A stretch of DNA of 64,000 bases from positions 32,001 to 96,000 of the IMG/VR virus record IMGVR_UViG_3300034073_002585; one strand, 5' to 3'. Below the pieces are notes generated by a model. It did no database searches. It saw only the letters and a list, made by a program, of their open reading frames with translations, and was not told the origin of the DNA. How positions within the stretch are numbered: position 1 is the first letter of the stretch; each line of letters begins with the position of its first letter. Position numbers and translations under genes: made by a program. The DNA is from a virus. This document shows, piece by piece, positions 1 through 64,000 of the stretch.

Positions 1-244
1 CAATATGACAAAGAAGACTGGAACTCGCTGCCTGAAGTAGACGAGAAGACTTTAGCTAAATTTTTATACCAGGACATGGTTAGGGTAAATCACTTACTTC
101 ACCCAGAGTACGAAAGCCAAAAGCAGGTAGAGCGAGACAAAAAAGCAATGGCTGCTAAAGAGAATATCTACGCAGTAGCTGCCAAACTTGACTTAGAAGT
201 AGAGGCTCAGCCCTGTGGTATAGAACCAAAACTTGTAGAGAACG

Positions 245-784
245 ATGAAGTACAGGCCTAAATTAATTCCAAAGCCATTTAGTAAAGTGGACATGGATGA
301 CATCTTTAGGCTTGTCAGAAGTGATGAGTACCAGAGAAAATACTTTGATGGTAGACACTCCAGAGATTTAGCTAGATTTAATGAGCTTGAAGTTTATAAC
401 CAAAAGCTAGAAAAGATTGCTAGAGAAGTCTTTAATGACCCTACGCTAAAGGGTACTTACAGCGTATATATTGATTACGATAAAAAAGACTCGAATCTAA
501 CAATGCATAAGGACCAGAACGCTTGCGTCTATACAATTGATTATTGCGTATCGGCTGATTTTGATTGGCCTCTAACTATAGAAGATGAAGATTTTGTCAT
601 CCCTGTGGGACAAGCAATAGCTTTTATGGGTGGAGATGACCTTCATGGGAGAAAGCCTAAAACCAGAGACGGGAGGGTAGAAAACATAATGTTTCACTTT
701 TGCCCTGCGGACCACTGGTACTTCACTGAGGGTCCTGACTACATTAAAGTTTTAGCCGCTGAGGGCAAGCTAGCCGAGTATTAG
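245..784 (+). CDS. 2OG-Fe(II) oxygenase-like protein
   Basis: HKD...H...R double-stranded beta-helix pattern (MHKDQNAC, LHGR); paralogous to 1035..1577. Confidence 0.65.
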   Translation: MKYRPKLIPKPFSKVDMDDIFRLVRSDEYQRKYFDGRHSRDLARFNELEVYNQKLEKIAREVFNDPTLKGTYSVYIDYDKKDSNLTMHKDQNACVYTIDYCVSADFDWPLTIEDEDFVIPVGQAIAFMGGDDLHGRKPKTRDGRVENIMFHFCPADHWYFTEGPDYIKVLAAEGKLAEY

Positions 785-1020
785 TCTTCCCATTCCAGTC
801 CCCTGGTGTGAGCCCTCCAATATGCAGGGGGAAACTTATCCATCATGTCATCTGCCAACTCTAGGTTTTTATAAACTAAAATGTAGTGGACGCACCTATT
901 ATCATCAGCTGGAAAACTATCGTGAGTGTGGCAGATGGGAGCTGAGTTCCAACTTCTAGTTATGTCATATGTAAGCCACTCGTCGAAAGTCATCTCTTCT
1001 TTGACTGGCGTTGGTTGCAT
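781..1020 (-). CDS. hypothetical phage protein
   Basis: Fills the gap between two + strand genes; MTFDEWL...CHTHD pattern looks like a real small protein. Confidence 0.45.
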   Translation of the reverse strand: MQPTPVKEEMTFDEWLTYDITRSWNSAPICHTHDSFPADDNRCVHYILVYKNLELADDMMDKFPPAYWRAHTRGLEWED

Positions 1021-1034
1021 GATAGAATTCTATC

Positions 1035-1577
1035 GTGTTTGAGCCAGTCACCATAGATAATGTTTTCGATAAAGAGGACCTACTGTTCCTCAGACTGATG
1101 CTTGCTGATAAAGATAAGTACTACAGATACTTTTACGACAATAATTGTAAACGCCACATGGGGTATCTAAAAGTTCTAGAAGGCTACTTTGGAAAGAAAC
1201 TAGAACCTCTTGCTAGGAAAATATTCAAAGACGATACTCTACAGACAACCTTTGGGGTTTATTGTAGGTATGACTCCCCAGAATCGTTCTTGCCTGAACA
1301 TAAAGATAAGCATGCCTGTACATACAATATAAGTTATTGTTTATCTCAGGATAAGCCTTGGTATCTAAAGATTGATGGAAAACTATATCAAATAGATGAG
1401 AATGAACTTGTTGCATACTCTGGTACTGATTCCGTTCACGGGAGAGGTCCTATGAGGGAAAGTGAAAACTCTGAAGTAGAGATGTTATTCTTTCATTTTG
1501 CCCCCAAAGATAGCTGGTACTTCGACCATTGCGAGGATTTTAGGTTAGACTATGACTATGTTCCCACTAGTAATTAA
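1035..1577 (+). CDS. 2OG-Fe(II) oxygenase-like protein (leaderless)
   Basis: EHKDKHAC...VHGR...FFHF; TAGAAT -10 box 6 nt before GTG. Confidence 0.65.
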   Translation: MFEPVTIDNVFDKEDLLFLRLMLADKDKYYRYFYDNNCKRHMGYLKVLEGYFGKKLEPLARKIFKDDTLQTTFGVYCRYDSPESFLPEHKDKHACTYNISYCLSQDKPWYLKIDGKLYQIDENELVAYSGTDSVHGRGPMRESENSEVEMLFFHFAPKDSWYFDHCEDFRLDYDYVPTSN

Positions 1578-2232
1578 AAACTTTGTGTCTAAAGAGGATG
1601 CAGAAACTATAATTAAGCATCTTGACCCGAAAACTCAGGAAACTCCGCGAGAGGGTATTGCTGTAGCTTTGGGCTGGAGAAACTCTATTGAGGCAAAAAA
1701 AGCTGGCATTTTTGAGCCAGTATGCGGTGACCTCCCTAAAGATGTTTCAGACATGTTAGACGATGTGTTTAACAGAACTAAAAGTAAATTTGAAGAAGTA
1801 TTTGGGCATGAGGCAGCTTTAACTCAGGCTAACTACCAAAACATGACTATCGGCGGTAAAAATGATTTACACTCTGACACCACTAACTTAGATGGAACTC
1901 CGCTACAACCAGACGGGACTCCTGAAGAGATGGAGTGGTCTGGCCTCATCTACTTAAATGATGCAAAGACAGACTACGAAGGCGGAGCTATAGTCTTCCC
2001 AAAGCAGGGCGTAGAGCTGTACCCAGAGACAGGAGATTTTGTACTATTTCCTGGGGACATAGACCACGTGCATCTTGTCACTACGGTAACTTCTGGTGAG
2101 CGCAAGAATCTAGTGTTTTTCTACGGAAGACCTGAAAACGTTGGCTCAGAGAAAAGTTTTTACAATTGGCAGGACCTCCCTCCAGAAGAGCAAGAAAGAA
2201 TCAGGAGAGAGTCTGGAAATGTCAACAATTAA
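1552..2232 (+). CDS. prolyl-4-hydroxylase-like 2OG-Fe(II) oxygenase
   Basis: HSD, IYLND..YEGG, H.V..VTSGER motifs. Confidence 0.8.
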   Translation: MTMFPLVIKNFVSKEDAETIIKHLDPKTQETPREGIAVALGWRNSIEAKKAGIFEPVCGDLPKDVSDMLDDVFNRTKSKFEEVFGHEAALTQANYQNMTIGGKNDLHSDTTNLDGTPLQPDGTPEEMEWSGLIYLNDAKTDYEGGAIVFPKQGVELYPETGDFVLFPGDIDHVHLVTTVTSGERKNLVFFYGRPENVGSEKSFYNWQDLPPEEQERIRRESGNVNN

Positions 2233-2917
2233 GTTTAGAGATGATGTAACCGTTGAACTTGTCCAATGGATGGGTGATGATGCCAGTGTAGTTAAAGCTG
2301 CACGAGTGTCTACTGGTGGTGGAACTTCTACTCCTGAAAAAGATAATGGGCTAATTAACTATTTAATGCGTGACCGCCACGGCACTCCTTTCGAGCACAA
2401 TGGCTTTACGTTCTACATCGAGGCACCTATCTTTGTTTTTCGTGAGTTCATGCGTCACAGGATTGCCTCATACAATGAGGAAAGTGGGCGCTACAAAAAA
2501 CTGGAGCCAGTATTCTATGTCCCAGATGAGAATCGTGGACTTATTCAGTCTGGCAAGCCAGGAGCCTATGAGTTCTATCAAGGCTCTCATAACCAGTGGC
2601 TAACGGTAAAGCAGGAGACAATCGAAGCTTGCAGGAAGTCATATGAAGCTTATGAGAACATGCTAGACGCGGGTATTGCTAGGGAAGTAGCTCGTGGAGT
2701 TCTCCCAGTAAATCTATACTCATCTATGTTTGTCACGATGAATGCCCGTGCTTTGATGAACTTCTTGAGCCTGAGGACTAAGCGTGATGGTACGCACTTC
2801 CCTAGTTTCCCTCAGCGAGAGATTGAGATGGTTGCGGAGAAGATGGAAGAGCTGTGGGCCAAGAAGATGCCTGTTACCTACGACTTATTCAACCAGCATG
2901 GTAGAGTAGCTCCATAA
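2219..2917 (+). CDS. thyX: flavin-dependent thymidylate synthase
   Basis: RHRIASYNEESGRY ThyX signature, AARVS, HGTPFEH; start moved to ATG 2219 behind AGGAG. Confidence 0.95.
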   Translation: MSTIKFRDDVTVELVQWMGDDASVVKAARVSTGGGTSTPEKDNGLINYLMRDRHGTPFEHNGFTFYIEAPIFVFREFMRHRIASYNEESGRYKKLEPVFYVPDENRGLIQSGKPGAYEFYQGSHNQWLTVKQETIEACRKSYEAYENMLDAGIAREVARGVLPVNLYSSMFVTMNARALMNFLSLRTKRDGTHFPSFPQREIEMVAEKMEELWAKKMPVTYDLFNQHGRVAP

Positions 2918-3207
2918 TGGATAAGAACGACTTTACACCTGAAGACATGGACCTCTTTACTCACAGCATTGCTGCTGTAATTGAGAAGCAAGAGGGAGCC
3001 TATAAAGCTATTAGTGCTTTAGTTGACGCTGCAGGGGAGTCATGGTTTGAGCTTGGTGAAAAGCTTGAGCGAAATAGGACCCTAGAAATACTTGACAGTT
3101 TTGAAGCAAAGCTAGTAGACTCTGAGGAAGATGCAAAAATGACGATTGCAATTCTTAGAAAGTTGATTTCAGATGGCGGGCAAGAAGAAGACGGAGCAGG
3201 AGAGTAA
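2917..3207 (+). CDS. hypothetical protein
   Basis: ORF coupled to thyX by a TAATG overlap. Confidence 0.65.
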   Translation: MDKNDFTPEDMDLFTHSIAAVIEKQEGAYKAISALVDAAGESWFELGEKLERNRTLEILDSFEAKLVDSEEDAKMTIAILRKLISDGGQEEDGAGE

Positions 3208-3553
3208 GTCTCCTAAAATAAAGCGGGTATTCAAGCCCGAACGTTGTACTAGCCACAAGTTTATTGTCGAATCTGATGGCCGCGTTGATATGGCCGCATC
3301 CCATGAAGTTACTGACGATTCAATTTGTTTTAATTGTGGACTTTACTTTTCTACTTGGACATGGTACAGTAACAAAATAAACGCAAGTTTTTGGAAGGGT
3401 GTCGACAATGAAGCTGGTCAGACGATTAATTACATCGCTCAGGACTTGGACTCAAACCTGGATAGACTTGCAAGCGATTGGGGAGCCAATCTACTCGAAA
3501 AGCTCCGAGAGAAAAGGAAGAAAAATGGAAAACGAATTCAACTATTCGACTGA
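3173..3553 (+). CDS. hypothetical protein
   Basis: ORF in a tightly packed operon. Confidence 0.6.
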   Translation: MAGKKKTEQESKSPKIKRVFKPERCTSHKFIVESDGRVDMAASHEVTDDSICFNCGLYFSTWTWYSNKINASFWKGVDNEAGQTINYIAQDLDSNLDRLASDWGANLLEKLREKRKKNGKRIQLFD

Positions 3554-3689
3554 CCAGATGGCTGAGATTTTTGCTCGGCTAGAGGTTGCCAAGCTTCTTA
3601 TGAAGATGGGGTCAGATATGGCTAAGCAGGTCGAGACTGATATTAAGTTTTATCGAATGACCAATAATATGGGAATTGAAGATGAGTAA
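3525..3689 (+). CDS. hypothetical protein
   Basis: ATG 3525 preceded by AAGGAAG; overlaps neighbours. Confidence 0.55.
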   Translation: MENEFNYSTDQMAEIFARLEVAKLLMKMGSDMAKQVETDIKFYRMTNNMGIEDE

Positions 3690-3906
3690 TGGGCCGCTCG
3701 TCACTATCGGTGATGCAGCCAAAATGGGAAACATTCACCGCGAGACTATCCGCAAATACATTGAGGCTGGATACCTAAAGACTTATATGGACGGATTTAT
3801 GGTCTACTACAGAGACGTACTTCGAGCTTCTAGAATTGCTGACCAAAAGCACAAGGCTAGCTCGGGGAAAGCGAGCAAAAACTACGGGAAGAGAAAGGAA
3901 GCCTAG
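3676..3906 (+). CDS. helix-turn-helix (excisionase/MerR-like) DNA-binding protein
   Basis: TIGDAAKMGNIHRETIRKYIEAGYL HTH_17-like pattern. Confidence 0.7.
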   Translation: MKMSNGPLVTIGDAAKMGNIHRETIRKYIEAGYLKTYMDGFMVYYRDVLRASRIADQKHKASSGKASKNYGKRKEA

Positions 3907-4023
3907 TTATGGAAGACTTTATGAGAGACACTTTGGGGTCTGCGTGGGCGTACTACGTTGCGTTTGGCATCTTATTTATTTGGTGGATTGCAGAGAAAAC
4001 TAATAGAAAAAAGTAAGTTAACT

Positions 4024-4563
4024 ATGAGATGGCAAGAAGAGTTAAACGCCAAGCGCCTTAAGACGAAGGGCTGGTATGGGTGCATCGCACCTGATGGCTG
4101 GAAGTGGATTATTGAAGATGCTGACAGGATACTGGCCAAGCTGGACCCTGAGTATGAGATTCACCAGGTCAAGGAAAAATTCGGAACGCTTCGCTATTAC
4201 TACGGAACCGTGGCTGATTGGGAAACTCAGGAGGTAATGGACGCCGTTATTGATAGAGCAGAGATGCTGTCGGCAAAGACATGCGATGTGTGCGGGAATT
4301 CGAGTGCAATGTCTAATTTGGATAGAGGGATTAAGTATGACCCTACTGCTGTACTTAAATCCACTGGTGGATGGTACAAGACTATCTGCGACAGCTGTGA
4401 TACTGAGGGTAGATACGTTAGCGTAGACGCCCTTAATGACAGAGCGCAATACGACGACCTAGAGTTTTATGCTGAGAAAGCAAGGGAGCAAGTTCAGGAG
4501 GGGCAGGATATTCTGGACGTGTTTCTAGCGATTGCAAAGAAAGACATGCTAGATGAAGATTAA
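4024..4563 (+). CDS. hypothetical phage protein (QVKEKFGTLRYY family)
   Basis: GW...QVKEKFG.LR.Y...CxxCG...CxxC pattern typical of a widespread phage family. Confidence 0.7.
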   Translation: MRWQEELNAKRLKTKGWYGCIAPDGWKWIIEDADRILAKLDPEYEIHQVKEKFGTLRYYYGTVADWETQEVMDAVIDRAEMLSAKTCDVCGNSSAMSNLDRGIKYDPTAVLKSTGGWYKTICDSCDTEGRYVSVDALNDRAQYDDLEFYAEKAREQVQEGQDILDVFLAIAKKDMLDED

Positions 4564-4909
4564 GAATGGTGCTGCTCGGAACTCAATGAGCGAGTTTGAA
4601 CGCCAATGTTATGACTGGGGTTGGCGGGATGCCGAAGCTGAGGTAGTTAAGTATCTAAAGGAACGAGCTGAGGACCTTAGGGCATGCCACAAGAATGACA
4701 GTTGTTCAGATATTGCGTACGTTCTTGAGGGATGTATCGAGGATATTCAGGAAAATGTGGATACCGATTTTCAGGAAAACCTGAAAAGTGACCTGCCCGA
4801 TTATCACTGCCCGTCGTGCAGAGATATAAGTTGTATGCACTGTTTTTGCGTAGGACCTACAGCCTGTGAGTCTTGTAAAGAGTTTTCTGAAAAGGAGCTA
4901 GATGAGTGA
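4553..4909 (+). CDS. Cys-rich hypothetical protein
   Basis: ORF with C-terminal CxxC pairs. Confidence 0.6.
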   Translation: MKIKNGAARNSMSEFERQCYDWGWRDAEAEVVKYLKERAEDLRACHKNDSCSDIAYVLEGCIEDIQENVDTDFQENLKSDLPDYHCPSCRDISCMHCFCVGPTACESCKEFSEKELDE

Positions 4910-5081
4910 CGAACTAGAAGAAGGCTACAAGCATCTTGCTAATGACCCTAAATTTGTTAGACCTAATAGAGGTAAGCACCACTGCGGATTTGACTTTGAA
5001 CTTGACAAAATGACTGCAGTATGTAAGTGTGGAGCTATAGCAACAAATCCGTTGTGGATAATCAAAGGAGAGCAGAAGTGA
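4902..5081 (+). CDS. small protein, cassette 1 of the IKGEQK array (59 aa, absent from ORF track)
   Basis: Manual translation MSDELEEG...PLWIIKGEQK*; AAGGAG RBS upstream. Confidence 0.7.
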   Translation: MSDELEEGYKHLANDPKFVRPNRGKHHCGFDFELDKMTAVCKCGAIATNPLWIIKGEQK

Positions 5082-5251
5082 GCAGAGAGGAACACCTAAC
5101 TGAAATGATTCGCCTTGAACAAGAGATTGTTCAGGAAAACGAGAGTCACGAATGGGCTGGCTTTGACTCAGGTTGGACAGACTGCACTTGTGGCGCAACT
5201 GTTGCCGACTTAGAGAAACACATTGAACAAATCAAAGGAGAGCAGAAGTGA
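5078..5251 (+). CDS. small protein, cassette 2 of the IKGEQK array
   Basis: GTG start within the repeat; ends EQIKGEQK*. Confidence 0.7.
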   Translation: MSREEHLTEMIRLEQEIVQENESHEWAGFDSGWTDCTCGATVADLEKHIEQIKGEQK

Positions 5252-5391
5252 AACTTCACTATCACAAGCAACGCTGGCTGAAGTCCCAACGCAAAAAGCA
5301 AATCCTTAGCCTGTTCATTCCAATTGGTGGCGGCATTGGTCTAGTGGTATTAGGGCACGAAATCGCACTAATCAAAGGAGAGCAGAAGTGA
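5248..5391 (+). CDS. small protein, cassette 3 of the IKGEQK array (47 aa, absent from ORF track)
   Basis: Manual translation MKLHYHKQ...IALIKGEQK*. Confidence 0.65.
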   Translation: MKLHYHKQRWLKSQRKKQILSLFIPIGGGIGLVVLGHEIALIKGEQK

Positions 5392-5588
5392 CTGGCTCAG
5401 GAGCGAGGGCAAGGCAAAAGGCTAAGCGTGAAGCATGGCTAAAAAACATGCCATACCCTGGATTCACCTGCAAGGTTTGCAAACATGAGGACATGATGCA
5501 CTTTATGTGGGCAGGTTATTGCATTTTAGAAAACTGTGATTGCAAGAGTATGGATGGCATCGCACTAATCAAAGGAGAGCAGAAGTGA
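5388..5588 (+). CDS. small Cys-rich protein, cassette 4 of the IKGEQK array
   Basis: Ends IALIKGEQK*; CxxC and CxC motifs. Confidence 0.7.
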   Translation: MTGSGARARQKAKREAWLKNMPYPGFTCKVCKHEDMMHFMWAGYCILENCDCKSMDGIALIKGEQK

Positions 5589-5734
5589 ATCCAGAAGACA
5601 TTGCAAAAATGATTGACGCAGTTGCTGCATATGGCGAACTGCTTGGCGGTATGAAAAAGAAGTTTATTGCAGAGGGATTCTCTGAGGAGACGGCAGAAGC
5701 TTTGGTTGTAGAGATTCTAAGGAAGATGAGCTAA
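5585..5734 (+). CDS. small hypothetical protein
   Basis: GTG start inside the last 22-bp repeat. Confidence 0.65.
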   Translation: MNPEDIAKMIDAVAAYGELLGGMKKKFIAEGFSEETAEALVVEILRKMS

Positions 5735-6066
5735 TGAGTTTTGAAAGATTTGCTAGCTCTGACATTTACATCTATGAGCATGTAGGCGGGTTTATCGAGT
5801 GCTGTGGATGCTCGATGGCTTTGCCAGATGATTTGGATATGTTTGGATTTGCCCACCTGAAAACTCCGCGTGAGGCGTTGGCGCACTTGGATTTGCATGA
5901 GGAGCGAGGCGACGACATCGGTGGAGCTAGGCGTAGAATTGAAAAAGAGTACGAAGATTTAGACGCGCCTATTGAACCTTACGTAAGGTCAGAGGAAGAT
6001 GAAGCTAGAATTAGAGCGATAATGAAGGATAGGTGGAATGCCAGAGAAGAAGACTCACACGGTTAA
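5734..6066 (+). CDS. hypothetical protein
   Basis: TAATG-coupled ORF. Confidence 0.65.
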   Translation: MSFERFASSDIYIYEHVGGFIECCGCSMALPDDLDMFGFAHLKTPREALAHLDLHEERGDDIGGARRRIEKEYEDLDAPIEPYVRSEEDEARIRAIMKDRWNAREEDSHG

Positions 6067-6334
6067 AGAGGTAGATAGGCTTACCGCTGAAAGTGTTATT
6101 GAGGGTTTTTGTATTGCATATGATGCGATGGATAAAACTCTTGACCAGATGATGCGTGGCATTAGTGAGACCATGAGCATCTACATGAGGGAAGACCTAA
6201 ACAGGTATAAGGACAAGGTCGATGAGCTACACCTTATGTATACGGTTTTGCAGGCAGTAGCTGAAAAGTATGAGGGAATCCACTACGAGAAGCTTCAGCA
6301 GTTGAAGTCGGACTTGAACATTGATGATAATTAA
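6038..6334 (+). CDS. hypothetical protein
   Basis: ORF in packed operon. Confidence 0.6.
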   Translation: MPEKKTHTVKEVDRLTAESVIEGFCIAYDAMDKTLDQMMRGISETMSIYMREDLNRYKDKVDELHLMYTVLQAVAEKYEGIHYEKLQQLKSDLNIDDN

Positions 6335-6623
6335 GACTGCTACTGGTTCTTGTTATGAAATTGATGAGCGTGGTATCTGCCGCAAGTTCGACAGTGAGGG
6401 CCGTGGAATAGACGCCTTTAAAGCTTTAATGATAAAAGGTGTGCCTAAAGATGTACAAACTTTTGCTGGAGCAATAGAAGCGCCGTTTTGTGAACCAGAA
6501 GTTGGTATGAGATTGTATGCAGCTGGTATTGATGGTTGGTGGTTGAGTACTGAGATTGTAGAGATTCTATCCGAAGAAGCCTGGCCACCACGTCGATTTA
6601 GAGATGCGAGCAACGGCGAATGA
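6321..6623 (+). CDS. hypothetical protein
   Basis: ORF in packed operon. Confidence 0.6.
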   Translation: MMIIKTATGSCYEIDERGICRKFDSEGRGIDAFKALMIKGVPKDVQTFAGAIEAPFCEPEVGMRLYAAGIDGWWLSTEIVEILSEEAWPPRRFRDASNGE

Positions 6624-6749
6624 TGTGGGCCATTTACTCTGGTGAAACTCCCTTTATATTGGGAGAAAATCTGCAAGACTTAACTCGTACTTGTGACGAG
6701 TTAAATAGTAAACTAGACTTTGAATTCACCATAAAAGAATGGATTGTGA

Positions 6750-7211
6750 ATGGCTGATTGGGAACTAGACCCTGAGGATTACATAACTCTTCGTGATGAA
6801 GTCATTGAAGAATATGAAATTGACTGGTCAAATGGCATCAGTAATGATGAGATGACCCAAGAAGACTTTGACCGTCTATCAGAACTCCACGATAAAAAGC
6901 TAGTTTGGACTGAGCATGGGACCTGCGAGGACAACTGGCTAGCTGCTGGATTTACCCAGTATGGAGAATGCGAGCTGCTTGGGCACGAGTCGAGTGGTTG
7001 TGGTTGTTGGCAGTCTTACTCTTACTATGTGGCAAAGAAACCTTGGGTAAATGAAAATGAGCACGTACTTGTAACTGCAACGTTGCCTTGCTCTGTCTGC
7101 AATCCTGACGGAGACGGTGATGGCGTTGAAGGATGTGAAGGTCCAGAGGTGCCTGAGGGTGCAGATAGGTCCGAATGTTCATTCGGCACTATTAATTGGT
7201 ATTTCGACTAG
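6750..7211 (+). CDS. acidic Cys-containing hypothetical protein
   Basis: ORF, 153 aa. Confidence 0.65.
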   Translation: MADWELDPEDYITLRDEVIEEYEIDWSNGISNDEMTQEDFDRLSELHDKKLVWTEHGTCEDNWLAAGFTQYGECELLGHESSGCGCWQSYSYYVAKKPWVNENEHVLVTATLPCSVCNPDGDGDGVEGCEGPEVPEGADRSECSFGTINWYFD

Positions 7212-7227
7212 GATAAACTAAGTACCG

Positions 7228-7503
7228 TTGTTTAGGAGGAACATGAAAATTATAGTTAATAAGTGTAACCACGGGTTCACTTTGTCTGAAGCTCAGAAGG
7301 AGCTGTTCCCAGACGGATATGTTGACAGAACAGACCCTCGCCTAATTGCTTCATTTGAAGCGGGAGATAATCGTGGAGATGGTGGTTCTACCTTAGTTTT
7401 AATGGAAATCCCTGATGAAGCTGATGGCTACCACATTGTAGAGAACGATGGAATAGAAACTCTCTACTGGATGTCTGGGTCTACCTTAACTGAAGTTGGT
7501 TAG
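7228..7503 (+). CDS. hypothetical phage protein
   Basis: GF.LS...RTDPRL pattern; true start probably the ATG after AGGAGG. Confidence 0.6.
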   Translation: MFRRNMKIIVNKCNHGFTLSEAQKELFPDGYVDRTDPRLIASFEAGDNRGDGGSTLVLMEIPDEADGYHIVENDGIETLYWMSGSTLTEVG

Positions 7504-7511
7504 ACTTAGCT

Positions 7512-7781
7512 ATGTCAGTTGAAGCTGTAGGAGAAACTTCCTGGGTAGATGACTACGGTCACATCATTGTAAATGTGCATAAGCGCAATCAGTGTAAGAA
7601 TGACTACTGCACAATTCACAATCAATCTAAACACCACATGGTTGAGTTCCCTCAGCGGTGGCGTCAAGATAAGCATATGATGGAACGAATTTGTCCACAC
7701 GGTGTGGGTCACCCTGACCCAGATGAGATATCATTGGACACGGTCCATGGGTGTGATGGGTGTTGTTCAGATGAGTTATGA
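7512..7781 (+). CDS. Cys/His-rich phage protein
   Basis: CTIHN...MERICPHGVGHPDPD...HGCDGCC. Confidence 0.7.
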   Translation: MSVEAVGETSWVDDYGHIIVNVHKRNQCKNDYCTIHNQSKHHMVEFPQRWRQDKHMMERICPHGVGHPDPDEISLDTVHGCDGCCSDEL

Positions 7782-8028
7782 CGACGGATACGAGACTATA
7801 GAAATATCTGAAGAAGATATGTCTGAGGCTCAGAAGCTTATAGTAGAAGGCTTTATTCGTGAAGGTGAGTTCAAGACTAGAGCTGCTTTAATTAATATGC
7901 TAATCAAAGACATAGATTCTTATCTAGATGAAGTTGACTATGAACCTAATCTAGACTGGGTAAACGGTGTTCGTTATGCCATCCACATAATAAGAGAGGC
8001 CAAGCTTAATGGACTCGCAGGAGACTGA
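7771..8028 (+). CDS. hypothetical protein
   Basis: ATG overlapping the previous gene end. Confidence 0.55.
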   Translation: MSYDDGYETIEISEEDMSEAQKLIVEGFIREGEFKTRAALINMLIKDIDSYLDEVDYEPNLDWVNGVRYAIHIIREAKLNGLAGD

Positions 8029-8491
8029 AAGATTTTTATATAGGTTTGAATATTATGAACCTGAAGATAACCGTACGTATGTAGACTGGATTTGGCTAAC
8101 TCATGAAGAGCTTAAAGACCATAAATCTAGCTACAATGAAGTAAAAATTCGTTTAGCCACAGAAGACGAGTCAGACCTCTATAACGAAGCCTATGCAGAC
8201 GGCTATGGTATAGCTGCAATGATGGAGTTTGAGTCTCAATACGACGGAATTACTTTCAGGGTTGAGTTGGGTAAAGATGGTCAACTCGACATGAATGGTA
8301 AAAAGATGTTTGAGTGCGCCATCTGTGAGAAGCATAAAGACTTTGAAACTGAAGTAGGAACTGCTGCTGGTCTATATTTGGGTGAAGTAAAGAATGACAA
8401 ATTGTGGCATGTGTGCTACGACTGTGCAGAAAACGCCGCTATGTTAAGGGCAATAGAGGATTCCATAGATGACACTGAAGAACCGAGCTAA
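8009..8491 (+). CDS. hypothetical protein with CxxC pairs
   Basis: ORF, 160 aa. Confidence 0.65.
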   Translation: MDSQETERFLYRFEYYEPEDNRTYVDWIWLTHEELKDHKSSYNEVKIRLATEDESDLYNEAYADGYGIAAMMEFESQYDGITFRVELGKDGQLDMNGKKMFECAICEKHKDFETEVGTAAGLYLGEVKNDKLWHVCYDCAENAAMLRAIEDSIDDTEEPS

Positions 8492-8747
8492 AAGAATTGC
8501 TGCTCCATATTTAGCTCAGTACAAGCGTTCGCCAGCCTGGGTTAAGGTCGCGACAGTAACACTGATTACACTTATTCTTTTACCAGACCCTTTTGATTGG
8601 TTTCCAGGAATAGCCTTCCTTGACGAGGTTATGTACGCTACTATACTCTTAAAGCTTCTTCATAAATATGGCGCTTTGCCTCACGAGGAGAAGAAGAGTG
8701 CTAAAGATTTGATTAAGGAGATATTCGAGAAAGATGAAGCTAGATGA
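8469..8747 (+). CDS. DUF1232/YkvA-like membrane protein
   Basis: ILLPDPFDWFPGIAFLDE resembles the DUF1232 P.D.IPD.IP..G.LDD motif. Confidence 0.55.
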   Translation: MTLKNRAKRIAAPYLAQYKRSPAWVKVATVTLITLILLPDPFDWFPGIAFLDEVMYATILLKLLHKYGALPHEEKKSAKDLIKEIFEKDEAR

Positions 8748-9021
8748 TTTTAAGACGATTGCACACAGCTACTACGACTTTGCAGAAGATGTTCTCGTCA
8801 AAAAGCAAAACGACTACGGTCCTACTAATATTAGCCGCAGTCCTGGCGGCCCCCTTAATGGTCTTCGTGTTCGCATACATGATAAGGTATCAAGGATTAA
8901 CCATCTTATCGACTCGGGCGCAACGCCAGAAAACGAAAGCCTAAAGGACTCTTTTCTAGACTTGGCTAACTACAGCATTATTGCGATGATGGTATTGGAT
9001 GGCGAATGGCCAGAAAAGTAA
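8734..9021 (+). CDS. nucleotide modification-associated domain protein (DUF1599-like)
   Basis: KKQNDYG...RIHDKVSRI...DSFLDLANYSII. Confidence 0.8.
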   Translation: MKLDDFKTIAHSYYDFAEDVLVKKQNDYGPTNISRSPGGPLNGLRVRIHDKVSRINHLIDSGATPENESLKDSFLDLANYSIIAMMVLDGEWPEK

Positions 9022-9659
9022 ACGTATCTTACGAAAGCCTTCGCCAAGAGGGACGCGAAGAAGTTCTTGACTGGTTAGTTAAGAATGAGGTAATTGCCTA
9101 CAGTAAACCAGAAAACAGCTACTTTGTTTGGAATAGGCACACCGAGTGGTTACTGATGCTTCCCTGGAAAAAGGATGAATCCAAATAGCACTTAGTAGAC
9201 GTTGGTACGATTGTATAAGTAAAAACGTCGAAAGGCATTTATGGTTATGCATCCCCCTGCATTTGCATCTCAAAAAGAGGAGCAAGACAAGTGGAACGAA
9301 GGCTTTGTAGCTGGAGTTAAGGAAGTCCTACATGAGCTTGAGTCTAAACTTGACCCTAATGACCATGAAGGCCCTACCCGTAAATGGGTAGAAGAAACTT
9401 CTGCCAAACTTTTAAATAAGTACGCCTAGGCCCCTGATGGGGACACCCTTTAAAAATAATGACGTCCCCGAGCTGCTCGGTAAGTTCGTACACTTTGCTT
9501 CACCTAAATTCCCTAGTGACCCTCCATGTGTAAATGGTGAGGTAAAATATATACAAGCATCTAAAGAACCTCACGTAGTTTATTTAGAGCCTTTTGGTCA
9601 GAACTATTTGGTGCGAGTTGATGTACACTGTTACGAAATAGCCGAAAGGATTGCGGAAC

Positions 9660-9950
9660 ATGAGCAGCATTCGAGCCACTGAACGTCAGATGCGAAAGCT
9701 CCAGACTCAGCGTCATTTATATGACATTAAGATGATGGTCCTTGGTAATCCTCTATTTAAGAACCTGTCTGAGCGTGACCAGAAGAAACTTGTAAAGCTT
9801 ATCTATAAAGCTGAAATGATGGAAACTTATATGCGTGATAAGCAGATTATCCGTATTAACGATGACTTTGAAAGTATTGTCCAGAACGTAGCCGACATGC
9901 TAAATGATGCTATGCAGCAAGATGATGATGAAGAAGGCGAACGCTACTAA
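9660..9950 (+). CDS. hypothetical protein
   Basis: Last gene of the + strand run. Confidence 0.55.
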   Translation: MSSIRATERQMRKLQTQRHLYDIKMMVLGNPLFKNLSERDQKKLVKLIYKAEMMETYMRDKQIIRINDDFESIVQNVADMLNDAMQQDDDEEGERY

Positions 9951-10222
9951 AAGCTGTCTGGACCGCCACCACTTAGGGTAGCTCCATACTGAGTACTAGG
10001 GGTTCCGCCATTTATTGTGTTAGCTCCCCCCGCTTCTTCTAACATTCCTAACTCGATTAGAGCTTCGTTAATGTCTAAAGAACGCTGAGGAGTCCAACTA
10101 GAACCGTTGTAGGTGTAGATGTTATCTTCATCAGACCTGTAAAAAAGTTCTCCCTCTTCTGCGGTAGCAGGAAACGAGGTCCCAGCTGGGAGACCTATAG
10201 GGGTAAGAAACTTTTTTGCCAT
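9947..10222 (-). CDS. small virion/tail-fibre-like protein
   Basis: P.TAEEGELFYRSDEDNIYTYNGSSW tail-fibre repeat-like segment; leaderless TACAAT promoter. Confidence 0.55.
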   Translation of the reverse strand: MAKKFLTPIGLPAGTSFPATAEEGELFYRSDEDNIYTYNGSSWTPQRSLDINEALIELGMLEEAGGANTINGGTPSTQYGATLSGGGPDSF

Positions 10223-10240
10223 CCTTTAATTGTACAGCAT

Positions 10241-11173
10241 TTAGTAAAGGTTCTTATTAATAGCCTCGCGTAGAGCAGAGATTGTCTGTGGCCCCCATGA
10301 GCCATCGACACGACCTTCGTAAACACCTTTAGCAATCAAGCGACGCTGTACGCCCTTATAGGTGTTTGCTCCTGGAATTCCGTCTACTGCACCATTGTAG
10401 CCATTAGCAACCACTGAGCGCTGAAGAGCCTTGTAGGTCATAACTCCTGGCTCTCCGTCAATTGCTCCAGCGTAACCGTGGTCGCGCTTTAGAATTTCTT
10501 GGAACTTCTTCCAATCTTCTACAGTAAGTTCGCGAGAGGTGTCTGCAACTAAAGGCTTAACTTCCTCTACTTTAGCTACTGGCTTTTCTTCTACCTTTTC
10601 AGCTGGCTTTGGAGCTTCTCCCTTAATGATTGCCTTAGCTTCCTTCTTAGTTACCTTTGGAGCAACAGCACCGCCATTAGCAATGATTGCCTTCTTGAGG
10701 TCAGACTTGTCAGCAGTCATTCCGAAGACAGCCTTAACGGTCTTGCCCAAAGTTGCATGGAGGTGGGCGCCCGAGCTCGCTAGCCCTGTGTTCCCAATCG
10801 TCAGCCCGTGAGAAACATCGCCAGCTTTAACCTTGTCGCCAACCTTAACCTTTAGAGCGAGGTCCTCGTCGTGACCGCCTTTGCAGTTAATTCCGTGCTT
10901 TGCGCATGAAAGGTGGCAGTAGCCGATGTACCAGATTTTTCCGTTCTTGTCAGCTGCAGTCTGAACTACAACCCAGCCGAGGATGTCTGACCACTTTGCG
11001 AGCTTGATTGTGCCATCAGCGATAGCTGGGATTAAAGTCTTACCCTTGTTTGAGCCAGCTGGTGCCCAGTCGGTACCAGAGTGTGCTTGCATCTTGTTCT
11101 TACGTCGGTAGTCCGACATAGTTCCGTACTCGCCTGTGATTGATTTCTCAGGAAATGGCATTACCCAGGACAT
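10241..11173 (-). CDS. endolysin: M23 peptidase plus peptidoglycan-binding repeats
   Basis: HSGTD, YCHL, GNTG..SGAHLH M23 motifs; three DG..G..T..ALQ repeats. Confidence 0.9.
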   Translation of the reverse strand: MSWVMPFPEKSITGEYGTMSDYRRKNKMQAHSGTDWAPAGSNKGKTLIPAIADGTIKLAKWSDILGWVVVQTAADKNGKIWYIGYCHLSCAKHGINCKGGHDEDLALKVKVGDKVKAGDVSHGLTIGNTGLASSGAHLHATLGKTVKAVFGMTADKSDLKKAIIANGGAVAPKVTKKEAKAIIKGEAPKPAEKVEEKPVAKVEEVKPLVADTSRELTVEDWKKFQEILKRDHGYAGAIDGEPGVMTYKALQRSVVANGYNGAVDGIPGANTYKGVQRRLIAKGVYEGRVDGSWGPQTISALREAINKNLY

Positions 11174-11488
11174 TTAGTTTCCTCTCGTTTAGCCTATTTT
11201 TGGCTGTTGTGTGGCAGTAATTAAGCATGTATGTTCTTGTAAATTGAAAGTACTCTTGCCAGTACCTATCCGTCCAGTGAGGATTGCGCTGGATGCACCA
11301 GTTTCGTGCAGCGATTTGTGCACGCTTGCGGGCCTCTTTAGTGTCTGCTTGGAAGAAGTAGAGCACGTAGAGGAGTAGGTGGGAGAGTCCTCTCATACTT
11401 ACATTTTACATTAGGTGCAAAAAGATGATTTGATTTAAATATGTACAAGATACTTGACAAATATTTATTTTGTAGTATCGTATTCCAC

Positions 11489-12940
11489 ATGAACCGTTTA
11501 CTTAAAACAACCGCTACGGTTGCTGCCATATCATTACTAATCACTGCTTTGCCTGCGGCTGGGTCTGAGGTGCAGTCATCTTCTGTCGTACTTAGTGGAT
11601 TTACTAGTAGCTATGTGGGCTCTGCTCAGCGTTCTGAATTACAAAAAGTATCTGAGTTGTCGGACCAGTTAACTTCTGTCACGTGCTTGTCCTACCTGTC
11701 TAAAGGGAAAAAGAGTCTAGCTAAAAACAATAAAACTAAAAAGCAGGCTAATAGTGTGTGCTCATACATTAAATCACTAAGCCCTGACGTAACTGTAAAG
11801 CTATCTTCATGGTCTACAAATAAAACTTCTCTTGCTGGAAGAGTAAAAGTGTCATACACCTATACAGCTGCTGAGGGGGATTTAGTTGACAACTCCCTAC
11901 TTTCATCTTTAGATGTGTGCAGGCTTCAGAAAATAAAGATTAATGGTGGGGGAAATCAGGGACTACCTTGGGGCACCAGAAATACTAGGCAACCATTAGG
12001 CACTATCCCTATGCCCATCGTGTTTATAGAGTTCCCTGACGCAAAGGCGACTATGTCTGTAGAGGAGCGTGAGCCTAATCTAGAGAAGAACATAGAAGAG
12101 TGGAGCAGTTATATCTCTAGAGACAGGGTATTTTTTGATGTTCAAATCCACAAGCAGTGGCTGATGGCCCCTAAGCCTTATAGCTGGTACACCAGAGACA
12201 ACAACATGCAATCTCTACAACAAGCTGTTGACCAGTTAATTGCTGTTGCTGACCCTTACTATGATTTTTCTGGTGCCGAAATAATCAACTTTGTATTTTC
12301 TGATACATCAAAGAATGATGGTCTCTATGGAGATGCAATTGTAAAAGCTGATGGATTAAACGAAACTACATTTATATTTGGTGCCTACAACAAATTCTTA
12401 CATGAATCATTGTGGGACTGGATTATCCACGAAATACTTCACCCTCTAGGTTTTCTTGGGCATGGCCCAGATAACGGTGGAAAGCTCGGGATTCTAATGT
12501 CTCAGTGGAATGCTTCCGAGGCAGTAACTAGCTGGGAAGGTTTCTTGGCGGGCTGGTATAACGAAGAAGAAGTAGCTTGTGTGGACACAGAGTCCATGCC
12601 TAGTTCGTTTAACTTTAAGTTGAACTCTCTAGATAACTTTGCTGATGGATACGAAAGCTTGATTCTGAAACTAGATAGCAAGACTGCCATAGTTGTGGAG
12701 TACAGAAGTAGTGATAACTACGGCTATAAAGGACTGGCATCTCCTATTTTGACTGCTTATAGGGTAAACCAAGACAGAGATGCTATTAGGTGCGATATGT
12801 GCAACCAGCTTGAACTAGAGCAGAAAAACTGGTGGGCGTACCTACGTGACAATGGCAACATAGGAATAAAGACTCAGGTGGTATATGAAGGTATAACCAT
12901 TAAGAACCTGGGCAATGGCAACTTTGAAGTTTCTAAGTAG
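11489..12940 (+). CDS. secreted zinc metalloprotease-like protein
   Basis: Signal peptide after ATG 11489; IHEILHPLG HExxH; TTGACA at 11454. Confidence 0.65.
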   Translation: MNRLLKTTATVAAISLLITALPAAGSEVQSSSVVLSGFTSSYVGSAQRSELQKVSELSDQLTSVTCLSYLSKGKKSLAKNNKTKKQANSVCSYIKSLSPDVTVKLSSWSTNKTSLAGRVKVSYTYTAAEGDLVDNSLLSSLDVCRLQKIKINGGGNQGLPWGTRNTRQPLGTIPMPIVFIEFPDAKATMSVEEREPNLEKNIEEWSSYISRDRVFFDVQIHKQWLMAPKPYSWYTRDNNMQSLQQAVDQLIAVADPYYDFSGAEIINFVFSDTSKNDGLYGDAIVKADGLNETTFIFGAYNKFLHESLWDWIIHEILHPLGFLGHGPDNGGKLGILMSQWNASEAVTSWEGFLAGWYNEEEVACVDTESMPSSFNFKLNSLDNFADGYESLILKLDSKTAIVVEYRSSDNYGYKGLASPILTAYRVNQDRDAIRCDMCNQLELEQKNWWAYLRDNGNIGIKTQVVYEGITIKNLGNGNFEVSK

Positions 12941-12949
12941 GAGGACAAA

Positions 12950-13459
12950 ATGACAAAAGTAGCAACCATATTGACAGACATAACCGAACTGGGTGTGGAC
13001 GTAATTGTAAATGCGGCTAATGAAGATATGCGTGGGGGTGGCGGAGTAGATGGGGCCATCCACGATAAAGCTGGACATGAACTTGTGTTGGATACTGTAC
13101 AGTACGCACCTTTATATGTATCTAGAGTTGCTATAACTTCAGGATACAAACTAAAGGCTAGGAACATAATCCACACTGTCGGTCCAATGTATGGCAGAGG
13201 AAACTCTGGTGAGTACATTGCTTTAGAGATGTGCTATCGAAATTCACTAGCTGCTGCGGAATCACTGGGAGCAAAAACAATTGCTATACCTGCAATTAGT
13301 GCTGGAGTGTATGGATTCCCCAAAGACAGAGCTGCAAAGATTGCAGTTACAACATGTCTAGATGTAGCTAAAGATAGTAGCTTAGAGGAGATACTTCTGG
13401 TTGCATATGACGAGACAACACTAAACCTATATAAGAAATACCTATCTGAAAATAGGTAA
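12950..13459 (+). CDS. macrodomain (ADP-ribose binding/hydrolase) protein
   Basis: DIT, IVNAAN, GGGGVDGAIH, IIHTVGP, PAISAGVYGFP. Confidence 0.95.
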   Translation: MTKVATILTDITELGVDVIVNAANEDMRGGGGVDGAIHDKAGHELVLDTVQYAPLYVSRVAITSGYKLKARNIIHTVGPMYGRGNSGEYIALEMCYRNSLAAAESLGAKTIAIPAISAGVYGFPKDRAAKIAVTTCLDVAKDSSLEEILLVAYDETTLNLYKKYLSENR

Positions 13460-13464
13460 TAAAG

Positions 13465-13503
13465 AAAGACCCCACCTAGCCTTGATTAGATGGGGTCTTT
13501 TTA
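13465..13503. terminator. bidirectional intrinsic terminator
   Basis: AAAGACCCCA...TGGGGTCTTT stem between convergent genes. Confidence 0.8.
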
Positions 13504-13521
13504 TTAAGTTATTTTTATACT

Positions 13522-13713
13522 CTAATATCCAGGTCCGTCATTGTCAAATTGAGATTTTCCCATATTAGTGACATAATCCCAGACGAACTCTTCGTATTGT
13601 TGTGGGGTCATCTTCTGGCCTAGCTTCTCTTCTACTTTGCAAGCAGCTATATCTGCCAGAACGAACTTCTCCTCATTAGATAAGTTGGGGAAGTGTGAAC
13701 CGTAGATGCCCAA
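13522..13713 (-). CDS. hypothetical protein
   Basis: Last gene of the minus-strand operon. Confidence 0.5.
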   Translation of the reverse strand: MGIYGSHFPNLSNEEKFVLADIAACKVEEKLGQKMTPQQYEEFVWDYVTNMGKSQFDNDGPGY

Positions 13714-13715
13714 GG

Positions 13716-13907
13716 TTACTCCTTGTCATCTTCCTTTTCATAGCGAAGCGGGAATGTTATAACCCAGATACCAAGAGTAATCCAGATGAGCATACCTACT
13801 ACGTCTTTAGCTGAACCCTCAAGAACAACCCATGCGACGAACATACCCAGTAGGGTCCATGCTTGGTCAATCATGTCCTTGAAGAGTGACTTAATGAAGT
13901 GAATCAT
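13716..13907 (-). CDS. small two-TM membrane protein
   Basis: Two hydrophobic segments. Confidence 0.7.
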   Translation of the reverse strand: MIHFIKSLFKDMIDQAWTLLGMFVAWVVLEGSAKDVVGMLIWITLGIWVITFPLRYEKEDDKE

Positions 13908-14304
13908 TTAGTTTCCTTTTCTGAAGTAACAGGTCAAAATCTTTGACCTTTGTGTCTCCCATGTATGACCATGCGTACCCTGAGGCAATCATGGCTTCGT
14001 TAACAGACAACTCTTCTGAATCTAAAAAGAGCCATCCCAGTACTCGCCCATACTTCTCGGACGAGTCAGGTTTTTCTGTGCGGATAACAACCGAAGTTGC
14101 ATCTGCAAGTCGATGCTTTAAGTAGTTCTTGACTTCTAGTCCTAAAGTTTTTTCATACTTGTCTGAAGTGCGGGACTCTGGAGTATCGATGCCTGCAAGA
14201 CGTACTCGCTTAGTGATGGAGATATCAAAGCCGAGGTCAATCTCGACGTCGATGGTGTCTCCATCTACAACCTTTAGGATTTGCTTAACTCGGTATTCGT
14301 ACAT
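13891..14304 (-). CDS. thermonuclease (SNase-like)
   Basis: VVDGDTID, VRLAGIDTPE, KYGRVLG. Confidence 0.9.
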   Translation of the reverse strand: MYEYRVKQILKVVDGDTIDVEIDLGFDISITKRVRLAGIDTPESRTSDKYEKTLGLEVKNYLKHRLADATSVVIRTEKPDSSEKYGRVLGWLFLDSEELSVNEAMIASGYAWSYMGDTKVKDFDLLLQKRKLNDSLH

Positions 14305-17300
14305 TATGGTCTCCTTGCTGCAGCTGCTGCTGCGCTGGTAGCGGCCGCAGTTGCAGTCATAGCAACCTGACCGACGATGACGGCAGCGATAACAACCTTC
14401 TCTGATTGCTCGCGTACCTCTGGTGACATGTCAGCGCCAGCGTTTCCAATGACGTTGAACGCTTCTACTGCTGCTCCAGCTACATCTCCTAAAAGTGGAA
14501 CTGCAGCTAAGGCTTCATCTAGAACGACGTCGTCCGCTTGAGCTGCAACTAGAAGTGCATCCAGAGCTGCTTCATATTCTGGGGAACCCTGCTCGGCACC
14601 AGAGTCAAATACTGCTAGAGCTGCCTCTTGGATAGCTTCTACCTGAGCTTCAGATAGCTGAGTTGGTTCAATCTTTACAAGTTCTTCAACTGCTGCTACA
14701 ATATTCTCAGGTGTGAGCTCTTCTTCTAACTCCACTGTTTCAGGTTCGACGGGAGATGGTGATGGAGTTTCGGACGGTTCTGGGGTTGAACTTGGCGCTG
14801 GCGTGGTCTCTGTGGGTGTTGGTGTCGGCGTCACTGATGGCGTGGGGGTTGGTTTCGGAGTTTCGGTCACTGTGGGAGTCGGAGTCGGAGTCGGACTTGG
14901 CTGAGCTGTCTCTGATGGAGAAGGAGAAGGCTCGGGAGTCGGCGTTAATGTTGGCTCGGGTTCGACAGATGGCTCAGGAGTTGGAGTTAGAGAAGGCGAC
15001 GACTCAGGAGTTGTCACAGGTTCGGGGGAAGGTGTACTGGAAGGGGTAGGTGATGGTTCTACTGTTGGCTCTGGTTGTGGGGTCTGTGTGGGGGTTGGCT
15101 CTGGCGTTACTACTGGGGCTGGAGCAGCGATAACAATATCTACAGTTGTAGAGTTGTCAGAGTAAACTGCTTGTGAGTCGTTGTCAGAACGAACACCAAA
15201 GGTATAAGTAGTATCTAATCCACCAGTTGCTTCAAAGGTTGAAGCTGGAATCGTAACTGATGTAGTAGTTGAAGCTACTGCCCAAGTGTTAGTTCCATCT
15301 GAGAAGAAGATTGCATAACGCTCTACTTGAACTGTATCTGTCTGTGGGGCATCCCACGTAACAGTCACAGAAGAGTCTTCATTCTGAACTGCTTGAATGT
15401 TTGTTGGAGGGTTCAGTGATGGGAAGATGTTATTAGTGAAAACAAAATCAGTTACGTTAGAAGTCTCGTCAACTGAGTAGCTCTGGTTGGTAGTTCCATC
15501 CCACTTGTAGTAGCGAACAACCATACCATTGTTTAGGAATGTGTTGTTGGTAAACGTTGACCACCCAGGGAACTTGTGACCATCGTTGTAACCGTCATCG
15601 TTGTAGATGGCAGTTCCATTGTTTTTGAAGGTGTTGCCAGAGAGTAGACGGTTGTCAGTTCCCATGTTAAACGTGGTTGGCATCCATACGTTGTTGTAAT
15701 ATGCAATTCCGTTTCCGATGAACTCGGTGTTGTAAATCTGAGTTCTGTTTAGTCCAGTGATTACTGCACCCCATGAGTTGTTCTCGAAGCGAGAGTTGTC
15801 GATGTAGGTGAACCTGTAGCTGTTAATAGCGTATGAGTTGTCAGTAAAGACTGAGTCATAGATGTAGGTTCTGTTCTGGAACAGAGAGTCTGGCTGTCCA
15901 TCCCAAGTAGTTACACCTGTAGGAAGCTGAGGGGTTGAACCCCAGTCGGCGGTAATACCTTGTCCATTGTGGTCGAAGGTTGCGCGAGTATAAGTTGCAA
16001 CACCAGAGTTACCAATGAAGACTGCAGAGCCACCATTCTGTCCAGTGAAGCGCATATCAGTTGATGTGAAGTTTCCACGGTTCTGATAAACCATTCCACC
16101 GCTTGATTGCTTACCATCTGAAAGAGTCAGGTCGGAAGCAGTCAATGTGATGTTCTGGTTGATGTTAAAGATTTGATAGGTGTCAGCACCAGAGATAGTT
16201 AGTACATCTTTACCTGGTCCGTCAATTGTCAGGTTCTGCGAAATGTTTGGCAGGTTGGAAGTTAGCGTGATGGTTCCAGAAACTGAAAAAGTAATCAGGT
16301 CGTAGATGCCGCCAGAGTTTGCGTTAGCCTGAGTAATCGCCCAGCGGAGTGTGCCTTGGTCTGCTGTGTCATCTAATGATGTAACTTGCAAAGATGTTGG
16401 CGGCGGAACAATTAGCTCCAGTTCTTGCTGAACTGCTAGGTCGTCAATGTATGCATCGTTGTAAGCAGTAGACAGATTAGTAGACGCAGTGTCATATGCT
16501 ACCTGCCAACCATCTACGGTGTCCTGCAAAGCTTGAGTGGTTGCTGGGTCAGACTCGTAGTCATAAGTTGCCTGCGCTGAATCCACAAGAGAAGACGCTG
16601 CTACTTCAGCTGAAAGGGCTGCATCGTAATCAGGAGCTAATAGGTCTAGGGCTGCTTGTGCGTCGAGGTAGTTTTGGTAGGCAGTTGGGTCATAAGAAGA
16701 TGTAACGAAAGTGAATCCATCTATAAGCCAGATGTCACCAAGGTTGCTGGTAACAGTGATGTACTGGATGGACTTGCCTTGAGGGGCAGTGTAAACGATA
16801 AAGCACTCGTAGTTCGGGCAGTTAGCATTTCCAACACCATTAGGGTTTACGAAAGTTGCAGTGGTGTTGTCAGTGAAGGTAACGGATATGTTCTCGTCAC
16901 CATTCTTTGCTGCTTGGTAAAAAGATAGCTGTGAAGCAGGTGAAGGCGGCTTAATCTGCAAAGGCTGTGATGTACCACCTATATAGATGACTCCACCAGT
17001 TACGTTTGGTGAGTAGTCATAGTTCTGAATTCTAGGGTCAGTGGCGTTGCTAATAGGGGTGGAGCCGTTTATGAGGAACTGAATGTTCGTGGTGATTGCA
17101 GGTCCAGTGAAAGTTTCAGTAATTGTTCCACCAGTTGCTGATGCCTGATAAGCATCGTAAGCATCGTTGCGGTCTTGTAGAGCTTGCTGGTAGTCAGGGG
17201 TCAGAGCAGACAAAGTGGCAGACGCTGAATCTAAAACTGCTTGGGCTACTTGTAAAGAAGTAGACGCTGCTTCAATAACTGAAGGCTGAGCTGCTAGTGC

Positions 17301-17621
17301 TTCGTTAGAAGTTGAAAGGTTGGTCTCTGCTTGGTTAAAAGTTTGGATGGCAGAAGAGTAAGAAGCAACTGAGTTAGCGAAACCGTTAACCGTTAGGGTT
17401 AGGGCATCTAGCTCCGAGATGGAGTTAGGTGCGTAAGTGTTGTAGTGAGCAGTGTAGTCAGCTAGGGTTTGGGTATAGCTGGCTAGGTTAGCTTGGTAGG
17501 TAGCTAAGGACTGGTTGTGGTCTACTGCTGAGGCTGGCAACATCCATGCAAACATTGGGCCAACTAGGGCCAAGTTTAATGAGATGAATGAGTGCCAGAA
17601 GACCTTATTTCTTAGGCGCAT
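14304..17621 (-). CDS. large surface/membrane-anchored protein (coiled coil, beta-helix, FN3, Pro/Thr linker)
   Basis: N-terminal signal-like segment, [11 protein letters not shown] beta-helix start, [16 protein letters not shown]3, long PT/PE repeat, hydrophobic C-terminus. Confidence 0.8.
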
Positions 17622-17898
17622 CTTCTCCTGCTTCTTTGAGTCGAACTACCTGAGAGAAAATCATGTTGACTTCTTCTTGGTCTATCTTTCCGTCCTCTAA
17701 GAAAGCGAGAGCTAGTTTCTCTACAACCTTTGCAACTGCTAGCAAACCACCAAGGGCAGCAGAGAGCCAGACGTCAATACCAATAATTGAGCCTGCTCCG
17801 ATAACGCCAAGGGCGCTGGCAATGAATGTTGCGATTACGCGATATGAAATATCTAAAGTTAACTTAAACTTACTGGTCTTACGTTTTTTCGTAGCCAC
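17605..17898 (-). CDS. membrane protein (holin-like)
   Basis: Two TM segments and a DGKIDQEE tail. Confidence 0.6.
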
Positions 17899-17983
17899 TT
17901 GAGACTCCTAGATGAGGTGTCTCTCCCTTAAATATTTTACCAGATTAGTTGCATAGGGATAGGAAATGATATATACTGTAAGT

Positions 17984-18076
17984 GGTTCATATGTTGCTTG
18001 TTCATTGTGTGAGCCTCCTTTCTACTAAGTGAAAGCGGTCCAGGTTTTCTTGGTTGTTCTCCTGGGCCGCTTTTTT
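17984..18076 (+). ncRNA. candidate small RNA with anti-Shine-Dalgarno tract
   Basis: TTGCAT-17-TATACT promoter (17949-17977), 5' hairpin, CCTCCTTTCT, terminator; no ORF. Confidence 0.5.
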
Positions 18077-18216
18077 ACTTTTGAAAAGAACTGCTATAGT
18101 TCGGAGAAAGTTTAATTATTTAAATAGTTTTTGTAGTTGACACTAAAAATAAAAAGTGTATACTCTGTAGCAAAGAAACTGCTTGACACCAAGCGGATAA
18201 ATGATAGGATGTAGTT

Positions 18217-18411
18217 ATGGACGCTATTACAATTACACTAAGTTGGAGCTGGTTCTCGTTCGCTATGGGAATCCTTGCAACTTTTGTTTTGATATTCTTC
18301 TTTGCTTTCCTGCAGTACCGTAAGCAACAGAAGGCAAAAGCTAAGTCCGACTGGGACAACATTGACAAGATGTTTCAACAGTGGGGTGGCAGAGACAACT
18401 CTAAATCCTAG
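18217..18411 (+). CDS. small membrane protein (leaderless)
   Basis: TTGACA-16-TAGGAT 6 nt before ATG; one TM helix. Confidence 0.7.
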   Translation: MDAITITLSWSWFSFAMGILATFVLIFFFAFLQYRKQQKAKAKSDWDNIDKMFQQWGGRDNSKS

Positions 18412-18437
18412 GAGTTGCCAATTGGTATAGTTGACCT

Positions 18438-19040
18438 ATGGAAGAAAAAACCTTAGGTAGCTATGCTTACGGAGAAATCCGCCAACAGGTTCTTAAAGCT
18501 AGAGAACTAAAAAGCGCTGTCCTTTTTAAAAAGCTATTCACTGAAGTTCCAAACTGGGACGCCTTTATTAATCATTTAAACGTTCAGCTAAATAGAACTG
18601 AAGCTGCAAGTATCCCTAATGCTCCGCTGAAGGAGCATGTGCTTAACGGTGTAGTTAAACGTAACGATAGCTTCTTCTACTTTTACACGCATAAAGGCTG
18701 GTACTTCGAAGACTTTCCTGAGGTGGGAAAGATAATGGACGCCTTTAATGAAATCCTTTCAGAAGACTATGGCAGACAAGTATGTAATCCAGCTGGAGCA
18801 TTCATGAATTTTGCTGCTGAAGACTTTAAGGTTCCTTCGCATGGGGACGACAGGGAAACCTTGTTCTGGCAGTGCATTGGAACTACAACTTGGAACTTTA
18901 GGGAGCCAGATTCATTTGGAGCGGGAGAGCCATTCCTATCTGTGACTATGGAACCTGGGGATTGTGTTTATGTGGGCCACTGGGTTGAGCATGAAGTAAT
19001 CTTTAATGGTCCTAGGGCTGGCATCGCTTTTAACGTTTAG
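18438..19040 (+). CDS. JmjC/cupin-like oxygenase
   Basis: SHGDD..LFWQCIG...W, MEPGD.VYV..W.EHEV. Confidence 0.75.
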   Translation: MEEKTLGSYAYGEIRQQVLKARELKSAVLFKKLFTEVPNWDAFINHLNVQLNRTEAASIPNAPLKEHVLNGVVKRNDSFFYFYTHKGWYFEDFPEVGKIMDAFNEILSEDYGRQVCNPAGAFMNFAAEDFKVPSHGDDRETLFWQCIGTTTWNFREPDSFGAGEPFLSVTMEPGDCVYVGHWVEHEVIFNGPRAGIAFNV

Positions 19041-19058
19041 AGCTACAATAGATATAAG

Positions 19059-19256
19059 ATGGAAACATTTCTTGGTTATCTGTATGTATTTGGTGCCATA
19101 CTTTTTGTGGTAGTTGTAAGCGGAATTCTCTACGCTTATCGAGGGGTCCGTAAAGAAATAGAAAACGCCCTTAAGAATGCAGATACAAAAGAGCAGGAAA
19201 TAATTCGTAGGAAAGTAGTGAAGGCTATGTTTCCTCCTAGATTCTTCCGAGACTAG
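19059..19256 (+). CDS. small membrane protein
   Basis: N-terminal TM helix. Confidence 0.6.
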   Translation: METFLGYLYVFGAILFVVVVSGILYAYRGVRKEIENALKNADTKEQEIIRRKVVKAMFPPRFFRD

Positions 19257-19517
19257 TTAGTCTTCGTAGTCCTCGTCATCTTCGGCATAGGCCTTAATAC
19301 TTTTTTCTTCTTCCCCCCAGACGTAATAACGAACCGTCTGGTAGAGGTCGATTGTTTCTGATACAAGCTTCTCTGTTGCGAGGATAAGGTCTGCCTTGGC
19401 TTCTGGATTTAGTGGACGCTCCAATTCCATGTGAATTTCCTGAACGGCATAGGTGCAAAGTTCTAGACGCCTGAGAGTGGTCTCTAGGTTGCTAGTAGGA
19501 ATTCGTTCACCTGGCAT
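19257..19517 (-). CDS. hypothetical protein (leaderless)
   Basis: TAAAAT box just upstream on the minus strand. Confidence 0.6.
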   Translation of the reverse strand: MPGERIPTSNLETTLRRLELCTYAVQEIHMELERPLNPEAKADLILATEKLVSETIDLYQTVRYYVWGEEEKSIKAYAEDDEDYED

Positions 19518-19599
19518 GAGTCTATTTTACAGACAAATATTATCTATAAGAACTATGCTAAGATTCGAGCCTTGTTGGTGATTTTTATGTTGTGTTGGT

Positions 19600-19950
19600 G
19601 GGAAAGAAATAAGGGGTAAAAAGTTTTTAAAAAAGTTTTTCTTGATAATAAGGTAAGGAGTTATTATCAGATAAAACTAACGGAAAAGAAATATTTCTTG
19701 ATAATGACATTAGTTTATAATACATAATACATAATATTGAATAAGTTTTTGTGATACGCGTATAGAGTTGCCCTCTAGGCCTTACGTAAAAAATAATCGC
19801 TTATTATGTATTGTGTATAATGTATAATGTATTATGTAGAAGACCAATCCAGACTATTTGGAGTATGGAAGGAGAGGAGAAAATCGATAAAAATATATTC
19901 CTGTTTCTAGGGTTGAAATAATGGAACTTATGTTTTATGATTAATGTCTT
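19600..19950. other. AT-rich non-coding region with inverted heptamer arrays (origin-like)
   Basis: ATAATA(C/T) x3 at 19717-19737 facing TATWRTG x5 at 19802-19836. Confidence 0.45.
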
Positions 19951-20409
19951 ATGAGTATCTATGATGATGTTTCTACCTGGTACAAACAGCACTTATTGGA
20001 GACCCAAGGTGGTGAAGTATCAGGCAAATGGTCTGCTGAACTATTTATAGCAAAGACAAGTGTCCTTGCGTTTATAGACGTTCAACTTGCTGGAGATATT
20101 AAAAATATCTATACAGCAGATTCACACTTGAAGCAGAGATATAACAAACTTCAAGAAGTTGTCTTTCGTCTTGAGCAAGAAGCACAAGATTGTTGGCACA
20201 AACAAGGTTTACCAAGTTTGGAAGAGGTAAACCCTGAAGCTGAGAGAAAGTACAGAGAATTGGATTTCATAAAAAGTGAAAGAAGTAAATTTACTGAAGC
20301 CGTGATGGGCTGGTATCAGAATTCCGATGGTGATTTATTTCACTATGACGGAGTCATTTGGGACAAAATCCCAAAAGAAGCAATTCAAGAGCTAGAGTTC
20401 TTGGGATAG
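19951..20409 (+). CDS. hypothetical protein
   Basis: ORF, 152 aa. Confidence 0.65.
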   Translation: MSIYDDVSTWYKQHLLETQGGEVSGKWSAELFIAKTSVLAFIDVQLAGDIKNIYTADSHLKQRYNKLQEVVFRLEQEAQDCWHKQGLPSLEEVNPEAERKYRELDFIKSERSKFTEAVMGWYQNSDGDLFHYDGVIWDKIPKEAIQELEFLG

Positions 20410-20421
20410 GAAAGGCAATAG

Positions 20422-20775
20422 ATGATTAAAGCAAATGCAGGAAAGCTACGTGGAGTTCGCATTATGCGTGACCCAGCTGGAGTTCTGATTGACCCATTTA
20501 TCGATGACACTGGTATCCAGTATGGATATGTGATTGTTTATGGTGAAGAGCAGCCAGCGGTTTTTGATGGAACCGAGTGGCGTTCAATTATGGATGAAGA
20601 GGATTCGACTTGGGAAGACACCCTTGGCGACAGACTTCACACTCAGGCTCAGAAGATTATGGAGCTATCCACTACTGACCCAGTGTACGCTGAGCTAGCA
20701 AAGATTATGAATATCACTGTTAGTGTTGGTGCACCTGTTGCAGAAACAGTTATTGATTACGGAGCTAAGTCCTAA
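20422..20775 (+). CDS. hypothetical protein
   Basis: GGAAAGG RBS. Confidence 0.7.
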   Translation: MIKANAGKLRGVRIMRDPAGVLIDPFIDDTGIQYGYVIVYGEEQPAVFDGTEWRSIMDEEDSTWEDTLGDRLHTQAQKIMELSTTDPVYAELAKIMNITVSVGAPVAETVIDYGAKS

Positions 20776-20777
20776 TA

Positions 20778-21317
20778 ATGTCGATTATCGATTCCTTTGA
20801 TTTCTCTGAAGAAGAGATTCAAATAGTTAACGAAGCGGTAAGTGAGCCGCCTCGTAGGAACGATAAGCGTATCTGTATCTGTGGGCATCCAATGTCTAGA
20901 CATGCTCTAGACTCTGGTAAGTGTAGACCTGCTCGCTTTGACTGTGACTGCGTAAGAAAACATCCAGTGTTAGAAGTACCAAACACTAAGTATTTCTTGA
21001 GCAGAAGTGTAGGTTCAGGCGAAAAGCATGCACTATCTCGTGGAATTGTCATGGCCCAGAATGGGATGGGTGATAATTTCAACGAAAGAGCTAAGTGGTT
21101 AGTTGACATGGTTTGTGAAAACCCAGAGTGCAAAAAGCCAACAAAGCTCTACCCCGTTCGGGTAAACCGACACGCTTACCGAATTTACGACCACGACAAG
21201 GATGAAGGCGTTACAATGTTCTTCTGCGAATCGTGTCGTGAAGTCTACTGGGACAGCGATGAAGCTAGGGAAAAAACAACCAAGCTTATTCGTAGCGTCT
21301 CACCACCAAGTAACTAG
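20778..21317 (+). CDS. Cys-rich zinc-binding protein
   Basis: CICGH...C...CDC and CxxC motifs. Confidence 0.7.
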   Translation: MSIIDSFDFSEEEIQIVNEAVSEPPRRNDKRICICGHPMSRHALDSGKCRPARFDCDCVRKHPVLEVPNTKYFLSRSVGSGEKHALSRGIVMAQNGMGDNFNERAKWLVDMVCENPECKKPTKLYPVRVNRHAYRIYDHDKDEGVTMFFCESCREVYWDSDEAREKTTKLIRSVSPPSN

Positions 21318-21365
21318 CACATGCTAGTATTCAATAACCAAAACTAACGTTAGGAAAAATAAGTT

Positions 21366-21734
21366 ATGGCAAACATCTCAGCATGGGAGAAGTTCCGCAA
21401 GTCGGTAACTGGCTCCTACAGCGACAAGCTGAATCTGCAGATTGCTCAGGAGAAGGCAGCTGCAAAGGCTGCAACCATTGCGGCAGAACGAGCTAAGGCA
21501 GAAGCTGCTGCAAAGGCAAAGGCTCAAGCAGAAGCAGAAGCTGCTGCAAAGACCCCATCTCAGCCAAAGAAGCCAGCTGCAAAGAAGCTTCCAAAGGATG
21601 CCGATGGCGATGGAAAGATTTTTGATGGCACTGCTAAGGAGCAACCTGCTCCAAAGAAGCCAGCCGCAAAAAAGCCTGCTGCTCCAAAAACTCCAGCAAC
21701 TCCTACTAAGAAGGCAACACCTAAGAAGAAGTAG
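21366..21734 (+). CDS. Lys/Ala/Pro-rich histone-H1-like protein
   Basis: KKPAAKK repeats; DADGDG..DGT motif. Confidence 0.7.
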   Translation: MANISAWEKFRKSVTGSYSDKLNLQIAQEKAAAKAATIAAERAKAEAAAKAKAQAEAEAAAKTPSQPKKPAAKKLPKDADGDGKIFDGTAKEQPAPKKPAAKKPAAPKTPATPTKKATPKKK

Positions 21735-21918
21735 TGATAGAATAAAACTCCCACTGGGAGGAGCGAGCGGGAAGCTCGGGAAGAACTCCTCCTGGTGGGG
21801 ACCTAAAACTTAATAGTTTTTACTACGGGAGAGGTAGTAGAAAATAACCCAAGCTAGGGTTAGAAAAGCCGTCTCAGCATGTTATAGTGTTGAGGCGGTT
21901 TTTTGTTTGGAGGTGTTC

Positions 21919-22170
21919 ATGAAAGATGACTTAGTTAAGATTCAGCTCATTGCTGAAGAACTAGGGGTGACAGTCAAAACAATCTACAACTGGATATCTG
22001 TAAACAAACTATTCATGCCAAGACCAGGGTACGTTAGTCGAATCGATGCCTACGAAGTTTGGCTACAACAGCAGTCCTTAAAGAGCATCCGTTCATACTT
22101 CATGTCGGTTCAAGGTACTATTCGTGACCCTAATGGACGATTCAAATCGAAGAGGTCTAACGGGGAGTGA
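21919..22170 (+). CDS. HTH DNA-binding protein
   Basis: IAEELGVTVKTIYNWI; GGAGG RBS before ATG 21919. Confidence 0.75.
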   Translation: MKDDLVKIQLIAEELGVTVKTIYNWISVNKLFMPRPGYVSRIDAYEVWLQQQSLKSIRSYFMSVQGTIRDPNGRFKSKRSNGE

Positions 22171-22290
22171 AGTGGAGCAAAGTGGTTTCGTTGTTAATAA
22201 ACAGAGAAAACCCCCTCGCCCTCCCTCTCCTCGCGCAAAAAAACTTTTCAAAACAAATCAACAACTTTTCACTAACGTACAATAGTTGCT

Positions 22291-22893
22291 ATGTTTAAGA
22301 CTGATGACAGCGCAATTAAGCTTGCTGGAGAAATTTACCTATTTAAGAACTTTGCATCGCCCGAAGAATGTTCATCAATAGTCGCGTCGCTCGAAACATT
22401 CTCCCCAAACGGCTGGTCAAACGAAACAAACTACGACGAAACCTCAGAAGTTATCCCCCACCTTCAGGTAGTTAAGGGCGCTGACGTATTCGAACTGAAC
22501 AGGCGTCTATCAAATCTTGTTGCCCCAGACTTTGAACCACTACCCAATAGTTCCCTCAACCGACTATTAACTGGACAATCGCTGCAAGAACACTGGGACT
22601 CTCCTGGAGAGGACGCAGTTCTTCCTGACGATATCTCAGACCCATACCACACCTGCCACATAGTTAAGTACGGCGCAGTTGTTTATCTATCTGAATTTGA
22701 GGGCGGCGAGATTTACTACAGCGAACAAGGAATTGAATATAAACCAGAAGTTGGTGACCTGGTAATTCACTCCTCATTCCCAGACTATAAGCACGGTGTT
22801 CGTGAAGTCACTAGTGGCGTCCGCTATGTTTACTCAACCTTCCTAATTGATAAAGGGCGCGTAGAACTGCCGTCCCTAGCCAAGGAAGGCTAA
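22291..22893 (+). CDS. prolyl-4-hydroxylase-like 2OG-Fe(II) oxygenase
   Basis: HWD, VYLS.FEGGE, HGVREVTSGVRY. Confidence 0.85.
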   Translation: MFKTDDSAIKLAGEIYLFKNFASPEECSSIVASLETFSPNGWSNETNYDETSEVIPHLQVVKGADVFELNRRLSNLVAPDFEPLPNSSLNRLLTGQSLQEHWDSPGEDAVLPDDISDPYHTCHIVKYGAVVYLSEFEGGEIYYSEQGIEYKPEVGDLVIHSSFPDYKHGVREVTSGVRYVYSTFLIDKGRVELPSLAKEG

Positions 22894-23028
22894 TCAACCG
22901 ATGAAACTTACCCTACAATTGATGGAGAAGGCGGCCCGTTTACAGTCCTCTCCCCAGTTAAGCGGGTCGTCTTCCCTATTGACGGCCGTTCGCTCTAAGA
23001 GAAATCACTTGACAGAAAACGGTTACAT

Positions 23029-23949
23029 ATGCTAGAATCTAAAAACGGCGAGCTACAACAAGTAGACCTCGATACTTTAGTTATCGACACCCCAGTAACG
23101 GCCCGCGCTGACTTATCCGAGCTCGGTATTGAAGAGCTCGACCGTGGTGTTTGTGAAGACACGTTCGAGAACCGCGCAATCCTTAGACGGTCTAAGCTCA
23201 TCTGGGAAGCTGTCTATACTCAAGACGGACAGATAAGCGGCCTGTTGAAGGTAAGGTCCGCTGATTCAGTCCGCGAGCGCCGAATCCAATCGTTGTCTGA
23301 GAAGAGACCGATACTGGTTACCCCATCAGACAATAACTCTGACTACCTAACGGGTCTTGACCTACTAGCTGAAGAAGCTTCCGACTACCTGGTTCCACCT
23401 TGGGTTGTACATGCCACACGGTTGTACTTGAAGGAACAAGAAGAAGGACACAACAACCCAAAGAGACAGCCGCTCGCTCAACCGCATCGCTGCAGATATG
23501 TGAAGCATGATGGAATCCGATGCATGCTTTGGGGTTCGGGGCGTCCAAAGGATGACGGCCTGTGCCGAGTACACTTAAGAAGTTCGAAGCACAAGACTTC
23601 CGACGACATCGAACGAGCTCGTGAAAAGTTGATGCAAGCTGCACCGTTTGCTGTTGACAAGTTGGAAGAGTTGATGGAATTTGCAGAGAGTGAGCCTGTA
23701 AAGTTAAAAGCAGCAACCGAGATTCTTGACCGCGCTGGAGTTCGAGGCGGCGTGGAGATTGACACCACGGTTAATGTTGACGTGCGGCCTGCTGCACAAA
23801 TCATTGCTGAACGGCTCGAGCGTCTAACATTAGGCGCTGCCACTGCAGCCAGACTTTTAACTAACGACGGCGTGGATGTAGTTGATGCTGAAGTTGTTGA
23901 AGAAACCGAGGAACGGCCCGCGGTACCTACAAACCAGGAAGAGAAGTAA
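23029..23949 (+). CDS. putative terminase small subunit
   Basis: C..C...LCRVH zinc finger followed by A.E.L...VKLKAATEILDRAG and a DAEVVE tail, typical of actinophage TerS-like proteins. Confidence 0.55.
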   Translation: MLESKNGELQQVDLDTLVIDTPVTARADLSELGIEELDRGVCEDTFENRAILRRSKLIWEAVYTQDGQISGLLKVRSADSVRERRIQSLSEKRPILVTPSDNNSDYLTGLDLLAEEASDYLVPPWVVHATRLYLKEQEEGHNNPKRQPLAQPHRCRYVKHDGIRCMLWGSGRPKDDGLCRVHLRSSKHKTSDDIERAREKLMQAAPFAVDKLEELMEFAESEPVKLKAATEILDRAGVRGGVEIDTTVNVDVRPAAQIIAERLERLTLGAATAARLLTNDGVDVVDAEVVEETEERPAVPTNQEEK

Positions 23950-23952
23950 CGG

Positions 23953-24240
23953 ATGTCAAACGGGAGAGATTTCATCGCAATCATTGAAGCGGCCCGCGCT
24001 CACTACATAAACCTGACCGCTGACATCAGCAATGCTAAGGACCGCGTCGAGCACATTCGACTAACCGCTCTTGCTCAAGAAGCACATAACCTCCTGGGTG
24101 ATTTGCTAGCATTCGAAACGGGTCTCGTTTACACACACAGTGCAGGAAGAGTTCATGAGCAGATGGCTGAACGGGCGTCTACTGAAACGCCTCTAGACAT
24201 CCCAGACTTTAAATCTCCATATGACCCGAGGAACCTGTAG
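23953..24240 (+). CDS. hypothetical protein
   Basis: ORF, 95 aa. Confidence 0.6.
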   Translation: MSNGRDFIAIIEAARAHYINLTADISNAKDRVEHIRLTALAQEAHNLLGDLLAFETGLVYTHSAGRVHEQMAERASTETPLDIPDFKSPYDPRNL

Positions 24241-24249
24241 ACTAGTTTC

Positions 24250-25104
24250 ATGAAACTCAGAAAAACTCAGGACCCAGCAGCTGCGGCAGAACTTTTCATT
24301 AAAACTGCACAGCAGTACTTGGGCTACACTGTTGACCTGGGCGGCCGAAACATCTTTGGCCAGAAGGTTGGTTACGACGCAGAGCCATGGGCTGGAGCAT
24401 TTGTTGATGTCTGCGCCAGGGAGGCAGGCCTCCAGCTGCCAAGTTTTACGTATACTGGAGCGGCGCTCGCAGAATTCATTCGCAGCGGAAACTTTTCACG
24501 AGAAGCACAGCCTGGCAGCATTGCTGTGTTCAACTTTTCATCAAATGTTGGACATGCGGCGGACTCTTTCTCAATGCCACACTGTGGGATTGTTGTTGAT
24601 GTCCGCGAGTTCCAGGACACTGGGAGATTCATTACTGTTGAAGGCAACACTGAAGGTAGCGGCGTTTATCAAAAGAAAGACGGCGTGCACCAGAAAGTGC
24701 GCAGCATCAACGATGTAATTATTTTTTGTTTACCGTACGCAGCGGGCGGCCAAACTTTTAACGAAAGATTAATTAAGCTCCTGGACCGCGGCCGCACAAA
24801 GTTTGACGGCTCGGATATCGAAGTCATCAACGAAGCGGCGAGCGCCGTTCAATCGCTGAAGCTTGATAAAGAGATAAAGCACGGTGACCGTAACAAGAAG
24901 ATAGAAATCATCCAGCTAGCGCTAGCAACAGTGACGGACCTGCGCGGAGCTGAACCAGGTAAGTGGGACGCAATAACAGCAGCGGCCTGCTCAAGGTATC
25001 AACGGATGATAGGATATGTAGGTAAAGACGCGAGCGGCCTGCCAGACGTAAACACGCTGAGACGGTTAGCTCGCGAGACAGGACTGTTCAGACTCGATGC
25101 TTGA
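24250..25104 (+). CDS. CHAP-like amidase with peptidoglycan-binding domain
   Basis: PWAGAFV, HCGIV, TVEGNT; the usual catalytic Cys of PWC appears replaced by Ala. Confidence 0.7.
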   Translation: MKLRKTQDPAAAAELFIKTAQQYLGYTVDLGGRNIFGQKVGYDAEPWAGAFVDVCAREAGLQLPSFTYTGAALAEFIRSGNFSREAQPGSIAVFNFSSNVGHAADSFSMPHCGIVVDVREFQDTGRFITVEGNTEGSGVYQKKDGVHQKVRSINDVIIFCLPYAAGGQTFNERLIKLLDRGRTKFDGSDIEVINEAASAVQSLKLDKEIKHGDRNKKIEIIQLALATVTDLRGAEPGKWDAITAAACSRYQRMIGYVGKDASGLPDVNTLRRLARETGLFRLDA

Positions 25105-25306
25105 CGACATAACGGGTACCAGGGAAGCTCATCACTACCCAGAGCATGGGAGTAATGTCATCATGACGGTGTACACCAAGTGCCCCACCAAGTGGTTGCT
25201 CGTCGACCGAGAGACTGGACAGGTCTACCAGGGGTCTCCTCATGGTGATTGGGACAAACTTATCCCGCGGGTTGATGAGACTAAAAAGAAGGATTTCAAT
25301 GCTTAA
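25097..25306 (+). CDS. hypothetical protein
   Basis: TKCPTKWLLVDRETGQVY conserved-looking segment. Confidence 0.6.
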   Translation: MLDDITGTREAHHYPEHGSNVIMTVYTKCPTKWLLVDRETGQVYQGSPHGDWDKLIPRVDETKKKDFNA

Positions 25307-25649
25307 AGAATTTAATCTTGCTGACTACAAGTACGAAGAGAACGACATGCCATGGGAGGTGTGGAAGTCTTCCTTCTTGCCAACTAAGAACATCTTTAAA
25401 CCAGGCGGACCTCTAGATGGGTTCTTGTTCATTCATGAAGGCATTGACTGGAACTACGTTGTTGGCCAGTATGTTCAAAAGTTATGGACCCTCATCGAAG
25501 AAGATGGAAAGTTTTATCTGACTAATGGTCTCTACGTAAAGGGCCGAGTTGGCTACGTAGTGTGCGAAAGAATGCACAACCCTCGAGAAATCTTTAAAGT
25601 GCGGATACCAGAATCTTTCATTGAAAGTCTGCCGCCAAGGGAGCACTAA
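25299..25649 (+). CDS. hypothetical protein
   Basis: Likely start MLKEF overlapping the previous stop. Confidence 0.6.
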   Translation: MLKEFNLADYKYEENDMPWEVWKSSFLPTKNIFKPGGPLDGFLFIHEGIDWNYVVGQYVQKLWTLIEEDGKFYLTNGLYVKGRVGYVVCERMHNPREIFKVRIPESFIESLPPREH

Positions 25650-26008
25650 TGTCTGATGACCAGACCACTGCTGAACAGTTCGCGCAGCGACTGGAGACAG
25701 CAAAAGAAGTAAATCAAACTTTAGCTCAATGTTTAAAAGATGGCCTGGCGGCGGACAATGAACTAGTTCAGCAAACCATCGGCAAGCACTACGAGTGGAT
25801 GAAAGAAATCACAATCCACGGCGGGCCCACCATCTACCGTCTTCTTGCTAAGCACATGCGCAATGACGAGAGATACGCCAGGATTTACGACGAGTACTAT
25901 GCTGAAGGCCTGACCGAGTTCATGGCTGCAGCAATTGATGTCTTTGCTGAAACTCTTACGGAAGATGACAGCAGCGGCGTGCACACTTCTGACCATCAGA
26001 ACATATAA
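25649..26008 (+). CDS. stand-alone TipAS antibiotic-recognition domain protein
   Basis: VQQ...HYEW...YRLLA.....DERY...YD....GLTEFMAAAI matches the TipAS pattern. Confidence 0.7.
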   Translation: MSDDQTTAEQFAQRLETAKEVNQTLAQCLKDGLAADNELVQQTIGKHYEWMKEITIHGGPTIYRLLAKHMRNDERYARIYDEYYAEGLTEFMAAAIDVFAETLTEDDSSGVHTSDHQNI

Positions 26009-26057
26009 CCGCGAGCGCCGATTTGCATCATCGGCCTGCCCTAGGTACACTAACGGC

Positions 26058-26477
26058 ATGCGCCTTGTTACCGCCCCTGAAGCAGCACGCGAGCTGTACA
26101 TCTCGATAGGCCTGCTCCACTACTGGATTCGAACGGGTCGACTCCAGAAGCACCCATACCCGCTAGCTGCGTCTACAGCAAAGGTCCGCAAGAAGACGGT
26201 GTCTCATCGACGCTTCATGGTTGATATAGACCAGGTCCGCAAACTCAGGCGGGCAGATGCTGAAGACCAGGTAAAACTTTTAAACAGTGATAAAAGATTG
26301 CTGCGGCCGCAAGAAGTCGCGAAGATTCTTGGCGTCACAGTTCAGAGGGTCTACCAGTGGGTGGCCCGCTATGAGCTAACCAAGTACAAAACAGGTTCTG
26401 ATACTTGCTACCTCGTTGATGGTGATGAGCTAGCTGACGCCCTTGAAGCAAATGGACTTGGTTATTTGGTGAAGTAG
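26058..26477 (+). CDS. tandem HTH DNA-binding protein
   Basis: Two HTH_17-like motifs; TACACT 6 nt before ATG 26058. Confidence 0.7.
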   Translation: MRLVTAPEAARELYISIGLLHYWIRTGRLQKHPYPLAASTAKVRKKTVSHRRFMVDIDQVRKLRRADAEDQVKLLNSDKRLLRPQEVAKILGVTVQRVYQWVARYELTKYKTGSDTCYLVDGDELADALEANGLGYLVK

Positions 26478-26677
26478 TGCTATAGTTAACTTCATGAAGG
26501 AATTCAGATACAGACTGCTGCCCGAGGCAGCGCTCCAGGCCTACACTGAAAATGGAATGCCAATAACTTTTGATGAAAAGTTATTAAACGGCGAGCTCAT
26601 TATCCAAGCTGAAGACCAGGAAACTGCCGATAAGTTTCGGATGACTTGTACCGACATACGGATGTGGGTTACCTCAG

Positions 26678-26956
26678 ATGAGTAGCTGCGGGTGCCAGGA
26701 CTATAGGTTCTTTAAATGTTTAGACTGTGCGGCGTGTACTCTGTGTATCGGCGAGTACTACATGGTGCACGACTCAGTCTGGGACCAGGTCGCTGACCGA
26801 GGTATGCTGTGTATCGGATGCCTAGAGGAACGGCTCGGGAAGCAGCTGAACGGTAGTGACTTTACGCTGTGCCCTTTAAATATAGGCAACATCTTTAACG
26901 GCTCGGCCAGACTCCAGGCCCGCATTGACATTCCACGAGAGTACCTAGTAGGGTAA
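26678..26956 (+). CDS. Cys-rich phage protein
   Basis: YMVHDSVW...LCIGCLEERLG..L...DF. Confidence 0.7.
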   Translation: MSSCGCQDYRFFKCLDCAACTLCIGEYYMVHDSVWDQVADRGMLCIGCLEERLGKQLNGSDFTLCPLNIGNIFNGSARLQARIDIPREYLVG

Positions 26957-26995
26957 CTCTAATCGCATAACGGCGTGCGCTGTATCCTAGTAAGC

Positions 26996-27298
26996 ATGCG
27001 CTCACTGGAAGTACACGTATTCGAAACCGACACGGACCTAGATAACGCATTGCGTGCTGGAATCGTGTTACCTGAACAAATAGCAAGAACCGCATGCGTT
27101 GAATGCGGCCAACCCATCTGCTTCTCGAGCACTCCGACCTTCTGTCCATTCGTACTCATCATTGACGAGAACGACCAAGACTGGACCTTGTGCGAAGACT
27201 GCGCTAGCCCAATCATTGACTACGTAGACGCCTTCTTTCCACCTGTAGTGAAAAGTCACTTCGAACCTCTCGACACTGACGAATACGATTTCTTTTAG
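26996..27298 (+). CDS. hypothetical zinc-binding protein
   Basis: CxxC...CxxC; start uncertain. Confidence 0.55.
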   Translation: MRSLEVHVFETDTDLDNALRAGIVLPEQIARTACVECGQPICFSSTPTFCPFVLIIDENDQDWTLCEDCASPIIDYVDAFFPPVVKSHFEPLDTDEYDFF

Positions 27299-27392
27299 TT
27301 GTATTTATTTTTTGTTCGACACGCCTAAAAAGATTTCATAATGTCTGCCTACCCTGCTATTGTTTAGGTAACAACCAAAGGGAGGTGACAAA

Positions 27393-27674
27393 TTGACAAA
27401 GCGAATCTACTGGGCAGACATCATTGAGTGCGAGGACCAGCTATTCGAGAGCCTTGACGCTCTTATCGCAGTAGCAACTGAAACACCAGAGTGTTTCTAT
27501 TCTTACTGGGACCACAACAACGAAATTGTTAGCGTTGGAGTAAACGACAACATGGAGTTGGAAATCACCTATTCATCTATCGAAGACGAAGATGAGGAAG
27601 GCAACGACATTCGAGTAGACACAACTGACACCTTCAGGTACAAACACTCTAAAGAACTAGCAGTTCTGGTTTAG
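27393..27674 (+). CDS. acidic early protein
   Basis: GGGAGG RBS; very D/E rich. Confidence 0.7.
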   Translation: MTKRIYWADIIECEDQLFESLDALIAVATETPECFYSYWDHNNEIVSVGVNDNMELEITYSSIEDEDEEGNDIRVDTTDTFRYKHSKELAVLV

Positions 27675-27820
27675 TTCTCCCGACCTGAGCAAGTCTATAA
27701 ACTGCTCACTTTTTCTATTCAGACTCTGTATTTATTTTTTGTCCAACACGCCGATAAAAAGTTTGACGATAAGACAGAATCTGGTAAAGTTTGATTACCA
27801 CAAAGAAAGGGGTTACCCAA

Positions 27821-28339
27821 ATGGGTATGGATGTTTATGGGAAGAACCCAGCCAGCGAGGTTGGACACTACTTCCGCCGTAATGTATGGGGATGGCATCC
27901 TCTATGGGAGTTCGTAGAGAATGTTCACCCAGAGATTGCCGAGTTGGTAGAACACGCACACTCAAACGATGGGGATGGGCTTGATGCCGAGAACTCATCT
28001 GCTCTCGCAAAACTTCTAATGGAAGATTACGAGTCTGGCAAAGTTTCCGAGTATGTAGTGGAACGCAACAAGGCTATCTCCGAAATGGAAATGCCTACTT
28101 GTCACATTTGCGAGGGAACAGGTATTCGTTCCGACCAACTCGGAATCGAGAATGGGCAAACAGAAAAAGAGTTGCCTGCCGACATAGCCATAATTGTTGG
28201 TCGCACCAAGGGTTGGTGTAATGGCTGTAATGGCGTTGGCAAGACTGAGCCTTGGGAAGCAAGTTACTACCTTGAGCCTGAAGATGTAAAAGAGTTTGCC
28301 GAGTTCTTAGCAGAGTGCGGTGGCTTTGAGATTTGCTAA
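27821..28339 (+). CDS. early protein with DnaJ-type zinc finger
   Basis: CHICEGTG and CNGCNGVG; AAAGGGG RBS. Confidence 0.75.
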   Translation: MGMDVYGKNPASEVGHYFRRNVWGWHPLWEFVENVHPEIAELVEHAHSNDGDGLDAENSSALAKLLMEDYESGKVSEYVVERNKAISEMEMPTCHICEGTGIRSDQLGIENGQTEKELPADIAIIVGRTKGWCNGCNGVGKTEPWEASYYLEPEDVKEFAEFLAECGGFEIC

Positions 28340-28571
28340 CCCTAGCAACAGCCTGAGTATGCTGTAAAAACTTACTACCTCACCTGAGCCAAGTGAAGGA
28401 TAAACTGGCTCATTTTTTACTTCAATAGTTGTATTTATTTTTTGTTTAGTTAGAGCAGGGCGTTACCAATTTGTTATCAAACTTTTTACGAAACAATTTG
28501 ACATGATGTAAAAACTCTGATTTACTTTCCTTGTAGCAAACGCTACGACACAACACGAAAGGGGTAGCCAA

Positions 28572-29183
28572 ATGGCAACCACAGCAACACCAAAGATTGT
28601 AGGCAAGGCACTTTACCTTGAACTAATCGCAGACCCAAGCCTAGATTCAGAAAAGGCTCGTTCAATTCTTGGTTGGTATGGCGACAAGGCAACCAAGCAG
28701 ATTATCGTATTTCCGCAGTATCAGGACGACACAGGTAAAGTCTTTGAGGCGGTAGTTATGAGCAGGACGATTTCCGAATACTCGCCGAGGGCACAATGGG
28801 ACAGCACTTACTTGGACAGAGCCCTAGCCAAAGCAAAAGACCTAGAATCCACGAATCACATGGGATACACAGACTACCCAAACTATTCAAGAACAGAGTG
28901 GGATTCTGTAACAGAGCGAGAGAAGTATGAGGCACGCAAGCGTTCCCTTGAACTAATCCTACGCCGAGAGTTGCTTGGCACAACTTACGAGGGTGAGGGT
29001 GACGAGCGTAAGTCTGTCGCTAAGCAGGGTTGGGTAGTTCGTGACGACAAGCCATTCTCGGTAGAAGTTACTGACCAAGACCTACTTGAACTTCACAGGG
29101 ATTGGAAAACACCACAGGCGGTTATTCGCCGAATCAACAAAGTTCGTGATTCACTTGACAAGTTTCCTAAGAAACTAGCATAA
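28572..29183 (+). CDS. hypothetical early protein
   Basis: TTGACA promoter at about 28498; AAAGGGG RBS. Confidence 0.75.
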   Translation: MATTATPKIVGKALYLELIADPSLDSEKARSILGWYGDKATKQIIVFPQYQDDTGKVFEAVVMSRTISEYSPRAQWDSTYLDRALAKAKDLESTNHMGYTDYPNYSRTEWDSVTEREKYEARKRSLELILRRELLGTTYEGEGDERKSVAKQGWVVRDDKPFSVEVTDQDLLELHRDWKTPQAVIRRINKVRDSLDKFPKKLA

Positions 29184-29222
29184 TTCAAGTAGATACTGAC
29201 ACAACAGGAAAAGAGGGACACC

Positions 29223-30284
29223 ATGTATCTAAGAACAGAGGTCGCAGAGGCGACAGCACCAACACTAGCCACACTTGATTTTGACAAGTTGGTTGAACAA
29301 CTAAGCACCAGCCACACAAGTTCGGCGTTCGGAGTTACGACTTCCGTTCTTGACGACTTGCTACCAACAGAGGGTCGAGCCATGCTACGAACCAGAGGCG
29401 GTAAGGCAACCACTAAACTAGAGAGTGGAGAATCTGCCGAGGCAGAGCCAGTTCGACTAGAGGAAACTATGGAAACCACAACAGCCCTAGAGGGTGAGGA
29501 ATCCTACGCACGACCTAATGGCGACCTTTACTATGGTCGCAAGTGGGGCGACAATACAGATGTAGAAGTTCTACGCAAAGCCAGAGAAGCAGGGCAGTAT
29601 GTAATGCTTTATGGAGTTCCAGGAACAGGTAAGACTGCTATGGTCGAGGCTTCATTCCCAGACGAACTTTACACACTTCTCGGTTCTGGCGATACAGAGG
29701 TTGCCGACCTAGTTGGTTCGTATGTTCAGACCCCAAGCGGAAGTTTCGAGTGGGTGGACGGAGTTTTGACAAAAGCGGCTTCCGAGGGCAAGGTTCTATT
29801 CATAGACGAGGTTGGACTGATTGACCCAAAGGTTATGGCAGTTGTCTATGGACTTATGGACGGAAGAAAAGAGTTGGTTATCACAGCCAACCCAGAGCGA
29901 GGTGTCGTCAAAGCGCAAGAGGGCTTTTATGTTGTTTCGGCAACTAACCCAAATGTCGCAGGTGTCCGATTGAGCGAAGCCCTACTATCCCGATTCACCA
30001 TTCAGGCAGAACTGACGACTGATTGGAACTTGGCACGCAAACTTGGCGTTCCACAGACAGCAGTTGTCGCCAGCCAGAATCTCGCAAAGAAAATGGAAAA
30101 TGGCGAAACTTCATGGTCGCCACAAATGCGAGAACTACTAGCGTTTCGTGACCTAGCCAAATTGTTTGGGACGAAGTGGGCAGTTCAAAACTTGCTTGCT
30201 TCCGCACCAGAGATTGACAGACCAGTCGCTTCTGATGTCTTTACCAGAGTATTCGGAGAGGCGATTCTGCCAGCCAAGATTTAG
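29223..30284 (+). CDS. MoxR/CbbQ-type AAA+ ATPase
   Basis: GVPGTGKT Walker A, FIDE Walker B, ATNP, ALLSRF. Confidence 0.9.
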   Translation: MYLRTEVAEATAPTLATLDFDKLVEQLSTSHTSSAFGVTTSVLDDLLPTEGRAMLRTRGGKATTKLESGESAEAEPVRLEETMETTTALEGEESYARPNGDLYYGRKWGDNTDVEVLRKAREAGQYVMLYGVPGTGKTAMVEASFPDELYTLLGSGDTEVADLVGSYVQTPSGSFEWVDGVLTKAASEGKVLFIDEVGLIDPKVMAVVYGLMDGRKELVITANPERGVVKAQEGFYVVSATNPNVAGVRLSEALLSRFTIQAELTTDWNLARKLGVPQTAVVASQNLAKKMENGETSWSPQMRELLAFRDLAKLFGTKWAVQNLLASAPEIDRPVASDVFTRVFGEAILPAKI

Positions 30285-30409
30285 TGGTAGTTGTGTCCCA
30301 CTAAAAAGTGGGGAGTGTCAAAAAAGTTTTTTTGGAAATGGACTTGACACTCCCCCAAAATCATGGTTCAATTAGACATAACAAAAAATGCCAGATGAAA
30401 GGGAAGCAA

Positions 30410-32263
30410 ATGGCACACTACAAAGTAAAAGGGAAGTCAAGACTTACCAGTCGCACAGCGACAACCAACCCAGAGTGGTTGGCAGTATGTTCACAGATTG
30501 GTCGCCTAGTCAATGATTGGTCGTGGCGTTCAGACCTAGTTGTCTATGGTGGCGAAGATTCTGCCGAGGGTAGAGCAGTCGCCGCTTTTTATTCAGAGAT
30601 TGCCGAGATTGAGATAAACATTCCAAAGGCTTTCGGCGAAGCAACACCAGCAGATTTTGTTGGCGACATGACCCAGAGGGCAACTCACTACGAGTTCCCA
30701 ATGGTTACAGGAATCCTATTCCACGAAGCCCTACACGCACGCCACACGAATTGGGACATTCCAAGATTGCTAGAGGCACTTGACCCGACAGAGAGCCAAG
30801 CCTTTATGTTGCTAGAGGAATCCCGTATCGAAGCAAAGGGTGTCAAAGAGCGACCAGAGAATCGCCTATTCCTACGCACTTCTGCCCTAGACATGGCACT
30901 AGAGGAAGTTACCAGCCAGACCCTAGAGAACTTGGGTAGCGACCTATGGCAGACAGCACACCTAGCAGGGTTGGCTATCGCCAGAGTAGATTCTGGCGTG
31001 TTAGAGGTTGCCGACATTCAAGAGATTTACAACTCGGTGGTTTCGGTTATGGGCAAGGAATTGTTTGACGAACTACGCAAAGTTTGGATTGAGTTTCAGG
31101 CACTAGGCGTTCCACAGATTGAGCGAGCGATTGAGTTGGCTAAGAAGTGGGTTGAGTTGCTACGACAGGCAGACCCAGAGGGCGAGCCTAGTGGTGGTGG
31201 ACACGCTTTTGAGGAATCAGAGGAATCTGACGAGGGCGAGGGCGAGGGCGAATCTGGCGAGGGCAAGTCTGACACCATGAAGCAGATGATTGCCAAGTTG
31301 TCGGAATCTGCCTTGACCACAGAACTAAACGCCAATGATTCTCTCGCAGACCTAGAAACCAAAGAAAAGTGGGACGAGGAATCAAAGGCACGCCAGAGCC
31401 AAGCCAAGCAGACCAACCAGCGCAAGCAACAAGCCAAAGAGGTTTTTCACAAGCAACACAACCAAGAGGGCGGTAATGGTTCAGGTTCAAGAGTGGACAC
31501 TCGCAGACAGCCCACAGGCGCAGAGCGAGCCAGCGCAGTCCAGATTGCCAAGTCACTTGAAAAGGCAAAGTATCGTGAGCGTTCGGTTCACACACGCAAG
31601 ACCCAAGCCCCAATGGGCAAACTGATTATGCGAAACGCAATTCAGAACAAGGCTATGGAAGCACAAGGCAAGCGTGGCGACTTGCCAGCGTGGAAGTCCA
31701 AGACCCGAAAGCACACAGACGACCCAACGCTAAGGCTCGGTGTCATGGTGGACATTTCAGGTTCTATGGGTTCGGCTATGGAATCTATGGGACAGACAGC
31801 GTGGATTATGAGCGAGGCAGGTCGCAGGATTCAGGCAGAAACAGCCATGATTTATTACGGAAGCGGAATCTTCCCGACCTTGAAGCGTGGACAGCGTTTG
31901 AGCGAGGTGACTATCTATACCGCACCAGACGGAACAGAAAAGTTTGGCGAGGCGTTTGAAGCACTTGACGGAGAACTTGGACTGACTTTCGGTGACGGAG
32001 TTCGTATGTTGGTCGTGGTGTCGGACGGAAACTACACGCCGAGCCAGACGGACAGAGCCAAGCAGATTCTCGCAGAGTGCCGACAGAGTGGCGTGGCGGT
32101 TCTATGGATTACACCGAGAGGTTGCTACTCGTATGGTGCGAAAGACATTCTCGGAAGTTCGGCGTGGGGAGTTCACTTGGACGACCTAGACACCGCCGAG
32201 ATTGCGAGGCTTGTCGGCAAGTCGGCGAGCGAAGCGTTAGCAAAGGTTGGTTCGCAGATGTAG
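30410..32263 (+). CDS. VWA domain protein with N-terminal HExxH domain (CobT-like AAA partner)
   Basis: FHEALH, EESRIE, acidic linker, DISGSM MIDAS, VSDG. Confidence 0.85.
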   Translation: MAHYKVKGKSRLTSRTATTNPEWLAVCSQIGRLVNDWSWRSDLVVYGGEDSAEGRAVAAFYSEIAEIEINIPKAFGEATPADFVGDMTQRATHYEFPMVTGILFHEALHARHTNWDIPRLLEALDPTESQAFMLLEESRIEAKGVKERPENRLFLRTSALDMALEEVTSQTLENLGSDLWQTAHLAGLAIARVDSGVLEVADIQEIYNSVVSVMGKELFDELRKVWIEFQALGVPQIERAIELAKKWVELLRQADPEGEPSGGGHAFEESEESDEGEGEGESGEGKSDTMKQMIAKLSESALTTELNANDSLADLETKEKWDEESKARQSQAKQTNQRKQQAKEVFHKQHNQEGGNGSGSRVDTRRQPTGAERASAVQIAKSLEKAKYRERSVHTRKTQAPMGKLIMRNAIQNKAMEAQGKRGDLPAWKSKTRKHTDDPTLRLGVMVDISGSMGSAMESMGQTAWIMSEAGRRIQAETAMIYYGSGIFPTLKRGQRLSEVTIYTAPDGTEKFGEAFEALDGELGLTFGDGVRMLVVVSDGNYTPSQTDRAKQILAECRQSGVAVLWITPRGCYSYGAKDILGSSAWGVHLDDLDTAEIARLVGKSASEALAKVGSQM

Positions 32264-32552
32264 TCGAGCCACAACGGATTGCCTAACCGAGAGGTTGAGC
32301 GAAAGGTGATTACCCCCCTTTATCACTACTAGTTCCCAAACGGATAGGTAATAGAAGCCCCCACAGCCAAGTGCTTCCCCCAGTCTTGGTTCGTGGGGGT
32401 TTCGTCTTTTGACCCAGACCATTTTTTGACTGAAGGTGTGTATTTATTTTTTGTTACGACTTTTGAAAAAAGACTTGTTTTGTTTGCGAAACCTAGTAGG
32501 ATTGGAGTATCCAATCAGGGACGAAATAGAAGTAGTCCCAAAAAGGGGAGAG

Positions 32553-32891
32553 ATGACGAAAGTCACCAAAGCCCAGCCAGTCGGCTCAAAGACTGACACG
32601 AAGGTAACTCGTAAGTTCGTTACCAAACTCAACGAGTTCGTTGAGGTTCGTTCTCTACAAAACCTCTACAAGAAGTTGGCTGACGAGGGTCGTGCCGAAA
32701 TCTTCAACGAGGTGGGGGAAGCCGAGCAGGTGCTAATCCACAATGGCGTTCGGGTTGCGATTATCAGTAAGGTAACCAAGCCCGACATTGACAAGAAACT
32801 TCTCGCCGAGAAGTATCCAGAGGCTTTTGCCGCTTGCTCAATCACTCGTGACGAGTTCCACATCAAGACAGCAACTCCGACCAAGAGATAA
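32553..32891 (+). CDS. hypothetical early protein (paralog of 40109..40474)
   Basis: IDKKLLAEKYPEAF versus IDEEKLAKDFPEAY. Confidence 0.7.
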   Translation: MTKVTKAQPVGSKTDTKVTRKFVTKLNEFVEVRSLQNLYKKLADEGRAEIFNEVGEAEQVLIHNGVRVAIISKVTKPDIDKKLLAEKYPEAFAACSITRDEFHIKTATPTKR

Positions 32892-33040
32892 CCAGAGAGG
32901 GGGTTGGGCGAAAGCCCAGCCCCTTTTCTCAAAATGCCGTTGTATTTATTTTTTGTATGACTTTTGACTCGCCGAGGCGTGCCGTAGAAAATGTCAGAGG
33001 TTAGTAGTAAATTGGTAGTAACAAGAAAGGGGGTTCTCAA

Positions 33041-33382
33041 ATGAGAGAGCCAGTAGCACTAGACCCAGTAGGCGTGGCAGGACTTAGCCTCACCATGATT
33101 GGAGTTCTCGTTGAGCAGTATGTAAGAGAGGGTTACGCCGACCCAACCATGTATCGGGCATTGAAAGGGGCAGGCGAACTAGCGGAACACCTACGGGAGT
33201 GGGTTATGTCAGAAGCACCAGACGAAACGGAACTGCTTGACGGCGTGACCGACTTACTTATGAACCTAGAACTTACCGCTATGGAGTGTGGCGAGGTCGT
33301 AAACCGAATCATTGACGAACACGGCTTGCCTGTTGATAAAAAGTCGTGGACACGGCTTGACATTGACGGCACGCAGGACTAA
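33041..33382 (+). CDS. hypothetical early protein
   Basis: AAAGGGGG RBS. Confidence 0.7.
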   Translation: MREPVALDPVGVAGLSLTMIGVLVEQYVREGYADPTMYRALKGAGELAEHLREWVMSEAPDETELLDGVTDLLMNLELTAMECGEVVNRIIDEHGLPVDKKSWTRLDIDGTQD

Positions 33383-33392
33383 GGTGGTAGGT

Positions 33393-33686
33393 ATGAAGTT
33401 CTATCAAGCACTCGGCGAGGTAATCAGAGAGCAACGGCTTGCCAAAGAGATGACCCTTCGTGATGTAGCCCAGACGGGTTATGTTTCTATGGGACACCTG
33501 TCAGATGTGGAGTGTGGACGGAAAGAGGGTTCTTCCCAGTTCATTCACGCAGTTGCTAACGGCATAGGCATAGAGCCTCACGAACTAATTTTGAAGGCAG
33601 GTTTCAGAATGGCAGACCTGACCATTCCAGATACACCAGAAAAACTTTTATTGGGCGATTCGCAATTCGAGACAGCCAGACTCTAG
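33393..33686 (+). CDS. XRE-family regulator, ClgR-like
   Basis: LGEVIREQR....TLRDVA....VSMGHLSDVECGRKEGSS. Confidence 0.75.
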   Translation: MKFYQALGEVIREQRLAKEMTLRDVAQTGYVSMGHLSDVECGRKEGSSQFIHAVANGIGIEPHELILKAGFRMADLTIPDTPEKLLLGDSQFETARL

Positions 33687-33873
33687 AAGTCTGAAACCCA
33701 AAGACCCTAGCGAGTGGAAACGCTAGGGTTTTTGCATTTCCAAATTTTCTTGTTTGGCGTGTATTTATTTTTTGTTTGGCTTCCAATCGCTTTTGATGAA
33801 AATGTCTGCCAATCCTGATAGAGTTTTCTTGTTGGGAGTTCCAAGTGTGAACTACAACAGAAAGGGGTAGCAG

Positions 33874-34221
33874 ATGAGCAAGTCTGCTTTTTTGATTCGA
33901 GAGGATTTTTCTTTCGAGCGTTTGGAGTTAGAGGGCAACACCTTGAAGGTGTTACAGAGTGCCGTTGATGGCTTGATTCAACCTGTTGATTTGAGCGACA
34001 GCCTGACTGTCTGGGTAAATGAAGAGGGGCTATTCAGAAATGATTTTGATGTGAACCTTTTTGCTACTGCTATTTATCACCAAGCATTTCCGACTGCGGA
34101 TAACCCACTTGTAGGCCCTGCCGTCTTTACAGGTGGTTCTGATGATGAGGGCAACACCCTCGGATTGAGCGAGCAGATGATTGCCAACCTAGCGACATGG
34201 GCTCTGGCTCTCGCCAAGTAA
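33874..34221 (+). CDS. DUF3846-like protein
   Basis: LQSAVDGLIQ...VNEEG....N..AT....LVG.AVFTG. Confidence 0.75.
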   Translation: MSKSAFLIREDFSFERLELEGNTLKVLQSAVDGLIQPVDLSDSLTVWVNEEGLFRNDFDVNLFATAIYHQAFPTADNPLVGPAVFTGGSDDEGNTLGLSEQMIANLATWALALAK

Positions 34222-34389
34222 CACAGAGGTAAGACTGCCCCCGCTTCGGCGGGGGTTTTCTTTTTTCCGTTTTTTGTGCGGGTAGCGTGTATTTATTTTT
34301 TGTATGAAGTTTTTATGAAATGCCGACAATAAACTTGATAATGTCAGAGTGCCGTGCTTTACTAGAGGTATCCAAGAAAAGGAGAGGGA

Positions 34390-34632
34390 ATGTTCAGTAA
34401 CTATCCAGAGGGTTCAATGCGAGGCTCGGGTATCTATTCGGTTGAGGTGTCTTATGACGCTTTCGATTGCGAGAACGAGGAGTGCGGACAGCACAACGAG
34501 GCTGGCGATACTGCGACTGATGACTGGGGACACTACACGATTGAGTGCGAGTTCTGCGGAGTGACCTACACAGAGAGCAGTCTGGCACAGGACAAAGATG
34601 ATTACTACGCCGACTATTCCGAGGACAGGTAG
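34390..34632 (+). CDS. small acidic zinc-ribbon protein
   Basis: C....C and CxxC motifs; AAGGAG RBS. Confidence 0.7.
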   Translation: MFSNYPEGSMRGSGIYSVEVSYDAFDCENEECGQHNEAGDTATDDWGHYTIECEFCGVTYTESSLAQDKDDYYADYSEDR

Positions 34633-34640
34633 GGGCTAAA

Positions 34641-34781
34641 ATGGCAACGCAATACGAATACGAATGTCGCTCTTGTGGAAGTGCGGTTTGGCTAGACCAA
34701 GAACAGCACGACCACTACGAGAGCAACAAAGAAAAGGGAAGCGGGTTCACAATGCCAAAGTGCGCCGACTGCTGGAAATAG
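34641..34781 (+). CDS. small zinc-ribbon protein (46 aa)
   Basis: Manual translation with CRSC...CADC. Confidence 0.6.
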   Translation: MATQYEYECRSCGSAVWLDQEQHDHYESNKEKGSGFTMPKCADCWK

Positions 34782-34792
34782 GGAGAGGAAAA

Positions 34793-34993
34793 ATGACAAC
34801 AACGACCCGCTACTGCTGGAACTGCGAGGAAGAACTAAACGCCGAGAACACAGGTTCTTATGGTGGGTTCGATTCAAGCAACCACTACTATTCAAGTATC
34901 TATGGCGGAGATGGCGACACAGCGCCGTTCACAAAGTGCGACTCTTGTTTTGATGCCGACAACGACAGATATCTAGAGAGCCTTTACGAGTAG
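34793..34993 (+). CDS. small zinc-ribbon protein
   Basis: CWNC...CDSC; GAGAGG RBS. Confidence 0.65.
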   Translation: MTTTTRYCWNCEEELNAENTGSYGGFDSSNHYYSSIYGGDGDTAPFTKCDSCFDADNDRYLESLYE

Positions 34994-35206
34994 GCAATAC
35001 CAAAGATTTACTGCCCAATAATTCTGTGCGGGACACAGAGTTGGGCAGTTTTTTATTGCCGATTTTTGGCGACTATTTTTTGTTCTTCGAGTGTATTTAT
35101 TTTTTGTTCCAGGCTGCCGAAACTTTTTACTAATGATTTGACTTCGCCGACCAAACCTAGTATCTTTGTAAGTGTCAGAAAGACACAGAGTGAAAGGAAT
35201 CCAGAA

Positions 35207-35476
35207 ATGGAAACGACAAAAGAAGTAATCAAGGCTAGACTCATGGAGATTGAGGAGCGCCAAAAAGAACTGGCACAGAGTCGCCGAGAGATGGCACTAG
35301 ACATGGCTGTTGAAGTTGGGACAGACGAGCTAGTTGGTATCAACCTTGACTCACTATCAAAGTGGGCAAGAAGAATTAGGAAAGTCAATACAGAGATGAA
35401 AGTTTTGGCAGACGAGCGCCGTTGGTTGAGAGAGAGCAGACGCCGACTCAACCCTTGCGAGTGCGACTGCCACTAA
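35207..35476 (+). CDS. coiled-coil early protein
   Basis: GAAAGGA RBS, ATG 35207. Confidence 0.65.
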   Translation: METTKEVIKARLMEIEERQKELAQSRREMALDMAVEVGTDELVGINLDSLSKWARRIRKVNTEMKVLADERRWLRESRRRLNPCECDCH

Positions 35477-35672
35477 GGTTAGTCCCCCCTAACCCCCGCC
35501 CCCGTCAGAGAAATCTGGCGGGGGTTTTCTTTTTGTCGTTCGTTGAATTTTTCATTGAGAGCTGTACAAAAAATAAATACAAGTAGGTAGCACAATAATT
35601 TTTGCTGCCGTGTTTCTTTTGTTTTTCTTCTTTTTACTGCTATACTTGATGTAATCAAGAAAGGGGGACACA

Positions 35673-35972
35673 ATGTCCACAAGCACCACCACCGCCCGCA
35701 ACGAGTTTCTTTCCGCCGTATGCGAGCCACTACGCACCATCACTAGCGAGAACCTCACCAAGAGCGCATGGGTAGCTGGAGTTGAAATCATTGCTCTGGC
35801 AAATCGCCTTGCCGACCTTGAGGTTTCCGTAGAGCTTCTAGAGAACGAAATCAAGCTAGGCAACCTCCACTTCGCCGTTGATGGTCACAACTGGAGCGAC
35901 TACGCAAAGGTTTACAACAACAACTTTGTGGAACTGTGCCAGTTGCTACGAGCAAGAAGGCTTGCTAAGTAG
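35673..35972 (+). CDS. hypothetical early protein
   Basis: TGCTATACT promoter; AAAGGGGG RBS. Confidence 0.7.
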   Translation: MSTSTTTARNEFLSAVCEPLRTITSENLTKSAWVAGVEIIALANRLADLEVSVELLENEIKLGNLHFAVDGHNWSDYAKVYNNNFVELCQLLRARRLAK

Positions 35973-36151
35973 TATCCAAAACACCAAGCCCCCTGTTTCG
36001 GCAGGGGGTTTCTTTTTGCCGTGACGAGAAAGTCTCCCTCTTTCTGTGTGTATTTATTTTTTGTCCAGGACTTCAACATGCCGACAACTTTTTGTCAAAA
36101 TGTCTCTTATGGGTGCTATGCTCTAAGTAACCAAAGAAAGGGGACAACCAA

Positions 36152-36328
36152 ATGGTTGGAGTAGGGCAGCTACTAAGTAGCTTGAATTTGAATGTGATTG
36201 CGAGCGCCGTAGAAGGCGAGACAACAGTTCCTTGGACTCTTTTGTTAGAAGATGAGGAATTCCTAAAGATAGCAAAATACGCCAACACCTTACAAGAGGT
36301 TGTTGACTGGGTAAACGAGAACTACTAG
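36152..36328 (+). CDS. small early protein (58 aa)
   Basis: Manual translation; AAAGGGG RBS. Confidence 0.6.
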   Translation: MVGVGQLLSSLNLNVIASAVEGETTVPWTLLLEDEEFLKIAKYANTLQEVVDWVNENY

Positions 36329-36335
36329 GGGGTGA

Positions 36336-36539
36336 ATGATGAGCGTAAAGTATCCAGAGATTGAAGTTCAACTTTCGGGAAATGATGGAAATGCTTATGC
36401 GATTATGGGGGCGATACAGAAAGCCCTACGCCGAGCAGAGGTTCCACAACACGAAATTGAGCAATACCTAAACCAATCCATGAGCGGAGACTATGACAAC
36501 CTTTTGCGGGTTGCCATGAATTGGGTGACAGTTCACTAA
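36336..36539 (+). CDS. conserved small phage protein
   Basis: L.G.DGNAYAIMG...SGDYDNLL pattern. Confidence 0.75.
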   Translation: MMSVKYPEIEVQLSGNDGNAYAIMGAIQKALRRAEVPQHEIEQYLNQSMSGDYDNLLRVAMNWVTVH

Positions 36540-36704
36540 TCAAACCAAAGACAAACCCTCGCAAAGTTGCGGGGGTTTTTCTTTTTCCCGTGATAATTTC
36601 GGCGCTCGCCGTATGTATTTATTTTTTGTCTAGCTCATCAGCAACAGATTTGCGGTTTATGTGTGTGCCGTGTTAGGGTATGAGTATCAAGAAAGGAGTT
36701 CCCT

Positions 36705-37091
36705 ATGGGAGCAAGAACAGTTTGGGAGATTCGGACTTATTCCGACAGGCCCTCTATTTATCTATACAGCCACTGGGGTGGCGACACTAAGTGGATTGAC
36801 ACAGTTCAAGCCTTAGAGCAAGCTAGATTCCGCTGGGATGACCCGAGTTATGGAGCAAGGATTTTCATTAGCCAGATTGTTGGAAGCCAATGGGACCTAG
36901 AAACAGGATTCGGTATCACTGCTGGAGATTCTGGAGAAGTTCCATTCGAGGAGAGCTATTTCAATGCGGTAATAGATTTCTCATCAAAGACAGTGACCCT
37001 AGGAGAGCACCTATACACTTTCGAGGAGTTTGTGTCCGCCGATGACATTACTGAACAGCTTGGCAATGAGTTCTGGGAGGTTAGCGCCTAA
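36705..37091 (+). CDS. hypothetical early protein
   Basis: MGAR...YLYSHWGG...RWDDPSY..RI. Confidence 0.75.
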   Translation: MGARTVWEIRTYSDRPSIYLYSHWGGDTKWIDTVQALEQARFRWDDPSYGARIFISQIVGSQWDLETGFGITAGDSGEVPFEESYFNAVIDFSSKTVTLGEHLYTFEEFVSADDITEQLGNEFWEVSA

Positions 37092-37375
37092 TGGGTAATC
37101 TACAAGCTCAAGAAATGGCGGCGCTCACTGACCTTGACATAGCGCTAACTTGGCACCTGCGGTCGAACCACTATCCACCCGTGCCGTTGACAATGCTTGA
37201 ACCATGTAAACAAGCGATTGACGCTTACTGGGAAGATGACCTAGATAGGCAGATTGACTTGAATGGAAGTTTCTACAGGGGCGAACCTTTTGCCCCTGCT
37301 AGAGAGATTATTATCGCTCATCACCTAGACGCTTGGTGTGAGGGCGAGGAAGAGGAGTTCGACGATGCCGATTAA
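37091..37375 (+). CDS. hypothetical early protein
   Basis: WHLRSNHYPPVP...HHLDAW. Confidence 0.7.
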   Translation: MGNLQAQEMAALTDLDIALTWHLRSNHYPPVPLTMLEPCKQAIDAYWEDDLDRQIDLNGSFYRGEPFAPAREIIIAHHLDAWCEGEEEEFDDAD

Positions 37376-37763
37376 GGATAAGGAGAAATACAATGCTTAC
37401 ATGCGGGAATACAACAACAGAACCTATGCCCTTAGGTGTGACAAGTTCCGAGCCCAATTAGGCAACAAGTGCACAAAGTGCGAGAGCACAGATAGCCTAA
37501 ATTTCAGTGGCACCACCCCGCTAGGTAAGTCTTTTGATTTGTCGCGCCGAATGACTAGTGCACCAATGAAAGACTTGCAAGAGCTTTTTGACAACAGCAA
37601 CTACACGCTATTGTGCAACAAGTGCCTAGCAAAGCAAACCAAAGGCGTAGAGCATGGAGGAGGTATTTCTGGCGTGCGGAATTGTAAGTGCGATTTGTGT
37701 AAAGCTAAGAAAGCCGAATACATGCGGAGCTACATGAAGAAGAAACGAGCTACAATAGACTAG
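37365..37763 (+). CDS. HNH-like zinc-binding protein (possibly degenerate)
   Basis: LGNKCTKC...LLCNKC...CKCDLC; the canonical DH is missing. Confidence 0.55.
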   Translation: MPIKDKEKYNAYMREYNNRTYALRCDKFRAQLGNKCTKCESTDSLNFSGTTPLGKSFDLSRRMTSAPMKDLQELFDNSNYTLLCNKCLAKQTKGVEHGGGISGVRNCKCDLCKAKKAEYMRSYMKKKRATID

Positions 37764-38014
37764 CCAAAGCAATGTCGCTTGGCTATTGCTAGAGATTTTG
37801 TCCCCCCTTTCTCTCTAGCATGCGGGTTACAACTTTCCCCCCTTTAGTTGTAACCCGCTTTTTCTTTTTTGTCGCCTGCTTTTTCTCTTCCGTTGAGTGT
37901 ATTTATTTTTTGTTCAACTTTAGCCACGCCGTCAAATAAAGTGCTTGACTAATTTGACAGGACTGGTAGGCTTATTACATCAGCCAAAAGGTTGGTAAAA
38001 GGAAAGGGGACAAA

Positions 38015-38230
38015 ATGTTCACACTAAGAAGGTTCGCAGGTGCAGTAATCACCATGCCAATCGTGTTCGGTATCTATGCGGTTATCTACTTTGGTCTAGG
38101 TCTAGTAGCAAACAGCTACATGAGTATTGGACTATTCACCCAAAACCTATACGCCGTTGGATTCGGCTGGGTGATTGCGGTTACATTCGCTAAGCAGTTC
38201 TTCAACCTAATCGAAAAGCTAGGAGAGTAA
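38015..38230 (+). CDS. small membrane protein
   Basis: Two TM helices; AAAGGGG RBS. Confidence 0.7.
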   Translation: MFTLRRFAGAVITMPIVFGIYAVIYFGLGLVANSYMSIGLFTQNLYAVGFGWVIAVTFAKQFFNLIEKLGE

Positions 38231-38232
38231 TA

Positions 38233-38385
38233 ATGGAAAACATCATTGAAGCAGTGCTACTAATCGGAGTAGCGTTCATTCCAGTAGGAGCGTTCTTGCT
38301 AGGGTTCGTAGTCGCCAAGATTTCTAATGGTGGTGGTAACCCGAAGGGTCGTCACGCCAAAGGTCGTGGCAGACACGCCAAGTAA
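38233..38385 (+). CDS. small membrane protein with GRHAK repeats (50 aa)
   Basis: Manual translation; AGGAG RBS. Confidence 0.6.
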   Translation: MENIIEAVLLIGVAFIPVGAFLLGFVVAKISNGGGNPKGRHAKGRGRHAK

Positions 38386-38566
38386 GTTCCACCGAAGCCC
38401 CTCGCAGAAATGTGGGGGGTTTCTTTTTTTGCGGGCAGCCTCTTATTTTTTTGTTTTTAGGTTGTATTTATTTTTTGTCTAACTTCAGACACACCTGCCG
38501 ACTTGATTTGCGATTACGGGTAGGAGGCTCTAAGCTATTACTAAGAACAAACAGGGAGGGGCAGAA

Positions 38567-38815
38567 ATGCTAAACAGACCAGACCAAGAGGCAGAGCTAA
38601 TCTTCGCTATGGTGATGAAGCTAGGCGGAGAGCACAACTACTCAGAGCACACCAAGGCTACGATTTGGGCAGAGTGTAATCGTAACCCTAAGCTACGCAA
38701 CCTAGCGTTGCAGTATCTAGCTGGGTCAAGCAACAGGGCAGACCTAAACCTGCACCGACTACACACCGAAATTGTGGAAGTATTCTTCCCTGAAGTAAAG
38801 GAGTTGATTGGCTAA
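38567..38815 (+). CDS. hypothetical early protein
   Basis: GGGAGGGG RBS. Confidence 0.65.
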   Translation: MLNRPDQEAELIFAMVMKLGGEHNYSEHTKATIWAECNRNPKLRNLALQYLAGSSNRADLNLHRLHTEIVEVFFPEVKELIG

Positions 38816-38957
38816 TGGCTATCACGATTACAGAACTTACGACTTGCTACCAATGCGAGCGACCAATTATGGCACCGAAAGATTCAGTTCACCCGCTATG
38901 CGAAATTTGTGACCAGGGTTTTGACGAGTGGTTCACTAAGCAGTTAGGTATGTTCAA

Positions 38958-39272
38958 GTGATTGAGTTTGAGCAGAAGTATTCAACGCCGAGAGCACAAA
39001 GGCAGTATGAGCTTGAAACTCTAATCAAGCACTATGAAGTTGAGCGTGCCGAGAACATTAGGCGACTATTGTTTTCGATTGGAGTTGGTTTTGCTTATGT
39101 TCTACTTATGGGAGGAGTTATAGGTTATGGAACTTTTGCTGGAGGCTATGCCGTATTAGGTTGGCTGTCAGTAATTACAGTTGGGCTATTCATAGCTGGC
39201 GAGTTTGTGAAAGTCAATGCCGAGCTTAGTCGCCCAAACCTCAACCACCCAGAAAGATTTATACAGAGTTAG
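38958..39272 (+). CDS. membrane protein
   Basis: Two TM helices. Confidence 0.65.
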   Translation: MIEFEQKYSTPRAQRQYELETLIKHYEVERAENIRRLLFSIGVGFAYVLLMGGVIGYGTFAGGYAVLGWLSVITVGLFIAGEFVKVNAELSRPNLNHPERFIQS

Positions 39273-39494
39273 TCCCCCCTAACACCCCCCCACGCCCCCG
39301 CTAGGTTTCTGAACCTTTCCTAGCGGGGGTTTTCTTTTACCTCGAAAGCACCTCGAATTTTTTTGCGGGAGGGTGTATTTATTTTTTGTCTAGTTGTTGC
39401 CGACACGATTGGTAAAAGGATTTGACAAATCTAAATAAGGTGCTAGGCTTATTACATCAGCCAAGGTGGTTGATACAAAGAAAAGGGGTAAAAA

Positions 39495-39791
39495 GTGAAC
39501 AGCAGGACTTACGAGAACATTCAGGGGATTGGAAGCTGGGTAGCTTTCCTAGCTACTGGAGTGGCTTTCCCATTCAGCTTGGAGTATGCGGGATTGATTG
39601 ACGCAATGAGCGCAGACCTATACACCGAGGGTAGGGCGATGATGTTCCTAATCATTGTGGTCAGCATTTCAATTCTGGCAGTAACCCTAGCGGTCAAGGC
39701 TGGACTATCTTGGGCAGAATACAAGTGGTATTACCGCCAAGACCTAGCACAGAAGCTACACCGCCTAGCAGACAGGATTGCCAAGCGATGA
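39495..39791 (+). CDS. membrane protein
   Basis: TTGACA promoter, AAAGGGG RBS, TM helices. Confidence 0.65.
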   Translation: MNSRTYENIQGIGSWVAFLATGVAFPFSLEYAGLIDAMSADLYTEGRAMMFLIIVVSISILAVTLAVKAGLSWAEYKWYYRQDLAQKLHRLADRIAKR

Positions 39792-40108
39792 AGCAACTAG
39801 CCAAGAGGGTTGAACCCTTGGTGCTGGAAGTTCTGGCAGTTGTCGTCTTGCCGAGGATTGCTGGAGCAGTAGCCAAGAGGTTAGCCAAAACTAAATAAGA
39901 AGTGAGGAAGCCCCCGCCAAGTGCGGGGGTTTTTCTTTTGCTTGCCGTTGTGATTTTTGCTGTTGTTGGGTGTATTTATTTTTTGTTCAAACTTTCAACA
40001 CGATTTTGAAATAGATTTGACAACTACTAATCCACCCCCTAGACTGATTACATCAGTTCAGAAGTAGAGCTGATAACCGAAACTAGATAACTACAAAGGG
40101 GAGACGAA

Positions 40109-40474
40109 ATGTCCACAATTACTAAAGCAGTAGCAAAGGCTGAGCAGGCACAGGTTGCCGAAGGCAAAGCCACCAAGCGAATCGTAGATGCGGTCAAGGA
40201 GCTAGTAGAGCTTAGGGCTGAAATCGCAGAGCTTGAGAAGCGTAAGAACTCACTTACCGCAGAGCTAGAGCAGGTGTTCGGTGTAGACAAAGAAGCCAAG
40301 ACTTCAAAGCACACCACACTTACCTACCACGGTGTAGATGTTGTTCGCTACGAATGGCGCAAGCGTAAAGGGATTGACGAGGAGAAACTAGCCAAGGACT
40401 TCCCAGAAGCTTACGAAGCTTGCTACAAGGCAGACAAGACCGTATACGGCTTGATAGTGTCACTGTTCAAGTAA
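40109..40474 (+). CDS. hypothetical early protein (paralog of 32553..32891)
   Basis: TTGACA...TAGACT promoter; AAAGGGG RBS. Confidence 0.75.
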   Translation: MSTITKAVAKAEQAQVAEGKATKRIVDAVKELVELRAEIAELEKRKNSLTAELEQVFGVDKEAKTSKHTTLTYHGVDVVRYEWRKRKGIDEEKLAKDFPEAYEACYKADKTVYGLIVSLFK

Positions 40475-40480
40475 ACCGAA

Positions 40481-40513
40481 AGACCCCTAGTCAGAAATGG
40501 CTAGGGGTTTTTT
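40481..40513 (+). terminator. intrinsic terminator closing the early region
   Basis: CCCCTAG..CTAGGGG stem plus T run; similar terminators near 32900, 33700, 34240, 35500, 35990, 36555, 38400, 39300 and 39910. Confidence 0.8.
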
Positions 40514-41243
40514 CATTTCTGGCACAGTGCCGTAGTTAGTTAGAGGCTATACAAAAAATAAATACAGGTATGCCGTTCGAGTATTCTGCCGTGATTGCTC
40601 ATTGAGTCAGGTGAAGTTGTTATGCCGTAGATGGTTATACCCCCATAGCCCTAACCATTGAGGGGGGTGTAGCTGTCCCCTACAAGCCTTAGAGCCCGTA
40701 GCAGACCCACTCCCCAGACATAAGTAGGGCAAAGTCTCTAACCCACCACCTAAGTCTGTCTGCCGTAAAGCTGATAAATGCCCCTAAGAAGTCATAGAAG
40801 CTCTTTAAAGGGCATTGGCACTCTTATCTATGTCCCAGACAGGTAAAAGCTTTCTAGGAGCAACCTAGACCCTTATAGCTACAACTTATGAACTCACTCT
40901 TATTCGATGTCATAGCTAGACCTTGACTAGAAGCATTAGCTAGTTGTCTAGGCACTCTTTGACAGGTTTTTTCAATACCCCCTAGACAAGACAAGGAGTT
41001 TGTCACGACATTCTTGGCAGGCATACCCCCTAGGGTATGGAAACAATCTGGAAGGCACCATTTCACAACCGCTGCCCTCTCACCCGCCAAAAGCAGTCAA
41101 CGCTAAGGTACTAAATCTTCCGCTACGGACACCCCCTCTTTTTTGAAAAACTACCCCACCCCCCTTTCTAAAATGCCCTAAAAATTTCCAAAAATTTTTT
41201 AAAAAAATAAACGCCCCTATTTTTACCCCTTAAAATAGAATCC

Positions 41244-41741
41244 ATGTCTCGAAGAACAGCACGTGGACAACAGCTTCCTCCTCACGAGGTCGAGCTCTTG
41301 AACACACTAAAAGGCGAGCAGCGCATTGAGCGCGTAGCGGCGTTATTTAACGCGGGATGGTCACTTCAGACCATTGGGGATTCACTACTGCCAAAGCACC
41401 CACGCTCCACTGTACGCTCTTGGGTTCTTCGAGCTAGCGGGCTCAACACACTAGACGCCCCTATTCCAACACCAAAATTAAAAACACCAGAAGGCGGATA
41501 CCAAAAGGTAAAACCCGAGTCTCCAGGAATCCCGCAAGGCGACCTTGAGCAAATCCGCTACCTGGCTCCTCTGGCGAGAACGTACCGTTCACGTATGTCC
41601 TCAACGTCAGCATACGCCGTTGCCAACCAGCGTCTAACCGACCTGTGCAAGCGGCTCCATGAAAATAATGTCTCAGTGCGTGAACTGGCTGAGGCTGCGG
41701 GCGTAACATACCGAGCTATGTACAAGAGGCTCTTCCTCTAG
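41244..41741 (+). CDS. double-HTH DNA-binding protein
   Basis: GWSLQTIG and VSVRELAEAAGVTYRAM; paralogous to 43362..43940. Confidence 0.7.
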   Translation: MSRRTARGQQLPPHEVELLNTLKGEQRIERVAALFNAGWSLQTIGDSLLPKHPRSTVRSWVLRASGLNTLDAPIPTPKLKTPEGGYQKVKPESPGIPQGDLEQIRYLAPLARTYRSRMSSTSAYAVANQRLTDLCKRLHENNVSVRELAEAAGVTYRAMYKRLFL

Positions 41742-41834
41742 CTCCCCGTCAACTTGACAAGTAATAGACGCCCCTATTACCATACCCTCAACAACTAAAT
41801 AAGACCAAGTACTAACGCAAGGAAAGGTAGGTCG

Positions 41835-42515
41835 ATGTTAGCCAACACCAAACACCAAAAAGATAGGATGGTTTTCTCCATCCTCTCGACGCTGCTATTC
41901 ATAACGGCGTCCAGCGCAATCTATACAACCCCATCCGCCAACGCCGTTCAAGAAAAGGCATTGGAGGCAAAACTAATAACGTACACGGTTCCTGCTCCGC
42001 CAGAGAATCTATTCAACACAATCTCCACGCTTGACAGGTTTACAAACAAAATCTCTGAGCTGGAAGAAACGATTCAACAAAGAGAATCAACTATTTACAT
42101 CGTAAAAACCCGTGCCGAGCAAGACCTTGAGGCACTACGGAACACTTACGTTTCCATGGACCAAGCCCTCATCGAGCTGTCCAGTTACGTAGGCGAAACC
42201 CCCTACGGCTTCGGAGACACCCCCGCACGCTGGGACTGCTCTGGCCTAACTCTCTGGTTCTACCAGACTTACCGAGGCATAACCCTCCCACACTCCGCTA
42301 CAGCTCAAAAGCTTGGCGGTACTGAAGTAGGCGCACCTATTCCAGGTGATTTAGTTGCCTTTAGCTACGGTAACCGTTCTGAGGCGTTCCATATCGGCGT
42401 CTACGTTGGCTCAGGTATGTTTATTCACGCAAAGAACCCAAATGCTGATACAGTGCTAGAAACTTTGGATTCTTTTGTAAAAAATAATATTACAGTTGCA
42501 TATATCCGCTACTAG
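41835..42515 (+). CDS. NlpC/P60 peptidoglycan hydrolase
   Basis: TPY.FG...WDCSGL, PGDLV, HIGVYVG, FIHA; N-terminal TM/signal. Confidence 0.9.
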   Translation: MLANTKHQKDRMVFSILSTLLFITASSAIYTTPSANAVQEKALEAKLITYTVPAPPENLFNTISTLDRFTNKISELEETIQQRESTIYIVKTRAEQDLEALRNTYVSMDQALIELSSYVGETPYGFGDTPARWDCSGLTLWFYQTYRGITLPHSATAQKLGGTEVGAPIPGDLVAFSYGNRSEAFHIGVYVGSGMFIHAKNPNADTVLETLDSFVKNNITVAYIRY

Positions 42516-43061
42516 TGCTATGCTAGGAGCATGAATTACGAAAAACTAGTTCCGCTCCTAGCAATGGTGGCTATTACGATTATTATTGCTGCACCAGCAA
42601 TGAAGAGAATCGTTAGCAACATCCTAGAAGCCAGACGTATCCGCCGACACAAGAAAAACCTTCCTGGTCCACTCCTTGGTGTCGTATACCCTCCCCACAA
42701 GACAACCGACAAAGAGACAGACTAACCATGAAGCTATACCTGTTTTTACGTTCCATCATTTGGACCGCCGTTTTTTCAGTACTAGCCGCCGTTCTGACAT
42801 TAATATCGGCGTTTACCGCACCAACCCTAGCTATCCCGCTAGGACTAATCTCCGTTTCCCTAGCAATTCTTTCTCCTAGAAGGAGCGACTACTAATGTTC
42901 GAGCCTTCCTCTGAAGCAATTATTTGGATTCTAGGTATTATTACAACTTTTCTAGCCGTTATTGTTTTGGTTACGGTTATTGCAGTAATATTTACCTTCA
43001 CGGGACCGCCACACGACATTCATGACGTAGAAATTGACGGAACCCCTAAGAAAAGAGATAA

Positions 43062-43346
43062 ATGAAAATGGCCTACACAAAGATAATTTCTGTAAGCACC
43101 TATGACGACTTTAGAGAAATGCTGCCAAGTAGTGGCGTCTTTGATATGACTGACTGCTCCATACAGATTTGGTGCCCGCAGGAGTCAGACACTAAAGAAG
43201 TGGAACGAATGGTTCATTTAGTTGAATCAATGGTTCACGTAACCGATGTTCAAATAGGTTCAAGGATAGAAGATATGGCTGAAGATAAGTACAGCGTAGT
43301 TATCACTGAAATTCAGAACAATATCCGAAATAAATACTTGAGCTAG
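43062..43346 (+). CDS. hypothetical protein
   Basis: ORF, 94 aa. Confidence 0.55.
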   Translation: MKMAYTKIISVSTYDDFREMLPSSGVFDMTDCSIQIWCPQESDTKEVERMVHLVESMVHVTDVQIGSRIEDMAEDKYSVVITEIQNNIRNKYLS

Positions 43347-43361
43347 AGAGTAGGAAAATAA

Positions 43362-43940
43362 ATGACAACCGACGATAAGAAATACATCAAGAAGAATCAG
43401 CAGCTTCCTACAGAGATAAAGCTCGAGTTTGACAAACTCTCTGGGAATAATGCCATGAGAGATATCCTGATTAAGAATCTAGTTGACGCTAACTGGACTT
43501 ACGAGGCAATCTCAAATGCGAGTGGACTCACTAGAGAGCGAGTTCGTCAGATTGCAAATGCTGTAGAGCGTCTGGCAGACGAGTTTCAGTATGACTTAAA
43601 TATTGAAATTCCAGAGCCGCCAGTTAAGCCTGAAAGGCCTAAAGCGCAGTACGTGGAGCCAAGTCCAGAGACTCTCAAGCGCCTACTGGAACTTCAGCCT
43701 TACGCTCAGCTAGTTAGAGCAAATGGACAGAAGTATCGCAAAGAGGCAGAAGAATACACCGCTCTGCTTAACCACGCTCACACGGTTGAGGGAGTTACCC
43801 TCTACCGACTAGCTAAGCGTCTAGGAGTTACCCACGGTGCTCTACGCTTCAGACTTGTACGTTACGGTTACAAGAAACCAGTTACTGCAACCAGTAAGGT
43901 CTACCAACCAATCATCAAAGACAACAGAGTGACGAACTAA
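43362..43940 (+). CDS. double-HTH DNA-binding protein
   Basis: WTYEAISNASGLTRERVRQI (sigma region 4-like) and VTLYRLAKRLGVT. Confidence 0.75.
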   Translation: MTTDDKKYIKKNQQLPTEIKLEFDKLSGNNAMRDILIKNLVDANWTYEAISNASGLTRERVRQIANAVERLADEFQYDLNIEIPEPPVKPERPKAQYVEPSPETLKRLLELQPYAQLVRANGQKYRKEAEEYTALLNHAHTVEGVTLYRLAKRLGVTHGALRFRLVRYGYKKPVTATSKVYQPIIKDNRVTN

Positions 43941-44162
43941 CAATGCAAACAATTGAAGAGCTATATCACAAGGACATTCATCAGGAAAGATTTGCTATGC
44001 TTGTTGCTGCAAGGGTAAACGAAATCCTGTCTGGAACTGCCGCTGTTTTGGAATTTCCAAAGGCTGGTGGCGTGTTTAACACTCCAGAGGAAGAAGTCCT
44101 ACTATTCGCAGATGTAATCGCAAGAGTAGTCTGCGCAAACCTAAACCAAGGAGAGGAAATCG

Positions 44163-46352
44163 TTGAGTAACTACGACGTAAACGACAGCTCTGCTGCCAA
44201 GTGCCCAGTTCCGCATGGAACTGCAGGAGGAGCGTCCGCAGAGATGGGAACAACTAACAATGACTGGTGGCCAAACCAGATTAGTGTTGACCCGCTACTA
44301 AAGGGTAACCCAAAGAGTGACCCGTACGAAGATGACTTCGACTACGTTGAGGAGTTTAACTCCCTGAACTTAGACGAGCTTAAGGCAGACATTGTTGCCT
44401 GCATGAAGGACAGCCAGCCTTGGTGGCCAGCAGATTACGGACACTATGGTCCGCTATTCATTCGCATGGCTTGGCACTCAGCTGGAACCTACCGCGTAAG
44501 CGACGGCCGTGGCGGTGGAGGCGAAGGTCTACAGCGTTTCGCTCCGCTTAACAGCTGGCCAGACAACGTAAACCTAGATAAGGCTCGCCGTCTACTATGG
44601 CCAGTCAAGAAGAAGTACGGCCGCAAGATTAGCTGGGCTGACCTAATGATTCTCGCTGGTAACGTTGCTCTTGAGGACATGGGCTTCCCAACCTTCGGGT
44701 TTGCTGGTGGACGTGCAGACGTCTGGGAGCCAGACAACACTTACTGGGGCAACGAGACCGAGTGGCTAGCCAACAAGCGTTACGAGCCAGGCCGCGAAGC
44801 TGACTCTCTAGAGGACCCGCTAGCTGCTGTACAGATGGGTCTTATCTACGTAAACCCAGAGGGTCCAGATGGCAACCCAGACTTCAAGCTGGCTGCTGCT
44901 GACATTCGCACCACCTTTGCCCGCATGGCCATGAACGACGAGGAGACTGTTGCTCTGATTGCTGGTGGTCACGCCTTCGGTAAGACTCACGGTGCTGGAC
45001 CTGCAGACCAGGTTGGCCCAGAGCCAGAGGCTAACGACAAGCTAGAATCTGTTGGCCTTGGCTGGGAGAACTCTCAGGGCACTGGACATGGCGCTGACAC
45101 AATCTCCTCTGGTCTAGAGGTTACCTGGACTCCTAACCCGACCCGCTGGGACAACGACTACCTACGCCTCATCTACAAGTACGAGTGGGAGCTAGAAGAG
45201 TCTCCTGCTGGTGCAAAACAGTGGCGTCCAGTAAATGACGAAGTATATCCAGAGGACGTGGCTCCACACGCCCACAACGAGGGTGAAATCGTCATCCCTC
45301 GCATGCTGACTACTGACCTTGCTCTCCGCTTCGGAGACGAGGAGTACGACCGCATCAGCCGTAAGTTCCTAGAGGACTTCGACTACTTCACTGACGTCTT
45401 CGCTCGTGCGTGGTTCAAGTTGACCCACCGCGACATGGGACCACGTGCACGCTACCACGGTCCAGAGGTTCCTCAGGAAGTTCTACTGTGGCAGGACCCA
45501 GTTCCATCTAGCGTTGCTCCAACTGTTCTACAGAAGCAAATGACTCGCATCAAGCTAGACGAGGCTGGTCTAACAATTCCAGCACTTGTTCGAGCTGCAT
45601 GGGCGGCTGCATCAACCTACCGCAACACTGACAAGCGCGGTGGAGCGAACGGTGCACGCATCGCTCTAGAGCCACAGCGTAGCTGGCCAATTAACGCTCA
45701 GGTTAATGGCATTATCGACGAGCTAAAGAAGATTCAGCCAGAGTCTGGCATGTCTCTTGCTGACATCATCGTGTTTGCTGGTGGCGACGCAATTGAGCGT
45801 GCTGCAAAGAACGCTGGAGTTCCAGTTGTGGTTGACTTCCTTGGAGGTCGCGGTGACGCAACTCAGGAGCAGACTGACGTTGAGTCCTTCAACCACTTGT
45901 ACCCAGTTGCAGATGCATTTGTTAACTGGAGCCACAAGAAGTATGCAGACTCGCTAGACCGTCTACTAATCGACAAGGCAACCCTTCTAGGGCTGACCCC
46001 TCCAGAGATGGTTGCTCTGTATGGTGGACTACGCGCACTAGGTGTTTCAACCAACGACCACGGCGTACTTACAGACCGTAAGGGCGTCCTCTCTAATGAC
46101 TTCTTTGTCAACATTCTTGACATGGACATCGAGTGGAACCCAGTACTAGATAACCTGTATCAGGGACGCGACCGCAGGACTCAGGAAGTCAAGTGGGTTG
46201 CATCTCGTGCAGACCTAGTATTTGCATCTAACTCAATTCTCCGTGCTTACTCAGAGGTTTACGCTTCTGACGACGGCCTAGAGAAGTTCGTGACTGACTT
46301 TGTCTCTGCATGGACCAAGGTCATGAACAACGACAGGTTCGATGTAAGATAG
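44163..46352 (+). CDS. katG: catalase-peroxidase
   Basis: [11 protein letters not shown] distal triad, [20 protein letters not shown] proximal His, full-length two-domain 729 aa. Confidence 0.97.
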
Positions 46353-46531
46353 ATTTAGAGGCACGAACGGCTATCGCTATTGCAGTGACAGGTCGTAACT
46401 CTCTAAAAGGCAAACCGCCAACTAACTCGTGCGGGTAGCCTAAGAGGCGCGGGCTTTGGATTGGGAATTCCCGATTGGGCCCGCGTCTTTTCTATTATGT
46501 TAAAATATTTACCCAACCAGTAAGGAGAACC

Positions 46532-47128
46532 TTGCTATCAGAATTAGTAAGAGAAGAGACAAAGGAAGCGCACAACGCTGCCGAACGTAGTCCGTTTATT
46601 GCTGCCCTTATGAAGGGCGAACTACCCTCTGCTGCATACTTTGACTATCTTGGGCAGCTGGCTCCAATATATGAAGCAATAGAGAAATGGGAAGGTAATC
46701 TTCCATTCTTTGACCGACGCCTCGACCGATTCGACAGAATTATTTCCGACCTTGAGTATCACGGCACTGTTCTTATCTTGGATGAAACTGTTGCTTATGC
46801 TAGACATTTACAAGAGATTGTAAAGAATAAGGAACAAATTAAGATTCTTGCTCACCACTATGTTCGCTATCTCGGTGACCTAAGTGGAGGTCAGGCTATT
46901 GGTGCCCTAATTGCGCGTAATCTGTCCATCCCACCGAACTTCCTATCTTTTTACGAGTTTGATGATATTGGTGACCGCGTTCGCTACAAAGAAACTTACA
47001 GAGAAAATTTAGACACGCTAATCTCTGAAGAGAGCTACGAAGAGTTCATTGAAGAGGCAAAGCTTGCTTTCGAATACACCAGAAAAATTTTCTTCGCTTT
47101 AGGCGAAAAGTGGGACACTAATTTCTAA
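46532..47128 (+). CDS. heme oxygenase (biliverdin-producing family)
   Basis: TKEAH..AE proximal His and HYVRYLGDLSGGQ signature; TTG start at 46532 after AAGGAG. Confidence 0.92.
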   Translation: MLSELVREETKEAHNAAERSPFIAALMKGELPSAAYFDYLGQLAPIYEAIEKWEGNLPFFDRRLDRFDRIISDLEYHGTVLILDETVAYARHLQEIVKNKEQIKILAHHYVRYLGDLSGGQAIGALIARNLSIPPNFLSFYEFDDIGDRVRYKETYRENLDTLISEESYEEFIEEAKLAFEYTRKIFFALGEKWDTNF

Positions 47129-47400
47129 ATCTGTGTTACTATATTTCCAACAGCAATCCGACGGGAGAGCTGGAGTATGGCGGAACACCTCCAAAGCCAA
47201 ATGGGGGGGGCAACGCACAGGTGGCTCTTAGCAGAGTGGTTAGCGACCGAACATCTGGTCTGTCCAAAATGGGTACTACAGAACCGCATTGGCTTGACAG
47301 TGGTAGTAAAAGCAACCCTACCTACTCACCATAACACCCTCGTAGAGATACGGGGGTGTTATACTTTTTACAACCCCGCCAGCCTTAAGGGGTTGGCCCT

Positions 47401-47472
47401 TCCTCTCTAGCTCAATGGCAGAGCAACGAGCTGTTAACTCGTCGGTTCGTGGTTCGAATCCACGGAGGGGAG
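47401..47472 (+). tRNA. tRNA-Asn (GTT)
   Basis: Cloverleaf with acceptor TCCTCTC/GAGGGGA, anticodon arm ACGAG-CTGTTAA-CTCGT, GGTTCGAATCC; no encoded CCA. Confidence 0.93.
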
Positions 47473-47496
47473 CAATACAGGTAGAATAGAACTCCT

Positions 47497-48924
47497 ATGG
47501 GTAAAAGCATTATGGAGCAGCTCGCGCAGCTGCCAGAAGAAGAACGCAATGCGATTCTAGCGGGCATGGACCCAGAGTCTCTTGTGTGGGACTGGTCCGT
47601 CTGGGGGCGTCCAGAGCAGTTTGCACCAGAGGGTGATGACTGGAACGTCTGGCTAGTTCTCGCTGGTCGTGGTTTTGGTAAGACCCGTTTAGCTTCCGAG
47701 TGGGTACGTGAGCAAGCTAAATACACCAACGAAGGCCAACGTCGCTTTGCTCTCGTTGCTCGTACCGCAGCTGACGTACGTGACGTTATTGTTGAAGGTG
47801 AATCTGGGATTATTAATATTTCCCCTCCTTCTGAGAAACCACACTACGAGCCTTCGAAGCGTCGTCTGACTTGGCCTAACGGAAATACCGCAACACTCTT
47901 TACCGCGGATGAGCCTGACTCTCTTCGTGGTCCTCAGTTCACCCACGCCTGGGGCGATGAGATTGCAGCTTGGCGTCAGACTCCAGATGCTGCGGGTATG
48001 ACCGCCTTCGACAACCTCCGAGTTGGTACTCGTCTCGGTAGAAATCCAAAGCTTATTTGTACCACTACACCTAAGCGTGTTCCACTTCTTTACAAGCTAA
48101 TTGAAGAGTCAAGAACAGATAAGCCTGGTGGTGCTAAGGTGGTAGTTACCAGAGGTTCTACCTTGGATAACGCTGGTAACTTGTCTCAGGCATATCTGGA
48201 CACAATTACTGGCGTTTACGAGGGCACATCACTAGCTCGTCAGGAGCTTTATGGTGAAATGCTTGACGACGTTGAAGGAGCTCTTTGGAATGAAGAGATG
48301 GTTGAGAGCGCCAGAGAGATGGCTTACCCGCCTATTACTCCGCTTCGTGTTATCGGCGTGGACCCTTCGGTTGCTGAAAATCCCCGTGACGAGTGTGGAA
48401 TTGTGGTATGTGCGTCGACTGCCGACCATGACCTCTATAAGAGAAACGCTTGGGTTCTTGAGGACGCTTCAATTCATGGTTCCCCAGACACCTGGGCCCG
48501 TAGGGTTGTGGAGATGGCTCGTAAGTGGGGTTGTCCCGTTGTTGCCGAGGTTAATCAAGGAGGCGCTTTGGTTAAAAATGCCATCCTCTCGATTGACCCG
48601 ACGGTCAAAGTATTAGAAGTTCACTCCAAATACGGAAAGCAGCTACGTGCAGAGCCAGTAGTGCTTGCTTACGAACAGCAGCGTGTCCACCATGTTGGCT
48701 ACCACACAGACCTAGAGTCTCAGATGTACTCTTGGATTCCAGAAAGTGCATCTAAATCCCCAGACCGCGTCGACGCACTAGTCCACGCACTAACTGCACT
48801 GCTAATTAAGCCGCCTCCAGGATTCTCTGGCGGAAAAATACGTGCCAAGAGCTTTGCTGACCGCAAACTGGGAGTTACAAACCCAAACAACCGACCTGGT
48901 GGAAGAATTTTTAGGGTAAGATAG
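47497..48924 (+). CDS. terminase large subunit
   Basis: AGRGFGKT Walker A, AWGDE Walker B, IGVDP and SPDRVDA nuclease motifs. Confidence 0.95.
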   Translation: MGKSIMEQLAQLPEEERNAILAGMDPESLVWDWSVWGRPEQFAPEGDDWNVWLVLAGRGFGKTRLASEWVREQAKYTNEGQRRFALVARTAADVRDVIVEGESGIINISPPSEKPHYEPSKRRLTWPNGNTATLFTADEPDSLRGPQFTHAWGDEIAAWRQTPDAAGMTAFDNLRVGTRLGRNPKLICTTTPKRVPLLYKLIEESRTDKPGGAKVVVTRGSTLDNAGNLSQAYLDTITGVYEGTSLARQELYGEMLDDVEGALWNEEMVESAREMAYPPITPLRVIGVDPSVAENPRDECGIVVCASTADHDLYKRNAWVLEDASIHGSPDTWARRVVEMARKWGCPVVAEVNQGGALVKNAILSIDPTVKVLEVHSKYGKQLRAEPVVLAYEQQRVHHVGYHTDLESQMYSWIPESASKSPDRVDALVHALTALLIKPPPGFSGGKIRAKSFADRKLGVTNPNNRPGGRIFRVR

Positions 48925-49286
48925 TGGCAAAGATACTTGTGGATAGGTTTCCCTGTAACCTGGTGGCCGTGCCTTCAGGATTTACAGATGACATGACTAC
49001 TCTATGTAGTCAGCCTCCCACCCAAAAAGCAAACTACTTAGACGTTACGAGGGTGATTGTTACTGATGAGCACATATTGGTCGCTAAAGACAGCCCCCAG
49101 GGGCCGCAAATCGTATTTCGAGAGACATATGAAACGTTCGTGGGCTCTCAAGACGCTGGTGAAGACTCTTATGTCACCACTTCGTCGGGAAAAATGCTAG
49201 CCTTCAGGAAAGATAGAGGCTGCGGATGTGGTTCTAGGCTTAGAGGCTGGAATCCGTACAACACAATAAACTCAATTAAAGACTAA
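48924..49286 (+). CDS. hypothetical protein
   Basis: GCGCGSRL motif; coupled to terL. Confidence 0.7.
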   Translation: MAKILVDRFPCNLVAVPSGFTDDMTTLCSQPPTQKANYLDVTRVIVTDEHILVAKDSPQGPQIVFRETYETFVGSQDAGEDSYVTTSSGKMLAFRKDRGCGCGSRLRGWNPYNTINSIKD

Positions 49287-50269
49287 TGATTAGCCAAGAC
49301 ACAATTTTTGTTAGTGTCCCTGCTTTCAACGAGGTCGATAGAGTTGTGCAGACAATAACTAATGCCATAGAGATGGCTGATAGCCCAGAAAATTTATTTT
49401 TTGGTGTAGTACTGCATGAATCAGTCGAGATGTCTGAAATACCTGAACTGCCTCAAACTAAAATCATCAGAGTACTCTTCCCCTCTGGACTCGGAAGTGG
49501 CCTGACGAGGCTAATGACGCACACTATGTATAACAAACAAAAGTATTTCTTAGCTGTGGATTGTCACACGCTATTTGCTCGTTCCTGGGATAAAAAATTA
49601 GTATCTCAGTACGAAGAAATTAGACAAAACGAGAGCCTAGAGAAAGCTGTGATAACACATCCAGGAATAGTCTGGTGGCAAGAATCAGACGGAACTGTCG
49701 TTAACTATCCGATTAACGGGGAACCTGACCCAAAGATGCTTCATGGGGCTCCACAAATCTATAAAATCGATAAAAAGTATGTCCGTAAAGATTTCCCAGA
49801 GACTGACGGAGATTACACATTAAGAATTAATCACGACTACTCGAAAAAATATACTGAAAACCTTACGATGTCTTGGAATTTCTGCTTCGGGATGCCTGAA
49901 TTTTTTATGTATGACATTCCTGTTCAGCCATACTCCTACTACAAAGGTGACCAGGAGCTAGTTGCATTAAGAGCGTGGACTAGAGGGTATAAATTCTATT
50001 CAATTAATACTCCGATAGTCTGGTCTTTAGATAAAGGGAAAGACAAACTGCTTTCGCGGTACGATAGACACACTGAAGTAGAATCTACACCAAGCGAATA
50101 TTTAGATTTAAAAAGAAACAATAGCTGGCTAGGCATAGAAGAAGGTTTAAAGTATTTCTGGGGCGACAAATTCGGGTTTTATGGCGCTCCTGACAAAGAA
50201 TCTTGGGAAAACTACATGAATAGGCTAGGATATCTAGAACTAATTAATCAGAAGAAAGTAGAAGACTAA
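49286..50269 (+). CDS. glycosyltransferase, GlcNAc/GT60 (Skp1-hydroxyproline GlcNAc transferase-like)
   Basis: IFVSVPAF, YFLAVDCHTLF...WD, GDQE...LRAWTRGY. Confidence 0.7.
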   Translation: MISQDTIFVSVPAFNEVDRVVQTITNAIEMADSPENLFFGVVLHESVEMSEIPELPQTKIIRVLFPSGLGSGLTRLMTHTMYNKQKYFLAVDCHTLFARSWDKKLVSQYEEIRQNESLEKAVITHPGIVWWQESDGTVVNYPINGEPDPKMLHGAPQIYKIDKKYVRKDFPETDGDYTLRINHDYSKKYTENLTMSWNFCFGMPEFFMYDIPVQPYSYYKGDQELVALRAWTRGYKFYSINTPIVWSLDKGKDKLLSRYDRHTEVESTPSEYLDLKRNNSWLGIEEGLKYFWGDKFGFYGAPDKESWENYMNRLGYLELINQKKVED

Positions 50270-50273
50270 TCTG

Positions 50274-50564
50274 ATGGAAATTACAGCTGTAAATTTTATA
50301 ATTCTGGCTCTTGGAGCTTTTAGATTGACTCATTTGATTACGACAGACGCGATTGCTGACGGTTTCCGTACCTGGGTGTGGTCAAAATACTCCCCGATGA
50401 CCAAAATCGGGTACCTAATCACCTGTAATTGGTGTACAGGGTTCTGGGTTTCACTACTTTTCGTAATTGGAGTCTCAATTTTACCCCAAGTTACCTTTGT
50501 GGTATCATTAATCTTGGCTATTTCTGCTGCAATCGGGCTACTTTCAGCCTGGATTGAGCGATAG
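50274..50564 (+). CDS. DUF1360-like membrane protein
   Basis: FRLTHLIT.D...R...LITCNWC.GFW. Confidence 0.8.
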   Translation: MEITAVNFIILALGAFRLTHLITTDAIADGFRTWVWSKYSPMTKIGYLITCNWCTGFWVSLLFVIGVSILPQVTFVVSLILAISAAIGLLSAWIER

Positions 50565-50583
50565 GAACAGGTAGGAGCCAAAC

Positions 50584-52326
50584 TTGGCAATTTTTAAGAA
50601 AGATAACGCGAACAAGGGCAATGCCCGTCAAAATGTACGCGCTGCTGCTCCGAAGAACGCTACTCGTGTTGCTCCAGGTGTTTCTATCGATTCTTTTGGT
50701 GTTGTTTACGCAGAACCACAGGTATTTAACACACCTAGACCACTTACAGCTGCAGCTGCTCAGGTAAACCTACAAGACAAAGGTGAAGCAGAGCTATTTA
50801 AAGCTCGTCGCCAGTCCGCCTCTACCTCTTGGCAAAGCGAAGCCTGGGAGTACTACGACTCCATTGGCGAAATCAAGTACGCATTTAACTTAGTTGCGTC
50901 TGTTGTATCTCGTATTCGCCTCTATGCAGCTGCAATCAACAACCCAAATGAAGCTCCATCCCCCATCGACAGCGTGGAGCAGGTAGACCCTAGACTTTCA
51001 GCTGCAGCTCAGAGGGCACTTGACCGTCTAAGCTCTGCATTTGGGGGACAGGCGGGTCTTTTGAAGGATGCAGCCCTAAACCTTCAGGTTACAGGTGAGT
51101 GTTACCTGGTTCAGGTTCCAGAGCGAGTTGGCTCTGGACTACCAGAATCCTGGGACATCCGCTCTGTAGACGAACTTCAAGTTGACGCTAAGGGCAACTA
51201 CATCATTAATCCCCGCCGTGAGATTGGCGGTGGTACTGCATCTTTTATGTCTCAGGGCAATAAAGAAGCGATTGCACTACCTAGAAGCGCATTTGTTGGT
51301 CGTATCTGGCGCTCACACCCTCGCTACACCCAAGAAGCTGATTCTTCTATACGAGGACTTTTGGACCTCTGCGCTGAACTACTCTTGCTCAACCGCACAT
51401 TCCGTGCCACCGCACGCTCGCGTCTCAACGCTGGTGCCTTATACCTACCTGACGGTCTGTCGGTTGCAGCAAGTCCTGACCCTGACTATCCTTATGATGA
51501 AGACGGGGAATACAACGAGCAGTTCAACCCAGACGAAGCAGCAGACGAGTTTGAAGACCAGCTCATTGATGCAATGACCACCCCAATTAAGGACGAGGAC
51601 TCTGCTTCCGCAGTTGTTCCTCTAATTATTCGTGGTCCTGCTGAACTTGGTGACAAGATTAAGCAGTTCAAGTTCGAGCGTTCATTCGACCCAGCTCTTG
51701 CTCAGCGTGCAGACCGTGTACTAGAGCGTATCATGCAGGGCCTAGACGTCCCTAAGGACGTTGTGACGGGTCTAGCCAACGTTAAGTACTCTAACGCTCT
51801 TCAGATTGATGAAGCCCTCTACAAGGCCCACATCGAGCCTCTGATGCTACTTATCGTTGACGCACTGACTGTCATGTACTTGCGTCCATATCTAGTTGCC
51901 AACGGCTACCCCGCTGAAGAAGTAAAGAACGTCTGCATTTGGTATGACCCAAGCCTAGTTGCAACCCGCAATGACCGCGCTGCAGACGCAGACATGGGCT
52001 TCGACAAGATGGCTGTATCTTACGATGCGTGGCGTCGCGCTCATGGATTCTCCGAAGCAGATGCACCAGACCCTAAAGAATTTGCTCTTAGGTTAGTTCT
52101 AAGCAAGGGAATGGTAACGCCTGAATTGACTGAAGCTATGCTACAAGCAGTAGCGCCAGAAATCATGGGCCAAATCAGAAAACAAGCAATGGAGCAGAGC
52201 GGAGCTGGCATTCCACCAGAGGTAGACCAGCTGCTACAAAATGAAGCTCCCGTTGCCGAGCCAGAAGAACAGCCTGAAGGTGGAGACACCGATTCAGCTC
52301 CACCACTAGCGGAACCAGAGGCATAA
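50584..52326 (+). CDS. portal protein
   Basis: Position after terL, 580 aa, WQ.EAW.YYD.IGE actinophage portal-like motif. Confidence 0.8.
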   Translation: MAIFKKDNANKGNARQNVRAAAPKNATRVAPGVSIDSFGVVYAEPQVFNTPRPLTAAAAQVNLQDKGEAELFKARRQSASTSWQSEAWEYYDSIGEIKYAFNLVASVVSRIRLYAAAINNPNEAPSPIDSVEQVDPRLSAAAQRALDRLSSAFGGQAGLLKDAALNLQVTGECYLVQVPERVGSGLPESWDIRSVDELQVDAKGNYIINPRREIGGGTASFMSQGNKEAIALPRSAFVGRIWRSHPRYTQEADSSIRGLLDLCAELLLLNRTFRATARSRLNAGALYLPDGLSVAASPDPDYPYDEDGEYNEQFNPDEAADEFEDQLIDAMTTPIKDEDSASAVVPLIIRGPAELGDKIKQFKFERSFDPALAQRADRVLERIMQGLDVPKDVVTGLANVKYSNALQIDEALYKAHIEPLMLLIVDALTVMYLRPYLVANGYPAEEVKNVCIWYDPSLVATRNDRAADADMGFDKMAVSYDAWRRAHGFSEADAPDPKEFALRLVLSKGMVTPELTEAMLQAVAPEIMGQIRKQAMEQSGAGIPPEVDQLLQNEAPVAEPEEQPEGGDTDSAPPLAEPEA

Positions 52327-52327
52327 C

Positions 52328-52783
52328 ATGCACCACCCAAACCCTGAAGTTGCTAAAAAGCTTGCAGTTCTACTTTCTGATGTAGTTACTGCAAAGTTTG
52401 TATTGCACGGCTACCATTGGAACGCCCTAGGACCAGACTTTGGAGAGATGCATGACTTCTTCTCCATGCTGTACGAAGATGTTGCAGATTCTATTGACCC
52501 GCTGGCAGAGAACATTCTTAAGGTTGGCTTCCCTGCTCCTTACCTTCTAGCAGATTACGTTGAGATGTCCTGCATCAAGGAAGAGCGTCAGGACGGGACG
52601 TCCACCAAGTTCATGCTCGACTCGGCACTACGAGTTATGGAGCACCTATATGACTGCCACACCGAAGCCCTGCATCTTGCAGAGTCCTGTGACCTTCAAG
52701 GTCTTATGGATTTCCTAGCTGGACGTATTGACATGTACGCGAAGTGGAAGTGGCAGATTAAGGCCTACCTAGGAGTTCGTTAA
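52328..52783 (+). CDS. dps: Dps/ferritin-like DNA protection protein
   Basis: HGYHWN..G.DF...H......YE......D.LAE ferroxidase signature; K..W near the C-terminus. Confidence 0.9.
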   Translation: MHHPNPEVAKKLAVLLSDVVTAKFVLHGYHWNALGPDFGEMHDFFSMLYEDVADSIDPLAENILKVGFPAPYLLADYVEMSCIKEERQDGTSTKFMLDSALRVMEHLYDCHTEALHLAESCDLQGLMDFLAGRIDMYAKWKWQIKAYLGVR

Positions 52784-53575
52784 ATGTCATACCTTGAGAA
52801 CGTTCTTAGAGCTACTGGAGGGCATGCCGCTCCAGAAGAAGTTGTTTATCTTGAGGAAGAGCAAGAAAAAGAAGAAGAGAATCTTTCTTCATACGTAGAC
52901 TCTGTTGTTGCAACTGCTGGCTCTAAGCCAGCACCTAAGAAGGACCAAATTAAGGGTTCGAGCAAGAACGCAAAGGGCTCTGCTTCAGGTGGAAAGACTA
53001 TTACTTTCAGTAAAAATGTAGAGAATTCTTTAAAAGAAAAAGTAGAGTCTCACAACAAAAAGTATGGCGACAATGCTTCTAAAAAGACATCTTTGAAGAC
53101 CCTCAAGGCTGTTTATCGTAGAGGTGCGGGGGCATTCTCCACTTCTCATCGTCCAGACCAGAATCGTAACTCATGGGCGATGGCTCGTGTAAATGCTTTT
53201 CTTCACCTTCTAAGAACTGGAAGCCCGAAAAATAGTAAGTACACAACGGACAATGACCTGCTACCAGCAACCCACCCTAAGTCTTCTAAAAAGAACGCAT
53301 CTTCTTTGACCGCAGCTGCTATGGTGGTGGCTGATACCGTATCTCAGTCTTCCGTTGTAGAACTTTTTAGCTACGAAGATTACGAATCAGACGAGCACGC
53401 AATCTTTTCTTTAGCCGAATACTCTGACTTAGGGTACGAGGCCATCCCTAGCATTAAGGCATCTTGGATTAGGGCACTAGAAGCTGGTGAAGATGCATTC
53501 TCTAGAGCGGCAGATTTGGCCATCAATCTGTATGATAGTAGAGACGCCGACCTACTACCTAAAAAGGAAGCATAA
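52784..53575 (+). CDS. head-module protein (DUF5824-like domain)
   Basis: LKAVYRRGAGAF..SHRP.....WAMARVNAFL. Confidence 0.65.
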   Translation: MSYLENVLRATGGHAAPEEVVYLEEEQEKEEENLSSYVDSVVATAGSKPAPKKDQIKGSSKNAKGSASGGKTITFSKNVENSLKEKVESHNKKYGDNASKKTSLKTLKAVYRRGAGAFSTSHRPDQNRNSWAMARVNAFLHLLRTGSPKNSKYTTDNDLLPATHPKSSKKNASSLTAAAMVVADTVSQSSVVELFSYEDYESDEHAIFSLAEYSDLGYEAIPSIKASWIRALEAGEDAFSRAADLAINLYDSRDADLLPKKEA

Positions 53576-54072
53576 TGAACACATGGGACTCATTGATTCA
53601 TCCCGAAGAGATTGCCGACACTGTTAGCTTCTATAACGAAAAAGTCGGAGATTCTAGGCATGTCACTGCTGAAACTGCAATTAAGGTAGTGTCCCAGGCT
53701 TTCAACTACTACGACTATCTAGAAGATGAAGAGCGGGCTGACGCAATTAGATATGATTTGCAGAGCTTCTGCGAATATGCAACCACAGCTTTTAACTCAG
53801 AAGATGATTTAAGTTTTTCCGACAGATACTCCAGTCTTTTGGCATCAGGTCACCCGTATGCACCAAAAGTAGACAGACTAGCATTAGCTGATTGGATTGC
53901 TGGTGCTCCAGAGCTTACTTACGCTGGGAAGTCTGCAATTGTTGCAGCTTTAAACCCATATACCGACCTAGAAGTAGTTAGACATGCCAATATTCGTCTG
54001 ACTATTATGGCTCAAAACTCGGAGCTTTCTGTAAACACAATGTATCTACTAGAAGAAGCACTTCGCTCCTAA
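53575..54072 (+). CDS. hypothetical protein
   Basis: TAATG-coupled ORF. Confidence 0.7.
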   Translation: MNTWDSLIHPEEIADTVSFYNEKVGDSRHVTAETAIKVVSQAFNYYDYLEDEERADAIRYDLQSFCEYATTAFNSEDDLSFSDRYSSLLASGHPYAPKVDRLALADWIAGAPELTYAGKSAIVAALNPYTDLEVVRHANIRLTIMAQNSELSVNTMYLLEEALRS

Positions 54073-54136
54073 CTCGGTATATAACACATTAGGGTAGAAT
54101 TATAGGGAGTTTCTACCTTTATATAGAGGATATTTC

Positions 54137-56992
54137 ATGACTGAAAACCTAGCCCTACTTTCGGATGGCAATTCTTCTGCTGCTCGACGTGCTCGTGTAA
54201 AGCTTCAGCCCCGCGATAAGAAAGGTCGCTGGATTCCTACTGGCGCTTCCTTGTTCGCTATGATTCGCGGCCTCGGCGGCGAGGTAAAGAAGTATCTACT
54301 TAAAGCTATTGGTGGAACTGCAACTAAGAAGGGTGAAAAGAATTACATTAGAGCACTCCTTACTGAGGATGCTCCAGAGCTAGGTCTAAAGAAAAATACC
54401 GTCCTTGAGATTGACCCTAAAAACGGTGAACTAGACACGGGGGTTAAACTAAGTAAAGACTTCCTTCGTAGAAAAGGCATTGACCCAGACCTACAGCACA
54501 CACTACCAAAATCTTTGGCAGAGCAGCCACAGGACGTAAAAGACTTAAACCCACAAGCGGCTGATGACCTAGACATAGAGCTAGCTAATGGAGAGCTTAC
54601 TGACGAAGAAGACAAAGATTTCCGTGCAGAGCGTGATGCAGAGCCACTAGCAAAACTTCCTCCAGGAATGGAGGAGCTAGACCAGAAAGAGGTTGACGCT
54701 CTTCTTGATGGCACCACCGAAGAAGCTCCTAGCCCTTCTGCTGACACTAAAAAATCTCCTTCAGACATGACTATGGATGAACTAAAGAGGGAAATTGAAA
54801 CTCCTGTTGACCCAGCATCTCCAGGGACTTTCGAGCGCTACAACGAAGTTGCTACCGAATTTTATAAGAGAGGCGGATACTCTGTATCGCCTGGACCATC
54901 TGATAGGGCAGTGGATGAAGCTCTAGCTGAAGCTTTCTACAATGGTGAAGTTCCAAATATTGACCAGCTGGTTGATAAGGCTAAGGCTCCTGCCCCTAAG
55001 TCTACTCCTGTAACGGTAGCTAACCTAAAGCCTGGAGATATCGTAAAGGTTAAAGGCGCGGAATATCCTGTTGTGTCCACTAAGCAGCGTAATAGTGGTG
55101 GCTGGGATGTTTTCGTTGACGATAACGGAAGAAATGCCAATATCGCTGCTCTAAAAGATTCAAACGGAAATCCTCTATTCCCAAGCGGTATCCCTGGGAC
55201 CGCTACTCTAGAGAAGACTGGAACTGTCAGTAAGCCAAAGGCTCCTGACGCTACCCCCGACGTAACCCCTGACGCTACCCCGTCGGCTCCAACTAAGAAG
55301 AAAGTCTCTCCTCCTAAGCCAAAGCCTACAAAGAAGCCTCCTAAAGCTTCTACCCCGAAGAAACCGCCTGTTATTCCTCAGGGGCGCGAGGATGATGGAG
55401 AAGATATTTCTCCAAACATCAAACCTCTAGAAGACATGCAAAATGTTAAGGTTGCCAATCTAATTGACCCTAACACTGGAAAGCCAGTTAAGGGGGACAA
55501 TGGAAAGCCTATTGAAGACCCTAATGCTATTTACAATGCCCTACTAGAGCAGAACCCTCAAGCAAAGGTCAGCAAGAGCGGGCACATAATTTTAGAGCGT
55601 CAAGACTTTACTGACAATGACGGTAGGGTTTGGAAGTATGAAGTTGCAGTAGCAAGAACCCATGGAAATAAGTACATGGAGAGGTATACCTTCACCGACG
55701 ATAAAGGTGAAAGCAAGACTTTCTACCACTACGACTACAAAGACTCCTTTGCTGCTATTTATGGCGACAAGAATGGTGTTTATGTTTTCCGTGACCAACT
55801 ACTTGGTAGGGCTATTCCTGGAAAGCAGCCACCTACTAGAAATACTCTGAACTACTTTGGAGAAAAGAAGACACTAAACGACAGAATTAGGTTCTTCAGG
55901 GGGATGACAAAAGAGGGCTTCAAGCCTACCCCCGACGACTTGGCAACAAAGAGTTCGTTTAAACTACTTACTCCCGAAGAAGTAGTATCTAAGTGGCTAA
56001 ACGGGCGCGCCGAGAAATATAACAAGTCTGGCCAAGCTAGGGGTACGGTTCTACAGAACTTTGTTGGCTCAGCATGGGAAGCCATCGAAGCAGATGACCT
56101 TCCTACGTTTGAAGCTAGAATCCAGCAACTACTGGGACGCCTACCAGACGATGAGTCTTCTCGTGAACTTTTGATGAAGGCTCTTCGTGACGGTATCAAA
56201 GAAAAATTCAATGGAACTCCTTTGGGTAGAAAAGTTGCTCCTCTGGCAAACAACCTTGAGAAGAAAATTCTTACCGAAGGCCTCGACATTAGAGACCTAC
56301 AGCGCCGACCATTCTCCGCAAAAGATGGCAAGACTATCGTGGAAAAGGGAAATAAGGTTCGCTACTGGAACAACGTCGGCGAGTGGTCTATTGGTGAAGT
56401 CCTTGCTCAGTTGCCACCAAGAACTAGCACTGGAGGCAAGAATACCTACGATGACGTAGTGGCAGTAAGATTCGGTGATGGAAGCATCCACCTACTGCGT
56501 TCAAACAGAATGGATGTACTTGGTGATGAGCTTGATTTTGACCTGAATCTCCACGACAAAGACTCTGATGCCACAGATTTCAAGCCAAACCTAAAGGGAC
56601 AAGCACTTAGAGATGCCAGAGGTTATGGTTTTGATTTTGGCGAAGAGGAGCGTAGGGACGACGACAATGCAGATGCAGACACAGACGATGTCGTTAACAC
56701 CGCAGACACGGACGCGGCTGCTCCTTACCTAGGCTCAGACGGAGTCGATGCCGACGAACCAGCTGCTGACGATACTGAGGATGCAACTGCCCCAGAAGGA
56801 AACATTGCTGGCTTCGAGGCAGGAGACGTCTGGCCAGACGAGAACGGTGACCGTATGGGAACCTTCGTTGAAGCACAGAAGGTGTCAGACCCAGAGACTG
56901 GTGCCGAAGCATGGGCGGTTATTTGGTTGGACGATGATGGCGACGAGCAATTAGAGATTATTCCTCTAGATTCGAGCCGCGTCCCAAAATAG
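54137..56992 (+). CDS. large head-associated protein, short form (951 aa)
   Basis: Between portal and protease; N-terminal QPRDKKGRW motif; ends at slippery CCCAAAA-TAG. Confidence 0.8.
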   Translation: MTENLALLSDGNSSAARRARVKLQPRDKKGRWIPTGASLFAMIRGLGGEVKKYLLKAIGGTATKKGEKNYIRALLTEDAPELGLKKNTVLEIDPKNGELDTGVKLSKDFLRRKGIDPDLQHTLPKSLAEQPQDVKDLNPQAADDLDIELANGELTDEEDKDFRAERDAEPLAKLPPGMEELDQKEVDALLDGTTEEAPSPSADTKKSPSDMTMDELKREIETPVDPASPGTFERYNEVATEFYKRGGYSVSPGPSDRAVDEALAEAFYNGEVPNIDQLVDKAKAPAPKSTPVTVANLKPGDIVKVKGAEYPVVSTKQRNSGGWDVFVDDNGRNANIAALKDSNGNPLFPSGIPGTATLEKTGTVSKPKAPDATPDVTPDATPSAPTKKKVSPPKPKPTKKPPKASTPKKPPVIPQGREDDGEDISPNIKPLEDMQNVKVANLIDPNTGKPVKGDNGKPIEDPNAIYNALLEQNPQAKVSKSGHIILERQDFTDNDGRVWKYEVAVARTHGNKYMERYTFTDDKGESKTFYHYDYKDSFAAIYGDKNGVYVFRDQLLGRAIPGKQPPTRNTLNYFGEKKTLNDRIRFFRGMTKEGFKPTPDDLATKSSFKLLTPEEVVSKWLNGRAEKYNKSGQARGTVLQNFVGSAWEAIEADDLPTFEARIQQLLGRLPDDESSRELLMKALRDGIKEKFNGTPLGRKVAPLANNLEKKILTEGLDIRDLQRRPFSAKDGKTIVEKGNKVRYWNNVGEWSIGEVLAQLPPRTSTGGKNTYDDVVAVRFGDGSIHLLRSNRMDVLGDELDFDLNLHDKDSDATDFKPNLKGQALRDARGYGFDFGEEERRDDDNADADTDDVVNTADTDAAAPYLGSDGVDADEPAADDTEDATAPEGNIAGFEAGDVWPDENGDRMGTFVEAQKVSDPETGAEAWAVIWLDDDGDEQLEIIPLDSSRVPK

Positions 56993-59154
56993 ATAGGGCT
57001 GCTTCTGGCCCTTCTGACGAGGGTTCGGATTCAGCCCCTAAGCCAAAAGTAGCTAAAAGCTTAGCTGGTAATAACTTTGACCTATCGAAGGTTCGCACCC
57101 TAAATAAGTCAGCTAAGCCTGGTCCAGGTAGACCCAGAACTCGTCCGATTGACCCCAATTGGAATGACCTTAAGGCTATAGAGAGTGAAATTTTCGCTAC
57201 TATACCTGCAGACGTAGACCTAGACGAGTTAAACGATAAAATTTCAGCTGTTCGAGAGGCCAGGGCCTCTGACGATGCTAAGCAATATGCAGCCGCATTG
57301 AGAGATTTAATTGTTTTCCACCAAGACAGTTTTAAAGCTGACGAGTCCTACTCCCCTAGAGACCTAGATGCTGCTGTAAAAGCTGACGAACTGCTTTCCT
57401 CTGACCCTAGGGCCATAGCTGTAGTTAGAGGTGTCTTACACGTAGGAGCTAGGGACGGTAAATCGCCTAAAACCCTAACACAGCTGCTGGATGACGCTAA
57501 GCAGAATTTTAAAGACAATAGAGCAGATGTTAGACCGCATCTTGCAGCTTTAGGTGGCGACTGGGAGACAAAGGGTGCCATCCAACTTGCTGATGACATG
57601 CAGGTCGAATTTGAGGCCGAGTTTATCAGGCAAGGCGCTCACCCTGGCGAAGCGGTGTTTAGGGCGAAACGTAGGGTAGCTCAAGTCTTAAATGACATGG
57701 CAACAGACCACAAGAAGTCCTACATAGTTTTGACATCTAAACAAGATAATGCATCCATAAAACTATTCATGGGCTCCAAGTCAGGAACGATGGTACCTGT
57801 AGCTGCTCCCGATGAGGTTGCCCAGATTCGTGTTGGTATAACTGCTGCAAGAGCTAACAAGTTCAATAAAGACCCTATAAATGTAAATGTTATGGCTAAT
57901 GACAGCACTTCAGCTATGCCTACAGCTGTCTCGTCTCAGCTGGATGATGGTGATTTGGCCTTCACATACTTTGGCGGGGATGGAGTATTTATCTACCCTC
58001 AAAGGGTAAGCAAGATGTTGGCAGATGGAGTCGACTCTAACTGGTTCTCTACCAATATTAAAGACTCTAAAGACCTATACAAGCACCTAATTGTTCATGA
58101 AACTGGTCACCTACAGATGTATAAACTGTGGGGACAAGGTAAAGGTTCTGGTAGAGCAGAGCTAGAGAAAGATTTCACTAACTTTAACGTTTCTAAAGAT
58201 GGAACTAGTGACTATGGTAGCGAGAGTATTTCTGAAAGTTTTGCCGAACAGTACGCTAAGTATTTGTTGACTGGAAATGCTTCGCAAGAATTTATAGACC
58301 TGCTTAGCTCTAAGGGCTTAACTAAGGCTCAGCTAAATAAAAAGTGGCGAGAAAACCACAAGAGTCTATTTAGCTCTGGATATGATATCTTCTTCAAATT
58401 CCTCGATGGTGTTATGGTTGATGACCAGCAGGGAGTTACTCCAGAGTACAATGGACCAGAAGCTAGGGAGTACTCAGATGGCGGAAAATACGGCGCTGGC
58501 ATCGTCCACAGACTCGGTCGTATATTAGGATTTACTAGCAATAAGCCTGACAAAGTTGACTCTATAAAAAATGATAAATATGTCATTTATAGGGGCCTAC
58601 AATCTGCTAACAATAGAACTCCTATTGATATGCATGCTCAGTTTATGTATGCTGATATGCCATACTATGGATACGGCATCCACGGGGATGGCCAGTACTC
58701 AAGTACTAATCGTCGTACTGCTCGCGGTTATGCAGGATATACAGACGACGGGGTAGTAAAAATGCGAGTCAAGCCCACTGCAAAAGTCTATTCAGAAGGT
58801 GGCCGAGGCTCTGACAATCTGTTTGACCCTGCTGTATCTAATGATGGTATCGATATTAGGGACGTCTACGCTAAGCTCTTTGACTCAGATGGAATTTTGG
58901 CTCAAATAGTTCTCAATGAAATTGACCCTGACTTGTCTGGATACGAGTTGCAAGCTCAAATAGACCTTCTAGCTAGAAAATTAGGAATTATTAATGGCAA
59001 CTATATGGGAAGCAAGTCTCACCTAGCTGCCCTTCTAGGCTTTCAAGGTATTGAAATAAATCAAGGTGGAGAGTCTTTTGTAGTTATACTTGATAGGAGT
59101 ATGCTAGAGATGCAAGACCCGAATGCCCAGATAACGCAAGGATTAAACTCATAA
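56983..59154 (+). CDS. -1 frame extension: zincin HExxH domain plus ADP-ribosyltransferase-like domain
   Basis: Frame open from 56938 with no start codon until 57298; VHETGH...ESFAE; IYRG...GIHGDGQYSS. Confidence 0.7.
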   Translation, partial: PKIDRAASGPSDEGSDSAPKPKVAKSLAGNNFDLSKVRTLNKSAKPGPGRPRTRPIDPNWNDLKAIESEIFATIPADVDLDELNDKISAVREARASDDAKQYAAALRDLIVFHQDSFKADESYSPRDLDAAVKADELLSSDPRAIAVVRGVLHVGARDGKSPKTLTQLLDDAKQNFKDNRADVRPHLAALGGDWETKGAIQLADDMQVEFEAEFIRQGAHPGEAVFRAKRRVAQVLNDMATDHKKSYIVLTSKQDNASIKLFMGSKSGTMVPVAAPDEVAQIRVGITAARANKFNKDPINVNVMANDSTSAMPTAVSSQLDDGDLAFTYFGGDGVFIYPQRVSKMLADGVDSNWFSTNIKDSKDLYKHLIVHETGHLQMYKLWGQGKGSGRAELEKDFTNFNVSKDGTSDYGSESISESFAEQYAKYLLTGNASQEFIDLLSSKGLTKAQLNKKWRENHKSLFSSGYDIFFKFLDGVMVDDQQGVTPEYNGPEAREYSDGGKYGAGIVHRLGRILGFTSNKPDKVDSIKNDKYVIYRGLQSANNRTPIDMHAQFMYADMPYYGYGIHGDGQYSSTNRRTARGYAGYTDDGVVKMRVKPTAKVYSEGGRGSDNLFDPAVSNDGIDIRDVYAKLFDSDGILAQIVLNEIDPDLSGYELQAQIDLLARKLGIINGNYMGSKSHLAALLGFQGIEINQGGESFVVILDRSMLEMQDPNAQITQGLNS

Positions 59155-59456
59155 TGGCTGATGAAGAAAACAGAGAAATGGAAGAGAGAGCCATAGAATA
59201 CTCTCGACTATTTGCTAGAGCAATGGGGCAGGCTACAGATTCTGATTATTTCAGTAGTGACGGTAAGTCATGGGATGAAGCTGCAGATTGGATAAAAGAC
59301 AATAATTATGTGCCCAAATCTCGTGAGTTCCGAAAACTAATTATCGATGAGATTTACCAGATATTAGAGACTAAACCCCTCCCACCTAAAGAGAGCTTCT
59401 CTGGGGAGCTACAAAAGTTCTTGGATAGATATGAAGAAAGGCGTAAAAATGGATAA
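59154..59456 (+). CDS. small acidic protein (candidate immunity protein)
   Basis: TAATG-coupled to the toxin-like frame. Confidence 0.6.
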   Translation: MADEENREMEERAIEYSRLFARAMGQATDSDYFSSDGKSWDEAADWIKDNNYVPKSREFRKLIIDEIYQILETKPLPPKESFSGELQKFLDRYEERRKNG

Positions 59457-59637
59457 ACCAAAACGCGACTTCAACACCAAAGTAACTTACTACCTAGAAG
59501 ACTTTTCTGGCAAAAAAGCACCAAAAGAGGTAGTGGTTGACTTATCTGAACTACCGAACGAAGAGCTAGACCAGCTCCTATTCCACGTACCAGAGGCAAC
59601 ATCTGAAATCGTATATCGTGAATTATACGGTCAATAG
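59449..59637 (+). CDS. small hypothetical protein
   Basis: GAAAGG RBS before ATG 59449. Confidence 0.55.
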   Translation: MDKPKRDFNTKVTYYLEDFSGKKAPKEVVVDLSELPNEELDQLLFHVPEATSEIVYRELYGQ

Positions 59638-59714
59638 AATAAGAACACAAAAAATCAGTGTAAAATAGACAGTAGCCAAACACTGGTCTATTTTCCGCGG
59701 TTAGAGAGTTATAA

Positions 59715-60086
59715 ATGGCAAAAAGCAGCATCGTAGATGTCTGGTTCTATGTAGACCCACAATCAGAGAGTATTGACTCGGTTGTTTGCTGGTTCCCTAT
59801 GGGCATGTCTGTCCGCGAAGGCGGAGACTGGGAAATTTCAAGCAAAGAGGAAGCTGGAATCAACGACAAGCTTTCTAAGCATGATGTCTATCAATTGGAC
59901 TGGGATACAGACCCTCTAGTAATTGATGATTCTTACGATTTCGACGACCCAGAGAACGAACACGCTGCTATAAAAATGTACGACAAGGGAGAGCTTACCT
60001 TGGAAAGTTTGATGGAGTACTCAGAAAAAATTATGAGTGCACCAGAGGACGCCTCTGAATACGACGACTTGGAAGTCGAGGACTAA
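59715..60086 (+). CDS. acidic hypothetical protein
   Basis: ORF, 123 aa; TAAAAT promoter-like box upstream. Confidence 0.7.
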   Translation: MAKSSIVDVWFYVDPQSESIDSVVCWFPMGMSVREGGDWEISSKEEAGINDKLSKHDVYQLDWDTDPLVIDDSYDFDDPENEHAAIKMYDKGELTLESLMEYSEKIMSAPEDASEYDDLEVED

Positions 60087-60087
60087 A

Positions 60088-63000
60088 TTGCTCAAGTTTG
60101 TTGGCGCTACTGACGAACTGGCTTTTTTTGAAAAAGATGGCCAGTATGCTGCTATTTACATTGACACTAATTTAATTGCTGATTTTTCAGAGTACGAAAT
60201 AGCAGACCACCTGCAGAAGCTTCCATCTACTCCATCAACTAAGGTTTTCTCTAACTCAGCTATAGAGCTAGTATCTGCCGCACTAACCTCATTAGACCCA
60301 GTTGTAGCTTCAGGAGACAGGATGTATACAATTCCTGAGGGTGCTACTTCTGAAGCTAAAAAAGCACTAGAGTGGCGTAAAGAGCACAAGCGTGGTGGTA
60401 CCCCTGTTGGTATGAATACTGCTCGTACTCTTGCTAAAGGCGGGCAGATTGGCATCAAGAAGGTTCGCCATATCGCAAAGTATTTCCCTCGTCACGAAGT
60501 TGACAAGAAGGGCAAAGGCTGGGCACCTGGAGAAGACAACTTCCCATCAAACGGCCGCATTGCCTGGGCGCTTTGGGGCGGCGATGCTGCATGGCGCTGG
60601 GCTCGTGCAATCGTAGAGCGCGAAGATAGAAAAGCAAAGACTGCTAGTGGATATGCATTCTCCAATTATGAAGAAGATTTAGACACATACGGCTACACCG
60701 ACGGTTATGGTTCTGATTTAGATGCTTTTAAAGCAGCTCATTACATGGACGAAAACGCTGGCCCCGAATTTATGGCACGCGTCAGGACCGATGGCTCTGG
60801 AATTGACAGACTATATAAAATTGAAATAGACGGAAGTGTATTTGTCTGGGATGACTGCGGATGGGATAACCTAGGTCACGTAGATGGAGATGTTTATTTT
60901 TACGACCGAGAATTGGATGACGAGCTCGATTTAGTTGATGTAGAGCACGTAATGATTGACCCGTCGTCTGCGGTTATCGTTTCTGCATTCCTGCAAGAAC
61001 GCCCTTTCCAGCCAGTAAAACTAGATGAGATTGACCCAGAAGAGACAGCTATTATGGCTGAAGGTCTTTATGAAGAAGACTTCACCATGATTGACAGGGT
61101 AATTACTGCAGCAGGTGAAACTCCTATTAGCGGTAAGACTTCTAAGGCAGACCAGGATGGCGACGGAAAACTAGATACCCAGTTTTTGTCTGACAAGGCC
61201 AAATCACAGCCTAGAGATAAAGACGGTCTTTTTGTCAGCGTTGGCTCTCGCACTGTCGTGGGTGGAGACAAAGAGCGTGGTTCTGGAGAGATTACCCGTA
61301 TTGATTATGACCGAAATCGGGTTGTTGTTAGACTAGACAATGGTAAAACCATTTCTGTTGACCCTAAGTACACTCAGGCTGAAGACAAATTTGATGGCCC
61401 TATGCAGATGCCTAGCGCTGTCCCTCCTGTAGATTTTTCAGGAATTTTAGGAGAGCCAAGAAGTCCTAGGGGTGCTATAGCAACTCTTCCTGGAACAATG
61501 GCACCTCTAACCGCTAAAGACGTTCAACTTCTTTTAAACGACTACCCTAAATATGTCCAAAAGATGCGTGACTCCTACAAGCTCTATGAGGACAACCCTA
61601 AGGGTCTTAGGGATTATGACAAGAAGTATATGGAAAAGCGGTATGGACTTAAGGCTGCTGGAGAGAAAGAGTCTGATGCAATCAACTCTCCTAAAGAGTC
61701 TGACGTACCAGCTAAGTACCTAGCTATCGTTTCCCCAGAAGACAAGACCGCAGTTATGGACGTTGTCGCCATTGTGCCAGCGTCCAAGACATCTACCGAA
61801 CCTACTATTTACGAGCGTCGCGAAGGTAAGTGGACTAAGAATGACCAGATTCTAAATGACCTTAAGTCTTCTACCCCTCCTCCAGTAATTCCTCTAGACG
61901 AGAAGGAAGTTCTAAACGACGTCCTTAAGCAAGCAGACGAGGCTACAATGCAGGCCTCGGCTTACGACTTTAATCAGTTCTGGTACGGCGTAGTCGAGCC
62001 GCTACTAGCTAAAGGTGGAGTAGACCGTAACCGAGGAAATGCAGAAAAGCTTCGTCGTTATTGGACTCGTGGTAAGGGTGCTCTCAAGATTCGCTGGGGA
62101 ACCCCTGGCGACTGGACCCGTTGTGTCCGACTACTGTCTAAGTACATGGGCCCACGTGCAAAGGGCTACTGCCAGCTTCGCCACAAGGAAGTTACTGGTG
62201 TCTACACTGGTAGCAAATACAACGTAGGCAAGAAGAGAGGCCGTAAAGCTTCTGGTTACCTATTTGCAACTGAGGCAGAGTTTGAAAAAGCAATGATTTC
62301 TAAGTCAGAACTTATTGCTAAGGCTCAGGATGCTAGAGAAAAAATTAGCTTAATTGCGTCGGCTGCTGGTCAAGGCTCTAAGTTCTTAATTCCTATGCTT
62401 GTACCAGAAGAAGTGGAATCTGGAGACGGACGCAAGTTTAAGTCTGGTGCAATTAGTGTTCGCGATTTACCAGTTCCTCTACTATGGCAGATTAAAACTG
62501 GTGCAGGCCACGACGGCTCTGTTGTAGTTGGTCGCATTGACTACATCGAGCGCGTTGAGGGTGGTATGGGTAATGCATACGGTGTCTTTGACAACGGACC
62601 ATATGGCCGTGAAGCAGAGCGTCTAGTTCGTCATGGCTTCCTACGCGGCGTTTCTGTAGACCTCGACCAGTTCGAGGCAAAAGAGGAAAAGAAGCCAAAA
62701 GAAGAAATGTCCGAGGAAGATGGCGATTCGATTGGTAAGGATAAACTTACCATAAATAAGGCCAGAATAATGGCTGCTACAATTGTAGCTAAGCCAGCAT
62801 TCCAAGAATGCTCTATTGAATTGCAAAACGAGGGGGACCAGGAGGAAACCGTGACCCCAGAAGACGGCGTTTACGAGGAGTCGATGGAAGACTTCGCTGA
62901 CCTCGAACCTATCGCAGCCTCTGGCTTCTTGAAGCAGGAAGTCCCAATGACTCCTCCTTCAGATTGGTTCAAGCACCCAGGCCTGACTAAGCCAACCCCG

Positions 63001-64000
63001 CTCACTGTGGACGAGAATGGTCGTATTTACGGCCACATTGCAGCATGGAATGTAAACCACATCGGTTTGCCTCGTGCAACCAAGCCGCCACGTTCTCGCA
63101 GCAAGTACGCCTACTTCCACACTGGTGTTCTCCGTTGCGACGACGGTACTGATGTTCCAGTTGGTCAGCTAACTCTTGCTGGAGGACACGCTCCTCTAAA
63201 TGCAGATGCAGCTTCGGCCGCTAAGCACTACGATGACACCGCTTCCGCTGTTGCAGATATTCACTGTGGTGAAGACGAGTACGGTATATGGTGTGCAGGT
63301 TCAATCCGCCCTGGGCTAGATGAAATGCAGATTCGCGCACTTCGTGCTTCTGCTCCTTCTGGAGACTGGCGACCTATTAACGGCTCACTCGAGCTTGTTG
63401 CTATCTGCCAGGTTAACGTTCCTGGATTCCCGACTGCTCGTGCAATGATTGCATCTGGCAAGGTTTTGGCTCTGGTTGCTGCTGGAGCAAGCTACATGGC
63501 CGCTATGAAGTGTTCTGGGGCTGCATGCTCTCTCAACACCAAGGCAGAACTGCTAGGACAGCTTGCCGCAAGTGCACCAGACCTAAAGGGCCGTGTCAGG
63601 GAAGCAAAGAAGGCGCTACGTGCTGCCAACTTGCAGGCTATAACTGCAAGTGCAGCAGAGTTCCGCGAGAAGGCTCTAGTTGCAGCTGCTGTAGCTGAGC
63701 TTGCCAAGATTTCTGAAGATGAGCGCATGGAGCTTGCCAAAGAAGGTAAGGCAATGCCAGATGGGGCTTACCCAATTCGTAATGTGGAAGACCTTAAGAA
63801 TGCTATTCAGGCTTATGGTCGCGCAAAGGCTTCAGAGCGACGTGCAGTTCGCAAGCACATTATGAATCAGGCTCGTAAGCTCAAGCAATGGGCTTTAGTG
63901 CCAGAGCACTGGAAGAATGCTGATTCTATGGAAGCAGCTCAGCGGGTTGCATCCATGCGTGCAGCAATTACTGCCGCCGCTAACAAAGACTGCGGCTGCG
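60088..64000 (+). CDS. multidomain capsid maturation protease (truncated by window end, absent from ORF track)
   Basis: Manual translation from TTG 60088: RIAWALWGGD, QPRDKDGLF, IRWGTPGDWTRC, protease-like ESGDGRKF...LLWQ...GHDGSVVVGRID...GVSVD, GRIYGHIAAW, AMPDGAYPI. Confidence 0.8.
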   Translation, partial: MLKFVGATDELAFFEKDGQYAAIYIDTNLIADFSEYEIADHLQKLPSTPSTKVFSNSAIELVSAALTSLDPVVASGDRMYTIPEGATSEAKKALEWRKEHKRGGTPVGMNTARTLAKGGQIGIKKVRHIAKYFPRHEVDKKGKGWAPGEDNFPSNGRIAWALWGGDAAWRWARAIVEREDRKAKTASGYAFSNYEEDLDTYGYTDGYGSDLDAFKAAHYMDENAGPEFMARVRTDGSGIDRLYKIEIDGSVFVWDDCGWDNLGHVDGDVYFYDRELDDELDLVDVEHVMIDPSSAVIVSAFLQERPFQPVKLDEIDPEETAIMAEGLYEEDFTMIDRVITAAGETPISGKTSKADQDGDGKLDTQFLSDKAKSQPRDKDGLFVSVGSRTVVGGDKERGSGEITRIDYDRNRVVVRLDNGKTISVDPKYTQAEDKFDGPMQMPSAVPPVDFSGILGEPRSPRGAIATLPGTMAPLTAKDVQLLLNDYPKYVQKMRDSYKLYEDNPKGLRDYDKKYMEKRYGLKAAGEKESDAINSPKESDVPAKYLAIVSPEDKTAVMDVVAIVPASKTSTEPTIYERREGKWTKNDQILNDLKSSTPPPVIPLDEKEVLNDVLKQADEATMQASAYDFNQFWYGVVEPLLAKGGVDRNRGNAEKLRRYWTRGKGALKIRWGTPGDWTRCVRLLSKYMGPRAKGYCQLRHKEVTGVYTGSKYNVGKKRGRKASGYLFATEAEFEKAMISKSELIAKAQDAREKISLIASAAGQGSKFLIPMLVPEEVESGDGRKFKSGAISVRDLPVPLLWQIKTGAGHDGSVVVGRIDYIERVEGGMGNAYGVFDNGPYGREAERLVRHGFLRGVSVDLDQFEAKEEKKPKEEMSEEDGDSIGKDKLTINKARIMAATIVAKPAFQECSIELQNEGDQEETVTPEDGVYEESMEDFADLEPIAASGFLKQEVPMTPPSDWFKHPGLTKPTPLTVDENGRIYGHIAAWNVNHIGLPRATKPPRSRSKYAYFHTGVLRCDDGTDVPVGQLTLAGGHAPLNADAASAAKHYDDTASAVADIHCGEDEYGIWCAGSIRPGLDEMQIRALRASAPSGDWRPINGSLELVAICQVNVPGFPTARAMIASGKVLALVAAGASYMAAMKCSGAACSLNTKAELLGQLAASAPDLKGRVREAKKALRAANLQAITASAAEFREKALVAAAVAELAKISEDERMELAKEGKAMPDGAYPIRNVEDLKNAIQAYGRAKASERRAVRKHIMNQARKLKQWALVPEHWKNADSMEAAQRVASMRAAITAAANKDCGC

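Follow-up and report, generated by a model that had tools for sequence, protein, structure and literature searches.

A 22-nt stop/Shine-Dalgarno/start repeat links small gene cassettes in an uncultured phage of actinobacteria and is a probable site of their exchange

Structure of the array and its genome

Five small ORFs follow one another on the plus strand between positions 4902 and 5734 of the window, the 64,000-nucleotide stretch of DNA analysed here, and are joined by four copies of a single 22-mer, AATCAAAGGAGAGCAGAAGTGA, hereafter referred to as the linker. The genes and linker copies are listed below in their order along the DNA.

4902..5081, plus strand: cassette gene 1, ORF of 59 aa ending in the IKGEQK tail
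5060-5081, plus strand: linker copy 1, exact match; tail codons, AAAGGAG Shine-Dalgarno (SD) sequence, 7-nt spacer and GTGA start/stop overlap
5078..5251, plus strand: cassette gene 2, ORF of 57 aa ending in IKGEQK, with its GTG start inside linker copy 1
5230-5251, plus strand: linker copy 2, exact match
5248..5391, plus strand: cassette gene 3, ORF of 47 aa ending in IKGEQK, membrane-like with a hydrophobic segment
5370-5391 (5362-5391 with an 8-nt 5' extension), plus strand: linker copy 3, exact match
5388..5588, plus strand: cassette gene 4, Cys-rich ORF of 66 aa ending in IKGEQK
5567-5588 (5559-5588 with an 8-nt 5' extension), plus strand: linker copy 4, exact match
5585..5734, plus strand: gene 5, ORF of 49 aa with its GTG at 5585 in linker copy 4; it has no tail and closes the array

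The expectation by chance for the 22-mer is 0.01 matches, and none of 100 shuffles reached the four copies that an exact-match search located in the window. Successive copies are 148, 118 and 175 nt apart, and copies 3 and 4 have 30 bp in common, a 30-mer that is also present in three other linker-bearing loci (L012, L021 and L031). Within each copy, the upstream ORF ends with bases 2-19 as its six final codons (IKGEQK) and bases 20-22 as its TGA stop; bases 5-11 form the AAAGGAG SD, followed by the 7-nt spacer, and bases 19-21 are a GTG that overlaps the TGA and opens the next ORF one frame back. An earlier note, made from the letters of this DNA, had described the same spacing and the 30 bp shared by copies 3 and 4, and had read every copy as an in-frame IKGEQK tail with an SD and a GTG overlapping the TGA; exact matching confirmed the former, and the latter holds at all four copies. 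At each junction the stop and start thus overlap as RTGA and an SD precedes them by 5-10 nt, still within the preceding ORF, which is the layout of a coupling-type junction, and from it we infer that translation is coupled at the linker. Fusion of the four ORFs by read-through or frameshifting was considered and rejected, as the reading frame moves by -1 from each gene to the next and no slippery site is present.

The window corresponds to bases 32001-96000 of a complete virus genome of 154,192 bp with direct terminal repeats (G000), the source being an uncultured phage of actinobacteria. By terminase, its closest cultured relative is Actinomycetia phage DSL-LC01, which comes from Dishui Lake and was isolated on an actinomycete; the large terminases of the two have 74% amino acid identity. 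Against large Microbacterium phages the identity of the terminase is about 64%. The genes of DSL-LC01 are mostly non-overlapping in the first 45 kb of its record. Neither DNA similarity to the array region nor a copy of the 22-mer was found among GenBank phages, and DSL-LC01 therefore lacks the linker. No further copy with up to 6 mismatches was found anywhere in the 154,192-bp genome of the source phage itself, so the linker is not the general ribosome-binding site of this phage.

The array sits in a long run of small plus-strand genes, downstream of 2OG-oxygenase-like and thymidylate-synthase-like genes. No promoter-like site was found at any linker copy and no terminator-like site at the junctions, and across window positions 1-11500 neither type of site is enriched, which fits a long polycistronic unit in need of coupling. 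Between positions 4000 and 7000 of the window no curated Rfam model matched at E ≤ 1, and in terms of predicted RNA accessibility the motif is not unusually unpaired, resembling its flanks.

None of the five proteins of the array has a significant match in Pfam or PHROGs. Homologues of gene 1 with 48-74% amino acid identity occur in L028, L133, L186, L191 and other contigs, with the tail present or absent, and the adjacency of genes 1 and 2 recurs in the independent contig L133. Gene 2 (dN/dS 0.06-0.46 over the nine homologues measured) belongs to a family with eight different upstream partners among the matches listed. The homologue of gene 3 in L140 (91% amino acid identity, dN/dS 0.13) has different neighbours on both sides, and those of gene 4 in L190, L113 and L102 (86-95%, dN/dS 0.05-0.14) likewise have other neighbours; homologues of genes 2, 3 and 4 are all flanked by linker copies. 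Gene 5 has a homologue in L173 that also starts at a linker copy and retains the same downstream neighbour. The dN/dS values of 0.05-0.46 among homologues of genes 2-5 indicate that these are real genes.

The description of the four tailed proteins as unrelated, also made in the earlier note, holds for genes 3 and 4, which have nothing in common except a 9-residue tail, and is slightly too strong for genes 1 and 2, which beyond the tail are weakly similar (31% over 48 aa) and share a GFD...CxCGA motif. Pfam hits were obtained for only about 6 of the 82 families of ORFs that follow a linker copy, here and in the other contigs, namely to DUFs, a glutaredoxin and, at the end of an array, an SNF2 helicase; no recombinase, nuclease, HNH or RNA-binding domain was found in these families with Pfam. 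The small early genes of other phages suggest, as an analogy, that the cassette proteins may act on the host.

Linker-bearing phages in environmental sequences

Metagenome contigs with the exact 22-mer number at least 120 and come from many projects, and 27 IMG/VR stretches contain it as well; altogether more than 150 other environmental phage contigs carry it, unrelated phage types included. A search of 185,579 bacterial species genomes returned just two short contigs of metagenome-assembled genomes, which are probably mis-binned phage DNA and contain neither a clue to the host nor a host gene that the motif might copy. The matches listed were pooled into a set of 169 sources (1.2 Mb) with 199 exact copies; as these loci were retrieved by the motif itself and many are related, the counts and p-values derived from them are not independent.

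The flanks of the linker are unrelated between contigs. Among the matches listed (169 sources), the upstream flanks fall into about 103 families, 34 of which have 2-8 different partners, and the downstream flanks into about 101 families, 40 of them with 2-8 different partners, which amounts to 33-40% of the families. Of 169 upstream frames, 166 stay open over 30 codons or more (181 distinct exact-copy contexts, among the matches listed), and the ORF downstream has a median length of 63 aa and in half of these contexts ends in another copy of the linker. An open frame upstream and an ORF downstream at nearly all copies indicate that the linker is a gene-to-gene junction, often arranged in arrays.

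Complete genomes that also bear the linker include G001 (91.6 kb), G003 (50.1 kb) and G004 (48.7 kb). These three carry one to four linker copies or variants each, have a G+C content of 0.50 against 0.45 in the source phage, lack a terminase like that of the source phage and have just 16-22 ORFs in common with it. One of the shared genes is an M23/peptidoglycan-binding endolysin (window 10241-11173, minus strand), which is about 60% identical in all three and suggests that the hosts are related. A 42-kb motif-bearing fragment (G005), by comparison, encodes a terminase 84% identical to that of the source phage. The linker is thus common to unrelated phages that probably meet in the same cells.

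Rearrangements at the linker

When window positions 1-12000 were compared with the first 27 loci using blastn, shared DNA was almost limited to the motif and gene 2. The gene 2 block (5059-5251, 193 bp), with 92% nucleotide identity in L016 and 89% in L026, has its edges exactly at two linker copies. In an all-against-all blastn comparison of the matches listed, the share of homology tracts that end where they reach a linker junction averaged 0.90 per site over 172 sites. For 99 overlap junctions in these loci that have the RTGA form and an SD but no linker, the mean was 0.54 (Mann-Whitney p = 1e-13, with non-independent sites and loci ascertained by the motif).

Related contigs with flanks 88-100% identical yielded 6 clean indels and 2 replacements that have both ends in linker copies, and another 22 structural differences have one end in a linker copy; the other 45, out of 75 resolved in these loci, lie elsewhere, with no linker copy involved. 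The clearest indel is found between L196, which reads A-linker-B, and L166, which reads A-linker-X-linker-B, with flanks 99.3% and 98.2% identical. The sole linker copy of L196 carries the 5' variant of the left copy of L166, which places the crossover inside the 19 nt that are shared. This comparison of assembled contigs points to recombination at the linker.

The proposal that small genes are gained, lost or shuffled at the repeat is supported by these data, with about 100 gene ends and about 100 gene starts joined at it in combinations of up to eight partners (169 sources, among the matches listed). When linker-bearing relatives were compared for the content and order of their cassettes, as the earlier note had suggested, single linker-bounded cassettes were found to differ between the 88-100% identical flanks, and a fixed content and order of genes was not seen. 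The analogy with a repeat-spacer array is a loose one, given the lack of a dedicated enzyme and the one to few copies in most phages.

Mosaicism is also high at the overlap junctions without a linker, as the value of 0.54 indicates. Other short SD-type microhomologies bound some of the indels in these phages as well, which makes the linker the extreme case of a more general habit.

Proposed mechanism

On balance, we consider it probable that the repeat is a portable translational-coupling linker for gene cassettes without promoters and also the short stretch of homology at which these cross over. The repeat, of 22 nt and up to about 30 nt with its flanks, would be the connector between small genes that lack promoters. 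As RNA, it would supply the last six codons and the TGA of the upstream gene, a 7-nt SD, a 7-nt spacer and the stop-overlapping GTG of the next gene, such that a ribosome ending one cassette could begin the next; a cassette lying between two linkers would then need no expression signals of its own. At the DNA level, the identity of the copies would offer sufficient homology within one genome or between co-infecting phages, including unrelated ones of the same host, and a crossover inside it would delete, insert, replace or reorder whole genes in frame. Cassettes with an intact linker would remain both expressible and exchangeable, which would explain why one consensus prevails across a large shared pool of cassettes, and intact linkers presumably persist because the cassette stays translatable and exchangeable.

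The likely enzymes for such exchange, judging from gene content, are the phage exonuclease and a Sak4-like single-strand annealing protein, which are encoded side by side at G000:117958-119654 (Sak4-like match: PF13479, 64.8 bits; phrog_124, 2.8e-33; phrog_1218). Sak4-like genes above the family cut-off are also found in G003 and G004, a few kb downstream of linker copies and on the same strand. RecA, RecT and ERF are absent from the source genome. Short and diverged sequences recombine with the help of such phage annealing proteins (PMC5499656, PMC5928155).

A further possibility, which we advance tentatively, is that the linker has evolved into an exchange standard, an integrase-free counterpart of the integron at the level of translation, kept because the cassettes that carry it spread and are expressed anywhere. 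The encoded tail might be useful in itself, and the standard would be shared by unrelated lineages that meet in the same actinobacterial hosts.

Conservation of the linker and alternative explanations

Among 181 non-exact variants in the matches listed, positions 1-4 vary freely and positions 5-22, comprising the SD, spacer and start, are conserved. Copies within one contig differ from each other as much as copies from different contigs do (2.94 against 2.92 differences), and the comparison thus gave no sign of concerted evolution within a genome; it argues against local gene conversion and fits a well-mixed pool in which each cassette brings its own copy. Selection on function could equally maintain the consensus.

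Such selection is central to the first alternative, in which the motif is chiefly a specialised translation-initiation or regulatory site, similar to the Start-Associated Sequences (SAS) of other actinophages and bound by a protein or RNA factor of phage or host that controls a regulon of small early genes, with shuffling being incidental. The peak of conservation over the SD, spacer and start and its fading towards the 5' side agree with this, as do the spacer bases A15, A17 and A18, which are nearly invariant though unable to pair with rRNA, and the few copies that retain the core despite a stop codon before or within the tail and are thus kept untranslated. The missing homogenisation within genomes also means that selection must hold the consensus, and the SAS follow the same logic (PMC3203893). 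We nevertheless regard this explanation as unlikely. No candidate regulator was found, none of the cassette families with a Pfam match being RNA-binding, and a shared phage-encoded one is improbable since the carriers have almost no genes in common. The motif is absent from all other gene starts of the 154-kb genome and lies nearly always in an ORF-ORF overlap, and regulation by itself leaves both the excess of breakpoints and the linker-bounded indels unexplained.

The second alternative holds that the conserved entity is the peptide, a C-terminal (L)IKGEQK tag that gives unrelated small proteins a common fate in proteolysis, localisation or docking, with nucleotide identity being secondary. 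Variation in the non-exact variants does have a three-base period, with 20-35 changes at third codon positions and 3-21 at first and second positions (n = 181), which indicates some coding constraint on the tail, and synonymous variants that preserve IKGEQK exist. Over 264 homologous pairs, gene bodies have a pS of 0.37 and a pN of 0.11, and the KGEQK codons a pS of 0.17 (0.169) and a pN of 0.04 (0.036), the tail values being biased by the 4-mismatch cut-off. Synonymously diverged tails, which the earlier note named, along with a fixed content and order of genes, as evidence against exchange at the repeat, therefore do occur in relatives, and they diverge at about half the rate of the gene bodies. 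The codon choice in the tail is, however, skewed to the codons of the motif (GGA 148 against GGG 12, GAG 145 against GAA 11, CAG 140 against CAA 15), and the Leu codon preceding the motif is almost always CTA. A skew of this strength, together with the core being kept in copies with a stop ahead of the tail, cannot be explained by selection on the peptide alone. Homologues of the same gene moreover occur with and without the tail, which is borne by proteins as different as a membrane-like and a Cys-rich one, among others, and we find a peptide tag quite improbable as the main explanation.

Movement of the cassettes by a dedicated site-specific system, such as an integron-like integrase, a serine recombinase or a homing nuclease, would suit the cassette-like layout of the array, and a resolvase-family serine recombinase is encoded at G000:22566-23006, about 14 kb upstream of the array. 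This explanation was rejected as most improbable. The motif has no dyad symmetry, no inverted repeat was found at the linker junctions and no attC-like inverted repeats flank the cassettes, which already makes a site-specific system unlikely; the source genome has no tyrosine integrase (PF00589), the resolvase-family gene is absent from the complete linker-bearing genomes G001, G003 and G004, no recombinase or HNH domain is found in the 82 cassette families, and the hybrid linker copy in L196 indicates a crossover within a plain stretch of identity.

Final k-mers of the usual metagenome assemblers exceed 22-30 bp. It is hardly credible that the array is an assembly chimera made by the short repeat. 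Repeats can break or mis-join assembly graphs, and in other contigs ten linker copies are found no more than 35 nt from where the contig ends, the distance being exactly 34 nt for four of these, which shows that assemblers do branch there. A repeat of 22-30 bp is nevertheless shorter than these k-mers, the same type of junction is found in well over 50 independent assemblies, the adjacency of genes 1 and 2 is repeated in L133, and the 154-kb record, which has terminal repeats, represents a complete genome.

Whether phage mosaicism arises through conserved linkers or through random illegitimate joining followed by selection has been debated for decades. The usual objection to linkers is their absence at most boundaries (PMC3029335); here an exact 22-mer is found at hundreds of them, in carriers that share almost no other genes, and its sequence can in addition be read as a stop/SD/start unit. 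A portable coupling linker of this kind provides a testable model of how promoterless accessory genes, with probable roles in host takeover or counter-defence, may travel through a phage community while staying expressed. The linker is also a natural connector that can be tested in polycistronic constructs in actinobacteria, and the 22-mer a simple sequence tag for retrieving the cassette pool from metagenomes.

Relation to known systems

The functionally closest known system is that of the promoter-early stem-loops (PeSLs), found in T4-type phages, where ORFan genes are shuffled at a repeated signal for expression (Arbiol et al. 2010, PMC2839356; Comeau et al. 2014, PMC4122927). Each PeSL lies between genes and combines a terminator with a strong sigma-70-like early promoter, and excised mini-circles have been shown for PeSLs (PMC2839356, PMC4122927). 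Like the linker, they recur as short signals for expression in plastic regions of the genome, separating small genes that are mostly ORFans, and occur across diverged phages, and in both systems recombination between copies gives insertions, deletions and replacements of genes, as contig comparison suggests for the linker. The linker, however, lacks both defining features of a PeSL, the promoter and the stem-loop terminator. Whereas the PeSL acts in transcription, the linker lies inside coding sequence and would act in translation through its stop/SD/start overlap.

Cluster K mycobacteriophages carry the SAS, a 13-bp sequence 5'-GGGATAGGAGCCC (Pope et al. 2011, PMC3203893). Both it and the linker are actinobacteriophage sequences, asymmetric and of one orientation, with an AGGAG core a few bases before the starts of non-structural genes of different families; both keep positions that are unable to pair with 16S rRNA, and both often overlap the upstream stop codon. 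The same type of layout is seen in the array, where AAAGGAG lies 7 nt before the GTG in all four copies on the plus strand; the SAS core precedes start codons by 3-7 bp. The linker differs from GGGATAGGAGCCC in sequence, however, and includes the start and stop codons in the repeat itself. The SAS is confined to one phage cluster and is not linked to gene shuffling, whereas the linker crosses lineages and is tied to shuffling, and the 17-bp inverted repeats (ESAS) that often accompany the SAS on its upstream side have no equivalent at the linker.

Boundary or linker sequences of lambdoid phages were proposed as sites of homologous recombination at module boundaries (Susskind and Botstein 1978; Clark et al. 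2001, both as cited in PMC3029335). They resemble the present linker in being short, conserved and located at module edges, where otherwise unrelated DNA recombines. In lambdoid phages and mycobacteriophages, boundary sequences could not be found at most mosaic boundaries (PMC3029335), unlike the single exact word that marks so many boundaries here and has a defined predicted role in translation.

In integrons, too, small unrelated genes without promoters stand in arrays, depend on upstream signals for their expression and are exchanged as units, but the linker array has no integrase, no attC inverted repeats able to form hairpins and no attI, and its exchange apparently proceeds by plain short homology. 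Ordinary ATGA/GTGA coupling junctions share with the linker the 4-nt GTGA overlap and the SD within the end of the upstream gene; these junctions vary from gene to gene, whereas the linker is a fixed word of 22-30 nt at unrelated junctions in unrelated phages. A search of the literature brought up no earlier account of such a stop/SD/start linker within coding sequence. Modular shuffling mediated by repeats is known, and what is new is its occurrence at a translational linker.

Contig ends and junction words

Four contigs stop exactly 34 nt past the 22-nt linker (22 + 34 = 56), and six further contigs end 35 nt or less from a linker copy; L096, L117, L149 and L165 are among these contigs. Such contig ends mark a branch in the assembly graph at this point, i.e. 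several contexts of the linker within one sample.

Related linker-bearing contigs also differ by cassette indels at other short junction words (L015:7480-7550, L083:3600-3790 and L028:6150-6455). These words are of the stop-SD-start type, e.g. GCTAAAGGGGCAGAAATGA, and more than one linker may therefore be in use within the phage group. The 17-nt core of the 22-nt linker (AAGGAGAGCAGAAGTGA) was found in an unrelated phage family, in a subset of the loci L032-L080 consisting of IMG 3300045988 contigs of approximately 58 kb each. Here it lies at one homologous junction, behind a conserved upstream gene and ahead of a gene start for which several alternatives occur; this may be coincidental or mark an independent swap point.

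A second repeated word occurs between small genes of the window itself, accompanied by G-rich, T-tailed terminator-like repeats:
24714-39988, + strand, 15 copies of TGTATTTATTTTTTGT-type 16-18-mers

Genes in and around the array

Between the first two small genes of the array there is weak similarity (31% across 48 aa) with a GFD...CxCGA motif, so that they may be distant paralogues. The array operon also includes a thymidylate-synthase-like gene and a DUF1599 protein gene, a combination which hints at modified DNA bases. The endolysin is approximately 60% identical to its counterparts in three complete linker-bearing genomes (G001, G003 and G004) that are otherwise nearly unrelated.
2141-2917, + strand, thymidylate-synthase-like gene (phrog_85, 2.8e-76)
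4902-5251, array genes 1 and 2
8734-9021, + strand, DUF1599 'nucleotide modification associated' protein
10241-11173, - strand, endolysin (M23 peptidase and peptidoglycan-binding)

Other genes of the phage

Directly upstream of the terminase, the window carries a predicted phage-borne catalase-peroxidase (KatG-like) gene, identified by a strong Pfam peroxidase match in two stretches:
44163-46352, + strand, 729-aa ORF (1.7e-66)

Outside the window, the full genome of the same phage (G000) encodes the following recombination genes:
G000:22566-23006, resolvase-family serine recombinase
G000:117958-119654, exonuclease gene paired with an adjacent gene for a Sak4-like single-strand annealing protein

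What the first reader, a model, noticed from the sequence alone, without database searches (positions are those of the whole stretch)
27300..40566. Early region built of modular units, each marked by an invariant 16-mer
Seen: 16 exact copies of TGTATTTATTTTTTGT (14 forward, 2 inverted), all intergenic and none noticed elsewhere in the window. The unit is terminator - 16-mer - about 20-55 nt - sigma70-type promoter - SD - one to three ORFs. Flanks are not conserved, orientation can flip (35566), and the last inverted copy (40551) closes the region. Perfect identity argues against a simple UP element. Inference: a binding site for a phage protein (operator, or DNA ejection/organisation site), or a recombination anchor for cassette exchange.
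Basis: partly seen in the sequence, partly recalled or inferred. Interest (0 to 1): 0.8.

Follow-up and report, generated by a model that had tools for sequence, protein, structure and literature searches.

The report
Private upstream box on early cassettes
An uncultured 154-kb phage of actinobacteria puts the same 16-letter DNA box about seven helical turns upstream of each of its roughly 15 small early-gene promoters; related phages keep the layout but each uses its own version of the box, which points to an unidentified sequence-specific protein that switches the whole set of genes together.

Summary
There are 16 exact copies of TGTATTTATTTTTTGT (14 forward, 2 inverted), all intergenic and all within 13.3 kb. 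The 154-kb genome has no other copy, and chance predicts none.

1. Every relative examined has the same array but its own letter-perfect version of the box, in the same register (GTATCCACTTTTT, TAGTTATTTTTTCT, GTATTCGTTTTTT and others). The version does not follow the phylogeny of neighbouring genes.
2. The box has no partner at a fixed distance. Its distance to the downstream sigma70-type promoter comes in steps of about 10.5 bp, which puts the box centre near -61, -72, -82 and -92. Its distance to the upstream terminator shows no such periodicity.
3. Inverted copies occupy the same slot in front of forward genes.
4. Cassette order is shuffled between genomes.
5. The array is almost free of palindromes, and this depletion starts exactly at the first box.

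Best reading (about 0.5): an upstream regulatory site for a very specific DNA-binding protein that acts on the adjacent promoter. Its repeats probably also give homology for cassette shuffling, as in T4-type PeSL cassettes. The protein is not identified, and I tested and rejected the obvious HTH candidates.

The scan has noted the same element before in related phages.

The parts
27300..27315 (+). box copy 1, one base after the stop codon of the conserved zinc-finger gene 26996-27298. It heads the unit with gene 27393-27674.
27727..27742 (+). box copy 2. Promoter TTGACG 27763-27768 / TAAAGT 27785-27790; gene 27821-28339.
28430..28445 (+). box copy 3. Promoter TTGACA 28498-28503 / TTTACT 28521-28526. 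Genes 28572-29183, 29223-30284 (AAA ATPase) and 30308-32263 (CobT/VWA-like).
32439..32454 (+). box copy 4; gene 32553-32891.
32941..32956 (+). box copy 5. Genes 33041-33382 and 33312-33686; the second is an XRE-type HTH present in most arrays.
33760..33775 (+). box copy 6; gene 33874-34221 (DUF3846).
34288..34303 (+). box copy 7, after terminator 34237-34256. Genes 34390-34632, 34641-34781 and 34793-34993.
35092..35107 (+). box copy 8. Promoter TTGACT 35138-35143 / TATCTT 35161-35166; gene 35207-35476.
35566..35581 (-). box copy 9, inverted. It sits in the usual slot between terminator 35498-35525 and the promoter (-10 TATACT 35642-35647) of + strand gene 35673-35972.
36049..36064 (+). box copy 10, after terminator 35986-36011. 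Genes 36152-36328 and 36336-36539.
36614..36629 (+). box copy 11, after terminator 36553-36578. Genes 36705-37091, 37091-37375 and 37365-37763.
37898..37913 (+). box copy 12. Promoter TTGACT 37945-37950 / TAGGCT 37967-37972. Genes 38015-38230 and 38233-38385.
38463..38478 (+). box copy 13, after terminator 38394-38423. Genes 38567-38815, 38815-38961 and 38958-39272.
39374..39389 (+). box copy 14. Promoter TTGACA 39422-39427 / TAGGCT 39444-39449; gene 39495-39791.
39971..39986 (+). box copy 15, after terminator 39906-39934. Promoter TTGACA 40017-40022 / TAGACT 40040-40045; gene 40109-40474.
40551..40566 (-). box copy 16, inverted. It closes the array after the last terminator (about 40480-40512) and is followed by a 680-nt stretch without ORFs (40567-41243).
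27261..40400 (.). Palindrome-poor zone that coincides with the array. There is no 6-bp palindrome at all between 27261 and 32327.
26058..26477 (+). Protein with two tandem HTH_17 domains just upstream of the array. Tested as the box reader and not supported.
26996..27298 (+). Conserved acidic four-cysteine protein whose stop codon directly precedes the first box in most relatives with an array.

Best explanation
The 16-mer is an upstream regulatory site, not part of the core promoter and not a terminator. A highly sequence-specific DNA-binding protein, not yet identified, binds it and acts on the neighbouring host-type (sigma70/SigA-like) promoter from the same face of the helix. The site lies one of several whole helical turns upstream, with its centre near -61, -72, -82 or -92. 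This is the geometry used by class I activators that touch the flexible alpha C-terminal domain of RNA polymerase. A-tracts at about -42 and -52 lie between box and promoter. Because every cassette carries the identical site, one protein can switch the whole early array on (or off) together.

The array is the fast-evolving, palindrome-free block of small genes that is probably exposed first in infection. The repeated box-plus-promoter segments also give the short homologies at which cassettes are lost, gained and reordered.

Shown: the copies, their invariance, the genome-specific versions, the phasing, the tolerance of either orientation, the shuffling, and the palindrome depletion. Inferred: protein binding, the direction of the effect (activation rather than repression), the early timing, and the start sites.
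For: 1. Invariance and restriction to the array.
2. The same architecture recurs in at least 11 related genomes, with a version private to each genome in the same register. Examples: G003 GGTATTTATTTTTTCTG x15, G004 TGTATTCGTTTTTTC x41, G006 TAGTTATTTTTTCTG x25, and G007/L216 GTATCCACTTTTT x15-18. No foreign version occurs in any genome.
3. There are one-step variants. The version is decoupled from the identity of the neighbouring gene across the metagenome loci around the 172-aa gene homologue where a box could be called.
4. No element lies at a fixed distance, but the box-to-promoter distance is periodic. The period is 10.25-11 bp. Against a +-5 bp jitter null, p is at most 0.0005 for best-scoring promoters (n = 73-131). 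For 44 strictly defined promoters, p is 0.003 (-35) and 0.0003 (-10). The phase is similar in each genome.
5. The terminator-to-box distance is not periodic (p = 0.16).
6. Inverted copies (1 in G000, about 8 in G004) sit in the same slot before + strand genes that have strong promoters.
7. A-tracts peak at +19, +29.5 and +40 from the T-run, which is upstream of the -35.
8. No T7-type RNA polymerase or sigma region 2 gene was found.
9. Precedents exist for tens of invariant protein sites in actinophages: stoperators (PMC9283540; PMC6550527) and the Cluster O 17-bp repeat (PMC4351075).
Against: No reader protein was found.
- The tandem-HTH_17 protein next to the array has nearly the same recognition helices in L276 (TAGTTA box) and L289 (G000 box).
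- The in-array XRE protein has the same helix in G000 and G006, which have different boxes.
- The small HTH_17 protein has an invariant helix in genomes carrying three different box versions (G000/G003, G004, G007).

Promoters and start sites are predictions only, so the -61/-72/-82/-92 positions could be off by 1-3 bp. How 15-41 sites change in concert when the version changes is unexplained.
Confidence: 0.5

Rival explanations
1. The primary role is as a recombination anchor. The box is the short identical sequence at which cassettes are excised, inserted and reordered, in the manner of PeSL or integron cassettes. Its identity within a genome results from copying during these events.
For: - Cassette order differs between genomes that share 65-87% identical proteins in the syntenic genes at the start of the array.
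- Homology blocks end 9-38 nt before a box and begin about 57-90 nt after one, in both partners.
- The G000 unit 27300-27726 is missing in G006 and L216, which have two tandem boxes at that place.
- No genome holds a foreign version.
- PeSL is a precedent (PMC2839356).
- A small serine recombinase is encoded at G000:22566-23006.
Against: - It does not explain the helical phasing with the promoter.
- Copying would homogenise the flanks too, but identity stops sharply at 16 bp.
- The box has no dyad symmetry, as serine or tyrosine recombinase sites do.
- Inverted boxes are not accompanied by inverted genes.
- The recombinase is also present in DSL-LC01, which has no such box.
Confidence: 0.15
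2. The box is an intrinsic DNA element read directly by host RNA polymerase or a general host protein. It would be a displaced UP-like site for the alpha C-terminal domain (the T6 run), or bent DNA, with no dedicated regulator.
For: - The T-run is the only part kept in all versions.
- The G000 version resembles the AT-rich distal UP consensus (from my own knowledge of the rrnB P1 UP element, not checked here).
- Phasing and tolerance of either orientation fit an alpha-CTD or bend mechanism.
- No phage protein co-varies with the box.
Against: - UP elements and bends are degenerate, not letter-perfect over 13-17 bp.
- Versions with GC-rich centres (GTATCCAC, GTATTCG) are equally invariant.
- Separate A-tracts already occupy -42 and -52.
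- The upstream T-tract at -24 is 2.5 turns away, so it is out of phase for curvature.
Confidence: 0.15
3. The box is a polar transcription roadblock or backup terminator. It would be like the stoperators of Cluster A mycobacteriophages, insulating each unit from read-through.
For: The site is asymmetric, present in many copies and intergenic. It lies downstream of terminators and mostly points with transcription. The first copy follows a gene that has no terminator, and it is doubled there in G006, L216 and L257. See for the stoperator definition.
Against: - Stoperators lose function when reversed, but here about a fifth of the G004 copies and one G000 copy are reversed in front of forward genes.
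- The distance to the terminator is unconstrained, while the distance to the promoter is phased.
- The boxes are confined to one array rather than spread over the genome.
- No tyrosine integrase was found.
Confidence: 0.06
4. The box is a promoter, terminator or RNA signal for an unrecognised phage RNA polymerase or RNA-binding factor.
For: Letter-perfect repeats are typical of single-subunit RNA polymerase promoters. The negative search for PF00940 had an uninformative control. Several large proteins remain unannotated.
Against: Inverted copies serve forward genes. Every unit has its own host-type promoter downstream. The box lies between terminator and promoter, the least transcribed place. 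Rfam finds nothing.
Confidence: 0.04

Closest known systems
PeSL (promoter-early stem-loop) cassettes of T4-type phages RB49 and phi1 (Arbiol et al. 2010, PMC2839356)
   Same: Intergenic composites of a stem-loop terminator and a strong host-type early promoter with AT-rich DNA upstream. They are repeated tens of times in a hyperplastic block of small ORFan genes, and are associated with insertion, deletion and reordering of genes (here).
   Different: In a PeSL the repeated part is the promoter and stem-loop themselves. Here the promoters and hairpins differ from unit to unit. The invariant part is a separate 13-17-bp box placed whole helical turns upstream, private to each genome and usable in both orientations. 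The host is an actinobacterium, and the phage is unrelated to T4.
Operator/stoperator sites of Cluster A mycobacteriophages (L5 gp71, TipsytheTRex repressor; PMC9283540, PMC6550527)
   Same: An asymmetric 13-bp class of site, with 20-30 or more near-identical copies per actinophage genome in short intergenic spaces. The motif version differs between related phages and is read by a monomer with two DNA-binding domains.
   Different: Stoperators are spread over the whole genome. They work only in one orientation relative to transcription, block elongation, and belong to temperate phages with an immunity repressor. Here the sites are confined to one array, tolerate inversion and are phased to promoters. 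No integrase or matching repressor was found.
Class I activator sites (CRP at -61.5, -71.5, -82.5, -92.5) and displaced UP elements of E. coli promoters (textbook knowledge, not checked in a paper here)
   Same: Upstream sites that work only at whole-turn displacements from the promoter, with an alpha-CTD-type A-tract between site and -35. The same series of positions is inferred here.
   Different: No activator is known here, the site is asymmetric, the start sites are only predicted, and the polymerase is actinobacterial.
17-bp repeat of Cluster O mycobacteriophages (Corndog; PMC4351075)
   Same: More than 30 invariant copies of a short repeat per actinophage genome, many of them intergenic. 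The function is unknown, and one gene gain or loss is flanked by the repeat.
   Different: The Cluster O repeat is a perfect 7-bp inverted repeat spread over the whole genome, partly inside genes. The box here is asymmetric and strictly in promoter-upstream slots of one array.
Invariant early-promoter word of the related Actinomycetia phage DSL-LC01 (OQ999401)
   Same: The syntenic block of small genes has 16 copies of one exact word, each after a GC-rich hairpin.
   Different: There the word, CTAAAGATGTTATA(A/G)T, contains the -10 hexamer itself. There is no separate upstream box.

Membership tests
PeSL regulatory cassettes | Intergenic composite of a sigma70-like early promoter and a stem-loop terminator | tested here: met
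   Hairpin plus T-run upstream and a TTGACA/TAnnnT promoter downstream of each box
PeSL regulatory cassettes | Concentrated in a hyperplastic region, immediately upstream of ORFans | tested here: met
   No Pfam family above the curated cut-off in 19 of 20 cassette proteins scanned. Many have no homologue in relatives.
PeSL regulatory cassettes | Recombination between copies causes gene shuffling and mini-circles | tested here: inconclusive
   Order is shuffled and one unit is present or absent between boxes. Crossover points are not resolved, and circles cannot be tested.
PeSL regulatory cassettes | The repeated sequence is the promoter/stem-loop itself, in T4-type phages | tested here: not met
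   Promoters and hairpins vary. The invariant part is a separate upstream box. The phage is related to actinophages.
Stoperators (Cluster A mycobacteriophages) | Asymmetric site of about 13 bp in many near-identical copies in short intergenic spaces | tested here: met
Stoperators (Cluster A mycobacteriophages) | Orientation strictly tied to the direction of transcription | tested here: not met
   Inverted copies precede + strand genes in G000 (35566) and G004 (about 8 of 41)
Stoperators (Cluster A mycobacteriophages) | Sites distributed over early and late operons of a temperate phage with a cognate immunity repressor | tested here: not met
   All copies lie in one 13-kb array. No tyrosine integrase. 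No protein co-varies with the box.
UP element | AT-rich, degenerate sequence directly upstream of the -35 (-40 to -60) | tested here: not met
   The box is invariant, includes GC-containing versions, and its centre lies at about -61 to -116. Separate A-tracts occupy about -42 and -52.
Class I activator site | Site centres on one helix face at whole-turn steps upstream of the promoter | tested here: met
   Period 10.25-11 bp, p <= 0.003; modes near -72, -82, -92 and -61 using predicted promoters
Class I activator site | A known activator protein that binds the site and needs the alpha C-terminal domain | not testable with these tools
   No reader was identified. Candidates were rejected by covariation.
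Phage RNA polymerase promoter | Phage-encoded polymerase, and a directional site in front of the gene it serves | tested here: not met
   No PF00940 hit (weak control). Inverted copies serve forward genes.

The most novel reading that the evidence does not exclude
The box is a private address code. It is read at the moment of infection by a protein already present, either delivered by the virion or taken from the host. That protein drives immediate expression of a first-entering, restriction-site-free 'landing' block of about 9% of the genome, comparable to the first-step-transfer DNA of T5. The same code decides which phages can swap cassettes. Box versions would then be compatibility groups that change in single-letter steps at all sites together, through a homogenising mechanism not yet known.
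Probability: 0.15. Interest if true: 0.85.

Novelty: new variant of a known kind. Interest (0 to 1): 0.6.

Why it matters
Three points:
- It is a clean natural example of one short DNA address controlling a whole set of exchangeable genes, in an abundant but uncultured group of lake phages of actinobacteria.
- Three features are not part of the described PeSL, stoperator or Cluster O systems: the box versions are letter-perfect within a genome, they change in single steps between genomes without following phylogeny, and they are locked to the helical face of the promoter. Together they pose a sharp question about how 15-41 sites and their reader change together.
- The coincident palindrome-free zone suggests a defence-evasion logic for the DNA that enters first.

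Tried and rejected
1. Exact 16-mer in IMG/VR and in 185,579 species genomes. Only single chance hits in AT-rich DNA, no multi-copy record and no actinobacterium in the listed rows.
2. Near-identical phages in GenBank: none. The cultured relative Pumpernickel has no such repeat in its first 33 kb.
3. A promoter element with a fixed partner: no conserved column outside the box.
4. Phage RNA polymerase or sigma factor: none found. There are two WhiB genes only.
5. Curvature from phased T-tracts: the upstream T-tract is 2.5 turns away.
6. Reader candidates:
   - HTH165 (41244) and the sigma-r4-like protein (43362) are conserved in phages without the box.
   - The tandem HTH_17 protein (26058) looked promising: 32-36% identity to G006 against 65-87% for most neighbouring genes. 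It failed because L276 and L289 have near-identical helices but different boxes.
   - The in-array XRE protein and the small HTH_17 protein do not co-vary either.
   - The zinc-finger protein before the first box is acidic and unlikely to bind DNA.
   - PDB sequence searches gave only weak Xis/RacA-type hits.
7. Known RNA families in the array: none.
8. Exact crossover mapping at the G000 extra unit: ambiguous, because box plus about 50 nt is duplicated on both sides.
Full report
OBSERVATION. An exact search finds 16 copies of TGTATTTATTTTTTGT at the coordinates given, 14 on the + strand and 2 on the - strand. None of 100 dinucleotide-preserving shuffles gave a match. With up to three mismatches only two more sites appear. 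One is a 1-mismatch copy inside a gene at 24714. The window is bases 32001-96000 of a 154,192-bp IMG/VR virus record, and the whole record holds these 16 copies and no others. Apart from a terminal 12-mer tandem array and collagen-like repeats, this is the most over-represented word of the genome. All copies are intergenic, and each is followed 91-142 nt later by the start of one to three small ORFs with AAGGGG-type ribosome sites. Upstream lies a hairpin plus T-run. Downstream lies a TTGACA-like/TAnnnT promoter.

WHAT THE PHAGE IS. The portal protein is 70% identical to that of Actinomycetia phage DSL-LC01 from Dishui Lake. It is about 60% identical to those of large Microbacterium phages such as Pumpernickel. 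Two WhiB genes fit an actinobacterial host. I found no T7-type RNA polymerase, no sigma region 2 and no tyrosine integrase. There is one small serine recombinase. Of 20 cassette proteins scanned, only DUF3846 passes Pfam's cut-off. An XRE-type HTH gives a hit below the cut-off.

THE BOX IS A FAMILY FEATURE WITH PRIVATE VERSIONS. Hundreds of uncultured relatives exist. In every relative whose syntenic region I could read, the same architecture is present, but with a different letter-perfect box in the same register:
- G003: GGTATTTATTTTTTCTG, 15 copies
- G008: cGTATTTATTTTTTCT, 10 or more copies
- G004 and L262: TGTATTCGTTTTTTC (G004 has 41 copies, 10 of them inverted)
- L252 and L257: GTATTCATTTTTT
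- G006: TAGTTATTTTTTCTG, 25 copies, the last one inverted as in G000
- G007, L216 and L255: GTATCCACTTTTT(T), 15-18 copies
- L260: CTATTTTTCATTTTT

No genome contains a copy of another genome's version. At orthologous junctions the flanking leader is conserved while the box differs, for example after the CobT-like gene (TAGGATTGGAGTATCCAATCAGG).

I read the slot in front of the 172-aa gene homologue in 80 metagenome loci, and a box could be called at about half of them. Further versions appear there, including the one-step variant TGTGTTTATTTTTTGT. The version does not follow the identity of the gene. The exact G000 16-mer occurs in loci with 63-69% identity, while the closest loci (83-85%) carry TAGTTATTTTTTCT. 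DSL-LC01 has instead 16 copies of a word that contains the -10 hexamer. Pumpernickel has no such repeat.

LINK TO THE PROMOTER. I aligned 134 units on the T-run. No column outside positions -8 to +7 reaches 0.25 bit, except a weak T-tract at about -24. The box therefore has no partner at a fixed distance. The distance to the best downstream promoter is nevertheless strongly periodic. The -35 hexamer starts at about +35, +46 and +57 from the first T of the run. The best period is 10.75-11 bp, with p at most 0.0005 against a null that jitters each distance by up to 5 bp. With a strict, selection-free promoter definition (at most one mismatch to TTGACA, 16-18 bp spacer, TAnnnT; 44 promoters), the period is 9.5-10.25 bp, with p = 0.003 for the -35 and p = 0.0003 for the -10. 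The phase is similar in each genome.

If transcription starts 7 nt after the -10 hexamer, the box centre lies near -72 (the mode), -82, -92, -61 and -103. A-tracts peak at +19, +29.5 and +40 from the T-run, which is about -52 and -42 of the commonest promoters. The distance from the upstream hairpin to the box (19-51 nt) shows no significant periodicity (p = 0.16). The box is therefore coupled to the promoter and not to the terminator.

ORIENTATION. The inverted G000 copy at 35566 lies in the normal slot. It sits between a terminator and the promoter of the + strand gene 35673-35972. In G004 about eight inverted copies likewise precede + strand genes that have strong promoters such as TTGACT-17-TACAAT, at similar distances. 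An element that works in both orientations cannot be a promoter, a terminator, an RNA signal or a polar roadblock of the stoperator type. Stoperators lose function when reversed (PMC9283540).

CASSETTE MOBILITY. The genes at the start of the array (172 aa, 203 aa, ATPase, CobT-like) are syntenic in all relatives. The cassettes after them are reordered, and many are missing. Nucleotide homology blocks between genomes run from about 57-90 nt after a box to 9-38 nt before the next box. The G000 unit 27300-27726 is absent from G006 and L216, which have two tandem boxes 17-18 bp apart at that place. Box plus about 50 nt is duplicated on both sides of the unit, as expected for loss or gain by homologous exchange, but the crossover point cannot be fixed. 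This matches the behaviour of PeSL cassettes (PMC2839356).

PALINDROME-FREE ZONE.

| Palindrome size | Array, per kb | Rest of genome, per kb | Markov obs/exp, array vs rest |
|---|---|---|---|
| 6 bp | 1.7 | 12.9 | 0.38 vs 0.99 |
| 4 bp | 19 | 50 | 0.38 vs 0.88 |

The last 6-bp palindrome lies at 27260, 40 nt before the first box, and the next is at 32328. The arrays of G003, G004, G006 and G007 show the same depletion of 6-bp palindromes, four- to fifteen-fold. This is what one expects of DNA that meets host restriction enzymes before any protection is expressed. To my knowledge (not checked in a paper here), the first-step-transfer DNA of T5 likewise lacks EcoRI sites. The result supports an early, first-exposed role for the array but does not prove it.

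The proteins at 41244 and 43362 are conserved in phages without the box. The protein at 26058-26477 has two tandem HTH_17 domains and is unusually divergent: 32-36% identity to G006, where most neighbouring genes are 65-87% identical. A two-domain monomer reading an asymmetric site has a precedent. The test failed, however. L276 (TAGTTA box) and L289 (G000 box) have almost identical recognition helices, and a CCAC-box genome has a protein just as similar to the G000 protein as L289's is. The XRE protein encoded inside most arrays and the small HTH_17 protein at 21919 do not co-vary either. The acidic zinc-finger protein whose stop codon abuts the first box is conserved but is unlikely to bind DNA. 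The exact 16-mer gave only chance hits in species genomes.

VERDICT. The best-supported reading (about 0.5) is an upstream regulatory site for a highly specific DNA-binding protein. The protein would act on each cassette promoter from whole-turn positions, in class I activator geometry. The repeated regulatory segments would secondarily serve cassette shuffling. The rivals are:
- recombination anchor as the primary role (0.15)
- an intrinsic UP-like or bent element (0.15)
- a polar roadblock (0.06)
- a signal for an unknown polymerase or RNA factor (0.04)

Compared with PeSLs, stoperators and the Cluster O repeat, this is a new variant of a known kind. The scan had already noted the same element in related phages, and this report adds an independent test on this genome. 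Two things remain unexplained: how all copies change version together, and what reads them.

Noticed in passing
window 27261-40400; also the arrays of G003, G004, G006 and G007: The cassette array is nearly free of 4- and 6-bp palindromes: 6-mers at 1.7 per kb against 12.9 per kb elsewhere, and none at all for 5 kb after the first box. The edge coincides with the first box.
   Followed up: yes
G000 bases 1-124 and 153976-154192 (outside the window): The 'direct terminal repeat' of the record is a 124-nt overlap inside a tandem array of the 12-mer CCCACCTTACTT at both contig ends. It may be an assembly closure inside a repeat rather than a true terminal repeat.
   Followed up: partly
L208 (DSL-LC01, OQ999401) 24793-43316: The published relative has 16 copies of CTAAAGATGTTATA(A/G)T, which contains the -10 hexamer. 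Each follows a GC-rich hairpin and is followed by the invariant ribosome site ACGACGAAAGGACA.
   Followed up: partly
window 27316-40600, 8-35 nt after most boxes: A second, looser word lies between box and promoter in G000 and in relatives: GACACGCCG, or GCCG(A/T). 16 of the 30 forward TGCCGT copies in the genome lie in window 32-44 kb, five of them around the last box.
   Followed up: partly
window 37975-38000, 39452-39480, 40048-40080; also in G003 and G006 units: Several unit leaders share a hairpin right after the -10, of the form TTACATCAGCC...GGTTGAT(A). It may be an mRNA 5' stem-loop.
   Followed up: no
window 40567-41243: A 680-nt stretch without ORFs follows the closing inverted box. 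Its last 150 nt (C-runs, then very AT-rich) are 76-80% conserved in G006 and G007. It lies upstream of an HTH gene and the terminase region, so it may hold a packaging or late-promoter signal.
   Followed up: no
L255, L256, L260, L263, upstream of the zinc-finger gene; window 24753 and 28480: Another repeated word, AACTTTTAACGAA or AACTTCCAACGAA, occurs 4-7 times in the block before the array in several relatives. In G000 it lies just upstream of the -35 in two units.
   Followed up: partly
G006 4718/4735; L216 7412/7430; L257 8371/8392: At the first slot of the array some relatives carry two tandem boxes 17-21 bp apart, with no gene between them.
   Followed up: partly
window 44163-47128: A catalase-peroxidase-type gene (PF00141, 729 aa) and a heme oxygenase gene (PF01126) lie side by side just before a tRNA-Asn and the terminase.
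   Followed up: no
window 26678-26956: A conserved cysteine-rich 92-aa protein (CxC...CxxC...CxxC motifs) is found in six of the seven array genomes compared, and weakly in Pumpernickel. Its function is unknown.
   Followed up: no

Follow-up and report, generated by a model that had tools for sequence, protein, structure and literature searches.

In an uncultured 154-kb actinobacteria phage, the product of a head-module gene (ORF0, hereafter the carrier) is very probably extended through a programmed −1 ribosomal frameshift, gaining a zincin metallopeptidase and an ART-PolyVal-like domain; this joint reading is drawn from sequence comparison and predicted structure. The arrangement is common to about 20 relatives. 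Proposed in a first-pass annotation of the window (the whole 64,000-nt stretch of DNA analysed here), the frameshift is now strongly supported by 19 loci sharing the site, a covarying stem-loop and the conservation of a start-less coding region, and the comparative data leave it as the sole reasonable reading. The features of the locus are collected in Table 1.

Table 1. Features of the carrier locus, in positions of the window.
Feature	Position	Strand	Description
ORF0 (carrier)	54137..56992	+	951 aa; zero-frame product, head module; stop TAG 56990-56992 (ORF list and translation)
Slippery heptamer C_CCA_AAA	56983..56989	+	In-frame X_XXY_YYZ; lets both tRNAs re-pair in the −1 frame
Zero-frame stop and rest of spacer	56990..56995	+	TAG (56990-56992) provides the first 3 of the 6 spacer nt
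Stem-loop	56996..57037	+	42 nt, 16 bp; outer stem GGGCUG/CAGCCC and an inner stem; putative stimulatory element; 6 nt after the heptamer
−1 frame extension	56989..59154	+	721 codons and stop, read after the putative slip; 1672 aa with ORF0
Putative zincin metallopeptidase domain	57487..58329	+	Extension residues 167-447; HETGH 58096-58110, ESFAE 58234-58248
Putative ART-PolyVal-like domain	58471..59133	+	Extension residues 495-715; R535 58591-58593, Y570 58696-58698, Q686 59044-59046
100-aa ORF	59154..59456	+	Start overlaps the extension stop (TAATG)

The frameshift cassette and its conservation

The carrier gene, which has AGGA 7 nt upstream of its ATG, ends in GTC CCA AAA TAG, and the heptamer CCCAAAA is present exactly where the first-pass annotation had placed it. 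The motif alone is not beyond chance in the window, because at least one copy occurs in 14 of 100 shuffles; CCCAAAATAG is found once, against 0.15 expected. Its significance derives from its position at the 0/−1 junction of two long ORFs and from its conservation in relatives. CCCAAAA is identical and in frame at 19 distinct related loci that were sampled and assembled independently (IMG/VR, ENA, Logan and GenBank metagenomes) and whose carriers share 35–55% protein identity. In all 19, TAG or TAA follows immediately 3′ of the heptamer; conservation is 100% over the seven bases and the TA that opens the stop codon, and the adjoining bases vary. The codon before Pro is GTC, CTC, GGC, AGC or TCC (V, L, G or S), its third position always being C. 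A literature search on the heptamer and the QPRD motif gave no lead. The site of the most distant relative (L025) reads A_AAA_AAA.

An open −1 frame spans 56938 to 59154, and its first ATG, GTG or TTG is a TTG at 57298, which has no Shine-Dalgarno-like bases upstream; the first 103 codons of the extension hold none. The predicted frameshift product comprises 951 + 721 = 1672 aa and reads VPK-IDR across the junction. These frame limits, the unsupported TTG and the length of the product, all given in the first-pass annotation, were confirmed in the sequence. Alignment with relatives begins at residue 1 of the extension, and its start-less first 90 residues are its best conserved part, being 70% identical to the relative L002, against 52% for the extension as a whole. 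Depending on the relative, the first possible start codon lies anywhere from codon 20 to codon 190, and no start codon is conserved. Across the 19 loci the −1 ORF is 492–1002 codons long and the +1 frame is shut within 1–11 codons; in some loci (L028, L006) the −1 frame opens just 3–6 nt ahead of the heptamer, and a shift is therefore possible only there. Three elements of a canonical −1 cassette are found: a heptamer, an RNA structure about 5–9 nt downstream and a long overlapping −1 ORF that has no conserved start of its own.

The stem-loop has a minimum free energy of −23.9 to −26.4 kcal/mol, the z-score being −2.3 relative to dinucleotide-shuffled sequences and −4.3 relative to mononucleotide-shuffled ones. 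A G+C-rich hairpin occupies the equivalent position in all relatives, with a spacer of 5–6 nt. In the 11 closest loci it has 13–16 bp and −20 to −26 kcal/mol and starts 6 nt after the heptamer, and deeper loci have a shorter stem of about 6 bp, built of G+C alone, starting 5–6 nt past it. The inner stems are of unrelated sequence from group to group and carry compensatory changes. In nine versions of the 42-nt stem-loop, 97% of cells are paired and three pairs show changes on both sides, a result that none of 500 shuffles matched. A search of Rfam with the hairpin region gave no family match. The hairpin first described as starting at 56995 was in part correct: its AGGGC and GCCCT arms are present and can form a 5-bp hairpin (AGGGC-N8-GCCCT, 56995-57012), which is not the minimum-energy fold. 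As a functional element it was rejected, its 3′ arm being missing in five relatives (L007, L009, L017-L019) that retain the long stem-loop; the conserved structure is the 16-bp stem-loop at 56996-57037 instead. Heptamer, spacer and stem-loop together form a cassette of 55 nt (56983-57037).

Alternative explanations

The same layout could arise from two separate genes, the downstream protein being made from TTG 57298, from a non-canonical start or by termination-reinitiation after the TAG at 56990. Gene callers split the locus in every assembly, with starts 57–567 nt past the stop, and in L025 independent initiation could occur because a TTG sits four codons after the putative slip site. Such an origin is nevertheless improbable, given that the first candidate start wanders between relatives, that 57298 is preceded by nothing resembling a Shine-Dalgarno sequence, and that the most conserved part of the extension is the very stretch of 90 residues lacking a start. 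Furthermore, two genes would leave the invariant heptamer, the forced third-position C and the covarying hairpin at a fixed 5–6 nt unexplained.

Slippage of RNA polymerase on the A run, producing mRNAs one base longer or shorter, is less probable still. It would give a nearly identical protein product, and a run of four A is present at the site (seven in L025), but productive transcriptional slippage is seen at A runs of about 8–9 or more, and four A fall far under that length. In addition, slippage does not require the CCC, the stop or a hairpin at fixed spacing, yet all of these are conserved. Hardly credible is an indel introduced in sequencing or assembly, or a recent frameshift mutation that split one 1672-aa gene; homopolymer runs are error-prone and the family does include in-frame fusions (L008, P0185), but the 0/−1 layout recurs at the same heptamer in all 19 loci, across independent samples and assemblers and at the divergence given above. 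A programmed −1 frameshift is the reading retained in what follows; the single-ORF forms of the family and a second −1 site in this genome, both described below, also speak for it.

The carrier and its genomic setting

ORF0 lies after the portal gene and genes for a Dps-like and a DUF5824-like protein, in the same order in all relatives. The locus is flanked by the portal, the major head protein and a 1553-aa protein with a weak, sub-threshold match to prohead proteases. In its AlphaFold2 model (pLDDT 72), the carrier consists of small SH3/Tudor/KOW-like barrels with disordered linkers between them. It is similar to no known virion protein. No Pfam domain was found in 31 carrier homologues, and Pfam and PHROG searches with the carrier of the window gave no match. 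Fold searches with Foldseek and VIA-align recovered generic small barrels alone (EF-P domain I-like, Z 8.5; Tudor-like, Z 7.6), none of which hints at a function, and the carrier core had no usable match in the ESM Atlas. Neither the locus nor the extension nor the carrier matched anything in DNA and protein searches of 50,697 GenBank phage records. The portal alone matches cultured phages, namely Actinomycetia phage DSL-LC01 (70%) and Microbacterium phages such as Pumpernickel (62%), which have a single giant ORF in the slot of ORF0.

Membership of the MuF / SPP1 gp7 minor head protein family (PF04233) was considered and rejected, as the carrier has no Pfam or PHROG match and an hhalign probability of 0.2%, and a jackhmmer search from a MuF-domain seed never reached the carrier family. 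PF04233 had no match across the whole genome. The earlier description of the carrier as a head-associated protein is therefore to be read narrowly: the carrier itself is not MuF, and a head association is suggested by the kept gene order, from the portal to the protease and capsid genes, and by homologues of the C-terminal domain that occur in other phages as fusions with MuF or minor capsid proteins.

Single-ORF or "Rosetta stone" forms of the family were also seen. In L008 and L030, one ORF of 1372 aa joins the carrier in frame to another HExxH module, and in P0185 and P0186 a UvrD-like helicase and the carrier core share a single ORF in the same slot.

The predicted zincin and ART-PolyVal-like extension

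Structure prediction of the extension, suggested at first pass as a check, gave a confident AlphaFold2 model with two domains at a pLDDT of about 90 (89.7), and the fold match supports the zincin that had been recognised from HETGH and ESFAE. In VIA-align the best match is the catalytic domain of anthrax lethal factor (1yqy_A, Z 11.3, 192 residues, rmsd 6.0), followed by PPEP-3 (9g0j_A, Z 9.2) and PPEP-2 (6fpc_A, Z 8.8). The combination of HExxH with a downstream Glu ligand on a zincin fold, the feature of MEROPS M34 and Pfam ATLF, is present; ESFAE is the likely third zinc ligand site, and H370, E371, H374, E416 and E420 are invariant among relatives. Pfam ATLF matches relatives weakly, at 19–21 bits against a cut-off of 27.4, and has no match in the protein of the window, the Foldseek E-values for comparisons of the M34/ATLF type are 0.03 or weaker, and searches of Pfam, PHROGs and PDB sequences with the extension of the window gave no matches. 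Judged from the predicted fold, the zincin appears closest to anthrax lethal factor and the Pro-Pro endopeptidases.

Downstream of ESFAE, the IYRG and GDGQYSS motifs noted at first pass are present, and the assignment of this region as ART-like is upheld by homology to ART-PolyVal-like domains. Alignment with the C-terminal domain of MuF-fusion proteins gave an hhalign probability of 99.8% (E 1.8e-29), and among 80 homologues of the domain, Phage_Mu_F was found in 20, Phage_min_cap2 in two and a match to ART-PolyVal (PF18760) in three. In the ESM Atlas, clusters of ART-PolyVal come nearest (score 0.92, 175–180 shared features), and Foldseek on BFVD recovered ART-PolyVal-like proteins from E 1.8e-4. 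By sequence comparison, then, the domain appears homologous to ART-PolyVal-like domains that are elsewhere fused in frame to MuF head proteins. A similarity to a chain of the cyanophage A4 pre-ejectosome was weak (Z 6.5, rmsd 6.0) and was set aside.

The active site of ART-PolyVal has been described as H in strand 1, Y in strand 2 and D in strand 5 (PMC5512222). This H-Y-D triad is absent from the domain of the window, and the aligned wider family has invariant R, Y and D instead; the window has R535, Y570 and Q686, the last replacing the family D, which is retained in L007 and L009. Catalysis by the ART-like domain of the window is uncertain, because it lacks the triad and has Q686 where the family has D. 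The R-S-E ARTs (Alt/VIP2, PF03496) had no match on the protein of the window, which has the R in YRG but no E-x-E before the last strand. PF03496 matches that occur in some homologues fall in other domains.

Homologues of the 100-aa ORF follow all loci that have the C-terminal domain and are absent where the cargo differs; in L018 and L019 the homologue is fused to a conserved family of 68-aa ORFs. Complex prediction for the C-terminal domain and the 100-aa ORF scored 0.00.

Differing cargo behind the cassette

The first-pass annotation had envisaged a swappable payload and had suggested looking for a conserved heptamer and hairpin ahead of variable downstream domains. Among close relatives the cassette is kept and all payloads are homologous to that of the window, so that exchange is not seen at this depth. 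Deeper relatives do carry different cargo behind the same frameshift cassette, namely ArdC-N with MPTase-PolyVal, RNase_T or a zincin only, and in some deeper relatives the cargo is fused in frame, not by frameshift.

The chances are about even that the cassette is a conserved joint that hangs interchangeable cargo on one internal head protein in freshwater and soil actinophages, the number of copies per capsid being set by recoding and not by gene dosage or assembly signals. The cargo would then include the ART-like domain, ArdC-N with MPTase (anti-restriction type), an RNase T-like exonuclease and a kinase-like insert. If true, sub-stoichiometric injected effectors would be loaded by a general route that had not been described before.

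Proposed mechanism

Two proteins would be made from one mRNA. Most ribosomes would stop at the TAG at 56990 and release the 951-aa carrier, while for a fraction the 16-bp stem-loop, which begins 6 nt beyond the heptamer, would cause a pause as CCA occupies the P site and AAA the A site. A slip of one base back (CCA to CCC, AAA to AAA) would let these ribosomes continue through ATA GAT AGG and read 721 more codons, yielding the 1672-aa form. The polyvalent-type module so added is predicted to comprise a short disordered linker, a helical bundle, the zincin (M34-like fold) and the C-terminal ART-PolyVal-like domain. The long form would enter the capsid in a share set by the efficiency of the shift; because both isoforms would share the assembly contacts of the carrier, it would be packaged at the shift-efficiency ratio. 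It may then be ejected alongside the DNA, whereupon the zincin would cleave the polypeptide and the ART-like domain would modify a host target. Packaging and injection, taken alone, are somewhat more probable than not on the strength of gene order and the MuF fusions of homologues; dosing of the cargo by the shift rate is a plausible consequence.

Phages are thought to inject host-disarming proteins before any phage gene is expressed, and to our knowledge the way in which the copy number of such injected cargo is set is largely unknown. In one lineage, the locus points to a simple solution, in which recoding would turn a fixed fraction of the carrier into the cargo-bearing form, with the cargo behind the recoding signal exchanged during evolution. 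Since the cassette is compact and natural variants exist, shift efficiency is directly measurable. Because gene callers split such loci at arbitrary internal starts, the long proteins are missing from databases and their effector modules are annotated as orphan hypotheticals.

Comparison with known systems

Polyvalent proteins of phages and conjugative elements combine several unrelated enzyme domains in one polypeptide, and their genes lie among those for packaging and the head (Iyer, Burroughs, Anand, de Souza, Aravind 2017, PMC5512222). Here, likewise, a zincin and an ART-like domain are found on a predicted frameshift product encoded between portal and capsid genes, and the ART, ArdC-N and MPTase domains of polyvalent proteins recur as cargo of this carrier family. 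For the lethal-factor-like zincin, a role as processing peptidase of polyvalent proteins has been proposed (PMC5512222). In contrast to polyvalent proteins, the cargo is here joined by recoding and varies by lineage behind a conserved cassette; frameshifting is not mentioned once in that work (PMC5512222).

Fusions of effectors to MuF proteins are similar in that a head-module protein bears a C-terminal ART-type domain as an expected virion passenger, and the C-terminal domains are homologous. For instance, gp4 of Microbacterium phage Percival joins a MuF-like protein to a VIP2 ART (PMC7302621), and MuF domain fusions are discussed in PMC5512222. These fusions are in frame, so that every copy carries the effector, whereas the link here is a frameshift and the carrier is not MuF. 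In the PRFect study, MuF-like/VIP2 gene pairs appear only among unannotated "false positive" predictions (PMC10885494). A further parallel is T4 Alt, a head-packaged and injected ADP-ribosyltransferase of the R-S-E clade (PMC5512222). It serves as a model for a capsid-borne ART, which enters the host along with the DNA and modifies proteins there at an early stage. However, Alt is a separate gene product sent to the head by other means, and no sequence relationship was demonstrated.

The extended head proteins of phage A2 and of T7 (gene 10A/10B) resemble the predicted case here: where ribosomes shift to −1 right at the end of a head gene, a small share of the protein acquires a longer C terminus. 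A −1 frameshift in the major head protein of Lactobacillus phage A2 was reportedly described by Garcia et al. in 2004, and A2 is said to use C_CCA_AAA as well, followed by a stem-loop. The A2 and T7 10B forms are built into the capsid, as the long form here may be; their extensions are short structural pieces of a capsid protein, whereas here a large multi-enzyme cargo is attached to a non-capsid carrier.

The tail assembly chaperone frameshift of the lambda gpG/gpGT type, reportedly treated by Xu, Hendrix and Duda in 2004, likewise pairs a conserved X_XXY_YYZ near the end of a structural-module gene with a start-less −1 ORF, giving two isoforms with a common N-terminal part in a fixed ratio, which for the present locus is a prediction. 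The lambda signal lies in the tail module and adds a small tape-measure-binding extension, whereas the present one lies in the head module and would add 721 residues of enzymes. Here, unlike in lambda, the stop follows the heptamer directly and the hairpin is strong and covarying. A lambda G/GT-like −1 site, with a heptamer (CCCAAAT) almost the same as that of the carrier locus and with a hairpin, is also found in the same genome, just ahead of the tape-measure gene.

Conservation of the probable frameshift junction

The zero-frame protein of 951 aa (ORF0, the carrier) ends in the codons GTC CCA AAA TAG, so that CCCAAAA sits in the X_XXY_YYZ register, and the -1 frame is open across the junction. 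A slip gives 951 + 721 = 1672 residues, with VPK-IDR at the junction; ORF0 ending, heptamer, -1 ORF limits and product length all agree with the first-pass annotation, which had proposed a -1 frameshift here. As chance by itself could produce the 10-mer in 64 kb, the weight of this reading comes from comparison with relatives. Related loci (L numbers) were retrieved with carrier and extension queries from IMG/VR, JGI/GenBank metagenomes, ENA and Logan assemblies, and conservation was counted over 19 distinct junctions with carrier identity of 35–55%. An in-frame CCCAAAA, directly followed by TAG or TAA, was found in 19/19; the -1 ORF after it spans 492–1002 codons, and the +1 frame ends within 1–11 codons. 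Heptamer and stop-codon TA show no variation, against 40–80% conservation at flanking positions. The codon providing the first C is GTC, CTC, GGC, AGC or TCC (V, L, G, S), and because its third base is always C while the amino acid varies, selection acts on the nucleotide rather than the residue.

An indel artefact was ruled out, since the same junction recurs across independent samples and assemblers. Regarding separate initiation of the extension, the position of the earliest candidate -1 start codon ranges from codon 20 to codon 190 among the loci, which means that they share no start. The extension proteins of relatives align from residue 1, and their start-less first 90 residues are the best conserved part (70% identity to L002 vs 52% overall). 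The -1 frame of L028 and L006 is open from just 3–6 nt ahead of the heptamer, leaving no other place for the frame change. One distant locus, L025 (28% identity), carries A_AAA_AAA with a hairpin 6 nt downstream and a 403-residue zincin-only extension, and is ambiguous owing to a nearby TTG. Altogether, a programmed -1 frameshift is very probably real.

Gene callers place the extension start differently in every assembly, and representative extension proteins start at profile positions 22–105; the window's carrier is called from Met42, though conservation starts at residue 11–24. In many relatives, a G-rich Shine-Dalgarno-like stretch (GGGG, GGTGAGG) lies 11–17 nt 5' of the heptamer, for example at L002:8647-8653 and L022:7608-7616; it is missing in the window itself (GATTCGAG). 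The dnaX frameshift likewise has an upstream stretch of this kind.

Downstream stem-loop and a second, putative frameshift site

The 5-bp hairpin initially put forward as stimulator is present but is neither the predicted fold nor conserved. Instead, a stem-loop of 33–42 nt and 13–16 bp, 6 nt 3' of the heptamer (-20 to -26 kcal/mol), is common to the window and the ten relatives closest to it, with an invariant outer stem (GGGCUG/CAGCCC) and inner stems that differ in sequence. The long form is kept, with their own inner stems, in L029 and L031, and deeper relatives (L022/L023, L024, L032–L034) have a shorter G+C-only stem of ~6 bp, 5–6 nt 3' of the heptamer. Over nine 42-nt versions free of gaps, pairing is seen in 97% of cells vs 19–54% with slid partners, changes on both sides occur in three pairs, and 0/500 shuffles attain the observed score, the tested structure having itself been derived from the same sequences. 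The outer stem doubles as coding sequence in the -1 frame (R-A and S-A-P); its Ala codons never depart from GCT and GCC, a choice that coding alone does not impose. An Rfam search of the hairpin region matched no family.

A parallel -1 arrangement of the lambda G/GT type lies in the same genome beyond the window's end, immediately 5' of the tape-measure gene. CGC CCA AAT stands close to the 3' end of a 112-codon ORF, a -23.5 kcal/mol hairpin begins 5 nt after the heptamer, and a 124-codon -1 ORF follows. This site is a putative tail assembly chaperone frameshift, and its presence means that host ribosomes are expected to shift on such sites. Its A-site codon, AAT (Asn), matches the sole tRNA gene within the window, which may be coincidence.

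Coordinates of features (window positions unless a locus, genome or residue range is given)
Feature	Position	Remark
tRNA-Asn (GTT)	47401-47473
Large terminase	47497-48924	first in head-module order
Portal	50584-52326	downstream of large terminase
Dps/ferritin-like gene, DUF5824-like gene, 165-aa ORF		between portal and frameshift locus
Inverted repeat	54093-54118	7 bp
ORF0 (carrier)	54137-56992	951 aa
QPRDxKG motif	54206-54244	near carrier N-terminus
-1 frame free of stops	56938-59154
CCCAAAA	56983-56989
Stem-loop	56996-57037
Earliest -1 ATG/GTG/TTG	57298
Extension as called	57298-59154	equivalents in relatives
Three small ORFs		directly after frameshift locus
100-aa ORF	59154-59456	coupled to extension stop (TAATG)
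1553-aa protein	60037-64698	after three small ORFs; weak prohead-protease match
Major head protein		downstream of 1553-aa protein
Tail genes incl. tape-measure protein		downstream of major head protein
G/GT-like site	genome 103937-104010	L010:11937-12010
Extension, mostly disordered	residues 1-54	AlphaFold2 model
Extension, helical bundle	residues 55-165	AlphaFold2 model
Extension, zincin	residues 167-447	AlphaFold2 model, fold matches
Extension, C-terminal domain	residues 495-715	hhalign to C-terminal domain of MuF-fusion proteins
Zincin insert	L007:10450-11330; L009:10010-10900
In-frame fusion	L008:5956-10074	1372 aa
Helicase-carrier fusion	L035:4902-12629	2575 aa
Giant ORF, DSL-LC01	L036:15339-23629	~3289 aa
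Giant ORF (gp82), Pumpernickel	L037:12966-19673	~2235 aa

Domains and variation of the cargo

An AlphaFold2 model of the extension from a 50-row alignment was confident (mean pLDDT 89.7) and bore out the predicted zincin and ART-like domains; the domain assignments are solid at fold level. The best fold matches of the zincin are the anthrax lethal factor catalytic domain (Z 11.3) and the Pro-Pro endopeptidases PPEP-3 (Z 9.2) and PPEP-2 (Z 8.8), and H370, E371, H374, E416 and E420 are invariant. The C-terminal domain aligns with that of MuF-fusion proteins (hhalign probability 99.8%, E 1.8e-29); among 80 homologues, Phage_Mu_F occurs in 20, Phage_min_cap2 in 2 and an ART-PolyVal match in 3, and its nearest ESM Atlas clusters and BFVD fold matches are ART-PolyVal-like. 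The family retains R, Y and D vs the published ART-PolyVal triad H-Y-D (PMC5512222), and the D position is Q686 in the window and D in L007 and L009. On account of these residues, the domain is termed ART-like and its enzyme activity left as putative.

The suggested swappable payload does not apply among close relatives, whose cargo is the same as the window's, but holds for deeper relatives, where CCCAAAA, stop and hairpin are retained with different cargo: zincin with ArdC-N and MPTase-PolyVal (L022, L032, L033), an RNase_T-like exonuclease with zincin (L024), or zincin only (L034). Zincin is the element common to the varying cargo, and its constancy fits the proposal that such peptidases process polyvalent proteins (PMC5512222). 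In four close relatives (L007, L009, L029, L031), the zincin has an extra ~300-residue insert, placed after HExxH and ahead of the Glu ligand; a Pfam search of it gave no match, and its Gly-rich GSNPGG, LANWD and DPGGS motifs are reminiscent of a kinase-like fold.

The 100-aa ORF has a homologue after every cargo ending in the ART-like domain and none after other cargo, a co-occurrence that, being confined to one clade, is weak evidence; the homologues in L018 and L019 are joined to a conserved 68-aa ORF family. Its product may act as a partner, a chaperone or an immunity factor.

The carrier and its genome setting

The IMG/VR record is 154,192 bp long (window, bases 32001-96000), with a 124-bp terminal repeat that may be mere assembly overlap. 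The region is a siphovirus-like phage head module. The 1553-aa protein scored 18.9 bits against Peptidase_S78, below the cut-off of 21, and its PHROG matches are annotated as portal, head maturation protease and virion structural protein. By portal, the most similar cultured phages are actinophages (lake-water DSL-LC01, 70%; large Microbacterium and Arthrobacter phages, 46–62%). The post-portal slot of the closest, DSL-LC01 and Pumpernickel, holds one giant ORF annotated hypothetical, without BLAST similarity to the carrier.

MuF head proteins had been named as a precedent; the carrier matches no Pfam or PHROG family and is not MuF. Its model is a chain of helical segments and small SH3/Tudor/KOW-like barrels, with disordered Pro/Thr/Lys-rich linkers between them. 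In L008 and L030, a carrier without its last small domain shares a single 1372-aa ORF with another HExxH module, and this ORF occupies the slot that follows the portal and Dps-like genes. Furthermore, the proteins P0185 and P0186 combine a UvrD-like helicase, N-terminal in L035, with the carrier core (hhalign probability 100%, E 1e-39) in one 2454–2575-aa ORF in that same slot. From the conserved gene order, from these in-frame fusions and from the occurrence of the cargo domain with MuF in other phages, we infer that the carrier is a virion protein. Packaging, injection and dosing of the long form, as first envisaged, are plausible hypotheses.

Phage structural proteins with frameshift-made long forms are classic (lambda G/GT type, T7 10A/10B, phage A2). 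In-frame effector domains on head proteins are known from MuF-VIP2 fusions (PMC7302621) and polyvalent proteins (PMC5512222). No account was found in the literature of a frameshift linking a head-module carrier to polyvalent cargo: PMC5512222 does not mention frameshifting, and MuF-like and VIP2 pairs appear in PRFect solely as unannotated predictions (PMC10885494).

The carrier's QPRDxKG motif, followed by an aromatic residue, is almost unchanged across 32 homologues and appears again at residue 1392 of the neighbouring 1553-aa protein (BLAST not significant, E 2.7); it could be an assembly or processing signal common to both. Just 5' of the ORF0 ribosome-binding site, the inverted repeat GGTAGAA ... 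TTCTACC, followed by TTTAT, may act between the 165-aa ORF and ORF0, either as a terminator or as a regulatory hairpin.
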